Source of the DNA: Marsupella aquatica
Taxonomy: Eukaryota; Plantae; Marchantiophyta
Assembly: GCA_973895155.1 (NCBI GenBank)
Contig: OZ316899.1
Span: forward strand, 12,775,934-12,839,933
Direction: 5' to 3'
Length of the DNA: 64,000 bases
The notes beneath the pieces are model-generated. The model did no database searches. It worked only from the letters and a program-made list of their open reading frames with translations, and had not been told where the DNA came from. The position numbers and the translations under genes were made by a program. This document shows positions 1-64,000 of the stretch, in pieces (position 1 is the stretch's first letter; each line of letters begins with the position of its first letter).

Positions 1-304
1 TCATTCAAAACTTTGATGAGGCCCGTCAACAAACCCGAGCGCACAGGAGAGTGATGTGTCTTGATGAGGCACGTCTAAAGATGATTTTTGGCTTACCCGA
101 GGGGATAAACCGGGTAGAGTCGCGGGATCCTGGGGGCAAGGGAGCTAAATACCAATCATCTAGCTTCCCGACGGAAGGGGTGGTGGACAATGGGTTCTTA
201 ATGAGGACGTGCCTCATCCCAGAGGTAGCAGAACGCCTAGAGTTCTAGCGGTATGCCCTCCACATGATGGAACCTAGAGGAGAAATATTGGCCGCTCAGG
301 TCAT

Positions 305-3300
305 TGTGGTGCGTCCCATGGCTCCCTAAACCCAAGAAACCCCCCAGCTCAAGCCGATTCCCGCAGGTTTCGCGCTTGGCGAGGCCGTTTCCGCGGCTTA
401 GCGGCATGGGACGCTGCTAACCTTCTACTACTACTATTAACATTTTACACACATATACTGGACAGATCCTTCATCGGGTCATGAGATACGTAGCCGGCCT
501 AATATAGGCCTTCCCCTGTCTTCCCTTGTCTTCCCCTCCGTCTTGTTAGGTATGTTTGGATTCCGCCGCCGGAATGATCCCCAATAGGCTTGGTTAAGCC
601 GCTAAGACCTCTCTCAGCTCGACACATCCAACTCTCACTCCCCTGCTTACTTTCCTTCTTTCTGTTGATGTGGGCACTCTTCACACAAGTTAATGCGACA
701 CACAAATAGCAAAATGACTCATTCTGACTGAGTCATACCATGCACTTGCCATACAAACAGTACATCTCATACACAAGTTCTGCGAACTAAGCCGTGAGGC
801 CAACTCTATTCAGCTCTTAGGCATGAGGAAACATGAATATACACAAGGGTCACTGTATGACTAACCGAGAGCTTCTCGTACTACTTGATCCCAGCCCGGC
901 TGGTGCAAACTAAAAACTTGCTAAAGAAGAGGCCCTGAGCTCCCCGCTGCCCAGGTACTTATCCTGGTAGTGGATCCGCCATTCTTTGCATCGTAAGCCT
1001 AATCTACTTAACAAAAATCTACTTGCCCGAATCTACCTATGTACAGCAAGGCAGGAGCACAAGTGTTGCTCCTACCAGTGGGACCGCAATCCCACTAAGC
1101 TAAGTGTCAGGGCCGCTCCTGGTTCTGATCCTAATCCTAAACGTGGAGATCCGTGCCCGCCCTGCCCACTCACGCCTCCTCCCTCCACGTCCGCCCTCCC
1201 TAAAAGGAACGGCGCCCTTGCACCGTCACGACACCGGTGGTGGATCCTCAATGGACGCCCCCAACACTTCCTCCTCAGCCACTGCCGTTGGCCCGCCTAC
1301 TGACAGATTACCTGCCCTTGACCGAGTCAACTCTCCCTCGGCCTGACTGGGTCCACCTTCGGCTTCAGCCTCGACACCGGCCTCGGCAATACCCACGGCT
1401 TCGGCTTCAGCCACCCCCACGGCTTCGGCTTCAGCCACTCCCTCGGCTTCGGCCTCCCCTTCCCCTAGGGTAGTTGGATCCTTAGCTGTGACCCTGTCTG
1501 GGGTCGGTGCCGGGTCTACCTCCTTGATCACCACGGCCTGTGAAGTCGTATTACTCCTTGACCCTGAAGGTTTCCGCTTCTTCTTCGTTGGTGGCTCGGC
1601 AGCTGGTCCCTTCCCCTTCCCACTTACCTCCGGCACTGGTGCAGGTGGCGCGGCTTGTCCTTCGGCAATTACCACCCCTGGTAACTGGTTTGTCCCAACA
1701 GGAGATGGACCTGCTGCAGCTAAGCATTTAAATACTGCGGCTTGTTTCTTCAGCCGCTCTGTTTGGTTGTCGGCCCGCCGCTGTAGGTTCTCCATCTTCC
1801 TCGTGATTTCCTCCAACTCCTCTTGGGTTTCATCCAGGTCCTTACGTGCCCCCTCCAGCTCGTTTTTGGCCTCCTCCTGCTCCCTGTGGGCTTCCTCCAA
1901 TTCCTTCTTCAAGGTAGCCTTCTCCTCCTGGGTTGCTCTTAGCTCCTTGTCGAGCTCTGCAATGATGACAGACTCCATCTGGTTCATCTTGGCGTAAGTC
2001 TGTTCGAGCATCTCGTCCTTCTCCCTTAGGTCGGCCTTGAAGCTGGCCGTCAGGGACGCAAGCTCCTGCTGCAGCGCCATAATCCCTTGATAGGATTTCC
2101 CTAACTCGACCTCCTTCTGCTCAAGGGCTCCGCGGATTTTCTCGAGCTCCCCTTTCAACGCCCATTCCTTTCTTTGGGTCTCCGCCATGGCCCGGCTGTT
2201 GGCTGTTATGTGGGCCTCCTCTGTATTCTTCAGCTCTTGCTTCCACTTTTCCCTTTCTTTGATCGTGTCGGCCAACTCTTCCTGCGTCTGAGTCAGTTTA
2301 TCCTTGATATTCTGATTATCAGCCTGCGCGGCGTCCAACTGCCCCTGCATGATGTTCAGCTCATGTCGTTTAATCCGCAGTTCATCTTGGGCTTTCTTGG
2401 CCGCCCTTAGATCTTCAATCTCGGCTTCCATCCTCCTAAGCCGCCGAATGACCTCGTCCTTCTTGCTTCTCTCTAAAGCCACCGCTTCTTCTAATTGGTG
2501 CTTTTCCAACTGCTCCCTATGGAAAAAGGGTCCTACCTCCAACTCCTCTCCAAAGATGCCGAGCGCAAGTTCCCCACACATCTCACCATACTCCATGGCT
2601 CTATTCTTAGCGTAGGTGGAGTAAGTAGAAGTGATCGGCATCGCCCATCGTGGCCTCTGCTCCCAAGCCGTCCTGCGGATCTCTTCAATCGTGGCTAGAG
2701 GTTTGCTTCCTTTTTCGGCTAGCCGCCTGATGTCCTCCGGCCAATCTCCTCCTGGTAAATCCTTTTCCTTAGCCAGGGCGGCCTCTTCCTCCTGCTTGAT
2801 TCGCTCCTGAAATTCCTGCACCGTCTGTTTTATGCCGTCGAAGCTCGGGGGAGCAACATCTGGTGGGGGAGACTCAGGGCTACTCTGCTGGTTGGGGTCC
2901 CCTCGCACTACCCTTGGAAGTGTGGGGACAAACCGGCCACAGGTCCTTACTCCTGGAACGTGATGGTCCGACCCATAGCCGGAATTATCATGGCTGCAGT
3001 CCTCCACTGCCTCCTCTACCTCTTGGATTTCCGGCTTCTCCCTCTCCTCTTCCTCGGTAGGAGCTTCAGGCAATTCTGCCTCAGATTCGGAGCTTGAGGT
3101 TCCCACGTACATTCGAACACCTGGCTTGGATTCCGGCCTGATTCTCTCGTCTCCAGCAAAGGGGTTTTCTCTTGTGAGCCGGTGTAGGCCTACCTCTGTA
3201 GTAGTGTCCTGCATGGTTGCCGTTGCCGTTGTTGTTGCCGATGCCGATTTCTTTTCTTTCTCCAGTAGTTTCAGCAGACTCTGCATGCCTGGTTGCTGCA

Positions 3301-4961
3301 TCGGCAAGTCTTCCTTCCTGGGCCTAAACACCTGCTCGATCGTAGGACTAACAGGTGGTTGAGGCTTCTCAGCCAACGGCCTCGGCGTTGGAGCTTCCTC
3401 GGGTGCCCTTACCTGCAGGGGAAGTACCGGGGCAAAAGTCTGACCTCTGGCATACCGGCACAACAGCGGCATGTGATAGCCAAGCCGCGACACGCTCCCC
3501 ATGCCGATTACCTGCTGCTCCTCCTTTAAGATCTTCTTCAATTGGTTGAGGAGGTACCCGTTGTAGTCCCGGCTTGGGTCTGGCCTTTCTGCCAGATAGA
3601 CCTGTGCCTTGCCGATCTCTGCCCTCGGCAAGTTACAATGCATGGTCACCCGCAAGAAGTCGATCATCTCTCCTTTGTGCGGGTTGGTGCAGGTGTTCCG
3701 GAAGAAGCCATTCTTCGTTGATGGCCCGGGGAACGACCGGAACTCCTTGTCAGGCAAGGTCTTCCTGGTATCAACTTTGGTCTTATTGCCCATCGGCAAG
3801 CCAAACACTTCGGCAATCACCTTGGGAGTAAGATAGAAATCCTTCCCATATATCCTCGTGCAATTGGTCTCGGGTTCCCATGACCCCACGAATTCTAATA
3901 GGTCTGACTCCGGTACCTCCGGCTTCAGCCATGGTAATCTTACAAAGGCCTCCAAGCCGGATCCGGCCATGAAGCCTTGGTACTTCTTGGTCTGCATGGC
4001 CGTAAAGCATGCATCCTCCTCCCGTGCAAAATGTAGTTGCACCTCCACCGGTAGGGTTGCCGCCCAGCCCTTCCAGGTGTCATCCCTGGTTGGAATGGCC
4101 TTGATGGGATCGACCTCCTCCTCTTCGGCTTCTCCCTGCCTCCTGCTCTGCTGCTCGGCTGGCTTCTTTGGTGCCGTCGACCTCGTTCTTTTTGCCGGGG
4201 TGGCTTCATCGTTGACGGCTCCCTTCCTCTTCATCTCTGCTGCCGTGGAGGTTTCTCCTAGCACCGTTGCCTGGGTCCACCTTTCCGTGCTACCCTTTAA
4301 TTCCCAGTGTATGTCGTTGCAGTTCTTGATGGCCTCTCGGATGCCGACGACGCTGTCCTTGCAAAACAGAAGATCGTCGAGTTGATTGGAAGTAGGCGTC
4401 CACAGGAACTCGTCCTTGATGAGTTCGCCTCCTAAGAAAGCCGTCTTCTGCAGCTCCCACAATCGAGCGAGCTCCTGCCGTTCTCGAGCTGCCCTTTCTG
4501 ACTCCTCGTCCTCGTAAGTCTTGATGTACTCAGTTGCCCGTTCGAACAGGCATCCCCAGAAATGTGCCGCTTGATTGACGTTGCTCATACCCTCCTTAGG
4601 TTGATCGTCGGTATCTACTCTCTCCCCGAGTGCTTGCCTAAGCAGCTGACAGTAGTTGGCCTCCCGTAGTCGTCTGCCTAGTTCGTGCTCGCAAATGAGC
4701 CACCATCTCCTGCAAGCGCTCCTTACCCCTCTCCTCTGCCGGTCCTTCTTCCCGTTGATCCTTCCTAGCCGCCGACGCTTAACGCGCCCTAACCCTAATC
4801 GGGTTTTCACCCTCAGCCTTACCTCCGGCCTCTGCCCGGGTTCCATGGTTGCCCCTAATTGTTTATATTTTCCTTGTTTTGTCACTATACTAAGGTGTTC
4901 CTAGGGTGCCTTCCTGCTTTACCCACTTAACCGGCCGAGTGATTCCTGTCTAGGCATCACA
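305..4961 (-). repeat. 3' LTR of element A (4657 bp), containing a long ORF
   Basis: Near-identical to 11186-15842 (about a dozen substitutions seen by eye). On the minus strand it begins TGTGATGCC immediately after the PPT and ends CACCACA. Confidence 0.96.
1226..4846 (-). CDS. LTR-encoded accessory protein of family A, 3' LTR copy (1206 aa from ATG 4846, or 1120 aa from ATG 4588)
   Basis: Uninterrupted 3.6-kb ORF entirely inside the LTR. Globular domain with FVGSWEPETNCTRIYGKDFYLTPKVIAEVFGLPMG motif, basic NLS-like segments (KRK..PAKRTR, KKKRK), ~270 aa heptad-rich coiled coil. Conserved in the solo LTR and in the 42.8-kb fragment. Confidence 0.85.
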   Translation of the reverse strand: MEPGQRPEVRLRVKTRLGLGRVKRRRLGRINGKKDRQRRGVRSACRRWWLICEHELGRRLREANYCQLLRQALGERVDTDDQPKEGMSNVNQAAHFWGCLFERATEYIKTYEDEESERAARERQELARLWELQKTAFLGGELIKDEFLWTPTSNQLDDLLFCKDSVVGIREAIKNCNDIHWELKGSTERWTQATVLGETSTAAEMKRKGAVNDEATPAKRTRSTAPKKPAEQQSRRQGEAEEEEVDPIKAIPTRDDTWKGWAATLPVEVQLHFAREEDACFTAMQTKKYQGFMAGSGLEAFVRLPWLKPEVPESDLLEFVGSWEPETNCTRIYGKDFYLTPKVIAEVFGLPMGNKTKVDTRKTLPDKEFRSFPGPSTKNGFFRNTCTNPHKGEMIDFLRVTMHCNLPRAEIGKAQVYLAERPDPSRDYNGYLLNQLKKILKEEQQVIGMGSVSRLGYHMPLLCRYARGQTFAPVLPLQVRAPEEAPTPRPLAEKPQPPVSPTIEQVFRPRKEDLPMQQPGMQSLLKLLEKEKKSASATTTATATMQDTTTEVGLHRLTRENPFAGDERIRPESKPGVRMYVGTSSSESEAELPEAPTEEEEREKPEIQEVEEAVEDCSHDNSGYGSDHHVPGVRTCGRFVPTLPRVVRGDPNQQSSPESPPPDVAPPSFDGIKQTVQEFQERIKQEEEAALAKEKDLPGGDWPEDIRRLAEKGSKPLATIEEIRRTAWEQRPRWAMPITSTYSTYAKNRAMEYGEMCGELALGIFGEELEVGPFFHREQLEKHQLEEAVALERSKKDEVIRRLRRMEAEIEDLRAAKKAQDELRIKRHELNIMQGQLDAAQADNQNIKDKLTQTQEELADTIKEREKWKQELKNTEEAHITANSRAMAETQRKEWALKGELEKIRGALEQKEVELGKSYQGIMALQQELASLTASFKADLREKDEMLEQTYAKMNQMESVIIAELDKELRATQEEKATLKKELEEAHREQEEAKNELEGARKDLDETQEELEEITRKMENLQRRADNQTERLKKQAAVFKCLAAAGPSPVGTNQLPGVVIAEGQAAPPAPVPEVSGKGKGPAAEPPTKKKRKPSGSRSNTTSQAVVIKEVDPAPTPDRVTAKDPTTLGEGEAEAEGVAEAEAVGVAEAEAVGIAEAGVEAEAEGGPSQAEGELTRSRAGNLSVGGPTAVAEEEVLGASIEDPPPVS

Positions 4962-7900
4962 TAGCTCCCCACTTAATTGTGAAGCGTCCTCGCGAACAAC
5001 TTCATCTTCGTCCATATAGTATTTCTTGAGGCGGTCATAATGGATGCGAACTGGATATACCTCTCCCGTAATGTTGGCCAATTGCACGGAGCCATTGGGG
5101 AACATCATGGTTACTCTAAAGGGTCCTAACCAGCGAGTGTAAAGCTTTCCTGGAAACCTACTATACCTACTGTCATAAAGTAGCACAAGATCACCGGTAT
5201 GAATACTAACTACTTTTAACCTTTTATCATACTGCTGCTTCATGATATTCTGTCTATATTCTACTCTCTCGGCTGAAATCATTCTCGCTTCCTCTAAAGC
5301 TTCTAACCTATATTCTCGCTCCTTTAGGCTCTCCTCCGCTGAGGCTCTTTCTTCAATTGTAACTTGAAATGTCGGTATCTCAAGTTGCATGGGTACCAGG
5401 GCTTCTTGTCCAAAGGTTAAGAAGAAGGGTGTATGACCGGTAGTGGATTTATAGGCAAGATTGTAAGCAAAAACAGCAGCAAACAATTTATCATCCCAAT
5501 CGAGTTTGTTCTGAGCTACTGTTTTGTTCAATATCTTTCCTATGATTCCGTTTGCTCGTTCTGTCAACCCGTTTGCCTTTGGATGGTAGGGAGTAGTAGG
5601 TCTATGTTTAACTAAATACTGCTCATTTAAACGACTAATTATATCATTCAAAAAATGGGTTCCTCTATCACTAACTAATTCTAGGGGTGCTCCATACCTG
5701 GTGAAGATCTGCTCATACATGAATCTAGCCGTAGTAATTGCATCATCCTTCGTTGTTGGTCTGGCCTCTACCCATTTAGTTGCATAATCCGTAGCCAGGA
5801 TTATGTACTTGTTCCGTCGAGGGTGGGTCAGTGGTTTCAGAGGTCCAATGTAATCAATACCCCACTTCTCGAATGGTGCCAGAGGTAGAATAGGGTGCAG
5901 TGGATGCCTGGTGGACGCCCTTGGTCCTCCCGCTCGTTGACAAGGATCGCATTGTTTGATAAACTGATAGACATCTTTGTGCAAGGTGGGCCACCAGTAA
6001 CCGGCATTTAATATCTTCTTAGACGTGGTTACTGGGGCAAAATGTCCTCCGGCCTCCTCTCCATGCATGGCCCGTAGGACTCGTTTTACCTCTCTCTTCT
6101 CCAAACACCTTTGAATCGTGCCGTTGATTCCATGCTTGTGCAGTATGCCTTTAATGCACTGATACTGTCTGAACTTCCGCACAAAGACTGCGGCTTGCTC
6201 TCGGCTTAATCCTGGCTGTAATCTGGAAGTGCTGAGAAATTGTAAAATCTCAGGGTACCATGTACCAGCTATTTCCACAACGAATAGCTCCTCGTCGGGG
6301 AATCGATCATCGATGCAATCCGTGGCAGGTTTACCTGTGATCCTTGAAAAGAAGTCGGCATTGGCATGTAACTTTCCTGGCTTGATCCTCAGCTCATAGT
6401 CAAACTCCTGTAATAGCAAAATCCATCTTGCTACTCTGCCTGTAAGGTCCGGCTTATTGACTAGGTACTTCAAACTTTCATGATCAGTATGAAAGATTAC
6501 CTTGTACCCTAGTAAATAATGCCTAAACTTTTTACAAGAATAAATGACTCCTAATGCTTCTCTTTCCGTGGTAGAGTAGTTCCGTTCGGCATCGGCAAGC
6601 TGACGGCTTGCGAAGTATATGGGATGGTCCCTTCCTTTCTCATCCAACTGACTTAGTACTGAGCCAATACAGAAGCCCGAGACATCTACAAAAACATGAA
6701 AATCTTTGTTCCAGTCCGGTGCTATCATGACTGGGGCCTCTACTAACATCTGCTTCAATTCTACCACCGCTGTGACTCGTTCGGGTGTGGGTTCGAAGTC
6801 TGCTCCTGCCTTGAGCATATTGGTTAATGGTAAAGCTAGCTTGGCAAAATCCTTGATGAACCGGCGATAGTAACCAATGCATCCCAAGAAGGATCTTACA
6901 TCCTTTATGTTCTTAGGTTGCATGATATCTAGCCATACTGCTAGCTTACCTTTGTCAATCTCAATGCCCTTCCTTGATACCTTGTGACCTAGTAGCACCC
7001 CCTCGGTTACTGCAAAAAAACATTTATCTGGGTGTAACTTGAGACCCACCTCCCTACATCTCATGAAGGTTTTCCTGAGGTATTTAGCATGTTTCGATGC
7101 CTTCCCGAATACTGCAAAGTCATCAATGAAGATTTCCATGAACTTTCTCAAGTAATCATGAAAAATGTTCACCATTAATCGTTGGAACATAGCTGGTGCG
7201 TTGCAGAGTCCAAACGGCATACGATTGAAGACATAGATCCCCCATTCCGTGATGAAGGCCGTCTTGATTTGGTCTTCCTGCCGAATCCTGATTTGGTTAT
7301 AACCAGAGTATCCATCCATGAATGAATATAGTTCATGACTGGCTACCATGTCTAGTACCATATCAGTAAACGGTAAAGGAAAATGGTCTTTTAATGTTGC
7401 TTCATTCAGCTTCCTGTAATCCTGACAAACCCGGATCTTGGGTTTACCATCGGGTCCAGCTTTCTTGGGAACTATCACAATTGGAGACACCCAGTCTGAA
7501 TGCAGGACTGGAGTGATGAATCCAGCTTCCACTAGTTTGTCGATTTCTGTTTTGACCAGCAGGGAATACTTCGGGTTCATCCTTCGAATTGGTTGTCGAA
7601 ATGATTTGGCTCCTAACATGAGATCAATTCGATGTTCCCCTAGTGTTGGATCTACGCCCTTTAGATCTTGGTGACTCCATGCAAACACATCCTGAAATTC
7701 AATTAATAAGTCACTGATCTCTTTCTCGAGCTCAGGTGCTAGGTTTCTCCCTAAGTTCAGTTCTCTTCCCTCTCCTAAGTCGAGCTTCCGATATTGCCGT
7801 GCTTGGATCATATTAATCTGCTTCTTCAAATTCGGGTCCAGTTCGGCTTCCAGTCTCTCTAATCTCATACCTCCATAAACTGGGATCTCGGCTGGACTAG

Positions 7901-8216
7901 CCGAGTCGGTCCCTTCCTTGGTGTCCATAGATTGTCCCCTTACCGGTCTATTCGGTTTTGAATTAGTGGTCGGCTCCCCTTCCTGCCTTGGCTCTGGATC
8001 GTGTCTGTCCATCTCATCCACCTCTTGCTCCTGAGAGTTAGGCCGCTGTGCTCTCTCGGCTTCTAATAGGGCCTCAATTTGTTTTGCCCTCGTAATCGGC
8101 TTGTATGCCGATCCCTTGGTATTTAATTCCTTGCCGATGATCGATGGCGTTGTGGACCACGTCGGCTCTGCCACAACGCCTGCAGAAAATCCACTGTCCC
8201 TGCTACTGCTCCCCAC
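4950..8216 (-). CDS. pol: Pol (reverse transcriptase, RNase H, integrase), probably reached by -1 frameshift from gag-PR
   Basis: RT motifs DYRKLN..KDHFPLPF, DGYSGYNQI, MPFGLCNAP, FIDD; RNase H VDVSG..YFASR..YSTTERE; integrase HHCC (H..GH..CDPCQ), WGID, SDRG, NGLTER, and GPF C-terminal module. No chromodomain and no extra archaeal-type RNase H. Confidence 0.95.
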   Translation of the reverse strand: MGSSSRDSGFSAGVVAEPTWSTTPSIIGKELNTKGSAYKPITRAKQIEALLEAERAQRPNSQEQEVDEMDRHDPEPRQEGEPTTNSKPNRPVRGQSMDTKEGTDSASPAEIPVYGGMRLERLEAELDPNLKKQINMIQARQYRKLDLGEGRELNLGRNLAPELEKEISDLLIEFQDVFAWSHQDLKGVDPTLGEHRIDLMLGAKSFRQPIRRMNPKYSLLVKTEIDKLVEAGFITPVLHSDWVSPIVIVPKKAGPDGKPKIRVCQDYRKLNEATLKDHFPLPFTDMVLDMVASHELYSFMDGYSGYNQIRIRQEDQIKTAFITEWGIYVFNRMPFGLCNAPAMFQRLMVNIFHDYLRKFMEIFIDDFAVFGKASKHAKYLRKTFMRCREVGLKLHPDKCFFAVTEGVLLGHKVSRKGIEIDKGKLAVWLDIMQPKNIKDVRSFLGCIGYYRRFIKDFAKLALPLTNMLKAGADFEPTPERVTAVVELKQMLVEAPVMIAPDWNKDFHVFVDVSGFCIGSVLSQLDEKGRDHPIYFASRQLADAERNYSTTEREALGVIYSCKKFRHYLLGYKVIFHTDHESLKYLVNKPDLTGRVARWILLLQEFDYELRIKPGKLHANADFFSRITGKPATDCIDDRFPDEELFVVEIAGTWYPEILQFLSTSRLQPGLSREQAAVFVRKFRQYQCIKGILHKHGINGTIQRCLEKREVKRVLRAMHGEEAGGHFAPVTTSKKILNAGYWWPTLHKDVYQFIKQCDPCQRAGGPRASTRHPLHPILPLAPFEKWGIDYIGPLKPLTHPRRNKYIILATDYATKWVEARPTTKDDAITTARFMYEQIFTRYGAPLELVSDRGTHFLNDIISRLNEQYLVKHRPTTPYHPKANGLTERANGIIGKILNKTVAQNKLDWDDKLFAAVFAYNLAYKSTTGHTPFFLTFGQEALVPMQLEIPTFQVTIEERASAEESLKEREYRLEALEEARMISAERVEYRQNIMKQQYDKRLKVVSIHTGDLVLLYDSRYSRFPGKLYTRWLGPFRVTMMFPNGSVQLANITGEVYPVRIHYDRLKKYYMDEDEVVREDASQLSGELCDA
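4962..4976 (-). other. Polypurine tract of element A (AAGTGGGGAG), inside the pol reading frame
   Basis: Purine-rich run immediately before the TG start of the 3' LTR. Confidence 0.75.
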
Positions 8217-11116
8217 TTAGCCGTTTCATCCAATTGGTCTACATCCTTAACTTCCTCCGGAATTGCAGCTAAAAAGGTGGATTCTATTGTAAAGCAGTCC
8301 TCGACCTCTTCGTCTTCTTCTTCCAAGTCACCTTCCATTGGTTCTTGCCATAATCCGCTGGGGGGTACCTCTGGTCCAAAGACACCTTCTTCGGTTAGGT
8401 TAGTGAAGCATTCTAACCAACGTACTTCATCGGCTGACTCCAGTCCACTATCGTACCCATCTACTTCCCTTATGCTTTTCCTACGGTCATCCTTAGTGTC
8501 CCAGGATACCGTGATAGAGGGGGTCCCGAAAGTGAACTGCTTTTTACCCCAATCTTCTATTACCTCGGCTAGGTACAGCCATGGCCTACCAATCAATAGC
8601 CGGAATGACGTAGGATTTACCGGCTTCATTACTACATAGTTAATGCTAAAGAAGATACCTCCTATCTCTGTCTTGATGCCGGTTAACACTCCCGTCGGAA
8701 TGACCTGATATCCATTGGCCATGTTCAACACTCTTCCAGTCATCTCCGGTGTTAGACCCCACCCTTTTGCTGTTGAATCAATCATAATACATACCCCTGA
8801 TCCTCCATCGATGGGTACCCGTAGTAATAATTCTCCTTGAATCATTAATGGTAATGCTGGGGCTCCTTGATCTTCTTCTATCATTAGTACGTCGGATCTG
8901 GTTGCTACCTTGGGTAATCTCGGCTTGCTGAGAATAGCCTTCCTTAATTGCTTCCGGAAGTACGGGCTATTTTTCAATAGTTGACCTACTGTTGCCGAGA
9001 CTCTAGATTCTAGTACATCTTTAGCCAGGTCATAGGGAACAATCGGCTTCTCTTCTGGTGGTGTTTCCGTCTTGGATTCGGCCAGTTTTGCCACGCTAGT
9101 CTCCACAGCTGTTGGGTCTTCCGAAGCAAACAATGCTTTTGCTCGTTTTACATCCTTGGCAATGGCTTCGGTATTCTCCAGGGTTTCTAATTCTCTTAGT
9201 TGTTCCTTAACACTAGCCGTAACAGAGGGGTAGAACAACTTAGGATGATCTCGATTGAAGTCGCTATCTTGTGAAGGATTGGTTTCACTGGTGGGCTCAT
9301 GGCTTACCTGTATTGCCGGAGCCCTCCCTTCTCCTTCTGTTGATGTTGACGAAGAGTCGATCCTTTCCTTCGTAACCTTCCCTTTATTTTTGGCCAGCCC
9401 ATCCCACCTTTCCTTCCTTCTGGTAGATCGAGTAGAGACCCGGTAGCAATCATGATCTAAATCCTCCTCTGAGAAGGTTGATAGGGCTTCGGCCTCATCA
9501 TCAGATGGTACGAACTCTGCCTCGGCATCCTCTTGCCATCCTAGTTCGATGTGGTTGATTTGAACTCCTCCGGGGGTAGTACCTGGCGGTAAGATCTTGA
9601 TCGGCAAAAGCTTATGATTTGCGGCCAGGCCTGCCAACCAAGTAGGACATTGCCCTAGCATATGACCTTCCTGTCGGCATCCCATACATAGCTGAGCTGG
9701 TTGTCCATCACCCTGTTTGCGTGCATTCGGGCATTCTCTAGCAAAATGGCCAGGTTGACCACAATTATAGCACGCCGCAAATCTTTGCACATTCGGCCTA
9801 GGAGGTACTGACGGGTTCTGAATAATCCGAGGATACATCTCTCCTGGATTGTTCCTTAACCCTGACCACAGAGATGCAGGTCTGTTGGATAGGTCTCGTG
9901 CTCCAGTCTCACTGATGCTGAAAACACTATCAGCGGCATCTCCCAAAAAGTACTCTACTTCTCCCTGACATGGTCTGATCTCGGCCACATGCCGAACATG
10001 ATTAGTATTAAGCTTAGGACAAGCATCTTTATGGTGTCCGGTTTTATAACATAAGGCACACCATACAGAGCTATCCTCCTGTACTACCTTCTTCTTTGGT
10101 TTTACCTCTGCAATGATAGCCTTAAGTTGCTCGGTAAGGGCTACGATGTTATCTGGTGGCTTAGCCTCCATCTTGACTTTCGTCTTCCCTCTCCTTCTGC
10201 CCTTCCTTTTCCTAGTTTTTTCTTCTTCAGAACTAGAAGATGACTCACTCTTGCTACTCCCACTATTCGAGCTTGACTTATCACTTCTAGACTTCTTGGA
10301 ATGTTTCTTCTTCTTATCTTTTTTCTTGTGGGGTGATCCCTCCTCTGATGAGGAACTCTCAGACTTAAGCTGTTTCTTCCGGCTTGTGATATCTGCATTA
10401 ATGTATAATTGAATATCCTTAATTGCTTCGGCTAAGGTCTCCGGGTTCTCCTTCCTAATTGCAAAACTCATCTTCTGTGGCAAAGCATTCACCAACCATT
10501 GAAGTTGCATACCTTCAGATGCATTGGTCTTTGTACGTCTTACCAGTTTCTGAAAGCGTTGCAAGAACTTCCTGAAGGATTTGTTCTCCTTGAACCGAAG
10601 TTGTCCCAACTTCAGCACTGCTAGTTCTGAAGTTCCAATGGGTCGAAACTCCTTAACAAAGAGTGTTTTGAAGATATCCCAGATGGCTTGATCTTCCACA
10701 TCTAATGCTCTGTACCAAGGCCTAGCCTCACCCTTGAACAGGCCGGGAAGAATCTGCATCTTGATGGCCGATTCTCCATTTGCTGCAGCGGTTCCCTCGA
10801 AATCATCCAACCATTCGTCCGGATCCTCATCTCCTCTCCCATGAAATGCCTTGTAATGTATGCGCGACCGCTGGCTCAATCTGGTCCCTGGCCTCTCGTC
10901 TGGCCGTGCCTCTGGTTCCCCCATGTCGGTTGGAGACTCACTTCTCCTTACCGACTCTTCTTCTGGTATGTCTTCTTCGACGCCACTTCCAATTTCGGAG
11001 CTACCAGCTCTTTCTGCCCCTCTCAGTCGCTGTGTATCATGCCACCCGGCGAGCTGCTGCAGTCGAGCTCTCTCCCATTGAATCACTCTTTCTTCCCTCG
11101 GCGTAAGGTCAGTCAT
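8123..11116 (-). CDS. gag: Gag plus aspartic protease (997 aa)
   Basis: Capsid motif FHGRGDEDPDEWLDDF; three CX2CX4HX4C knuckles; protease IDGGSG..LLIGRPWL. Confidence 0.93.
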   Translation of the reverse strand: MTDLTPREERVIQWERARLQQLAGWHDTQRLRGAERAGSSEIGSGVEEDIPEEESVRRSESPTDMGEPEARPDERPGTRLSQRSRIHYKAFHGRGDEDPDEWLDDFEGTAAANGESAIKMQILPGLFKGEARPWYRALDVEDQAIWDIFKTLFVKEFRPIGTSELAVLKLGQLRFKENKSFRKFLQRFQKLVRRTKTNASEGMQLQWLVNALPQKMSFAIRKENPETLAEAIKDIQLYINADITSRKKQLKSESSSSEEGSPHKKKDKKKKHSKKSRSDKSSSNSGSSKSESSSSSEEEKTRKRKGRRRGKTKVKMEAKPPDNIVALTEQLKAIIAEVKPKKKVVQEDSSVWCALCYKTGHHKDACPKLNTNHVRHVAEIRPCQGEVEYFLGDAADSVFSISETGARDLSNRPASLWSGLRNNPGEMYPRIIQNPSVPPRPNVQRFAACYNCGQPGHFARECPNARKQGDGQPAQLCMGCRQEGHMLGQCPTWLAGLAANHKLLPIKILPPGTTPGGVQINHIELGWQEDAEAEFVPSDDEAEALSTFSEEDLDHDCYRVSTRSTRRKERWDGLAKNKGKVTKERIDSSSTSTEGEGRAPAIQVSHEPTSETNPSQDSDFNRDHPKLFYPSVTASVKEQLRELETLENTEAIAKDVKRAKALFASEDPTAVETSVAKLAESKTETPPEEKPIVPYDLAKDVLESRVSATVGQLLKNSPYFRKQLRKAILSKPRLPKVATRSDVLMIEEDQGAPALPLMIQGELLLRVPIDGGSGVCIMIDSTAKGWGLTPEMTGRVLNMANGYQVIPTGVLTGIKTEIGGIFFSINYVVMKPVNPTSFRLLIGRPWLYLAEVIEDWGKKQFTFGTPSITVSWDTKDDRRKSIREVDGYDSGLESADEVRWLECFTNLTEEGVFGPEVPPSGLWQEPMEGDLEEEDEEVEDCFTIESTFLAAIPEEVKDVDQLDETAKWGAVAGTVDFLQALWQSRRGPQRHRSSARN
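8133..8192 (-). promoter_or_regulatory. Programmed -1 ribosomal frameshift signal (slippery GGAUUUU plus stem-loop/pseudoknot)
   Basis: G GAT TTT in gag frame (8186-8192), 5-nt spacer, perfect 10-bp stem GGCGTTGTGG/CCACAACGCC, loop GCCGA complementary to downstream TCGGC. Pol lies in the -1 frame. Confidence 0.8.
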
Positions 11117-11163
11117 TACCTACGCTTCCGTTCTAACTTCATATCTCACGGCTTAAGAAATGC

Positions 11164-11181
11164 CCCCTCCATCTAGCGCCA
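11164..11181 (-). other. Primer binding site of element A (TGGCGCTAGATGGAGGGG), likely tRNA-Asn
   Basis: 18 nt starting TGG, 4 nt after the 5' LTR. Matches my recollection of the plant tRNA-Asn(GUU) 3' end with one mismatch. Confidence 0.8.
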
Positions 11182-11185
11182 AAAA

Positions 11186-14100
11186 TGTGGTGCGTCCCAT
11201 GGCTCCCTAAACCCAAGAAACCCCCCAGCTCAAGCCGATTCCCGCAGGTTTCGCGCTTGGCGAGGCCGTTTCCGCGGCTTAGCGGCATGGGACGCTGCTA
11301 ACCTTCTACTACTACTATTAACATTTTACACACATATACTGGACAGATCCTTCATCGGGTCATGAGATACGTAGCCGGCCTAATATAGGCCTTCCCCTGT
11401 CTTCCCCTGTCTTCCCCTCCGTCTTGTTAGGTATGTTTGGATTCCGCCGCCGGAATGATCCCCAATAGGCTTGGTTAAGCCGCTAAGACCTCTCTCAGCT
11501 CGACACATCCAACTCTCACTCCCCTGCTTACTTTCCTTCTTTCTGTTGATGTGGGCACTCTTCACACAAGTTAATGCGACACACAAATAGCAAAATGACT
11601 CATTCTGACTGAGTCATACCATGCACTTGCCATACAAACAGTACATCTCATACACAAGTTCTGCGAACTAAGCCGTGAGGCCAACTCTATTCAGCTCTTA
11701 GGCATGAGGAAACATGAATATACACAAGGGTCACTGTATGACTAACCGAGAGCTTCTCGTACTACTTGATCCCAGCCCGGCTGGTGCAAACTAAAAACTT
11801 GCTAAAGAAGAGGCCCTGAGCTCCCCGCTGCCCAGGTACTTATCCTGGTAGTGGATCCGCCATTCTTTGCATCGTAAGCCTAATCTACTTAACAGTAATC
11901 TACTTGCCCGAATCTACCTATGTACAGCAAGGCAGGAGCACAAGTGTTGCTCCTACCAGTGGGACCGCAATCCCACTAAGCTAAGTGTCAGGGCCGCTCC
12001 TAGTTCTGATCCTAATCCTAAACGTGGAGATCCATGCCCGCCCTGCCCACTCACGCCTCCTCCCTCCACGTCCGCCCTCCCTAAAAGGAACGGCGCCCTT
12101 GCACCGTCACGACACCGGTGGTGGATCCTCAATGGACGCCCCCAACACTTCCTCCTCAGCCACTGCCGTTGGCCCGCCTACTGACAGATTACCTGCCCTT
12201 GACCGAGTCAACTCTCCCTCGGCCTGACTGGGTCCACCTTCGGCTTCAGCCTCGACACCGGCCTCGGCAATACCCACGGCTTCGGCTTCAGCCACCCCCA
12301 CGGCTTCGGCTTCAGCCACTCCCTCGGCTTCGGCCTCCCCTTCCCCTAGGGTAGTTGGATCCTTAGCTGTGACCCTGTCTGGGGTCGGTGCCGGGTCTAC
12401 CTCCTTGATCACCACGGCCTGTGAAGTCGTATTACTCCTTGACCCTGAAGGTTTCCGCTTCTTCTTCGTTGGTGGCTCGGCAGCTGGTCCCTTCCCCTTC
12501 CCACTTACCTCCGGCACTGGTGCAGGTGGCGCGGCTTGTCCTTCGGCAATTACCACCCCTGGTAACTGGTTTGTCCCAACAGGAGATGGACCTGCTGCAG
12601 CTAAGCATTTAAATACTGCGGCTTGTTTCTTCAGCCGCTCTGTTTGGTTGTCGGCCCGCCGCTGTAGGTTCTCCATCTTCCTCGTGATTTCCTCCAACTC
12701 CTCTTGGGTTTCATCCAGGTCCTTACGTGCCCCCTCCAGCTCGTTTTTGGCCTCCTCCTGCTCCCTGTGGGCTTCCTCCAATTCCTTCTTCAAGGTAGCC
12801 TTCTCCTCCTGGGTTGCTCTTAGCTCCTTGTCGAGCTCTGCAATGATGACAGACTCCATCTGGTTCATCTTGGCGTAAGTCTGTTCGAGCATCTCGTCCT
12901 TCTCCCTTAGGTCGGCCTTGAAGCTGGCCGTCAGGGACGCAAGCTCCTGCTGCAGCGCCATAATCCCTTGATAGGATTTCCCTAACTCGACCTCCTTCTG
13001 CTCAAGGGCTCCGCGGATTTTCTCGAGCTCCCCTTTCAACGCCCATTCCTTTCTTTGGGTCTCCGCCATGGCCCGGCTGTTGGCTGTTATGTGGGCCTCC
13101 TCTGTATTCTTCAGCTCTTGCTTCCACTTTTCCCTTTCTTTGATCGTGTCGGCCAACTCTTCCTGCGTCTGAGTCAGTTTATCCTTGATATTCTGATTAT
13201 CAGCCTGCGCGGCGTCCAACTGCCCCTGCATGATGTTCATCTCATATCGTTTAATCCGCAGTTCATCTTGGGCTTTCTTGGCCGCCCTTAGATCTTCAAT
13301 CTCGGCTTCCATCCTCCTAAGCCGCCGAATGACCTCGTCCTTCTTGCTTCTCTCTAAAGCCACCGCTTCTTCTAATTGGTGCTTTTCCAACTGCTCCCTA
13401 TGGAAAAAGGGTCCTACCTCCAACTCCTCTCCAAAGATGCCGAGCGCAAGTTCCCCACACATCTCACCATACTCCATGGCTCTATTCTTAGCGTAGGTGG
13501 AGTAAGTAGAAGTGATCGGCATCGCCCATCGTGGCCTCTGCTCCCAAGCCGTCCTGCGGATCTCTTCAATCGTGGCTAGAGGTTTGCTTCCTTTTTTGGC
13601 TAGCCGCCTGATGTCCTCCGGCCAATCTCCTCCTGGTAAATCCTTTTCCTTAGCCAGGGCGGCCTCTTCCTCCTGCTTGATTCGCTCCTGAAATTCCTGC
13701 ACCGTCTGTTTTATGCCGTCGAAGCTCGGGGGAGCAACATCTGGTGGGGGAGACTCAGGGCTACTCTGCTGGTTGGGGTCCCCTCGCACTACCCTTGGAA
13801 GTGTGGGGACAAACCGGCCACAGGTCCTTACTCCTGGAACGTGATGGTCCGACCCATAGCCGGAATTATCATGGCTGCAGTCCTCCACTGCCTCCTCTAC
13901 CTCTTGGATTTCCGGCTTCTCCCTCTCCTCTTCCTCGGTAGGAGCTTCAGGCAATTCTGCCTCAGATTCGGAGCTTGAGGTTCCCACGTACATTCGAACA
14001 CCTGGCTTGGATTCCGGCCTGATTCTCTCGTCTCCAGCAAAGGGGTTTTCTCTTGTGAGCCGGTGTAGGCCTACCTCTGTAGTAGTGTCCTGCATGGTTG

Positions 14101-15842
14101 CCGTTGCCGTTGTTGTTGCCGATGCCGATTTCTTTTCTTTCTCCAGTAGTTTCAGCAGACTCTGCATGCCTGGTTGCTGCATCGGCAAGTCTTCCTTCCT
14201 GGGCCTAAACACCTGCTCGATCGTAGGACTAACAGGTGGTTGAGGCTTCTCAGCCAACGGCCTCGGCGTTGGAGCTTCCTCGGGTGCCCTTACCTGCAGG
14301 GGAAGTACCGGGGCAAAAGTCTGACCTCTGGCATACCGGCACAACAGCGGCATGTGATAGCCAAGCCGCGACACGCTCCCCATGCCGATTACCTGCTGCT
14401 CCTCCTTTAAGATCTTCTTCAATTGGTTGAGGAGGTACCCGTTGTAGTCCCGGCTTGGGTCTGGCCTTTCTGCCAGATAGACCTGTGCCTTGCCGATCTC
14501 TGCCCTCGGCAAGTTACAATGCATGGTCACCCGCAAGAAGTCGATCATCTCTCCTATGTGCGGGTTGGTGCAGGTGTTCCGGAAGAAGCCATTCTTCGTT
14601 GATGGCCCGGGGAACGACCGGAACTCCTTGTCAGGCAAGGTCTTCCTGGTATCAACTTTGGTCTTATTGCCCATCGGCAAGCCAAACACTTCGGCAATCA
14701 CCTTGGGAGTAAGATAGAAATCCTTCCCATATATCCTCGTGCAATTGGTCTCGGGTTCCCATGACCCCACGAATTCTAATAGGTCTGACTCCGGTACCTC
14801 CGGCTTCAGCCATGGTAATCTTACAAAGGCCTCCAAGCCGGATCCGGCCATGAAGCCTTGGTACTTCTTGGTCTGCATGGCCGTAAAGCATGCATCCTCC
14901 TCCCGTGCAAAATGTAGTTGCACCTCCACCGGTAGGGTTGCCGCCCAGCCCTTCCAGGTGTCATCCCTGGTTGGAATGGCCTTGATGGGATCGACCTCCT
15001 CCTCTTCGGCTTCTCCCTGCCTCCTGCTCTGCTGCTCGGCTGGCTTCTTTGGTGCCGTCGACCTCGTTCTTTTTGCCGGGGTGGCTTCATCGTTGACGGC
15101 TCCCTTCCTCTTCATCTCTGCTGCCGTGGAGGTTTCTCCTAGCACCGTTGCCTGGGTCCACCTTTCCGTGCTACCCTTTAATTCCCAGTGTATGTCGTTG
15201 CAGTTCTTGATGGCCTCTCGGATGCCGACGACGCTGTCCTTGCAAAATAGAAGATCGTCGAGTTGATTGGAAGTAGGCATCCACAGGAACTCGTCCTTGA
15301 TGAGTTCGCCTCCTAAGAAAGCCGTCTTCTGCAGCTCCCACAATCGAGCGAGCTCCTGCCGTTCTCGAGCTGCCCTTTCTGACTCCTCGTCCTCGTAAGT
15401 CTTGATGTACTCAGTTGCCCGTTCGAACAGGCATCCCCAGAAATGTGCCGCTTGATTGACGTTGCTCATACCCTCCTTAGGTTGATCGTCGGTATCTACT
15501 CTCTCCCCGAGTGCTTGCCTAAGCAGCTGACAGTAGTTGGCCTCCCGTAGTCATCTGCCTAGTTCGTGCTCGCAAATGAGCCACCATCTCCTGCAAGCGC
15601 TCCTTACCCCTCTCCTCTGCCGGTCCTTCTTCCCGTTGATCCTTCCTAGCCGCCGACGCTTAACGCGCCCTAACCCTAATCGGGTTTTCACCCTCAGCCT
15701 TACCTCCGGCCTCTGCCCGGGTTCCATGGTTGCCCCTAATTGTTTATATTTTCCTTGTTTTGTCACTATACTAAGGTGTTTCTAGGGTGCCTTCCTGCTT
15801 TACCCACTTAACCGGCCGAGTGATTCCTGTCTAGGCATCACA
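11186..15842 (-). repeat. 5' LTR of element A (4657 bp), containing a long ORF
   Basis: Second copy of 305-4961; on the minus strand it is followed by TTTT and then the PBS. Confidence 0.96.
12107..15469 (-). CDS. LTR-encoded accessory protein of family A, 5' LTR copy (1120 aa from MSNVNQ)
   Basis: Same ORF as 1226-4588. A CGA>TGA change at 15551-15553 closes only the upstream extension. Confidence 0.8.
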   Translation of the reverse strand: MSNVNQAAHFWGCLFERATEYIKTYEDEESERAARERQELARLWELQKTAFLGGELIKDEFLWMPTSNQLDDLLFCKDSVVGIREAIKNCNDIHWELKGSTERWTQATVLGETSTAAEMKRKGAVNDEATPAKRTRSTAPKKPAEQQSRRQGEAEEEEVDPIKAIPTRDDTWKGWAATLPVEVQLHFAREEDACFTAMQTKKYQGFMAGSGLEAFVRLPWLKPEVPESDLLEFVGSWEPETNCTRIYGKDFYLTPKVIAEVFGLPMGNKTKVDTRKTLPDKEFRSFPGPSTKNGFFRNTCTNPHIGEMIDFLRVTMHCNLPRAEIGKAQVYLAERPDPSRDYNGYLLNQLKKILKEEQQVIGMGSVSRLGYHMPLLCRYARGQTFAPVLPLQVRAPEEAPTPRPLAEKPQPPVSPTIEQVFRPRKEDLPMQQPGMQSLLKLLEKEKKSASATTTATATMQDTTTEVGLHRLTRENPFAGDERIRPESKPGVRMYVGTSSSESEAELPEAPTEEEEREKPEIQEVEEAVEDCSHDNSGYGSDHHVPGVRTCGRFVPTLPRVVRGDPNQQSSPESPPPDVAPPSFDGIKQTVQEFQERIKQEEEAALAKEKDLPGGDWPEDIRRLAKKGSKPLATIEEIRRTAWEQRPRWAMPITSTYSTYAKNRAMEYGEMCGELALGIFGEELEVGPFFHREQLEKHQLEEAVALERSKKDEVIRRLRRMEAEIEDLRAAKKAQDELRIKRYEMNIMQGQLDAAQADNQNIKDKLTQTQEELADTIKEREKWKQELKNTEEAHITANSRAMAETQRKEWALKGELEKIRGALEQKEVELGKSYQGIMALQQELASLTASFKADLREKDEMLEQTYAKMNQMESVIIAELDKELRATQEEKATLKKELEEAHREQEEAKNELEGARKDLDETQEELEEITRKMENLQRRADNQTERLKKQAAVFKCLAAAGPSPVGTNQLPGVVIAEGQAAPPAPVPEVSGKGKGPAAEPPTKKKRKPSGSRSNTTSQAVVIKEVDPAPTPDRVTAKDPTTLGEGEAEAEGVAEAEAVGVAEAEAVGIAEAGVEAEAEGGPSQAEGELTRSRAGNLSVGGPTAVAEEEVLGASIEDPPPVS

Positions 15843-15847
15843 GTCAT

Positions 15848-18022
15848 CCAGGTGGAGAACTATCGGCCCAGGAAGTGGGCGTCCTTCTTTGTCAAGAAGT
15901 TCCACCAGGAGATGGAGCGGAGAAGGAAGACTTTGTACCTTGGTGGGAGGGCGTACTTTGCTAGCCACATCAAAATCATCATCGAGTGGTACGCTCGCTT
16001 CGACCGCCAAAGCCTCCCACGTCTCAACGAGCCCGAGCTGACCCCGCCAAAATGGGTGTTCCCAGCCCAGGTAAGGCGACCGCAGCCCAAGGCCCGAAGC
16101 CTGGTAGCTGCAAGTCGTGCTACCCCGGCCCCGCAACCCGCCGCTGCCGCCCCGCCATGCATACCCATTGATGGTATCGCGACCTTAGACGCGATCAATC
16201 AGGACAATGCCGTCAAAGCTGGGCCGGATGAAGCCGTACCCGAAGTAGATGCCACGGTAGCCGGGGAGATTCCGCCACCCCCCGCAGTGGTGCAGGAGAA
16301 CCACCCACCTCCAGTGGAACCAACCCCTTCGACCGACTTACCTCAAGGGCTGGATATGTCCACTCCTACTCCCGCACGGGTTGGAGTCTGCCCGTGCCCG
16401 AATCCAAAGGGACACAGTCTAGACCATCCGGAACTCTTTGCGTCGGGCACATTTCTGAACGGGTTGTTGGGAGATTTCTCGCATCAGATCTCTCGGGACA
16501 CTGGGGAATACATGGCCCGGAGGGTGGCCTACTTCTTCAACCAAGAGTTGGTTGCGGCAGTAAGGGCAGGACATGCGCAGGCAGAGACCGCGCAGAGAAT
16601 AGAGCGATATCGGGTTGAGTCTGCCTACCTAAAGGACGAAGTGGCAACCCAGGAGGCTGAACTCCAGCAACTACGGCCTCAGGTAATGGCCACGGAGGAC
16701 CAGGTCGCCAAGGCTAGAGCCCAAGCAGCGTTAGCAGTACAGGCCGAGCTCGGAAAGGACGCCAAGATCGTGCGACTCCGGACCAAGATTGACGGTTTGC
16801 AGGGGCAAGCCGTCAGTTGGCAAAAGGATCTGGAGGAAGCTGACTCCAGGTCTCAACGGGACACAACCGAGATTGACAACCTGAAGGCAGAGGTGGCGCG
16901 GCTTCGAGGAGAAGCCATGAAACAGGCCCAGTTGGTGGACAAGGTGACAAGCGACACCCAACAACTGGAGGAGGCATGCCAAGAGGCCGCGAAAGAGGCA
17001 GACGGGGCAAAGCGGGAAAACGAATCTTTGCTGGACCAGGTCCAGCTACTCAAGCAGAACGCCGACAGGCTCAAAAGGCAGCGGGATAGCCGCTCCCACT
17101 TAGGCGGCTCTGGCAAGCGTGCCAGGCATTAGCGACCGAGTAGGATTAGAGTAGAGTTAGGAATAGCTAAATTAGGCTATAGGGACAAGCACCTGCCCTA
17201 GTTAAAGCAGCACTGCCATGTTGTACAACCTGCGTAGATTAGGATCTTCTAATAAGACAAGCCGTTTTCTGGCCTGACAGCCAGCTTAGTTAGGACCTTA
17301 GTTAGCAAATCTTTGGGCGCGAGGGCACTCCGTTCCTTGGCCCTTAGTATTTAGTGCACCCCTCAGTAGAGGCAGGGGGGATTTTTAGTCTCAGTGTTGG
17401 ACATCCGCGGTATGTGCGGGGAGTCCCGACCTCTGGGAGTGAAAGAGTACCAAGGGGAGGGTGTAGGACTAAGCTTGCTGGGCAAGTGCGGAGCCGGGCT
17501 CCGTTGTAGTGTACACCCTCGGCCTCGGACCTGTTCATTCCAGGGCTTTCGGGTCAACTAAGTGTACGCATATGTCTCCTATGTAGTAAAATCCTTTCCC
17601 ACTATTTCCTTCGTGTAAATCAAGATTGTATGCTTGTGCGGATGTATATGTGTGAATCTCGTGTCTAGCCAACGCTTGGCCAAACGCACTACCCAAGTCG
17701 TACACGGGGTGCAGCTTGCGGGTAAGTGGTTGCGAGCCCAGGTTTAGTACCCATACCATCGAATCCGGATCAAAGGCGAACAACATGAAGGCTTAGAAGC
17801 CCGTAAGCCGGGGTCGATCCTATTGTCGACTAAGGTACATTCTGGCGGCGGAACACAAACCATACCTAGGAGGTGTCCGTATATGACCATAGGCGCACTA
17901 GCGCTAGTTTACGTGAGTTAGGTGCATTTCGTGCCTCCCTCCCTACCCGAACCCTCATTTTGATGAAGGATGTGCCTGTCTAAGTCGAAGCCCGGGTTAA
18001 GGCCTAGGCTGACGACGTGACA
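15848..18022 (+). repeat. Distal part of B1 5' LTR (continues in 1-304 and beyond the left edge)
   Basis: High identity to 25423-27599. Confidence 0.92.
15852..17132 (+). pseudogene. C-terminal part of the family-B LTR-encoded protein, split by insertion of A
   Basis: 426 open codons ending in a coiled coil and GKRARH; the upstream part is in 1-304. Confidence 0.8.
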
Positions 18023-18035
18023 TAGCCTTTGTTTT

Positions 18036-18053
18036 TGGCGCTAGATGGAGGGG
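18036..18053 (+). other. Primer binding site of B1 (TGGCGCTAGATGGAGGGG)
   Basis: Identical to the family-A PBS; 13 nt after the LTR end. Confidence 0.85.
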
Positions 18054-18151
18054 GCACTCTACGTGTAGTAGAGGGGAGACATGTGCAGGTGCACTTGGGC
18101 AGAATACACCAGGCCCTTGTGAGTTACTAACCATTGCATTTATACGAGTAA

Positions 18152-21100
18152 ATGCCCGTCACTCGTTCTCATGCAGCTTACTTGAGGAGATTGACCATCA
18201 AACGAGAGAGTGCAACCCCAACAAGCTCCGACTCTTCAGGCTTGGAGGATTCGCAATTGCCTCGACGAATGAACATACCACCGTGACCTTTGGGGTCCGG
18301 TCCAGCCGGTCTTGCTCCGGTCCCTGCTGCACCACCGCCGCCACCGCCACCAGTACCTATCGTAGCCGCCCCACCAATGGCCCACGCTGCCCAAGCTCCC
18401 CCACAAATATCACAGCGGTCGCGGTTCCATTATCAACCTTTCAAAGGACGTCATGGGGATGATCCGGATGAATGGCTGGATGAGTTTGAAGCCACTACTA
18501 AGGCCAATGGGGAAGACGCCATTAAGCTAATCGTCCTCCCCGGGGTGATGCAGGGAGAAGCTTGTCCATGGTACAACTCGCTGCAACCCGGGATTACATG
18601 GGCACAATTCCAAGCTGCGTTGCTACAAGAGTTTTGCGCCATTGGATCAGAGTAGCGTTCTTTATTAAAGATTGGCCAGCTTCGCATGGGAAAGAAGGAG
18701 TCCCTGCAAAAGTTCATTCAGAAGTTTCAGAAACTTGCTGCCAAAATCCGGCCTAGGCCGGGTGATGCTCTCCAGCTTACGTGGTTCCTCCATGGTTTGC
18801 CCACAAATATGCAATTCTGGGTGCGCCAAAATAACCCAATTTCTATGCAAGTAGCCACAGCGTGCGCTGAAACCTACCGAGAGTCCACCTATAACTCCTG
18901 GCGAAGCCAGCGGGCACGCCGCAGGAAGGGCAAGTACGAGACCTTCAGTGACAGTGACTCCAAATCGGACAACGAGAAGAAGAAGAAATGCAAGAAGAAG
19001 AAGAAACATCGTTCGACCTTGTCCAATTCGGAGACAGAATCTAGTTTGGATTCGACTTCGACCAGCGGATCCTCCACTTCTAGCTCATCAGGAAGTGATC
19101 CAGGGAGCGAGAGCCGGGACAAAAAGAAGAAGAGGCGGGTTAAGAAGGAGGGAAAAATCAAGCCCCGTGTTTGAAGAATGATACCCGATCCAAAGGCCGC
19201 CGAAGCAGACAAGCTTAACAAAATCACGGATCGTCTCAAAGCACTGTCGGTACATCACACGGAAAAACTTGTGGAGAAGAAGAAGCCACCCGAGACCCGA
19301 GCACATGCGTGGTGTTCAAAGTGTTTCCAATCCAGGCATGTAGTGCAGGAATGCCCAAGATGGAAGAACCGAGTCCACCAGGTGGAATTAGATGATGTTG
19401 ACAACCAGGGACCTAAATCGGAGTCCAAGGAGTATTTCTTTGAAGATCCCCCTAATTCGGGTGTATCAGATTTCAACGGTGGGTCCGCGTAACTTAGCAG
19501 GTAGAACTACATACCCCTACCCAAACAATGGCAGAAGTTTCCAAGTTATCAGTAACCCGAGCATTCCTCCTAAGCCAGGGATTTGGCGATCCCCAGTTTG
19601 TTACAACTGTGAGAAGCCAGGCCACTTTGCAAGGGAATGCACCAAACCAAGACGGCAGGGGGATGGCCGAGGCACACCACTATGTCAAGTTTGCAAAACG
19701 GAAGCTCACTCCACGGCCAACTATCCATTGGTAATAGCCGATCGAACAAACGCAGCAAGACCAGCCCAGGGCGGACCGGCCACGAGCGATGCAGTTGTCC
19801 AAATGATTGCTATGGAATGGCAAGATGACAACACCAAGTGGGTAAATCTGGTGGACGTAGCGGAGCACCCTAATCCATTGGACGAGGCTGAGTGCTACCG
19901 AGTGTCAACAAGAGCCGAGCGAAAGGAAGAGAAATAGAAAGAAAAACGCAGGAAAAAGCAAGATACTTCTCCAGTGCAGCCAACAATAGATATACCCCCA
20001 AAGAAGGACGATGATTACCATTGGGGCGACCCAAAGCTATTTTATCCCTGCATTGAAGAATTGGTAAAGAAACAGTTGGAGGCCTACAAAGCTCAGGAAT
20101 ACTAGAAAGCAATCGATAAGGACATCAAAGCTGCCGAGGCCGCCCGGCGACAGGAGCAAGAAAAGCAGGAGGAGGAAGCCAAGCAGCAGCCAAAGGAAGA
20201 AAAGAAGGAGGACTATGATATTAAGGAAGACGTGAAGAGTTGCCCGGTTACGGCAATGATAGGGCAACTACTGCAAAACAATCCACAGTACCGATGGCAA
20301 TTGAGGGAGTTGCTTACGGGTCGGCAACGGAGGCCACTACCCAGAGTTGGGATTGCGGATTGCAACATGATATGCGAGGACCTAGGAGCGTCGGACATCT
20401 CAATTGAAATCAATAATTGTACCATCAAGATGGTTCTCGTAGACGGAGGAGCGGGAGTCAACATCACGACTGAGGAAACATCAGTTAAGTTAGGATACCT
20501 CACGTATCAACCCACAGCCCGAGCGATCAGATTAGCCAACGGGGCAAGGGTCCTTCCATTGGGCACGCTCACGCGGGTGCTCACTCTTGTAGGAGGGGTG
20601 GAGTTCTATCTCAACTTGCTAGTCATGAGGCCGGTTTGGCCCTCCTCTTATCCGGTCCTTCTAGGCAGGCCGTGGCTATATGGTGGCCGTGTAGTCACTG
20701 ATTGGGGAAAGAAGGAACTACAGTTCTGGACACCCACAGTACGAGTATTATAGGCAATGGATGATTATCAGGGTGAAACGCCACAGGGACCTGAGGAATA
20801 TGATTCGGAGACCTTGGAGGAAGAGGAGCTCAATATGATTGAACTCATTTCGTCCCTGTCCGAGGAAGATGTCTTCAGAGTAGAGACAACCCGGGAAACG
20901 CATCTCTTGAATTACCCGAAGGTTGCTATTGAGTCCACCCCGAGCATCTCTACCGCCCGGGCCAAAGAAATGCAAAAATAACCCATCAATACGGAGGAGA
21001 CGGCTCCAGCTAAGCAAGGAGCCGATGTTGCTTCTACCATTATAGAGCCTAGTGACCACGAACCAGCCAAACAACTGCCCGAGGCCAAAAACCCAAGACC

Positions 21101-24100
21101 GAGGCATAAGAAACGGGTCTCCTGGGACCCGTCCATCCCGCAATTGGAGGAAGTAACTCCAAATCCAAAACCGATCCTAGTTCCACCCATGTATGGAGGA
21201 GTTCGGTTAGCTGAGCTGGATGCGAGCCTGGACCCGAGCTTGCGGAACCAGGTGGAAGTCATAAGGAAGGAGCACTACCGGAGTACACCATTGGGATGGA
21301 TAAGTCTTTTAACCTGGGACACGCTCTGACGGGGGAGGCGGAAACATCTATCCAAGCACTGCTCAAGGAATATGAAGATGTGTTCGCATGGAGCCATCAC
21401 GATTTGACGGGAGTCTCGCCCGAGTTGGGAGAACACACAATCGATTTGAACCTGGGGGCCCATGCAGTACGGCAACGACAATGTCGCATGAACCCGAGGT
21501 ACTACATCTTAGTGAAGGAGGAAATCGATCGTCTCCTTGCCGCAGATATCATCTACCCGGTAATGGCCAGTGACTGGGTTTCTCCCATTGTCATTGTACC
21601 AAAGAAGGGAGGTACGGACGGAAAACCTAAGATCCGGATCTGTCAGGACTATCGTGAGCTGAACGACGCAACGGAAAGACCATTACCTGTTACCATTCAC
21701 GGATATGGTTCTTGATATGGTAGCCCAAAACAAAATTTGTACATTCCTTGACGGGTATTCGAGTTATAATCAAATCTGGATCCGCCTCTCGGATCAGCTC
21801 AAAACAACGTTCACTACGGAATGGGGGACGTTCGCATTTTGGAGAATGCCGTTCGGGCTGTGTAACGTCCCAGCCATGTTTCAGCAACTCATGATGAATA
21901 TCTTCCACGATTTCCTACGGGAATTTCTGGAAATATTTATCAACGACTTTGCCATCTTCGGAACTGTCGCCATGCACCCCGAACATCTACGATGTACGCT
22001 ACAACGGTGCCAAGAGGTTAACCTCAAGCTACATCCCGCCAAATGTTTTTTTGGGGTAGAGGAAGGAGTGTTACTCGGGCATCGTGTGTCCAAACGGGGT
22101 ATCGAGGTGGACCAAGAGAAGGTCGCGGCTTGGATGGCGGTGGTGTTTCCGGTAGATCAAAAAGCGATACAATCCTTCTTGGGCTGTGTAGGGTACTATC
22201 GTCGGTTCATTAAAGATTTTGCTAAAATTGCGTTACCCTTAACTGAGATGATGAAGAAGGACGCGGTGATCGAGGAGACACCCAGGAGACGGATTGCTTT
22301 CAAAGAACTCCGTAAATGACTCACCACCGCACCTATCATGGTCATCCCAGACTGGAATAAGGAGTTCCATGTGTACGTTGATGTGTCAAGGTTCTGTATC
22401 GGGTCTGTACTCAATCAGCTTGATGAGGACGGACGTGACCACCCCATCTACTTTGCTAGCCGTCAACTATTCACAGCCAAAAAAAATTATTCTCCCACTG
22501 ATCGAGAAGCTCTGGGAATAATCTACTCATGTAAGAAGTTCCGGCACTACCTGCTTGTCTACAAGGTCATATTCCACACGGATCATGATAACCTGAAGTA
22601 CATGGTCAACAAAGCGGATGTGACAGGACGGATAGCCTAGTGGGTGCTACTTCTCCAGGAATTTAGCTATGAAGTTTGGGTTCGGCCAGGAAAGGCACAT
22701 CTCAACGCCGACTTCTTTTCAAGGCTGACCGACGTACCAGTCGATCAGCCAATTAATGATACTTTTCCGGACAAGGAGTTATTCCACATAGGGGCGGGAA
22801 CGCCTACATGGTACGGCTCAATAATCACCTTCCTCTTAACAGGCCGCATCCCCAACGACATCAATCAGGAGGCCGCCGCTGTGTTTTTACGGAAGGCTGG
22901 GCCATACGTTATGATACAGGGTCACCTACATAAGGAAGGAGTTAATGGGAAGCTACGACGCTGCTTAGAGTACAATGAGATGCTCATCGTTATGCAGGCC
23001 TTGCATGAAGAAGAAGCTGGAGGCCATTTCGCGGCTATCACGACAGCCCAAAAGATTCTGGATTCAGGGTATTGGTGGCCTACGTTGCATCGGGATATAC
23101 AACGTTTCATCAAGGGCTGTGACCTGTGTCAGCGGGCTGGGGCCCCACGACGATCTCATCATCACCCTCTCACGTCCGTGCTTCCCTTGGCACCTTTCGA
23201 AAAGTAGGGTATTGATTATATCAGACCGTTCACTCCCGTTACCCGATGACGAAGATGCAAGTACATCCTGCTAGCTATAGATTACTCCACCAAATGGGTC
23301 GAAGCACGGGCTACGGTAAAGGACGACGCTGCAACCACCGCCAGGTTCTTATACGAGCAGATCTTCACCCGGTTCGGGCCACCCTTGGAGTTAGTAAGCG
23401 ACCGTGGAACACACTTCCTCAATGATACCGTAGCCCAGCTTACGAAGCTTTACCTAGTCAAGCACCGCAAGACTACCCCGTATCATCCTAAAGCCAACGG
23501 GCTGATAGAGAGAGCCAATGGTATCATTGGGAAGATCCTCAACAAGACAGTAGCCGCGCACAAAACGGATTGGGATGACAAGTTGTACGCGGCGGTGTAT
23601 TAGTATAATCTGGCTTACAAGACTACTACAAGTCATAGCCCGTACTTTCTCATGTTCGGCCAACATTCGTTGGTGCCCGTTGAGTTCAAAGTCCACACTC
23701 CTCGGGTAAGCATTTGGGATCGCTTACCCGAAGCTGAAAGTTCGTCGGACAGAGCTTATCAGATTGGAGCATTAGAAGAAGCACGGCTACTTGCAGCTCG
23801 ACACGTCGTCAAGCAGTAGGTAGCTTCCAAGAAGCAGCACGACAAAGGACTACGGAAGGCCGACGTCATGACAGACAACCTAGTCCTGCTGTACGATAGT
23901 AGGTACATGCAGTTTCCAAGGAAGCTTCATACCCGTTGGCTAGGGCCTTTCCTAGTCAATCAGATCTACCCTAACGGATCTTTGGAACTCGCAACGTACG
24001 CCGGCGATTTACTACCCACGCGAGTCAGTTACGATCGTGTGAAGAAGTACCACCATCAAGATGACGACGCCAAGAGGGAAGTTTGCGAGGACGCTTCACA

Positions 24101-24149
24101 ATTAAGCAGGGAGCTATGTGATGCCGCCGGTATGGCGGGTAATGAGTAA
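18152..24149 (+). pseudogene. gag-pol pseudogene of B1
   Basis: MPVTRS start, FKGRHGDDPDEWLDEF, zinc knuckles, VDGGAG protease, RT (FINDF, mutated), RNase H and integrase fragments, with many stops and frameshifts. Confidence 0.93.
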
Positions 24150-27100
24150 TTTGGTCTAACCGTGCTTAGCACGCGCATTAGGGGTATCTTAGGCCATTAT
24201 TATTAGCATAACGACAGTACGAGATCGAACGCAAATACAAGAGAGCCATCCGCCTAGCAGGACAACACCACTATCTCCTTAACTTTGATTACCCGTCCCA
24301 GAGCGAGCTTTACCGACCCGAAGAAATATTGGGGTACTTCTTTGACAGAGGCAAATATATTGGCTTTTGGGAGGCATTGCTTCGGCTTCCGGACAAGGTC
24401 TTCAATATTCCTGGCACGATCAACTTGCAACAGCACCACTTCGACCACATCCCCGCTCGGGTTCGGGCTATCATCAATGGCGAGTTCAACACTACCCGGT
24501 TGACAGGACCATCTTCACTTGCGTCGGAAAACCTCAACCAGCACCTGGTGAACTTCATGGCAACTCTACCATCAACGACCAGTGCCAGCCAACCCGTGCC
24601 CGTACCCGCATCTACACCTACTCGGCCTCAGCCAAGCTGGTCCCCGCCACCGGTTCCACCACCTCCCCGAGTACAATCCATGGTGAATGCGATAAATATT
24701 AGCTCCGAAGACGAGGAGGCTCACCCTCCTATGAATCGACGGCCGCGGGGTACAAACAACCCAACACCACTCCAGCAAGCCTGAGGGGATAACATGGTAA
24801 CGCTAGCGGCCCCGGCACCAATACTCACGGCAGTCGCGCTACCACCACCTGACCGAGAGGATGGAGAGATGTCCCCTTCTTCTAGTCACCTCGGAAATCA
24901 GTCTCGGGGTAGGAAGAGGAAGGAGCCCGTAGCTGTATCCGGGTTGCCTTTGGTCACGGTTGCGGTAGCCAAGCTGACCATGCATCGCATGGGGGACAAC
25001 GTTCACAAGAACATCCTGCACCCCAAGCATGCATGCTATCTGAAGACCCAGGGGTTTGAGCACCTCGCCTCTCTCCCTTGGAACGGAAGCAAGTATTACG
25101 GGCAGGATATGACGGACTTCATTCAGAACTTTGATGAGGCCCGTCAACAAACCCGAGCGCACGGGAGAGTGATGTGTCTCAATGAGGCACGTCTGAAGAT
25201 GATTTTCAGTTTACCCGAGGGGATAAACCGGGTAGAGTCGCGGGCTTCTGGGGGCAAGGGAGCTAAATACCAGTCATCTAGCTTCCTGGCCAAAGGGGTA
25301 GTGGACAATGGATTCTTAATGAGGACGTGCCTCATCCCGGAGGCAGCAAAATGCCTAGAGTTCCAGCGGTATGCCCTCCACATGATGGAACCTAGAGGAT
25401 AAATATTGGCCGCTCAGGTCATCCAGGTGGAGAACTATCGGCCCAGGAAGTGGGCGTCCTTCTTTGTCAAGAAGTTCCACCAGGAGATGGAGCGGAGAAG
25501 GAAGACTTTGTACCTTGGTGGGAGGGCGTACTTTGCTAGCCACATCAAAATCATCATCGAGTGGTACGCTCACTTCGACCACCGGAGCCTCCGACGTCTC
25601 AACGAGCTCAAGCTGACCCTGCCAAAATGGGTGTTGCAGTCCAGGTAAGGCGACCGCAGCCCGAGGCCCGAAGCCTGGCAGCTGCAAGTCCTGCTACCCC
25701 GGCCCCGCAACCCGCCGCTGCCGCCCCGCCAGGCATACCCATTGACGTTATCGCGACCTTAGACGCGATCAATCGGGACAATGCCATCGAAGTTGGGCCG
25801 GATGAAGCCGTACCCAAAGCAGATGCCACGGTAGCCGGGGAGATTCCGCCACCCCCCGCGGTGGTGCAGGAGAACCACCCACCTCCAGTGGAACCAGCCC
25901 CTTTGACTGACTTACCTCAAGGGCTGGATGTGTCCACTCCTACTCCCGCATGGGTTGGAGTCTGCCCGTGCCCGAATCCAGAGGGACATAGTCTAGACCA
26001 TCCGGAACTCTTTGCGTCGGGCACATTTCTGAACGGGTTGTTGGGAGATTTCTTGCAACAGATCCCTCGGGACACCGGGGAATACATGGCCCGGAGGGTG
26101 GCCTACTTCTTCAACCTGGAGTTGGTTGCGGCAGTAAGGGCAGGACATGCGCAGGCAGAGACCGCGTAGAGAATAGAGCGATATCGGGTTGAGTCTGCCT
26201 ACTTGACGGACGAAGTGGCAACCCTGGAGGCTGAACTCCAGCAACTACGGCCTCAGGAAACAGCCACGGAGGACCAGGTTGCCGAGGCTAGAGCCCAAGC
26301 AGCGTTAGCAGTATAGGCCGAGCTCGGAAAGGACGTCGAGATCACGCGGCTCCGGACCAAGATTGACGGTTTGCAGGGGCAAGCCATCAGTTGGCAAAAG
26401 GATCTAGGGGAAGCTGACTCCAGGTCTCAATGGGACACAACCGAGATTGACAACCTGAAGGCAGAGGTGGCGCGGCTTCAAGGAGAAGCCACGAAACAGG
26501 CCCAGTTGGTGGACAAGGTGACGAGCGAAACCCAACAACTGGAGGAGGCATGCCAGGAGGCCATGGAAGAGGCAGACGCGGCGAAGCTGGAAAACAAATC
26601 TCTGCTAGACCAGGTCCACCTACTTAAGCAGGACGCCGACAGACTCAGAAGGCAGTGGGATAGTCGCTCCCACTCAGGCGGCTCTAGCAAGCGTGCCAGG
26701 CATTAGCGGCCGAGTAGGATTAGAGTAGAGTTAGGAATAGCTAAATTAGGCTATAGGGACAAGCACCTGCCCTAGTTAAAGCAGCACTGCCATGTTGTAC
26801 AACCTGCGTAGATTAGGATCTCCTAATAAGACAAGCCGTTTTCCAGCCTGACAGCCAGCTTAGTTAGGACCTTAGTTAGCAAATCTTTGGGCGTGAGGGC
26901 ACTCCGTTCCGCGGCCCTTAGTATTTAGTGCACCCTTCGGTAGAGGCAGGGGGATTTTTAGTCTCAGTGTTGGACATCCACGGTATGTGCGGGGAGTCCC
27001 GACCTCTGGGAGTGAAAGAGTACCAAGGGGAGGGTGTAGGACTAAGCTCGTTGGGCGAGTGCGGAGCCGAGCTCCGTTGTAGTGTACACCCTTGGCCTCG

Positions 27101-27599
27101 GACCTGTTCATTCCAGGGCTTTCGGGTCAACTAAGTGTACGCATATGTCTCCTATGTAGTAAAATCCTTTCCCACTATTTCCTTCGTGTAAATCAAGATT
27201 GTATGCTTGTGCGGATGTATATGTGTAAATCTCGTGTAAAGGTGCCAATGCTTGGCCGAACGCACTACCCAAGTCGTGCACGCGGTGGAGCTTGCGGGTC
27301 AGTGGTTGCGAGCCCGGGTTTAGTACCCATACCATCGAATCCGGATCGAAGGCGGACAACATGAAGGCTTAGAAGCCCATAAACCGGGGTCGATCCTGTT
27401 GTCGACTGAGGTACGTTCTGGCGGCGGAACACAAACCATACCTAGGAGGTGTCTGTATATGACCATAGGCGCACTTAGCGCTAGTTTACGTGAGTTAGGT
27501 GCATTCCGTCCCTCCCTCCCTGCCCGAACCCTCATTTTGACAAAGGATGTGCCTGTCTAAGCCAAAGCCCGGGTTAAGGCCTAGGCTGACGACGTGACA
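24117..27599 (+). repeat. 3' LTR of B1 (3483 bp, with ~455-bp internal deletion) containing a degenerate ORF
   Basis: Starts TGTGATG after GGGAGCTA, ends GTGACA at the junction with B2 protease sequence; homologous to 30129-33555. Confidence 0.92.
24220..26706 (+). pseudogene. Family-B LTR-encoded accessory gene (degenerate)
   Basis: Collinear fragments 24329-24784, 24794-25402, 25406-25648, 25561-26169, 26371-26706; contains FIQNFDE..HGRVMCLNEARLKMIFSLPEG, homologous to the family-A ORF. Confidence 0.82.
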
Positions 27600-29999
27600 G
27601 TGAGCATGCCCAATGGAAGGACCCTTGCCCCGTTTGCTAATCCGATAGCTCGGGCTGTGGGTTGATACGTGAGGTATCCTAACTTGACTGATGTTTCCTC
27701 AGTCATGATGTTGACTCCCGCTCCTCCGTCTACGAGAACCATCTTGATGGTACAATTATTGATTTCAATTGAGATGTTCGGCGCTCCTAGGTCCTCGCAT
27801 ATCATGTTGCAGTCCGCAATCCCAACTCGGAGTAGTCGCCGACCCGTAAGCAACTCCCTTAGTTGCCATCGGTACTATGGATTGTTCTGCAGTAGTTGCC
27901 CTACCATTGCTATAACCGGGCAACTCTTAACGTCTTCCTTAATATCATAGTCCTCCTTCTTTTCTTCCTTTGGTTGCTGCTTGGCTTCCTCCTCCTACTT
28001 TTCTTGCTCCTGTCGCTGGGCGGCCTCGGTTGCTTTGATGTCCTTATCGATTGCCTTCTGATATTCTCGCGCTTCGTAGGCCTCCAATTGTTTCTTGACC
28101 AATTCTTCGATGCGGGGGTAAAATAGCTTCGGGTTGTCCCGACGGTAGTCATCATCCTTCTCCGGGGGTATATCTATCGCTGGCTGCACCGGAGTAGTAT
28201 CTTGCTTTTTCCTGCATTTCTCTTCCTGTTTCTCTTCCTTCCGCTTGACTCTTGTTGACACTCGGTAGCACTCAGCCTTGTCCGATGGATTAGGGTGTTC
28301 TGCTACGTCCACCAGATTTACCCACTCGGTGTTGTCATCTTGCCATTCCACAACAATCGTTTGGACGACTGCATCGCTCGTGGCCGGTCCGCCCTCGGCT
28401 GGTCTTGTTGCGTTTGTTCGAGTGGCTATTACAAATGGACAGTTGGCCATGGAGTGAGCTCCCATTTTGCAAACTTGACATAGTGGTGTGCCTCGGCCAT
28501 CCCCCTGCCGTCTTGGTTTGGTGCATTCCCTCGCAAAGTGGCCTGGCTTCTCACAGTTGTAACAAACTGGGGATCGCCAAATCCCTGGCTTAGGAGGAAT
28601 GCTCGGGTTACTGATAACTTGGAAACTTCTGCCATTGTTTGGGTAGGGGTATGCAGTTCTACCTGCTAAGTTACGCGGACCCACCATTGAAATATGATAC
28701 ACCGAATCAAGAGGATCTTCAAAGAAATACTCCGTGGACTCCGATTCAGGTCCCAGGTTGTCAACATCATCTAATTCCACTTGGTGGACTCGGTTCTTCC
28801 ATCTTGGGCATTCCTGCACGACATGCCCAGATTGGAAGCACTTTGAACACCACGCATGGGCTCGGGTCTTAGGTGGCTTCTTCTTCTCCACCGGCTTTTC
28901 TACGAGATGTACTGACAATGCTTTGAGACGATCGGTGTTTTGGTTAAGCTTGTCTATTTTGGCAGCCTTTGGATTGGGTATCGCTCGTCAAACATGGGGC
29001 TTGATTTTCCCCTCCTTAACCCGCCTCTTCTTCTTCTTGCCCCGGCTCTCGCTCTCCAAATCACTTCCTGATGAGCTAGAAGTGGAGGATCCGCTGGTCG
29101 AAGTTGAATCCGAACTAGATTTTGTCTCCGAACTGGATGAGGTCGAACAATGTTTCTTCTTCTTCTTGCGTTTCTTCTTCTTCTCGTCGTCCAATTTGGA
29201 GTCACTGTCACTGAAGGTCTCGTACTTGCCTTCTTGCGGCACGCCCGTTGGCTTTGCCGGGAGTTATAAGTGGACTCCCGGTAGGTTTCGGCGCACGCTA
29301 TGGCTACTTGCATTGAAATTGGGTTATTTTGGCGCACCCAGAATTGCATATTTGTGGGCAAACCATGGAGGAACCACGTAAGCTGGAGAGCATCACCTGG
29401 CCTAGGCCGGATTTTGGCAGCAAGTTTCTGAAACTTCTAAATGAACTTTCGCAGGGACTCCTTCTTTCCCATGTGAAGCTGGTCGATCTTTAATAAAGAA
29501 CTTTGCTCTGATCCAATGGCGCGAAACTCTTGTAGCAACGCAGCTTGGAATTGTGCCCATGTAATCCCGGGTGGCAGCGAATTGTACCATGGACAAGCTT
29601 CTCCCCGCATCACTCCGGGGAGGACGTTAGCTTAATGGCATCTTCCCCGTTGGCCTTAGCAGTGGCTTCAAACTCATCCAACCATTCATCCGGATCATCC
29701 CCATGACGCCCTTTGAAAGGTCGATAATGAAACCGTGACCGTTGTGATATTTATGGGGGAGCTTGGGCAGCGCGAGCCACAGCTGGTGGGGCAGTTGCCA
29801 TAGGTACCGGTGGCGGTGGTGCAGCAGGGACTGGAGCAGGACCGGTTGGACCGGACCCCGAAGGTCCCGGTGGTATGTTCATTCACCGAGGCGATTGCAA
29901 ATCCTTCGATCCTGAAGAGTCGGAGCTTGTTGTGGTTGCACTCTCTCGTTCGCTGGTCAATCTCCTCAAGTAAGCTGCTTGAGAACGAGTGACGGGCAT
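27600..29999 (-). pseudogene. gag and partial protease of B2
   Basis: CSKCFQSGHVVQEC, CYNCEKPGHFAREC, CQVCKMGAHSMANC, VDGGAG; stops present. Confidence 0.9.
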
Positions 30000-30128
30000 T
30001 TACTCGTACAAATGCGATGGTTAGTAGCTCACAAGGGCCTGGTGTATTCTGTCCAGGTGCACCCGCACATGTCTCCCCTCTACTACACGTAGAGTGCCCC
30101 CTCCATCTAGCACCAAAAACAAAGGCTA

Positions 30129-33100
30129 TGTCACGTCGTCAGCCTAGGCCTTAACCCGGGCTTTGGCTTAGACAGGCACATCCTTCATCAAAATGAGGGT
30201 TCGGGCAGGGAGGGAGGCACGAAATGCACCTAACTCACGTAAACTAGCGCTAAGTGCGCCTATTGTCATATACGGACACCTCCTAGGTATGGTTTGTGTT
30301 CCACCGTCGGAACGTACCTCAGTCAATAGTAGGATCGACCCCGGCTTATAGGCTTCTAAGCCTTCGTGTTGTCCGCCTTTGATCCGGATTCGATGATATG
30401 GGTACTCAACCCGGGCTTGCAACCACTTACCCGCAAGCTGCACCCCGTGCACGACTTGGGTAGTGCGTTCTGCCAAGCGTTGGCACCTATACACGAGATT
30501 CACACATACATACGCACAAGCATACAATCTCGATTTACACAAAGGAAATAATGGGAAAGGATTTTACTACATAGGAGACATGCGTACACTTAGTTGACCC
30601 GAAAGCTCTGGAATGAACAGGTCCAAGGCCGAGGGTGTACACTACAACAGAGCCCAGCTCCGCACTTGCCCAACAAGCTTAGTCCTATGCCCTCCCCTTG
30701 GTACTCTTTCACTCCCAGAGGTCGGGACTCCCCGCACATACCGCGGATGTCCAACAGTGAGACTAAAAACCCCCCCTTGCCTCTACCGAGGGGTGCGCTA
30801 AATACTAAGGGCCGAGGAACGGAGTGCCCTCGCGCCCAAAGATTTGCTAACTAAGGTCCTAACTAAGCTGGCTGTCAGGCCGGAAAACGACTTGTCTTAT
30901 TAGAAGATCCTAATCTACGCAAGCTGGACAGCATGACAGTGCTGCTTTAACTAGGGCAGGTGCTTGTCCCTATTGCCTGATTTAGCTATTCCTAACTCTA
31001 TTTTAATCCTACTCCGCCGCTAATGCCTGGCACGCTTGCCAGAGCCGCCTGAGTGGGAGCGGCTATCCCGCTGCCTTCTGAGTCTGTCGGCGTCCTGCTT
31101 GAGTAGCTGGACCTGGTCCAGCAGAGATTCATTCTCCCGCTTCGCCGCGTCTGCCTCTTCTGCGGCCTCCTGGCATGCCTCCTCTAGTTGTTGGGTGTCG
31201 CTCGTCAGCTTATCCACCAACTGGGCCTGTTTCGTGGCTTCTCCTTGAAGCCGCACCACCTCTGCCTTCAGGGTGTCAATCTCGGTCGTGTCCCGCTGAG
31301 ACCTAGAGTCAGCTTCCTCTAGATCCTTTTGCCAACTGACGGCTTGTCCCTTCAAACCGTCAATCTTGGTCCGGAGCCAAGCAATCTTGGCATCCTTTCC
31401 GAGCCCGACCTGTTCTGCTAAAGCTGCTCGGGCCCTAGCCTCGACAACCTGGTCCTTCGTGGCCGTTACCTGAGGCCGCAGTTGCTGGAGTTCAGCCTCC
31501 AGGGTTGTCACTTCGTCCTTCAGGTAGGCAGACTCAACCCACTATCGCTCTATTCTCTGCGCTGGCTCTGCCTGCGCATGTCCTGCCCTTACAGCCGCAA
31601 CCAACTCCCTGTTGAAGAAGTAGGCCACCCTCCGGGCCATGTATTCCCCTGTGTCCCGAGAAATCTGTTGAGAGAAATCTCCCAACAACCCGTTCATAAA
31701 TGTGCCCGGCGCAAAGAGTTTCGGATGGTCTAGACTGTGTCCATCTGGATTTGGGCACGAGCAGACTCCAACCCACGCGGGAGTAGGAGTGGATACATCC
31801 AGCCCTTGAGGTAAGTTGGTTGAAGGGGCTGGTTCCACTGGAGGTGAGCGGTTCTCCTGCACAACCGCGGGGGGTGGCGGAATATCCTCGGCCACCGTGG
31901 CATCTGCTTCGGGTATGGCTTCATCCGGCCCAACTTCGATTGCATTGCCATGATTGATCGCGTCTAAGGTCGCGATAACGTCTATGGGTATGCTTGGTGG
32001 GGTGGCAGCGGCGGGTTGCGGGGCTGGGGTAGTAGGCCTTGCAGTTGCCAGACTTTGGGCCTTGGGCTGCGGTTGCCTGACCTGGGTGGGAACACCCATT
32101 TTGACGGGGTCAGCTCGGGCTCGTTGATACGCGGGAGGCTGCGGTGGTCAAAATGAGCGTACCACTCGATGATGATTTCAATGTGGCTAGCGAAGTACGC
32201 CCTTCCGCCAAGGTACAAAGTCTTTCTCCTCTACTCCATCTCCTTGTGGAACTTCTTGACAAAGAAGGACGCCCACTACCTGGGCCGATAGTTCTCCACC
32301 TGGATGACCTGGGCGGCCGATATTTTGCCTCTGAGTTCCATCATGTGGAGGGCATACCGCTGGAACTCCAGGCGTTCTGCTACCTCCAGGATGAGGCACG
32401 TCCTCATTAAGAACCCATTGTCCACTACCCCCTCGGCCGAGAAGCTAGAGGACTGGCACTTAGCTCCCTTGCCCCCAGGAGCCCCCGACTCTACTTGGTT
32501 TATCCCCTCGGGTAAACTGCATTCACCATGGATTGTACTCGGAGAGGTGGTGGGACCGGTGGTGGGGACCGGTTCGGTTGAGGCCGAGGAGGTGTAGGTG
32601 CGGGTACGGGTACGGGCACGGGTTGGCGGGCACTGGTCATTGATGGTAGAGTTGCCATGAAGTTCTGCAGGTGCCAGTGGAGGTTTTCCGAACCAAGTGT
32701 CAACGGCCCTGTCGACCGGGTAGTGTTGAACTCACTGTTGATGATAGCCCGGACCTGAGCGTGGATGTGGTTGAAGTGGTGCCGCTGCAAGTCGATCGTG
32801 CCCGGGATATTGAAGACCTCATCCGGAAGCCAAAACAATGCCTCCCAAAAGCCAATGTATTTGCCTCCATCGAAGAAGTACCCTGATACCTCTTCGGGTT
32901 GGTAAAGCTCACTCTGGGACGGGTACTCAAAGTTAAGGAGATAGTGGTGGCGGCCTGCTAGGCGGATGGCTCTCTCGTATTGGCGTTCGATCTCGTATCG
33001 GCGCGGGTTGGCATGTTTCAATGATAGACAGGAACTGTGTCCAGAATCGTATGGCCGAACTAGAAAGGATTGTGTGCAACATTGAGAGGAGATAGCAGGT

Positions 33101-33555
33101 GACTAAGGATAAGCGAGAGAGCTGGGGTTGAAGCTGGCGCGTGGACTGAAGAACTGGTGCACTGCAAAGGATCGGCCCCCTTTTATACCGTGAGAGCTCG
33201 TCGATCGCCCGACGCCTCCTCGTCGCTTATAGGCCGAGCCTTTCACGCTCGCAGTGTACCAGCCACTTTGTCGGTCCGGGTCAGCTTGTGTCAGTGGCTG
33301 CCTCCCGGAGTTCGTTATACGGACCTGAGGGAGGGGGAAAGGGGGCCCATTACACGCTCGCAACCTGGGCATACGAATGGCGACCCGCTACCAGTCCGAA
33401 CATGAATTCCCCTTATTGACTAATGATTTCCTACTCATAATGGCTACCTAAATACTGTCGTTATGCTAATAATAATAGCCTAAGATACCCCTAATGCGTA
33501 TGCTAAGCGCGGTTAGATCGAATCACTCATTACCCGCCGTATCGGTGATGTCACA
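30129..33555 (-). repeat. 5' LTR of B2 with degenerate LTR-encoded ORF (31020-33021)
   Basis: TG...CA ends; homologous to the B1 LTRs; ~520-bp deletion at ~32520. Confidence 0.9.
33180..33187 (-). promoter_or_regulatory. Candidate TATA box (TATAAAAG) upstream of the family-B LTR ORF
   Basis: Canonical TATA ~370 nt into the LTR, followed by a pyrimidine-rich leader and then the ORF. Confidence 0.5.
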
Positions 33556-34529
33556 ACGCCAACCGGCTCAAGAGGTAGCAGAATGGCCGCTCCAAATCCA
33601 ACTCGGGCAGGTCTGGCAAGCGTGCCAGACATTAGTGGCAAAGTAGGTTTAGGATAGAGTTAGAATTAGGGAAGTCAGACAATAAGGACAAGCGCCAAAA
33701 CTAGTTGGCGGCGCTATCCTATCCGACCGACCTTTGTAGTTTAGAATCTTAGAATAAGACACGTCATTTTACGGCCTGACAGTTAGCAAAGTTTAGAATC
33801 TTGGATACCATAGATTTGGGCACGTGGCCGCTCTGGGTCCCGGCTCTTAGTATTTAGTGAACCCCCCAAGGCGGGGGGAATTTTAGTTTCAGAACCGGGT
33901 ATCCGTAGGATGTGCGAGGAGTCCCGACCTTTGTGAGTGAAAGAGCATCAAGGAGGGAGGGTACAACTAAGCTCGTTGGGCGAGTGTGAAGCCGGGCTCC
34001 GTTGAGTGTACGCCTTTTTGTTGTTGGGCTTGTTCACTCAAGAGATGTTGAGTCAACCATGTATATGTGTATGACGGATTCTGAAGTAAAGTCTTTTCCC
34101 ACTATTTCCTTCGTGTAAACCAAGATTGAATGATTGTGAATTCAGTTGCATGTATCAATCTCGTATACGGGTAGAGAATGCTTGGCCAAACGCATTATCC
34201 AAGTTGGGCACAGGGTGTCAGCCCCGGAATGTGGTTGCGAGCCCGGGTTGGACACCCGTATCATCGGATCCGGATTAGAGGCAGACAGCACAAAGGCTTA
34301 GAAGTCCTTAAGCCAGGGTCAATCCAGTTATCAACTTAAGGTACATTCTGGCGGTGGAACACAAACTATATCCATGATATTTATGTAAGTAGGACTAGGC
34401 GCACTTAGCGCTAGATTACGGGAGTAAGGTTCAGTTTGCACATCCCTCCTTGCCCGAACCCTCAAAACTAATGAAGATTATGTCTGTCCAAGCCAAAATT
34501 CGTGTAAGGACGAAGCTTTTGGCATGACA
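33556..34529 (+). repeat. Distal LTR portion of a diverged B-related family (C), the target of B2
   Basis: Encodes ..RSGKRARH-stop like B, aligns with 17060-18022, ends ATGACA. Confidence 0.8.
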
Positions 34530-34635
34530 ACTAGGTTGCTTGCTCAAGGTATTCCGTGGAGGAGTTCGAGCACCAGGGGCACTTAGGCGTGAGTGCTGGG
34601 ATTGGTGAGGGCGCTGGGTGGCAAGGTCCACCACT

Positions 34636-35133
34636 GCTATGGATTATGCGACCAAGTGGGTAGAGGCCAGGCCAACGACAAAGGATGATGCCGTCACCAC
34701 GGCTTGTTTTATGTATGAGCAAATTCTTACCAAGTATGGAGCACCCCTAGAATTAGTAAGTGATAGAGGAACTCATTTCTTGAATGATATAGTCAGTCGT
34801 TTAAATGAGCATTACCTAGTACATCATCAGCCTACCACTCCTTACCACCCAAAGGCAAATGGGCTGACAGAACGAGCAAATGGCATCATAGGTAAGATCC
34901 TAAACAAGACAGTGGCCCAAAACAAAATTGATTGGGATGACAAATTGTTTGCTGATGGTTTTGCTTACAATTTAGCCTACAAGTCAACCATCAGCCATAC
35001 ACCCTTCTTCTTAACCTTCGGACAGGAAGCCCTAATACCCATACAACTTGAGATTCCTACATTTCAAGTTACAATTAAGGAGAGATCTTCAGAGGAAGAA
35101 AGCCTAAGAGAGCGAGAATACAAATTAGAGGCG
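34636..35133 (+). pseudogene. Integrase core fragment of an older family-A-like element
   Basis: DYATKWVEARPTTKDDA...SDRGTHF...NGLTERANG, near-identical to A pol. Confidence 0.9.
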
Positions 35134-36698
35134 TTTTTTCCAATAAAACCCGCAAAAACCCACAGAAAGGGGGGCCAAAGCCAGACAAGGCTATTGAATC
35201 AAGCCAAAAGAGACCAAAAAGAACTGCCAAGAACCCAAGCTCCATGTCAAAGCAGTAAAAGCTCAGACCCATATAGAGAGTAGTCACCGGGATCAGTAGA
35301 CCACTCCGCAAATGGGTATCAAGACCAAACCTCATTCTATTGACCTAAACTAAGTATTCATCTATAAAGCCAAGCATTTGTACGCGTTATCCAGCTCAGT
35401 TCTTCCTTACCAACTAATTCTTTGAGCCTGAAAAGTCTAGTATGTTTCCTGCTAGGGCCTGAAGCCTCACATAGACCATGAAGAGAATCCAGGAAATCAG
35501 ACAAGACCAGGTTCATGTTGAAGATACAAGTCTGCCTAGAATTAAAAACCTGTTTGTTTCTAGCTAGCCATAAAGCCAACAAAGTGTGGAAAATCATAAA
35601 AAAAATTGAGGGATTTAGTAACTCCATGGTTTCCTCGTAGTTCCAATGTGGCAAAGAGATCAACTTGTTGCCAATTGAGAGTGCCCAAATTTGTTTGACC
35701 AACCAAGGTCCAGCAGCGTTGAGCAAAAGAGCAAGAAAAAAAGAGATGCAGGATTGTCTCCAAAACATTGGAGCAAAGCAAGCAGCGGCCTTCTCCTTTT
35801 CCAATCCTCACAGCTCTAACCCCGGTAAAAAGACCTTGTGCTACAATTCTCCAGAGAAAAGTGCATGCTTTGAGAGGAAGATCGGCTGACCAGAGAGAGA
35901 TCCAAATCTTGTTCTAGTTTAGTTCAGAGCGAGAGCGGCCCCAAATCCTATTGAGCCTGATAAAGTCAGAGCCTTTAGGTCTCAATAACTGGTACATACT
36001 TGCATTGGGCAAATAATTTTTTTCCAGCCGCTCCTCCTTGTCCAACCAGCACCATTGTGTGGCTCAAGACCTGAAAGGGCCCCTAGCATCTGAAGTGCCC
36101 TGAATTTTCCGATGAAAAGCAGGCACAACTCCTGAATCCTCCACTCGAAACCTCTGATATGAGACAGCTTGCCTGTGTAGTAGTATAAGACCGAGTCATG
36201 TTCTCCCTGAAGGTCTGCAATTTTCCTGATACCTATTCTTCCAAAGAGCTTAATCATCAAGCAAAGAGTAGGATCATCCAACTGCTGAAAATTCTCAAAA
36301 CATTCGAGCACTTCTTCAATGCTCCACCAACTTGCAACACTAGATGACACCAGGGAGAAAATAAGATGAGAACGTAATGATTCCCAGGCCTTCCACAATC
36401 CCCCAGTGTAATGAAGGTGGCCAAAAGAAAGAGGGTAGCTGAGCAATAGAAGATCAGAAAGAGAGTAATTGTTCTGCCTAATGTGTTTTGGATTCCTCCA
36501 TTTTGCCATGCTGAGATTTGTTTCAAATAGGGAAGTCCATTCAGATGTCTTCAGATCTAAAGCTCTGATAAACCATTGGCATAGTAGAGCATCAAATGAC
36601 TTCTAAAGTCTTTGAAGCCAAGATCGCCATCAATTTTGGGTCTAGCATTGTTTTCCATGCAACCAAAGGAATCTTCCTACCACCACCAGCATTGTAGT

Positions 36699-39600
36699 TG
36701 TGATGCCTAGCCAGGAACCATTAGGCCAGTTTAAATAGTAAAATCAGGAGTGTACCCTAGGAAACACCTTAGTATAGTAACAAAAACAGGGAAAATATAA
36801 ACAATTAAGGGTGACTATGGAACCCGAGCCGAGGCCGAAAGTAAGGACGCCGAGGGAGGGAACACGATTAGGGTTAGGGCGCACTAAGTACCGGCGGCTA
36901 TGGGTAACCAACGGGAAGGAAGAGCAGCCAGAGGGGGGGTAAGGACCGATCGCAAGGAATGGCGGCTCATTTGCAAGCACGAGCCAAGCGGACGACTACG
37001 GGAGGCCAACTACTGTTCGCTGCTCAAGCAAGCACTCGGGGTGGAAGCAGATCAACTCAAGAAGGGTATGAGCAACGTCAATCAAGCTGCTCATTTTTGG
37101 GGATGCCTGTTAGAACGGGCAACTGAGTACATTGGGACCCTAAACAAGAATTCAGCCGTAATGAGTTCTCCTCCTAAGAAGGCAGACTTCTGTAGCTCCC
37201 ACAGCCGAGCGAGCTCTTGCCGTTCTCGAGCCGCTCTCTCTGATTCTTCGTCCTTGAGAACATAATAGTTGGCATCCGGGAGGCCATCAACCGCTGCAAC
37301 GACATACACTAGGAGTTGAAGGGTAGCACGGAGGGGTGGATGAAGGCAACCGTGCTAGGAGAAACATCCACGGCAGCCACTATGAAGAGGAAAGGGAACA
37401 ACAATGAAGAAGCCACCCCTGCAAAAAGAACGAGGTCGGCGGCACCCAAGAAACTAGCAAAGCAGGGAAGCAGGAGGCAGGCGGAAGCCGAAGAGGAGGA
37501 GGTCAACCCCGTCAATGCCGTTCCAACAAGAGATGACACTTGGAAAGGCTGGGCGGCGACCCTCCCCGAGGAGGTGCAATTACACTTTGCACGAGAAGAG
37601 GATGCATGCTTTACGGCTATGCAGACTTGGAAATACCAGGGCTTCATGGCCGGATCCAGCTTGGAAGCCTTCGTAAAGTTACCATGGCTGAAGCCGGAGG
37701 TGCCGGATTCAGACTTACTAGAATTCGTGGGATCATGGGAGCCCGAGACCAATTCCACAAGGGTGCATGGGAAGGATTTCTATCTCACTCCCCGGGTGAT
37801 TGCCAAAGTGTTTGGCTTGCCGATGGGCAATAAGACCAAAGTAGATACCAGGAAGACCTTGCCAGACAAGGAGTTCCGGTCGTTTCTACGGCCATCAACA
37901 AAGAATGGCTTCTTCCGAAACACCTGCACAAACCTGCACATAGGAGAAATGATCGATTTCTTGCGGGTGACCATGCATTGCAACTTGCCAAGGGCAGAGA
38001 TCGGCAAGGCACAGGTCTATCTGGCGGAGAGGCCAGACCCAAGCTGGGACTACAACGGGTACCTCCTCACCCAACTAAAGAAGATCTTGAAGGAGGAACA
38101 GCTGGTGATCGGCATGGGAAGCGTGTCCTGGCTTGGCTATCATATGCCGCTGTTGTGCCGGTATGCCCAAAGTCAGATATTCGCCCCGGTACTTCCCCTG
38201 CAGGTAAGAGCACTAGAGGAGGTTCCGGAACCGAGGCCGGCAACAGAGAAACCGACCCAGCCCGACAGTCCTACAATCGAGCAGGTGTTTAGGCCAAGGA
38301 AGGAGGACTTGCCAATGCAGCAACCAGGCATGCAGAATCTGCTGAAATTGCTGGAGAAGGAAAGGAGAACGGCAACGGCAACGGGACCGGTACAAAATAC
38401 TGCTCCCAAAGTTGGCCTTAGCCAACTTACCAGGGAAAACCCCTTTACCGGGGTCAAGGAGAGAAGGAGGCCGGAACACGAGTCAGGAGTCCAAATGTAT
38501 GTAGGAGCTTCAAGTCCCAAAGCCGAGGAAAAGCAGCCTGAAGCTCCTAGTCGCAACAGGGAGAAGAAGAGATCAACGTGGAATCCGGAGGAACCAGGAC
38601 CCGTGATCTGTGAGGCCATGTTCACGGCAAGACCAGGATAGCAGCGGGGGGAGCCGGTAGTCCAAGCCGAGGAGGAGGCGGTAGAAGGCTACGACAATGA
38701 TGACTCCGGCTACGGGTCAGACCATCATGTTCTAGGAATAAGGACCTATGGCAGGTTCATCCCCACGCTTCCAAGAGTAGTTTGAGGGGACCCGACCCAA
38801 CAGAGCAGCCCCGAGTCTCCCCCACCAGATGTCGCTCCCCCAAGCTTTGACGGCATAAAACAGATGGCACAGGAATTTCAGGAACAACTCAGGGAGGAAG
38901 AAGAGGCAGCCCTGGCTAGGGAGAAAGATTTACTAGGAGGAGAATGGCCAGAGGACATCAGGCGGCTTGCAGAAAAACAAAGCAGCCCTCCAGCCATGAT
39001 AGAAGAAATCCGCAAGGCGGCTTGGGAACAAAGGCCGCGGTGGATGATGCCGATGACTTCTACTCACTCCGCCTATGCTAAAGAACGAGCCATGGAGTAT
39101 GGGGGAGATGTGTGGGGAACTTGCGCTCAGCATCTTTGGGGAGGAGTTGGAGCAGGGACCCTTTTTCAGAGGGAAATGTTGGAGAAGCGCCAATTAGAAG
39201 AAGCGGTGGCTTTGGAGAGAAGCAAGAAGGACGAGGTCATCCGTCGGCTTAGGGCAAGGGAAGCCAAGGTAGAAGACCTGAAGGCAACCAAGAAAGCCCA
39301 AGATGAACTGCGGATTAAGCGGCATGAGCTCAACATCATGCAGGGGCAATTGGATACTGCGCAGTCTGATAATCAGATTATCAAGGATAAACTAACTCGG
39401 ACCCAAGGAGAGTTGGCCGATGCGATCAAGGAGAGGGAGAAGTGGAAGCGAGAGCTGAGGGACGCAGAGAAGGCCCACATAGCAGCCAACAACCGGGCCA
39501 TGGCGGAAACCCAAAGAAGGGAGAGGGCATTGAAGGGGGAGCTCGAGGATATCCGCGAGGCCCTTGAGCAGAAGGAAACCGAGTTAGGAAAATCCTATCA

Positions 39601-41370
39601 GGCGATCATTGTGCTACGACAGGAGCTCGCATCCATGACGGCCAGTTTCAAGGCGGACCTCTGTGAGAAAGACGACCAGCTCGACCAGACTTATGCCAAG
39701 ATGAATAAAATGGAGTTTGAGGTCGTAACGGAGCTCGACAAGGAGCTACGAGCAACCCAGGAAGAGAGGGCTACCTTAAAAAAGAAGCTTGAGGAATCCC
39801 AGAGAGAGTTGGAGGAAGCCCAGAAGGAGCGGGAGGAGGCGCGCAAGGACCTGGATGAATTGCAGGAGGAGTTGGAGGAAAGCACGCGGAAGATGGAGAA
39901 CTTACAACGGTGAGCCGACAACCAAACGGAGCGGCTGAAGAAATAGGCCGCAGTATTTAAGTGCTTAGCTTCCTCAAGTCCAACTCCAATAGGGGCAACC
40001 AAGTTGCCAGGAGTAGTACTGGCCAAAGGACAAGCCGAGACACTCGCACCGGTGTCGGAGGTAAGTGGCAAGGGGAAGGGGCCAGCTGCCAAACCAAGGA
40101 AGAAGAAGAAGCAGAAACCTTCTGGGTCAGGGAGTAATACGGCTCCTCAAGCCATCATGACCAAGGAGGTAAACCCAACACCAACCTCAGGTAGGGTCAC
40201 GGCAGAGGATCCAACTGCCCTAGAAGGCGGGGATGGCAAAACCGAGGCCAGGATACTTGGTGATGAAGCCAGGATACCGGATCCACCACTGGAGCATGTC
40301 GGGGAGGCCGTAGCCGTATCAGAGGCCGTGGCCGATGCTGAGGCTGAAGCCGAGGGTGGACCCAGTCAGGCCAATGGAGAGTTGACTCGGTCCGGAGCAG
40401 GTAATCTGTCAGAGGACGGACCTACGGTAGTGGCTACGGAGGAAGTGTTGGGGGCGTCCATTGAGGACCAGACACCGTTGCCATGACGGTGGTGGAGGGC
40501 CGCTCCTTTTAAGGAGGGCGGACGTGGAGGGAGGAGGCGTGAGTGAGCAAGGCGGGCTCAGATCTCCAAGTTAAGAATTAGGATCAGGACCAAGAGGCAG
40601 CCCTGACACTTAGCTTAGTGGGATTGTGGATCCACTGGTAAGAGCAACACTTGTGCTCCTGCCTCGCTGTACATAGGTAGATTAGGCTTACGCTGCAAGG
40701 GATTAGGCAGATCCACTGCCAGGATAAATAACTAGGCAGCGGGGAGTTCAGGGCCTTCTTCCTTAGCAAGTTTTTAGTGCACCAACAGGGCTGGGATCAA
40801 GTAGTTAAAGAAGCTCTCGGTTAGTTATATTGTGACCCTTGTGTATAGTCATGTTTCCTCATACCTAAGAGATGAATAGAGTTGGCCTCACGGCTTAGTT
40901 CGCAGATCTTGTATATGAGAGGTATTGTTTGTATGGCAAGTGCATGGTATAACTTAGTCAGAAGGAGTCATTTTGCTATTTGTGTGTCGCATTAACCTAT
41001 TTGAAGATTGCCCACATCAACCAAGAAGGGAGTAAGCAAGGTAGTAAGAGTTGGATGTGTCGAGAGGTCTTAGCGGCTTACCCAAGCCAGTTGGGGATCA
41101 TTCCGGCGGCGGAATCCAAACATACCTAAAGGAAAACCAAGAGAGGAGGACAAAGGAAGGCCTAGAATAGGCCGGCTATGTATCTCATGACCCGATGAAG
41201 GATCTGTCCAGTATATGTGAGTAAAATGTTAATAGTAATAGTAGTAGAAGGAAGTTAGCAGCGTCCCATGCCGCTAAGCCGCAAAACCGGCCTCGCCAAG
41301 AGCGAAACCTGCGGGAATCGGCTTGTGCAGAGGGATTTCTTGGGTTTAGGGAGCCATGGGACGCACCACA
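36699..41370 (+). mobile_element. Solo LTR of family A (4672 bp) carrying the degenerate accessory gene
   Basis: TGTGATGCC...CACCACA ends as in the A LTR; TSD GTAGT/GTAGC; the LINE frame rejoins across it; no PBS or PPT adjacent. Confidence 0.93.
37068..40486 (+). pseudogene. Accessory gene in the solo LTR (stops, frameshifts, small inversion)
   Basis: Fragments 37316-38641, 38864-39913 and 40004-40486 are closely similar to the A ORF. Confidence 0.88.
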
Positions 41371-42771
41371 GTAGCCCCATAGGAAGTCACAACATAGGAC
41401 AACCATCAATTTGGCTAGTGAGGTGGGGCTGCGTAAGAACATCATGTGATAGATAGGGATTGCTTGCAACACATGTTTAATAAGATTGTGCGTCCTGTAA
41501 ATGATAGAAATTGGGTAGCCCAACTAGAGAGTCTAGCGCTGAGCTTATCAAGACAAAATTTGTGGAGCCGAGAGGTGGTTAAGCCCCATCCAAGAGGTGC
41601 TCCAAGATATCTCTAAATTTCACCAAGAAGGCTAATTCTACATCTAGTGTTTGTAAGCCATTCAGGAACATTTTCAGTTGTTAGGGGAATCACAGTCAAC
41701 TTGTGAAGGTTGAGCTTGGCACCAAAGGTAAGTTTGTAGCAGGCTAAAGCCTCCATTGCTCCCTTGAAATCCTCTTCAATTGCCGGTATAACCATTCCCA
41801 AGTCGTCTGCAAATAATCCATAAGAGATCAAGAGAGATTCCAAGATTTGAATGCCTCTGAAGCTGACCTAAAGAATCTCATGATCCAAATAGTCCATCAA
41901 AGGTTGGGTGGCAATAACAAAGAGAAGAGGGGAAAGAGGGCATCCCCAAAAAACTCCTCTAAGCATCCGGATGTTGTGAGAGAACATACCACGTCAACTT
42001 TGGGATAAGCTCCAGTAAGCAGGGATCTAACCAAGCTCATAAAGTGGCTACTCAAACCGAGTAAGTGCATAGCTTCCCAGATATAGGAATGACATACTCT
42101 ATCAAATGCTTTTTCAAAATCTAGAAGAAGAAAAAGTGCACTAATCTTTTTGGAGAAGACCCAGTCGACCGTCATCGAAGCAATCAAGATGTTTTCTAAA
42201 ATATGTTTGCCTGGAATAAAGCCGGTTTGTTGTGGGTTGACGAGCTTATTGAGGAGCAGTTTAAGTCTTAAGGCCAGAATCTTAGCTACAATTTTATATA
42301 CCGTGTTGAGCATTGTTAACGGGCGCCAATCTTTCAGTCTATGCTTGTCAGGTTTCTTGGGAATCAGCTTAATCACACCTTCCTTCAGGTTAGCTGAGAG
42401 CGTGCATGTTCTCCAAAAGTCAAGAATCATGTCATACAGATCATTCTTCAGAAAATGCCAGCAAGATCTGTATATCTCAACAGTAATGCCATCGGGACCA
42501 GGGGCTTTGTCAGCTGGAAGTAGCTAAAGAGTGCAGCAGATTTCCTCCAATGTCGGCGGTGATTCCAGTTTCAAGATTTCTTCCGCCGTAAGGGTCTTAC
42601 TAGTATGTGCAAAAAGTTTGCGTCGAGCATTACGGACCTCCCTTGATTCACTGTTACATAAATCCTCAGGAGCTTCATACAAAAGAGCACACTGCTTCTC
42701 TACTTCTTGTAAGATCAACACATCTAAGTGAGTGATAGTGTTTCCATTATCTAACAGAATAGAAGGCATTG

Positions 42772-43611
42772 TTTCTCTAGACGCCTACTGCCAATAAGCT
42801 CAACGATCTTCTATTTTGAAAGAATAGAATTTTTGGCATCCGGGAGGCCATCAACCACTGCAATGACAAACATTGGGACTTGAAGGGTTTCACGGAGGTG
42901 TGGACAAAAGCAACAGTGTTGGGAGAGTTGTCAGGAGCGACCAAAATGAAGCGGAAGATGACCTACAATGAAGAAACCACCCCGGCCAAAAGAACAAGGT
43001 TGGCGGTATCTAGAAAGTTGGTTGACCAAGGGAGACATAGGCAAGAGGAAGCCAAGGAACAAGAGGTTGACCCAATCAATGCCATCCCTACCAGAGATGA
43101 TACATGGAAGGGCTGGGCGACGGTCATACCATAGGCAGTGCACTTACATTTTTCACGGGAGGAGGATGCATGTTTTACAACCATGCAGTCCAAAAAGTAC
43201 CAAGGCTTCATGGCCGGACTAGGCTTGGAGGCCTTTGTTAGATTACCATGGCTGAAGCCGGAGGTGCCGGAATCAGACTTACTGGAATTTGCGGGATCAT
43301 GGGATCCCCGAGTCAAATGCAACCAAGATCTATAGGAGGGAATTCTAGCTCACTTCCAAGGTGATTGCCGAAGTATTTGGCTTGCCGATAGGCAACAAGA
43401 CTAAGATAGACACCCAAAAGAACTTGTCAAAAAAGGAGTTTAGATTGTTCCCCAAGCCATAACCAAAGAATGGCTTCTTTTGGAACACCTGCACCAACCC
43501 GCACATTGGAGAAATGATTGATTTCTTGCGGGTGACAATGCATTGCAACCTGGCAAGGCCGGAGATTGGCAAGGCACAGGTTTACCTGGCAGAGAGGCCA
43601 GACCCAAGCCG
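42772..43611 (+). pseudogene. Older fragment of the family-A LTR ORF, cut by a CACTA insertion
   Basis: RDDTWKGWA, LEAFVRLPWLKPEVPESDLLEF, AQVYLAERPDPS. Confidence 0.88.
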
Positions 43612-45131
43612 CACTAGAAGAAACTGACCAATTTTGAGACCCTGTCGCTAGTGACTCCAATGAGACCGGTTAGAATTTATGACTCCTAGATTGTTGGAGT
43701 CACTTTAGTTACAAGTTGTGGGCTTAGTTCAGGGGTATTCCTGGGGAAGTCATTTTTATAACTATTGGGGAAGTTATAACTTTAACTAAGTTAAGCCAAC
43801 AAGAATGAACTTATATAAGTGACTCCGTGTACAATAGAGCGGAATATATGTAGTGCAGCTTTAGGGTTTAACTCCACAATCTAATGCCATTTGACCCCAC
43901 CCAACTCATACCATTTGGGATAATCCTAATTTTCTTACCTCCTCTAAACTTTCTTAACTCAGATTTGCAGCCACTAATTATTATCTTATCACTGCCTTTC
44001 CACAACAAAAAATAAACAAGATTTGCACGATAACGCATGGTTTTTCAGTTTGTCAAGACCTTATTTTAACACCTACTTTTATTCAATAAGTACGTCCATG
44101 CAATGCTTTGTCTTTATATTTTTTACAAGCAATGCATGCTTGTCAAAATCAATAAGTCCAACCTAAATGTGACACATATTCACAATATGATCAGGTCTTG
44201 AATACCTTACCCTAAAAAATTATACTTTTCATAATGGTCATGTTTACTGATATCTGACCATTTGGCCCCGTTTTTCACCAAAGGGGGTGGTTCAAAGTTT
44301 TTTCATAACCACTCACCCCACATATAACGTCAGCCTAAGTCCTTTGGTTCTCACAAAGGAAAATGGGGCTTAGGCAAATCATAGACTTTTGTGAAGTTGG
44401 GGACAAAATACAGGGAGTACTCGGGGGCAAAATACAAGGCGGAACCGGTTTAGGCCCCCCCAACAACAGTCGGCCCTTCTCGTCGCGACTTAGGGTGAGG
44501 GGAGCTTGGCTGAGCATTGCCCAACCCCAATGTGTGTTGCTCAATTTTCCTTCCCGCCAATGTTGCACTGTCGAGCTCCATTTTGTTGCGAAGAGTTTAG
44601 GGTGTAGATCACATCGCTTGCACTCTTGAGCTCCATTGCTATGAAGAGAAAGGTGATGGGCGACATCTGCTGAGCTCAATTCACGAGCTACCTATATTCA
44701 TTGCCGAATGTTGCTTCCTTCAATTGCCTGCTGCCTACTGTTACAATCGCCTGCTGCCTAGGTCCATTGCCGAATGTTGCTTCCTTCAATCGCCTGTTGC
44801 CTGCTATTACAATTGCCAAATCAATCGTGCACCCAATTGCCTGGAGCTCATTCGCCTAGAGTTAAGTGTTTAGGCCAGGTGAGTGACCATGACAAAGGAG
44901 CCAATCCCCGAGCCAATCGCGACTTTCTTTGTAAGTGCCCAACCTATTGTAGCTAGCATTGTTGCGCTGCATTGTTGCCGAACTGGAACTCCATTGCTGC
45001 GAAGAGTTTACGGTCTAGGTGACATTATTGCTGAGCTCAATTCGCGAGTTGCCTAGGTTCATTGTCAAATGCTGCTTCCTTCAATCGCCTGCTCAATCGC
45101 GCACCTAATCGCCTGGAGCTCATTTCTCCCC

Positions 45132-45221
45132 GAGCTCATTCGCCTGGAGCTCATTCGCCTGGAGCTCATTCGCTTGGAGCTCATTCGCTTGGAGCTCATT
45201 CGCCTGGAGCTCATTCGCCTG
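45132..45221. repeat. 15-bp minisatellite GAGCTCATTCGC(C/T)TG x6
   Basis: Six head-to-tail units; degenerate copies at ~44835-44860 and ~45108-45124. Confidence 0.9.
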
Positions 45222-48200
45222 GAGTTCAATCAATTGCTGCTCAAACTACTATTGCTGCAATCGCAAGCTGCTCAATCTGTTGTTCGTCGCAAGTGTGCCG
45301 AAGGATTGAGACGGGGAGCTAGAGAGTTGCAGAGAAACCAAGTGCCAAACACTCCGCTTGCGAGAATACTCTTTTCTGGTCTTGTTGTTTAGGGTTGTCG
45401 GGTTGGGTCAGAGATGTGGAGGATTGAGGCTGCTGCGCGCAAACATGTTTTTCTTTCAAGTGGTGCTACGATTGCTTGGTGACGGAAGGCTGTTGGATGT
45501 GTGTTGTAGCTGTTGTGATCAGTGACCTCTAGTTGGGAAGGACTTGCCAGAGCTGCGGCTGGGGAGGACCTGCGGTCGGAGCTACAGTCGATTGGAGGTG
45601 GTCGCAAGCTGGAAACATTTGGAGGGGTTAGTTTTTTGCAGCTTAAACCTGTCGGGAGTTTGCGCTTGTGGCGACACTATCCTTTCTACCACTTCATGAG
45701 TTTGATATGGACACTGTGTATGAATGTTCTTCTCAGGAGGCGCTACGATGACCACTACATTGCCTTACTCTGTTCATTGCAGTAGCACAAATACTGGATT
45801 TCATACTGAAATTGCCACCCACTTTGTTTTAGTGTGTTTGACTGCTCGCTCTTGCAACTTTGGAGGAGGGAGTCTACAGGCGGGAATTGACACCACGCAT
45901 TGAAGGTAGTTGAAGTCACTTGGAGAAATCATTCTTTCCTGCAATTTTCTCTACCTAGATAGCTCTAGCATCCACTATTGTATTGCCCTACGGAGTTTTG
46001 ATGTTGTTGTCCACTCTCTTTGCAAAATGTTATATTCCCATCCAAACTATACATTGTCCTGAGCACTAGAGTCTCAGCTAGGTTGGAATTGCAATCTGGT
46101 GGGTTTTGTCTAACAGGTCGATCATCCTTCTAAACTTGATTGTCGTCTGAGTCTACCCGCTAGGGGGTAAAGAGGCGTTGACCCTGATCTCGTGGACCCT
46201 AATCTGATGTCCACCTCTGTCAGCTGAATCCAAATGATCAAGTCCAAATGCTGATCAGTCTCACTGGGGTTGTCGGTGCAGACATGACTCGCACTATGTG
46301 ATTGTAGTTTTGCTTTGTCAAGACGAATGTGTTTGGCTAAGATGCTAGATTGTGGCTTGTCTTCTTGCTTCCAGCTCGTGTATATTCAATTAATAGAAGT
46401 TGGGAAAGAAGTGAAAATTGAATTTCCTTATATTAAGCATCTTGACCTAGAAACTCAATACATAAACTCCAGGAGTCCCTCGGGACATAAAATGAGCCAA
46501 ATTGTTTCAAAATTGGGAACGTTTTGGACAGAGACGGTGAGTGGAGTGATTGGAAGGTGTTGGAAGGTAAAGAAGTCAAACCTCATTGATGGCGAGGATC
46601 TGTCCATGAGACTTCTTCACCTTCTTCAACTTTCTCAGAAAGTACCTGGACAGCAAAGGAGAAGTACTCAATACGGGGGACATGAAGGACTCTTTGGGAG
46701 AACACCTGTCGTGACCTAACGAAAGTGTAGAGAGGCAGAGACTAAAGAACACATAATTGGGGATAATGCTTGCCTTCTTAGTTTTGTGACTATTTTCTCT
46801 TGTTAGGTTTTCATTCACCTGATTCAAACTTTTTGCTCCGGTGGAATCTGTCTTGTGTTTGTTCTAATTGTTTATATCTCAAGAGGGTCGTCAACAAAGC
46901 TGACAGGAGTCAAAGGTAACTACAAGCTAGCAGATTGGTCAAATGCTCCCAAGTCGAGTTAGAGGAAGGTTACTAAAACTACACCTTCACAACTCTCAAG
47001 TCTGGAAAGTAAAATTCAGCCAGAGACACGCAGCAAGAACTGTTGTCTGCTAGGAATTGTTATCTGCTTTGTTGGGGATTGTCATGTGTATGTAACTGCA
47101 TACACATTCTATCTGAGGGGAGTATGACTGTACACCTCAGGTATAACCGAGTAGTATCTGTCGCATGACATAATTCCTCTATAATTCTGTATTACTGTTG
47201 CCTAAGTGCTTTGTTGTATTGTTTTTGTTGTAATGACATCACTTGCATTTCATAGTCAGTCTTACTTGGTTGGCTTGGTACTCATTTGCTTTTTGCTCCT
47301 TCTGGTTACTGAATTTGTCTGTTGTCATTGAGTTTTTTGCGTAAGAACTACATGTTCTTCATTTTCTCAATCGTACTCTCTCCCCTATGGAAGACTATCG
47401 GCTTGGGCTGCCAGCCTTCTCTCTTTTTCAATTTGTTATCCCTATGGTCAAACACTACTTGGTTAGTGGTTTTGCTCTATTTTTGTTTGTTTTGCCTTCA
47501 AGTAGGGCATGGATGAATTGAGCTTGGAGGCAACAAAATGGCAAGGCTGAATCTGAATGGTTCCAGAAGTATGTGTGCTCTTTCTGAATGTTATAGTCTA
47601 TTTTGCCTTCAACTGGGCCATCGAGTACTGCCATGTGATCATGTACTTGCTCTATGAAGTTCTGAATATATAACCATTTTCTTTTAGACCAGGCAACTTG
47701 GGAGTTGCTAAGTGTCACTTGCATCTGAGGGGCTACACCGGGGGCATCAGTGGAGGTTCACTTGCACATCATCATTGGAGGTTCACATCAGTGGAGGTTC
47801 ACAACCAGTCAATTTTGTCTCTGCTGCAACCTGCAAGGTGAGACTTTCGATCTTTCTGGATGACAAAACAGGATTTAAAAGTGATTGATATACATTTCCG
47901 TCGAGAACATGGGTTTATCACCAAGCTCTTTGTCTTAGGAAACTCATAAACGCAGAATCAAATATGTACTATGCACATTTCATGCTATGTGTATACTATG
48001 ACTATGTGTAGTTGGGACCAAGACAGTGAGTGGGAACTGATTAGTTTAGGTTGGTTGTTGTTGGCGAGGCAAGTCGACCTCCTGCTCGCCTTGTCATCAA
48101 AGGACGTGAACAAAGGACATCACAACAAAAGCAACACTTATGGTGAGGACCCGCAACGCTGAACATGTGCGGCTTGCACGCAAGGTAGAGATGTTGCACC

Positions 48201-49204
48201 TTGAGTATGTCAGTCTTGGGATCCTTCCAGCCCAGTCTGCATGGTACTTTGAGTACCCTATTGTTTCCAGGAACAACTACAGCCGGCCTCTACCTGCTTC
48301 AGTACCCTTCCCGACATCCTTGGTATTTGTGTCTCTTGTACATGACCCGCCACAAATTAGGTGCCAAGGGTGTGTGCACAGTTGCCAATATGACTATTCT
48401 GCTTGTAGGGCTTCTGGCCCAGAATTGGATGACCGTTCTCTTGGATGCCAATTTTTGCACAGAGCACAATGTATGATCTGGAACCACTCGCCATCCTGCA
48501 ATGTGCCTGGTGATGTCACTTGTCCTGCCCTCCCAGACCCCACCACCGGTGACTTTGGTGTCTACACATGTTTGGATCACATGCTCTAGAGGACCACTTG
48601 TCACACCGCATGCACAGACCAGATACCATTGACCTATAGCTTAACACTCTGACTTCAACACAGAGGATATTTACTTAAAATTTTGATGTATGAGCAATTT
48701 TGGGTCCAGGGTTTAGGGTCAACAGTACATAACTTATCCTATTATGCCTGCACTAAGCAAAATATCCTAATTTAAGAGGCTAGCAAACTTGCTTAAAAGT
48801 CTCTATTGAAAGACTGCTTTCATGACTGCTTTAACCTGGTGAACATTGCAACGTTCAATGAATTAATGGGCCATGTGATAACCTATAAAATGTGATTTAT
48901 GCCTCACTTATTTGTCTCAGCCACTATCATAGCCTATTTAGGATGTATACATTTCAACTCTTATGACACTGCTTCATACCAATCCTCTTTGAAGAATGCT
49001 TGTTTTACATGTCATGACTATTGTATGTGATTCAAATGCATGAAATGTTGTTGCAGATCTCATTTGGTGAATCATAGCCACAATTAAAATTGAGGTGTTG
49101 GTGGAGCAATTGTATTAGGGGATCAGTTTTGTGTGTTGGCTCAACATACCAAAAGTATGTCTGCTCTGCATCCTTGTGTGGCCATTCCAATTCATTGCAG
49201 TAGC

Positions 49205-49348
49205 AAATGCCTTTGTACCTTAAATGCTAAATATATTTTACTTTCTGTGCAGTCTGCTAAATTGTAGAGTCTATCTAAATGCCTTTGTACCTTAAATGCT
49301 AAATATATATTACTTTCTATGCAGTCTGCTAAATTGTAGAGTCTATCT
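49205..49348. repeat. 72-bp tandem duplication
   Basis: 49205-49276 repeated at 49277-49348 with 2 differences. Confidence 0.9.
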
Positions 49349-49359
49349 CATGCGCAGGC

Positions 49360-50037
49360 ATGGCACGACCTAAAATTCAAGCCAAAAAGCGTGTGACAGA
49401 GGTGAGAAACACAGGTGTACTTGGGGCAGATGCTAACTTCTCTGCAAGTCAGATTTTCCAGAAGGCAGCTCATTGTTGTGCCATTTGTGACGATGGTGGG
49501 GGCCTGGTCATTTGTGAGGGCCCTTGCATGAGGCATTTCCACCTCAACTCGGAGTCTGACCTTGCTGCAGAAAACAACTGTCCAGGGGTGGGCCTCCCGT
49601 CAACACACTAGGGAGACTGGATGTGCACTGATTGTTTGGAGAAGTAGGCTAAGTGTGCACAGTGTGGAAAGTTAAGGTCCTATGAGGGCTCTGTTGATGC
49701 CCCAACAATTGTTAGGAAATGTCCAGACTGTTTTTGTGTGAGATTTTTCTGTTTTGAGTGTTTGCCTACTCATGCCACAGCTTGCCCACTTCATAGGTGC
49801 AAGGCATGTGGTGAGCATGATCATGAGTACTGGACTGACATAGTCCACTATGCTAGGTGTCCCACCATGTGGCACTATCATTGCCTAAAAGATTGTCAAG
49901 CAGAGGGTTATGCTTGTGACAGAGAAATTTATGATCACTCTGCACATGGTGTTGATCGATGGATATTTTATTGTCATCGCCATGCCATTGATCCTACCTT
50001 GCGCACTCCTGTGAGAGATCACATATCTTGGCTGTGA
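49360..50037 (+). pseudogene. EDM2-like composite PHD-finger gene fragment (two in-frame TAG)
   Basis: CAICDDGGGLVICEGPCMRHFH..WMCTDC..CAQCGKL..CPLHRCKAC..RCPTMWHYHCL..IFYCHRHAIDPTLRTPVRDH, all in one frame. Confidence 0.8.
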
Positions 50038-50662
50038 AGCTGAACATTGTACATGCATAGTGCACCTGATGTGGATGTACTATTTTTTGAGATTGCAGAG
50101 ATTCCAATTTTGAAAAGGAGTTGGGTAGGCGAGTTTATATAGGCAGCACTTATCTTGTGCTCTGGCGTCAGTGGCTGGGTACATGCCTATAAAAACTTAT
50201 CCTTACAAGCCTTCTTGAAAGTATTTAGGCTGAGTGGTCATTTTCATAAACAAAATCATCAGACTGCTAAATTAAAATAGGACTTCTAAGTTGTAAGCGT
50301 ATAAATCAGGCATGCAATTAATCAAATTGCCCTATAAGTTTGTCATTGAACGTATCCTACTTTACAACAAAATATGTATGTGCCATGACAAGTTGGTTGC
50401 ACTTCATTTCACCTTTGATATGGATTTTGTAGTATATATTCAAACAATGTCCTGCATTTGTGCAGGTGCCTAGTACGTATTGTTCACATATCCCTTGTAC
50501 CTATCAAAATTGGACTTGAGCACCAGTGGGCCAGATCAACTCAAAAAGCAGGAATTTTGTTGTCCTTGTATTGTCAGGTGAACCCATTCCTCCAAAATTC
50601 TCTGTCATCACGTAGGGTGTGTGTACATGGAGCCTGGGAAACGTAGAAAGTGTGAGCACCCA

Positions 50663-51499
50663 ACAGTGTTTATAGGGGTCAGAGGCATTTTGGTCCATGG
50701 CCAGCATGGGTTGACCAAAGTGCATTGGCCAACTGTACAGAAATGATTCTCTGAGCTCCATGGCACTGTAGTTCAGGACATCACTCCAGAGACTACACAT
50801 GTTGTTGCAGGGACATGGCTATCAGTGATAAAGAAGTGGTCATGGTCCTACATGAATTCTGCAATTACTAAGCAAGGCCTAAAAGTAGTTGAGGCCTCTT
50901 GGATCACAGATTCCATAGCACATAAGATTGTACAGGATACTGAGCAATATGAGTTGTGGGAGGATGAAGAAGCTACTGCATCAGCTTGGGCTGAACAAGA
51001 AGTCTGGGAAGCAAAGGCACAGCTTGCTGATCTCTAATATGGACCTGTACTCAACAAAGGACAGAGCTCTACAAGGCTGAAGAGTATGTTGGCTGAGGAG
51101 ACGAAGCAACCAACCCCCATTCTGACAGGGCTGAGCATGGTATTTGTGGAGGCGGGAATTGGAGAGGTTAAGTGCAAAGTGTACAAGTCCATAGTGCTTG
51201 ACCTAGGTGGGACAGTGGAGGAGAATATAACAGAGGACACCACTCATGTCATTACTATGTCATATCCCAAAGCCTGCCGCAAGTTTGGGAAGGGAGACAT
51301 TCGCTTTTATGTCATGTCCCATAATGTGTTTGTGGTTTCATATGCTTGGCTTGTGGAATCAGTAGCAACTGGGAAGCGTCAAAACCCAATGGACTATGAT
51401 CTTTTTGAGACCTGGCCACGGAAGGGTCAGGATCCTCACAGAGAGGACTATGAGACAACAAGTGAGGAATGGGTCATTAGCGATTCTGAATTAGAGTGA
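50663..51499 (+). pseudogene. Tandem BRCT-domain gene fragment
   Basis: HGTVVQDITPETTHVV..VVEASWITDS and GGTVEENITEDTTHVI..VVSYAWLVES in the same frame; stops at 50744 and 51035. Confidence 0.8.
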
Positions 51500-51582
51500 G
51501 GAGTAGTAGCATCAGTTTGGACACAAGTTTTTTTGTATAAATCAGATCATTGAAATAAATGTGATCTTTGAACTAATGTACC

Positions 51583-52197
51583 TTGTTATGGTTGGTGGCA
51601 GTTGGGCTTATTTTACTGTTGGCGGATTGTTGTTTCCTGCTGCCTGGGGGTGTCACTGTAAACGTACTGGGTGGGCTCAAATCTCGGCGGCAGAATTTGG
51701 TGGGTATGTTGCCTTTCCTAGATCAACAGGCGCTATTATGGCTCCTCCTCCGGGTTGCCATATGGCTGGCCACAGTTAGGACTCTCCTGCATGGGTTGGT
51801 GCTAAAACATTTCTTGGCACCGCCCGAGGATGCAAGAGATGCTGAATCTATTGTGAATGAGGATGCACAGTCCAAAGTGGACATCTACTTTTCAGCAGAT
51901 GAGTTAGACAAGCCCAATGTTGTAGGTAGTTCCTTGTTGCCTGATTTGGCAGATGATATAGTTCTTGCACATGTCTGGCCGAGGGTTCTTGTGGTGTCCT
52001 GTGCACAAGATATCTGCAAATATAGACAAATTAATACACGGTGGAGGGACTTGGTAGCAACTTGCCCCCAGTGGAGGGCATTGCATCCACTGCTTGTAGG
52101 CACGGATGCAAGACCCCCATGGCATGAGCAGGGTTTAGACCTTGATGATTTAATGTACATGCCTGAGTACCTGAGGTCTGAGTGGCATCGAGAATAG
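51583..52197 (+). CDS. F-box-like protein with hydrophobic N-terminus (start uncertain)
   Basis: SLLPDLADDIVLAHVWPRV..YRQINTRWRDLV F-box pattern. Confidence 0.6.
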   Translation: MLWLVAVGLILLLADCCFLLPGGVTVNVLGGLKSRRQNLVGMLPFLDQQALLWLLLRVAIWLATVRTLLHGLVLKHFLAPPEDARDAESIVNEDAQSKVDIYFSADELDKPNVVGSSLLPDLADDIVLAHVWPRVLVVSCAQDICKYRQINTRWRDLVATCPQWRALHPLLVGTDARPPWHEQGLDLDDLMYMPEYLRSEWHRE

Positions 52198-52602
52198 GGT
52201 TGGTACCCATATCTCACCTGGTAATAAGGTGAGATATCTGATACCGCTCTCACACCTGTGCCTGTGACTATACATGATTGGACTCTGATATGGTCATGGG
52301 TGTACATGCAGAGGCGGTACATTTGAGGACAGCGGAGGAGGTGGTGACACCCTCCAACATTTAGGAATTTTGTGTCATTCGCTTGACAATAGGTACACTA
52401 CTCGCGAACCTGTTTTTTCTTTTGGGGTGGTTTAGGGTTTGTGAGAATTTAGTACACGTTATGTTAACTCTTTTGGCAGATACAATCAGGGATATATGGA
52501 ACACAAATACCACCATTAGGCATCCTTGTTCACTACTGTCCATGATTGCAGAGCTCCCAACCTGTTACAATGCACCCTGGTCACCACCCTCCCCAGACCC
52601 AG

Positions 52603-55600
52603 CCTAGGGCACAGGCACTGCCTTTGCATCATCCCACAAGGATATCACGCCATGATAATAAGCTTTGGCAGCGTGAAAGGTTACGAACCAGACTTTCAGG
52701 AGCCAGTAGGATGAGATGTCCTTGTGCAATCTGCCAAGGATCCCGTACCAGGGGTCTGAATGAGGTTTGGCGGCATATCGCGGTTCATGGAAGAGATCCA
52801 CAACATCGAGTTTGGAATGATCCTGCAGAGGAAGATTCTTCTGACGAGGAGTGGAGGTTAGAATTTGATGCTGCCAATGCTACAAGACGGGCAAGTGAGG
52901 TTCTACCTGGTGCATTTGAAAATGTTGTAGCTGGTCTCTGTGGATTGTCAGCTCTCCAATGGATGGTGCTCAGGCAGCACCACGTGACGAAGGAATTCAT
53001 GTGGAAGAGATGGTGAGAGACATCTTCCAAGACTTGGATGCATTTCACGATGGGCTGGACAACGAAGAGGATACGGCTGCAGATGCAAGTGTGCCCCCTG
53101 TCGAAGAGCCTGTTGATGAGTTTGAGATAGGGCAGGAAACCCCTGGGCATGATGGGATGTTTGGCTCTCCCCTGCAATTACAGGAAGGCAGGAAGTCTTT
53201 GTACCCCGGTAGCAAATGTTTTAAACTGGGATTTGTCATCATGTTCCTGAACATTTGCGGCAACCACAATGTCCCCAACGTTTTGGTTTCTGAGTTGTTG
53301 GCATTCTTGCGAACAACTGTGCTACCAGATGGTAATATTTTTCCCAAGAACATGTACGAGGCAAAAAGATGCATATCTAATCTTGGATTGAACTATGATT
53401 CCATCCATGCCTGTCCTGATGGGCATGTTCTTTTCAGAAAGGAGTATGCAGAATTGTTGACATGCCCTAAGTGTGGGAAGCACAGGCATCGGAACTCAGG
53501 AAAGTCTATGGTTCCCGCCAAGGTACTTCGTCATTTTCCACTCATTCCCAGACTTCAACGGATGTTCAAAAGCCATGCCATCTCAGAGATGATGACTTGG
53601 GCAACTGACAAGAAAAGTGATGATGGGCTACAACGACATGCTGTAGATTCAAGGCAGTGGAAACTCATAGATGAGATGTATCCCGAATTTGCTGTTGAGC
53701 CGAGGAATGTCAGACTTGGGCTGTCATTGGATGGGGTCAACCCATTTGGAGACAAGAACAACAAATTTTTGTGTTGGCCTGTAACTATTTTGAATTATAA
53801 CGTTCCTCTTTGAATGACTACAAAGCGATTTTTTGTTCTGATGGTCCTACTGATACCAGGGCCAGACAGTGCTGTATCTGCCAGCATAGATGTGTTTTTG
53901 GCTCCCCTAGTGGAGGAATTGAGAAAGCTTTGGGAGGCAGGAGTCCTCACATATGATGTCCTACAGAGGCTTGGGAGGTTAAACCCATTCATCCTTAGAG
54001 CCATCGTCATTCTGACTATAGCTGACTACCCAGCCCATGGGATGATATCAGGCCAAACAACAAAAGGATATTGTGCTTGTACTATCTGTGGGCGCAATGT
54101 CACCAGTGAGTACTCCAGAGCCCTGCAGAAAGTGATATACATGGGCCATCGTTGTTTTTTGAAGGCAGATCACCCTTATAGAGAAAGACAGGCACTGATT
54201 GCACACTTTGGCAATGAGATTGAGCAACATGGACCCCCAGCACGAGTGACCAAAGAGGAGATCAGGCAGTGGGGAGCACTGAGGGATGACTATATCAAAC
54301 GAGAGGGCAGGGAAGATGGAGTGAGTGATCCAATAAAGCGATATGGTGTAAAAAGACTGAGCATATTGGACTTGGAGCTCAAGTATTGGAGGGTAAGCCT
54401 CTTGGAGTTGATGCTAATTGGGATACATGTTTTGGTTCAGAGCATGTGCATTCATTTTGAAGAGAGAGACTAAACTTGAGGCATTTGCTGATGCTTTTGC
54501 ATTGCAACGGTGCAGGAGTTTGAGCCAAGCAAACATAACATTGATGTTATGCACATTGAGAAGAATATTTGTGAGAGTCTACTCAGATTCTTGTGTGGAG
54601 AGAAAGACACTTGTTCAGTGAGATTGGATCTTGAACAGAGGGGAATGAAACCCCATCTTTGGTTGAGGCCACATGCCCACAGAGCTGATGTGCTCTTGAA
54701 GTACCAAGCGCCCTATGTTCTGACAAACACAGAGTGGGAACTATTTGTGCAGAGGTTGAGTTCTTTGAAGGTTCCTTCAAACTATGGCAGTGCTTTCAAG
54801 AAGCATATCATGACTAGAAAGCTTGGTAGTATGAAAAGCCATGACTACTATATGTTGATGCAACAGGTGTTGCCTTTATGTCTGAGGGGCCTATTGCAGA
54901 AGCCTGTTCGTAATGTGATCATGCGACTCAATGTTGTGTTTCGTCGTATTTGTGTGAAGGTTTGGGATGAAACACACTTCCCACAACTGACAGAAGATGT
55001 TGCTCAGGTGCTGTGTGACCTGGAGATTTATTTTCCTCCTGCATTTTTTGATGTCATGACCCACCTACTTGTCCATGTTGTGGAAGAGCTACACCAATTT
55101 GGGCCTGTGAGTGCTCGTTGGTTGTATCCTTTGGAACGGTACATGAAACTGCTCAAAGGTCACGTGAGAACATATTACAAACCTGAAGCAAGCATGGCTA
55201 AAGGTTACATCAAGGATGAGACTCTGGGATTTCTGACCGAATACATAGCACAATATGAGCATGTGAAGACCAGGGTGTGGAATTCTGATGAGGAGGAAGG
55301 GGTCATAGGTGAAGTATTGGAAGGGGCTGCAACCACAAAGAACCTGACCACATCTATGAGGGACTTGGCACATGACTTTGTATTGCACAACACTGTGGTG
55401 ATGGAACCCTGGATACAGTGAGTGCATACATGTGCTATAATCCAGTTCATGAGCTTAAATGTTGTGTGCGTGTGATTTTCTCCTTCAGCTTGTTCATATT
55501 TACCCAAGCTAATGTTGTGTGGTTGTTTGTTCAGGGAGTATGAGTCATTGAAGGCGGCCCATCCCACTGCAGGAACAACTTTTCCAGGTTTCATGGAGTG

Positions 55601-56301
55601 GATTAGAGTGGCAATTAGAGAGCATCACGAGACCCACCCAGACATGGATGCAGACATTTACCTACTGTCTAATGCCCCTAGCCTGAAAGTGAAGACTTAC
55701 AAACAGATGAGAGCATATGGGAATCACTTTCGAGTGAAGGATGGTGATAGTGCCTATAGGGTGACAAATGACTGTGGGCTCATCACTGTATTTGAGCAAC
55801 AGAGCCACAATCACGACAGGGCCTGGATGGAGATGGGATATGTGGGAGAATTAGTTGACATATGGGCTCTGGACTATGGGGCGGTGTCCAGTCTTGTGAT
55901 TCTTATGAAAGGTTCATGGGTGCGGCAGGATTGGCTTGGTAATAGGGCTACCATGAAGAGAGACAACGACGGTTTTCTTGCTGGCCAATTTTAGATTGAA
56001 ATTGCCCGAATGGTCTGAGCCATTTGTGTTTCCCAGTCAGGTGGAGCAAGCTTTCTTCCTGGATGTGGAAGACTCCCCAGGTTGGCGTGTAGTGTGTCAT
56101 AAACAGGCCAGGCAACGTCGGATGGAAGGATCAAACCTTGAGTTTCATTTACACTCTCATAGTGCCTTTGATTGTCGGCGTTCAGACCAAGTGCCTGTTG
56201 TTCATGATAGCGGGGACTTCATTCCTGTGACAAGGGTAGATGCATTTGCTGAAGGAGGCAAATTTAGAGATGCAGATACCAACAGTGTGCCTGTGCCATG
56301 A
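52603..56301 (+). pseudogene. CACTA TnpD (Tnp2/Transposase_21) transposase, spliced, with nonsense and frameshift
   Basis: CPCAIC N-terminal domain, ACPDGH..CPKCG, LRHFPLIPRLQRMF, LDGVNPFG, ADYPA, KSHD, FFDVMTHLLVH, YPLERYM, EPFVFPSQV. GT-AG introns near 54392-54515 and 55418-55534; TGA at 53811; frameshift near 55978. Confidence 0.92.
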
Positions 56302-56449
56302 GTAATGTGAATTGTTTGCATGGACAATAGTGGGGGGATGTGTAATAAAGTAATTCTGAAGCAACACAGATGTATGGATGGATGCCTGGTGATTGTGGTT
56401 GCATTGTATTATACGGGGTGACCATAGATGACATGTTTTTGTGGTCCAG

Positions 56450-59260
56450 TAGGATGGAATAGAGTGACACAGAGATGTGTGAGTATGAAAGGAAAGCTAT
56501 GGAACAACAAGCATACGTGAAAGCCAAAATTGCAGAACTGGATCTGGAAAAGGATGTGGCTGAATTGTAAGGGAACGATTCTCAACTACACCCCTCCGCT
56601 GAGTTTGTGTGACATGAATAGTTCAATGTGGCACTGAAATTGTGACTGTATTCTCATATTGGAATGTCGCAGAGCAACAGGTTTTTCAAAGAAACAAAAG
56701 GAGTACGCAAGAAGGGTGACCAGCACTATATCTGGGCCTGTGCGTCGAAGTGACAGGTTGAGCAAGAAGGTTGTACCTACAATGGCAGAATGTGGAGATG
56801 ACATGGATGCTGCGCAAGTGGGTGCAGACACTAGACAAGAAGATGCAGATGATGAGTATTTTCCAGAGGAAATGGATGAGGATGGGGGTTATGAAGATGA
56901 ATACATTGCAGAGCAGCCCCAAAAGAAACAGGTAAGTAGTTTTCCCAACAAGCTAGGTTTAGAGTTAAAAACTCTTGTTGAGAGGTTTCATATGTTCAGT
57001 ACTACACCCTATGTACCTTGCTTAGTTCCTAACATTGTAGTTGGTGATGTGATGCAGCGTCCTGTCAGTTTTGTTTTGCCTGCAAAGCCTGTGCATGCAC
57101 CATACTAGCAGGGGGGGCTGACCTCTGATCAAGGTTGGCGAGGTGGTAGTAGTGGTAGATCCCAGGCTGGTGCCCAATACTATGGCAAGGGGCAAGCTCT
57201 AGGTTATGCCCGTGGTAGAGGCAGAGCAGGTCCAAACCCACAGTCTCGTGGGTATGGACGTCCACCTCAACCATGGGGATGTGAGTATATATCTATATGG
57301 CAGTTATTTGTGAAGGCATGGCACTCCTGAATTTCAGACTGCATATCAATTTTTGACATTGTTTGGGATGTATTGGATTTAGACAACATGAAATTCTGTC
57401 CACCTGCCATTGCATGCAGATTCTGCCCAACCTGATTGGGCAAATGCTGGTAATGATCAGTTCCAATGTCCACAAGGACAGACATGGGTTGAACCAGGTT
57501 GGGAGGATGGTGGTGGGTCGTGGAATGAACAAGGTTGGGAAGGTGGTGAAGGTAATTGGCAGGGATTTCAAAATACAGTACCTACAAACGCTGGAAGAGG
57601 GGCAGGTAATGTCTGATCTTGTCAGCAATGGAAGAACTCATTATATGTGGAGTCCATTGACGTGGGGGGGATTCTGCACATGTATAATAATAGAAAATGT
57701 ATGTGTGCAGGTTGGACAATCGAACCATCGACTCAAGTATTCACTAATGCCCCTATGCAGATGCAGCACGGAAGGGGGCCAGGTATGTTGGTGAATGTTC
57801 ATATGTTTTCCTATAGTTTGTACTACGTTTTCAGTACATATGTTTGCAGCCACATACCTAGAAAGTGACATCATCCGGCCCCTGTACTAGGCTGGACAGG
57901 TGGTCCAGGGTCACAACAATTCCAAAGTGCAGTCCCTGCACAGGCATCTACAGGCAGAGCTACAAGTATGTATGTTTGAAGAATTTTTCTTGAAGTGAAG
58001 CATTGAATGTTGGCGTCATCCATTCTGCTGTATGTAGTTCGCAAGCATGAATGGCATTGTATTTTCCCAGGTGGCTTCAGAACCCCAGGTAGGGTGAATG
58101 AAGGGGTGGCCAATACAACGCCCAGTACTACCGAGAGCAGTGCACGAGGGGAGGTGACAAAGAAAGGGAACGTAAAGTTGAATGAGAGACAATGGGTGGA
58201 TGTTGAGTGTCCTCGTAAGAACCGTTGGCATGCTGATTTGAAAGCTGAAGTATTGCGTTGGTTAGATGTGAGTGTTATTAATTTTAAAAAACAACATCCA
58301 AAAGATTGGAAGACTGTATGTGAAAATGTTGCTGCCAAATGAAATTATGTGGGCAGTGATGATGGCGTGGACATAGGTTGCCTAGAGAGTACAGCAGGTA
58401 AAATCATAAAGCAAGAGAGGTGGAGAATGCATAAGGCTTGGAAGGAAGGTGGGGAGAAGCCAGATATGCCTCCACCAGCCAGTTGGGATGATAAAGTGTG
58501 GGCAAGGTTAGTAGCTTATTTTGTAACAGATGCTTCAAAAAAGAAGAGTTCACAGATGACCGAGGCCAGGTTGAGTGTTCAGAACCCTAATCTGACAGGA
58601 AGGACCGGCACTGCACCGACAGCAAAACGTTTGGTAAGAATCAATGGCCTAGCTATGTAATTTATGCTACACTATGTACTGTTTTTTAGTGTAAACCCAT
58701 ACATGTAAACTTCGTTTTTTAGTGTACGTTCCCTGAATAATAATGATAACTTGTGTTTGCCATGCATGTGCAGAAAGCCCAATTGGGGCAAAGCCCTTCA
58801 AAAGAAGAGTTGAGGGCTGAAATTGTGAACACCCGGGCTCAAGAGAGTGCATCTGAATCCTCCAAGCATGTAAGTTATATGAGTTCTGATTGGTAATTGA
58901 ATGACTTGCGTTGAATTTCAGGTGTACACTGTATATAACATTGATTGTGCATATATTGCCCAACATTTCATATGGAGTGATTGAACCTATACCCTTGTGT
59001 CATGTAGGGAGGTGGATCTTCACTTACAAAGATAAGTGGTCGTTTGAAGGCTGTCGAAACATGTCTTCCAGAGATCAATGAACGTTTGAATTCATTGACT
59101 GACTTGTTCCATGTGAACTTCAAGACATTAATGGAAGCTATTGTGTCGGTGAGAGATAATATTAATTCCAATTCTGCAGGAGTTCCACCATCACCACTTG
59201 AGGTGGCAAAGTTGATGCACTCTTCTGGCATGCCAACGACATGTAAGCTTGAAGGTAAGG
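56450..59260 (+). pseudogene. Multi-exon TnpA-like (Ptta/En-Spm) gene of CACTA 1
   Basis: Exons with W..DLK.EV.RWLD, PPP.SWDDKVWARLVAYF..KKSSQM..AR; exon boundaries approximate. Confidence 0.65.
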
Positions 59261-60092
59261 CCTTTACAACTGTGTGGGATATGATTAGTAAATGTATAGT
59301 TTAAATTGACATAGTTTGTTGAATGTGTTATCACTACAACACTATCGGCCGGTTTTGCGACGACAATCTCATCGCAACTAACAAGCCCCTGATTTTCATA
59401 ATTCTGGCCATTGCGAACATACGCGCATCGCACCACCTTCGCACTTTGCAAACCTAATAACTTCGCACGCGGACCATTGCAACGGCATCGCAACACCATG
59501 GCAAACTACAAAGCTGAGAGGTTTGCAAGATTCAATACTTGTGCGATCCATTATATGTCGCATAAGGTTCGCAAACATACACGCACACGTCCCGCATGGG
59601 CGTCGATATTTGAGAAGGATTTACCATCGCATCATATTTTGCGAAAGATACTGGTTCAATTGTTTTGATGGGGATTGTATGACAAAGAGCGATACCGGTG
59701 ATTTCAGAAGTTTGTGAACGGTTTCGATTAGGAAAGTGCGATCCTAGAAGTATCACAAAAACCCGACATATTTGGATCTGAAGTTATGAAGTTAATTGAC
59801 TCAAAAAGTGCGACGCCTTGGGGTTTATATTGTGCGATGGGAATGAGTTCTTAAAGGGTTTGCAAAATTATGATCATAGAGGATTCAATACATTATTTGC
59901 GAAGGGTTTTCCTTGGGACCCAATGTGGAAGGCAAAATTGTTGTTTTATAAAATGGAAAAGCATGAACAAAATGATAGGGCTTCAAAGAACCCTATACAT
60001 GGACAAGAGGGGGGAAATATCTGATGCTAGGTCCGCCCTTCTAAACCTATGCTGCCTCTTCCTACCCTAAGCTTCGGCATGACAAGTCACTC

Positions 60093-62163
60093 TCATGCAT
60101 GTATCTCTACAAAATAACTAGAATGGGCTCTTGCGGCTCCTCTTGGTTGGCTTCTTGGCTGGCTTCTTGCCCTTATCCTTCCAGGGATCCTGTTGGTGAC
60201 GGGTGCGTGATGACCATCGGCGCTCCTGCTCTTGCTGCTCCTCTGGCTCCTCCTGCCCCTCCTGCTCCTCCTCCTCATCCTCAGGGTCCTCCTCCTCCCC
60301 TTGGTCATCAACGTGTGCTGATGACACACGACTACCACCACTACCACGGTGGGAAGAACCTACCTCATGACTACTCCCCCCCCGAGCACCACTAGTACCA
60401 GGAGTAGCCCCCTCATCGTCATCACTACTGCTCACATCAGCACCCGACCCCTCAGGCTCATCCGAATCCTGCATCCATTACATATCATTAGTTTCCGCAA
60501 GACATAAAGGGTCACTCACAATGTTCGCATGCTAATCATATGGTTCACACTTAGACACTTACAGTAGCCAACTCGGCATCTACCATCGCAAAGAGGTACT
60601 TTCATCCATGCTCTATCACCACCTCAATATGCTTTTTTGATATCTTCCTTTTGTACCTCCGATACTGCCATGCATAAAACCAATTAAAATTGGTTAAATT
60701 TGCCCTTAAGCATACCCTATAGCCACAAGTGACGCCTAAATCCTCAACTACTAAACACGACCCAAAAAAATTTTGAAATTCAAATTTGCGAACCTATAAG
60801 CATGGCAACTTGCGAACCACATTTTTTGCAAAGGCGTTGCGATGGAGTTTGCAATGCGCATTTGTTTGCAAAGGCATCGGAAAATTGAAATGGAAAAAGT
60901 CCATGATAGACTTTGCGAGGGGTTTGCAAACAAATGCGCATCGCAACACCTTCGCAAACTGTGTTCCCGAGAGTTTTTAAAAATTTGCCAAAAATTCTAA
61001 GTGTTAGAGTTGCCCTAAACTAGTAACCAAGCAAGCATGCACAACAGCAAGAACATTCGGGGATGTCATTCACTTGCATTGCACAACTCTGAAAGGAATA
61101 GAGAGGTTAGGGAGGAGCAAGAGGCACTCACAAAGTGTGACTTGAGGCCGGGGAGCCCGCCTTGACCCAACTTGTGGACTGGATTGGGGGTGGATTTCAC
61201 TCGTTTGGCTGCATCTGTGAAACGCTTGGGTGGCTTTCCCTCCTGGTCGGCCACCTTCTGCATCTCAGCTACCTTCTGCTCAAGTGGCTTCAGGTCGTGG
61301 TCAGGGGGGAGCTTCCCGGCCTCCTTTGCTTTCAAGGCTCGATCTAGATTGCCCTTCCACTCTTCCAACTCGTGAGCTGCCTTAATTTGCACCTCAATCT
61401 TGTAAAACGAATTCCAGATGTCCTCGGTGAAGTGGAGGGGTCTGCGCAAGTTCCTGTATGATCTCAAGTCTTTCAGGTGGGCTCTAATCTTCATCCTGTC
61501 ATGGTATCGCATTTGAGACATAGAATTTGAAATCTTATCTGCCAACCATTGCTCATCTATGTTAGGCCCATTGCAAAATGCATCCTTGATTTGGTTGATG
61601 ACCCTCTTTCGCTTTGCCTTCTCAATCTTCCCCCACTGTATGCCTCGTGAGAAATTGCTTGTGATAATTTGCTTGATTGTGCTCTTAGCCCCTGCATACG
61701 CTAGCTCAGTTGGAGTCCCACTCGTCTCCAAGGCAATGAATGGAAGTTTTTTTCTTGCTTCCTCTTTCTGACGTTGCTCCTCCCTCTGTTTTCGAATTGA
61801 ATCTCTCTCCTCTCTTCTCTTCTGCTTCTCTAGGGCTTGAGGAGAGGCAACTCCCGACTTAGTTCTTTCCTCTCTCTTCCTTTTTTCCTCTCTAGCCTTC
61901 TCTTCAGCTGCGGCCCTCTCCTCCCCCTCTCTAGTAGCTTGTCCTGCTACAATCCCAGTTTGCAAAACCTGTCCAAGAATGGCACTCAAAGAGGCAAGCC
62001 CTGCTGGAGAATTGAGATTCACTTCTCCCAATTGTGCAGCACTGAGATGTTGGGCCACTAAGTCTGCCCAAGCATTCTTCTCTTTCTCTGGATTTCCCCC
62101 ATTGCCACTACCACTACCACTACCACTACCACCTTGCCCTCCACTCCCCTCACCGGTAGCCAT
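60093..62163 (-). CDS. Spliced TnpA-like protein of CACTA 2 (first exon ~61131-62163)
   Basis: Long open exon with QWGKIEKAKRKRVINQIK..WLADKI..RRPLHFTEDIWNSF, GTGAGT donor at ~61130, downstream acidic/basic exons. Confidence 0.6.
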
Positions 62164-62499
62164 AGCTCCCCTCTCTCACAGTCTCCCTCATACTGTTGCG
62201 CACGCCCCGGCCCTTCTCGTCTCGCTCAAAAACTGAAATGAGCCCGAATGCGAGCTCCCGCCGATGTTTATGCCGTTCAAAAACGGGTTTGCAATGACAT
62301 ACGCATGGGAAACTGCGAAGCCCGCGCCCTCGCAAATAGTCTCGCAACTTGCGAGGCACTTCCGAATCTATTCCCTTCGCAAGGCCATCGCAACCCGTAG
62401 AAGACCCAAAAAATCGTTCTCGGCCTCTGTTTTTGCGAAGTAAGTGCGAAGGCCGTAGGTTCGCAAAAAGATTCTCTAACTTGTGAAATAATTTGCGAG

Positions 62500-63570
62500 G
62501 CAGGTCTTATCGGTTTAGGGTTGGAAAACACTTTGGGGTGTCAAACGGCTATTAAGGTTTGTCAAACGACATTTAAGGTATGTTAAGTGCCCATAAGTTA
62601 ACATGGAAGGGGTGTCAATGGATGTTTAGGTTGTAAGGATAACTAGAATACAAGTTAACAAAGGTTTGGGTTTAATTAAAGGTTAGGTTTATATTTGGTT
62701 TTAATCTAGGAGTATTTGGTTTAATTAAGGAGGTTAAAACTTGGGTTAGGTTGGAATAAAAGGGTTGGGTTTAAATTAATGGGTTTGGCTTAGGGTTTAA
62801 ATTAATGGGTTTGGCTTAGGGTTCAAGGTAGAGGTTTGCATTAGGTTGTGAGTAATTACAGGGGTTGGGTTTGGTTTTAGTTGAGGGGTTGAATTGTGGT
62901 TGTTTTTTAAAGGGATTGGGTTTGGTTTTTAGTTGGGGGGTTTAATTGTGGTTTTTTTAAAGGGGTTGGGTTTCTAATGTAAGTGTTTGGGTTGGGGTGT
63001 AACATGATATAGGGTTGGATTTGGTTCTAATCGAGGGGGTACAATTTTTGCTTAAGTTTTAAAAAAGGGCCTCAATTTAGGGGTTAGGGTGAAGTTTAGA
63101 ATAACTATAGGGGTGGGGGTTGGCCTATATAGGTAAAGTAAGGTGTAGATAGGGTAAGGGTTTTATATGTAATTGGGGGATTTGGGTTGGGTTTAGGGTA
63201 AAGGTTTGAATTTTTAATGAGGGATTTGGGTATTGGTTAGGATAAGGGTAAGGGTTTAGGGTGCTTGAGGGATTTGGGTTAGGTTTTAATAAAGGGTTTC
63301 ATTTCATGGTTTGGGTTTAGGGTAGGGGTTTGGGTTCAGGGTAAAGGTTTGAATTTTTAATGAGGGATTTGGGTATTGGTTAGGATAAGGGTAAGGGTTT
63401 AGGGTGATTGAGGGATTTGGGTTAGGTTTTAATGAAGGGTTTCATTTCATGGTTTGGGTTTAGGGTAGGGGTTTGGGTTTAGGGTAAAGGTTTGAATTTT
63501 TAATGAGGGATTTGGGTATTGGTTAGGGTGAGGGTAAGGGTTTAGGGTGATTGAGGGATTTGGGTTACTT
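62500..63570 (+). repeat. Degenerate telomere-like (TTTAGGG/TTAGGG/TTTGGG) tract including a 143-bp tandem unit x~2.6
   Basis: Strongly G/T-skewed; unit starts at 63196, 63339 and 63482. Confidence 0.85.
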
Positions 63571-64000
63571 ATATTTCTTTCTCTATCTCATTAACATGGA
63601 GTGGAAAACTCTTTGGCATTGTAGGGCACTTCCCCATGTTTTTTAAAGTTTTGGCTAATGCATGATAATGCCTTGTGAGAGCCCGGGCTTCTGAAAGGTA
63701 TAACATTTTCTCATGCATTTCTAGTCATTGCTATAAATATGGAGGGTTACAATCTATCATCCTTTTTTTCTGGTTCACCATAAGGCATGGCTTAATTCAT
63801 TGTATATTGGCAGATTTTCCCCTCCTTCTTCCAGATTTGGTTCATGAAATTTGACCCACAAGATCCGTCAAGGCATTGCTAAGCCCAGGTCTCATAAAGG
63901 TATTTTTCTGTCAATTCTTTTTAATATGTTTAGGTAGGGATTATCAATGATGGTTTTGGTGAAGTTTTTACTAATCGCCTTCCAATTTCTATACTTGTCA

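Follow-up and report, generated by a model that had tools for sequence, protein, structure and literature searches.

The window, the whole stretch of 64,000 nucleotides that was analysed, contains at positions 305-15842 a young and intact Ty3/gypsy element on the minus strand, here called element A. Its main features are as follows.

305..4961, minus strand: 3' LTR, 4,657 bp, TG..CA ends
11186..15842, minus strand: 5' LTR, 4,657 bp, TG..CA ends
300..304: left TSD, GTCAT, within the LTR gene of family B
15843..15847: right TSD, GTCAT, 5 bp
11164..11181, minus strand: PBS TGGCGCTAGATGGAGGGG, 4 nt after the 5' LTR
4962..4974, minus strand: PPT AAGTGGGGAGCTA, adjoining the 3' LTR and overlapping the final integrase codons
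8123..11119, minus strand: gag-protease ORF with Retrotrans_gag, a zinc knuckle and a DGGSG protease-like motif
4950..8216, minus strand: pol ORF with RT, RNase H and integrase, its stop codon 10-12 nt within the 3' LTR
8148..8192, minus strand: candidate -1 frameshift signal between gag-PR and pol, heptamer G GAT TTT (8186-8192) with a stem-loop downstream; putative function

At 4,657 bp each, the two LTRs show 13 substitutions, no gaps and 99.72% identity. The PBS is presumably a match to tRNA-Asn. The internal region is 6,224 bp long and holds gag-pol only, in the order gag-PR-RT-RH-IN; gag, RT, RH and IN were matched by Pfam and the protease was recognised only by the DGGSG motif in the gag ORF. 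Neither a chromodomain nor a second RNase H was matched by Pfam in pol, which terminates at the LTR, and Rfam had no match in window positions 1-16000. The GC content of the window is 40-60% per kb, with which the roughly 39% of Apopellia endiviifolia does not agree. All the signals by which an earlier note on this DNA had fixed the LTR limits (TSD, TG/CA ends, PBS and PPT) were recovered. The same note described an intact sense ORF of more than 1,100 aa wholly inside each 4.66-kb LTR, which was found with 1,120 aa in both copies from the second Met, and put the LTR share at 60%, computed here as 59.9%. Its suggestion of recent activity fits the LTR divergence of 0.28%. The LTR-resident frame, ORF-X, lies at the following positions.

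1226..4588, minus strand: ORF-X, 3' LTR copy, 1,120 aa from the likely start Met; frame open up to the ATG at 4846
12107..15469, minus strand: ORF-X, 5' LTR copy, intact, 1,120 aa, with five amino-acid differences from the 3' copy

ORF-X fills 72% of the 4.66-kb LTR. From stop to stop the two frames span 1224 aa (1226-4900) and 1147 aa (12107-15550), and the longest ORF in shuffled LTRs (n=300) had a mean of 180 aa and a maximum of 381. The upstream ATG at 4846 lengthens ORF-X by 86 codons in the 3' LTR only. A nonsense change is located at 15553 in the 5' LTR, upstream of the second-Met start; therefore, equivalence of the two copies begins only at the second Met (4588 and 15469), from which both run through 1,120 stop-free residues. 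The 86 upstream codons differ from the solo LTR listed below by 4 synonymous and 32 non-synonymous codon differences and a 1-bp indel, and thus look non-coding. Judged from the sequence, the second Met is probably the true start. The first ATG was rejected as a start because of the lack of coding constraint upstream and the nonsense change in the 5' copy. The N-terminus of ORF-X showed modest similarity to the homolog P0173 near the start Met of the latter (score reached by 7 of 1,000 shuffles). No similarity was seen between this N-terminus and family B, where 527 of 1,000 shuffles reached the score. The other related copies in the window are listed here.

36699..41370, plus strand: solo LTR of family A, 4,672 bp, ~82% identical, TSD GTAGT/GTAGC
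42771..43612, plus strand: older ORF-X fragment, 78% identical
15843..18022, plus strand: rest of the 5' LTR of family B element B1, continuing from window 1-304 and interrupted by element A
18023..24116, plus strand: B1 internal region with gag, pol and PPT; PBS core the same as in element A
24117..27599, plus strand: B1 3' LTR, 3,483 bp
30129..33545, minus strand: 5' LTR of the second family B copy, B2, carrying an ORF-X homolog

In the solo LTR, ORF-X is decayed and there is a 111-bp internal inversion. B1 was inserted into gag of B2. Its pol is 63% identical to that of element A, and a decayed homolog of ORF-X occupies roughly positions 96-2587 of its 3' LTR, with 893 bp of non-coding sequence after it. 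Family B has the same gene-in-LTR design with 3.5-kb LTRs. Since a second family at 63% pol identity has this design, the lineage as a whole shares the layout.

ORF-X is under purifying selection. Between element A and the 82%-identical solo LTR, dN/dS was 0.285 (bootstrap 0.24-0.34), against 0.85 and 1.18 for the other two frames in the same comparison, and the core domain gave 0.12. The value was 0.20 for the coiled-coil-like region and 0.17 against the older fragment (42771..43612). Among the public-contig variants listed, synonymous changes accounted for 12 of 22 downstream of the second Met and 2 of 8 upstream. The 5' and 3' ORF-X copies of element A have six differences, five of which are non-synonymous. 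For the family B homolog, dN/dS was 0.86 between the two LTRs of one insertion, as expected from drift after insertion, in contrast to 0.36 between two separate insertions, which argues for selection during replication. The gene-in-LTR design proposed in the earlier note is real, and it recurs in a distant second family; the dN/dS which that note wished to see computed for the ORF is far below 1. It had also named several findings that would speak against the design. One was a copy with short LTRs and an internal ORF, and none was found within the window. Another was an assembly artefact, which element A is not, because of the 13 differing sites, the solo LTR with its own near-perfect TSD and the junctions in contigs of other runs: the PBS side (11180) is joined to the LTR end at 305 in contigs from two of four other public runs, and contigs from other public runs span the PPT/LTR junction. 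No RNA run was listed among six runs, which says nothing either way about expression.

Outside ORF-X, two parts of the LTR carry candidate signals.

305..1225, minus strand: non-coding LTR end, 921 bp, 89% identical to the solo LTR
4788..4867, minus strand: candidate ORF-X promoter at the LTR 5' end, with TATAAA at 4862-4867 and TTAGGGTTAGG at 4788-4798; putative function

Conservation within the LTR is highest in the 0.9-kb tail after the ORF (89% against the solo LTR), and the 921 bp of this tail (305..1225) are likely to comprise the main promoter, R and U5. A G-rich purine run lies 40 bp after the ORF-X stop. The TATAAA at LTR position 95 is the only one in the LTR; it is kept in the solo LTR, and so is TTAGGGTTAGG (4788-4798).

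The ORF-X protein is predicted to have two main regions.

3431..4138, minus strand: globular core domain with a predicted VANC21/DUF1985/PMD-like fold
1727..2779, minus strand: long coiled-coil-like region, proline-poor and charged, with a weak Pfam ATG16 match

The core was modelled by AlphaFold with a pLDDT of 88.9. Foldseek with this model returned the VANC21-DNA complex as the only full-length match (TM 0.49), with an E-value of 2.2 that is not significant. Structural alignment with VANC21 gave Z 9.1 over 208 residues (rmsd 3.9), and among 48,161 PDB chains VANC21 was the only one with Z of at least 2 (Z 8.7; 204 residues, rmsd 4.1). The sequence identity is 9%. ESM Atlas neighbours of the core include DUF1985 (0.87) and PMD (0.85) clusters, which serve as leads only. 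Pfam gave no DUF1985 (PF09331) or PMD (PF10536) match for ORF-X, nor for any of 38 aligned homologs among the Pfam families listed. A PDB sequence search yielded nothing significant, a viral structure library had no match at E <= 0.001, and none of 7,992 candidates proved homologous when the full ORF-X was used in a word-index search. Longer fused forms were absent from the 3,600 examined, which is weak evidence. Basic NLS-like clusters are present in ORF-X. Its maximum 19-residue hydropathy is 0.98, without any transmembrane segment, and on this ground an env-like membrane protein was rejected. The modelled fold and the coiled coil suggest that ORF-X is not an orphan and is akin to known plant accessory ORFs. 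Since its core is predicted to fold like the anti-silencing protein VANC21, ORF-X likely helps the element to escape host silencing. However, the host PMD proteins MAIN/MAIL1 also promote TE silencing; therefore, the fold does not fix the direction of the effect, and sharing it with VANC21 does not by itself establish the function of ORF-X. PMD-C and the DUF1985 of VANC are reported to be structurally alike (bioRxiv 2024.09.27.615353; PMC13547354), and VANC is predicted to dimerise through its coiled coil (PMC13547354). VANC targets motifs arranged in tandem within non-coding DNA (PMC5735166); counting 8-mers revealed no motif cluster of this kind in the element A LTR.

The closest named relatives of both Pol and ORF-X belong to the liverwort Calypogeia fissa. 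In a Pol tree (FastTree, midpoint root, without REXdb references), Calypogeia proteins were the neighbours of families A and B (support 1.0). Their common branch fell within a larger clade, made up of sequences from liverworts and of unnamed ones, that was separate from the angiosperm matches. Viral contigs gave neither a PBS match nor an integrase relative, and a metagenome scan for the PBS gave four loci, none encoding gag, pol or ORF-X relatives.

The best explanation, in which we have moderate confidence, is a young Ty3/gypsy element, probably of a leafy liverwort, whose LTRs each carry a selected accessory gene. With its predicted VANC/PMD-type fold and coiled coil, the product would probably bind DNA and act in trans on its own family, either against silencing or to promote transcription. 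This explanation starts from the observed boundaries, both ORFs, the purifying selection, the layout of the second family and the structural similarity between the model and VANC21. The element may have descended from an Athila-type ancestor with a sense accessory ORF after pol, in which plus-strand synthesis began priming at a PPT inside the integrase end. A PPT upstream of the ORF would put the whole ORF into U3, so that reverse transcription would copy it into both LTRs. The TATA box about 95 bp into the LTR could drive an LTR-confined ORF-X mRNA ending in the conserved 0.9-kb tail. A second promoter in this tail could start a genomic RNA of about 11 kb, R-U5-gag-pol-ORF-X-R. Two promoters are suggested by sequence motifs only. 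Both LTRs, and the solo LTRs derived by recombination, would be stand-alone ORF-X cassettes. A bolder form of this explanation seems possible but doubtful: in this liverwort Ty3/gypsy lineage the LTR would have become a gene unit in itself, present twice per insertion and encoding a sequence-specific anti-silencing protein of VANC-like type, and solo LTRs would keep producing the factor and could reawaken the family in trans. If so, it would be the first VANC-type anti-silencing system of a retrotransposon, and the fold would occur in transposons well outside eudicot MuDRs.

Several other explanations were weighed. ORF-X could be an ordinary accessory ORF of Athila/Ogre type (a nucleic-acid chaperone, or an integration or particle cofactor), made only from the 3' copy, by splicing of the genomic RNA or reinitiation on it; the shift of the PPT would then have brought it into the LTR as a tolerated side effect, and the 5' copy would be silent cargo. 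The gene order of the likely genomic RNA is that of Athila, pol plus a 3' sense ORF. PMD ORFs with no known function occur in 57% of Ogre elements (PMC6317226), GTAAG sites resembling splice donors precede the second Met, and the two ORF-X copies drift neutrally after insertion like any LTR. However, the LTR 5' end has a conserved TATA box and a conserved telobox-like repeat in a region without coding constraint, and a costly layout has been kept in two families about 63% alike in pol. We regard this account as a serious but unlikely one. Less probable still is a single promoter, in which the TATA at LTR position 95 would be the main one, U3 would be about 120 bp, and ORF-X would lie in a giant R/U5. 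ORF-X would come first on the genomic RNA of about 15 kb, in the manner of Ogre ORF1 or Retrosat ORF0, with gag-pol reached by splicing or by suppression of the 5' poly(A) site. The sole TATAAA of the LTR, kept in the solo LTR, and a TGTA-rich, T/G-rich stretch downstream of ORF-X, typical of plant 3' ends, agree with this. It nevertheless requires a 4.5-kb minus-strand strong-stop DNA and poly(A) read-through, and the highly conserved post-ORF tail, with GC-box-like motifs, fits a promoter.

An artefact of assembly or a local duplication behind the long repeats, or a captured host gene decaying neutrally, is very improbable and has been largely refuted. No single public contig spans the element, but its TSD, TG..CA ends, PBS and PPT, the differences between the copies, the solo LTR, the junctions in other runs, the dN/dS far below 1 and the second family of the same layout all stand against it.

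In plants, LTRs are regarded as control regions without coding function, and the host is seen as neutralising elements when it reduces them to solo LTRs. Since a selected gene makes up 72% of this LTR, recombination may spare the gene instead of eliminating it. The predicted fold links accessory ORFs of plant Ty3/gypsy elements (PMD, env-like) that have long lacked an explanation to VANC21, to our knowledge the only anti-silencing protein of a transposon for which a DNA complex has been solved. Because of this link, the function of accessory ORFs could be tested in a liverwort amenable to transformation. Elements of this kind would escape pipelines that set a low ceiling on LTR length (1-2 kb by default in ATHILAfinder). 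Gene annotators likely count LTR ORFs as host genes, and the unnamed Calypogeia proteins may be examples.

The earlier note had supposed the design to be undescribed, and no description of a gene-in-LTR design in plants was found in the literature, with Repbase, GyDB and most subscription journals outside the search. Element A has the Ty3/gypsy traits (TG..CA LTRs, TSD, PBS, PPT and domain order) and lacks the chromodomain after integrase that marks chromoviruses. With Athila (REXdb; PMC6317226, review PMC7264820) it has in common the PR-RT-RH-IN order, the absence of a chromodomain and of an additional RNase H, and the 5-bp TSD. Athila and other OTA non-chromovirus elements also have long LTRs, which reach about 5 kb, and a sense extra ORF following pol. 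However, the extra sense ORF in about half of Athila elements is internal, from pol to the 3' LTR, and OTA extra ORFs are described either downstream of pol and before the 3' LTR, or upstream of gag and after the 5' LTR, whereas in element A the whole ORF lies within both LTRs and solo LTRs, the internal region is gag-pol only, and the PPT overlaps the integrase end. The PBS of Brassicaceae Athila, TGGCGCCGTTGCC, differs from that of element A; a PBS for tRNA-Asp or tRNA-Asn is an Athila criterion. PMD-type extra ORFs occur in Ogre, also of OTA (PMC6317226). Tat elements (Ogre, Retand, Tat Z1/Z2) have an additional RNase H except in Z1/Z2, and the lack of a second RNase H excludes element A from typical Tat. 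A Tat Z2 that likewise lacks this domain exists in liverwort. LTRs above 3 kb plus an extra ORF are also known from Retrosat2/RIRE3/RIRE8, whose ORF0 is placed upstream of gag-pol and not within the LTR in the parts of PMC3485330 consulted, and from Ogre giant-LTR elements, whose extra ORFs are internal and not within the LTR in the corresponding parts of PMC6431247. VANC21 of the VANDAL21 MuDR (PDB 9lnj/9lnk; PMC5735166) resembles ORF-X in the predicted core fold over about 205 residues, the coiled coil and being transposon-encoded. However, it belongs to a eudicot MuDR DNA transposon, whereas ORF-X resides in the LTR of a probable liverwort retrotransposon, with 9% identity, no Pfam DUF1985/PMD match and no tandem target motifs seen. 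The host PMD proteins MAIN/MAIL1 share the predicted core fold with ORF-X, which itself has no Pfam PMD match. Phygy and Selgy are short, with a 4-bp TSD and no extra ORF, in contrast to the 5-bp TSD, 15.5 kb and extra ORF of element A. MMTV sag is reportedly an ORF within the LTR, foamy-virus bel and HIV nef overlap U3, and all three are much shorter than ORF-X. They are unrelated to it in sequence, but as with ORF-X their coding sequence in the LTR is, in every round of replication, copied to both ends.

The earlier note had fixed the LTR limits of element A, the minus-strand Ty3/gypsy element at 305-15842, by four signals, and all were seen in place. A GTCAT target-site duplication (TSD) stands on both flanks, the LTRs start with TG and end with CA in the minus-strand reading, the PBS directly follows the 5' LTR and the PPT adjoins the 3' LTR. 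The two LTRs (305-4961 and 11186-15842) are 4,657 bp each and differ by 13 substitutions with no gaps. They make up 59.9% of the element, in agreement with the 60% claimed. Their divergence is 0.28%, and therefore the insertion of A is recent, which fits the claim of recent activity. The insertion would be roughly 0.1 Myr old if the substitution rate of grasses, 1.3e-8, holds in liverworts. The interior of 6,224 bp codes for gag-PR and RT-RH-IN only, as located by ORF scan and Pfam:

8123-11119, minus strand, gag-PR ORF of element A
4950-8216, minus strand, RT-RH-IN (pol) ORF of element A

The pol stop codon lies 10-12 nt within the 3' LTR. Neither a chromodomain nor a second RNase H was found in the interior with Pfam. 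Element A is a Ty3/gypsy non-chromovirus of Athila-like type; assignments to Phygy/Selgy and to typical Tat were tried and failed. At 8148-8192 (minus strand), pol overlaps gag-PR in the -1 frame. The heptamer G GAT TTT stands here in register, and a stem-loop comes after a short spacer. The 61-nt stretch gave -23.2 kcal/mol (z -2.06), and a 765-nt contig from another public sequencing run spans the overlap without gaps. From these features, a putative programmed frameshift between protease and RT is likely. In contrast, the relative P0067 has a single continuous ORF.

ORF-X, the long sense ORF inside each LTR, measures 1224 and 1147 codons from stop to stop, one per LTR, and the longest ORF in 300 LTR shuffles was at most 381 codons. 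Read from the first ATG, at 4846, the 3' LTR copy would be 1,206 aa long. This start was rejected because the 5' LTR copy has a stop at 15553, upstream of the second Met, and the changes in codons 1-86 are mostly non-synonymous (against the family A solo LTR at 36699-41370, 32 codon differences are non-synonymous and 4 synonymous, and there is one indel of 1 bp). In the best-supported 40 of 81 variants from four public runs, synonymous changes account for 2 of 8 upstream of the second Met and for 12 of 22 downstream. From the second Met (4588 and 15469) both copies are intact, 1,120 aa each. The claim of an intact ORF wholly within each LTR thus holds for both copies from this Met. The 373 bp upstream contain the LTR's only TATAAA and a TTAGGGTTAGG repeat, both conserved, and judging by sequence they fit a promoter and leader better than a coding stretch.

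The comparison of ORF-X with the solo LTR gave a dN/dS of 0.285 (1,174 codons; 95% bootstrap 0.24-0.34), with 0.12 for the globular core and 0.20 for the coiled coil, and the two other reading frames gave 0.85 and 1.18. An older ORF-X fragment gave 0.17. The ratios for the ORF-X frame lie far below 1, the value that would have spoken against the gene, and place ORF-X under purifying selection. Nine common LTR indels were listed in other runs (in a tally of 12 of 16 indels listed): six fall in the non-coding tail, two in the last 25 codons and one is in-frame. The solo LTR itself has a 111-bp internal inversion (37144-37254), and its ORF-X is thereby disrupted near the N-terminus. LINE-like reverse-transcriptase fragments, seen by eye in translations, flank it at 35982-36602 and 41897-42523 (minus strand); by sequence it probably inserted within a LINE.

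Element A lies within family B, a second, related family whose pol is 63% identical to that of A. The PBS core is the same in both families, and the PPT nearly so. The family B LTR of 3,483 bp holds a broken ORF at about LTR positions 96-2587, followed by an 893-bp tail, and the core domains align at 24%. Short LTRs with an internal ORF, named earlier as the contrary case, were not seen in any copy in the window, and the gene-in-LTR layout is a lineage trait. The two LTRs of one insertion, B1, are 94.3% identical with a dN/dS of 0.86, but B1 against the other insertion, B2, gave 0.36; therefore, selection acted during replication and not after insertion. An RT-RH tree (FastTree, midpoint root) was built from A, B and the 110 of 120 Pol matches with at least 330 aligned residues. 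A, B, two Calypogeia fissa proteins and one further protein form a clade with support 1.0, nested among sequences including Riccia and Marchantia, and angiosperm matches lie apart. The host is probably a leafy liverwort. When 1.84 billion proteins were searched with a core-domain profile, 50 matched at E <= 0.001. Three of ten matches looked up are Calypogeia fissa gene models, the rest being unnamed or 'hypothetical'. Full-length homologs such as P0173 contain both core and coiled coil.

The window shows a three-level nest at 1-33560, with A in the LTR gene of B1, which in turn sits in the B2 gag. Joints between internal positions of the LTR and its end at 305 also occur in contigs from other runs, and would be consistent with insertion into elements of the same kind. 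At 33552-34497 lies the tail of an older LTR resembling family B (73%), and at 34609-35283 a piece of integrase with 87% identity to A. Further along are a 15-bp tandem array (45100-45260), a decayed CACTA/En-Spm-type transposase with Transposase_21 and DUF4218 (52920-56000, plus strand) and a 143-bp tandem repeat (63184-63612).

The ORF-X protein starts with a helical part, followed by the globular core and a linker of low complexity; about 350 residues with coiled-coil character come next, and the tail is acidic. Basic clusters are present, and no transmembrane segment was found in it. No Pfam family was found for the core. A core model from 38 sequences reached a pLDDT of 88.9. In Foldseek against the PDB, DNA-bound VANC21 was the sole match covering the model (TM 0.49, E 2.2), and all others had TM <= 0.16. 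VIA-align gave Z 9.1 over 208 residues (rmsd 3.9), and in an unbiased structure search of 48,161 chains only VANC21 reached Z >= 2 (Z 8.7, 204 residues, rmsd 4.1). Atlas neighbours of the core include DUF1985 and PMD clusters, these at scores below 0.9.

The gene-in-LTR observation in element A is real, and its long repeats are not an artefact. The solo LTR has the same ends, with a TSD matching at 4 of 5 positions, contigs in two of the four public runs join 11180 to 305, and at least two of the public-run contigs listed cross the PPT/LTR junction; no contig across the whole element was found in these runs. With the solo LTR's own TSD and the junction contigs, the duplicated gene is most improbable as an assembly product. 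Within the LTR, whose start is set by the PPT, ORF-X is followed by a tail of 921 bp, which is 89% conserved between A and the solo LTR versus 63% at synonymous sites. The tail would hold the usual promoter, R and U5, placing ORF-X in U3. A single-promoter layout with ORF-X within R/U5 is rather unlikely. About 40 bp past the ORF-X stop (~1166-1200, minus strand), a G-rich purine run closely followed by TG is fully conserved in the solo LTR; it could be an ancestral PPT relic or an internal PPT aiding the copying of the 4.66-kb LTR. The only DNA motif common to the post-ORF tails of A and B is a small TTCCG-GCGG-CGGAA hairpin, about 269 bp from the LTR end in A and about 183 bp in B, which may serve in packaging or dimerisation of the RNA.

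With ORF-X in U3, the genomic RNA would read gag-pol-ORF-X, near 11 kb and Athila-like. The sole innovation required would be plus-strand priming upstream of ORF-X, at the price of a plus-strand strong-stop DNA of 4.66 kb. In return, each LTR, even a solo one, would likely carry the gene under a TATA promoter of its own and supply a nuclear DNA-binding factor in trans. Given the predicted fold, we somewhat favour ORF-X as a chromatin regulator carried in U3 and acting in trans. Its identity to VANC21 is 9% and no tandem target motifs were found in the LTR, both of which count against this reading, and the Pfam scan of the core lent it no support. An ordinary accessory protein in an incidental LTR position is possible, though doubtful.

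The earlier proposal that this design may be undescribed agrees with the open literature, in the portions available: searches for ORFs within LTRs returned no plant precedent, only three unrelated papers and one MMTV review, in a scope lying outside Repbase, GyDB and most subscription journals. A review devoted to the additional ORFs of plant elements describes, in its main text, internal ORFs only (PMC7264820); the accessible parts of PMC3485330 place Retrosat2 ORF0 upstream of gag-pol, and those of PMC6431247 place Ogre extra ORFs internally. An LTR-resident gene is not mentioned in the available text of PMC10508981, PMC13468544, PMC12885004, the ATHILAfinder preprint, PMC11728184, PMC12844716 or PMC3601003. 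In PMC6317226 Additional file 5, forward extra ORFs of TatII lie upstream of the polyprotein in 23% and downstream in 26%; such near-equal rates would be expected if those ORFs lay in LTRs, which would be a hidden precedent. The REXdb per-element table (PMC6317226 Additional file 1), outside this comparison, might list LTR-overlapping ORFs. PMD ORFs are given for 57% of Ogre elements in the parts seen of PMC6317226, including Additional files 4 and 5. VANC, according to the available text, recognises short DNA motifs and removes methylation from its own family (PMC5735166), and is structurally similar to MAIN/PMD-C (bioRxiv 2024.09.27.615353; PMC13547354). On the structural model, ORF-X may work in a VANC-like manner. 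However, neither its sequence nor its carrier makes it a member of the VANC family.
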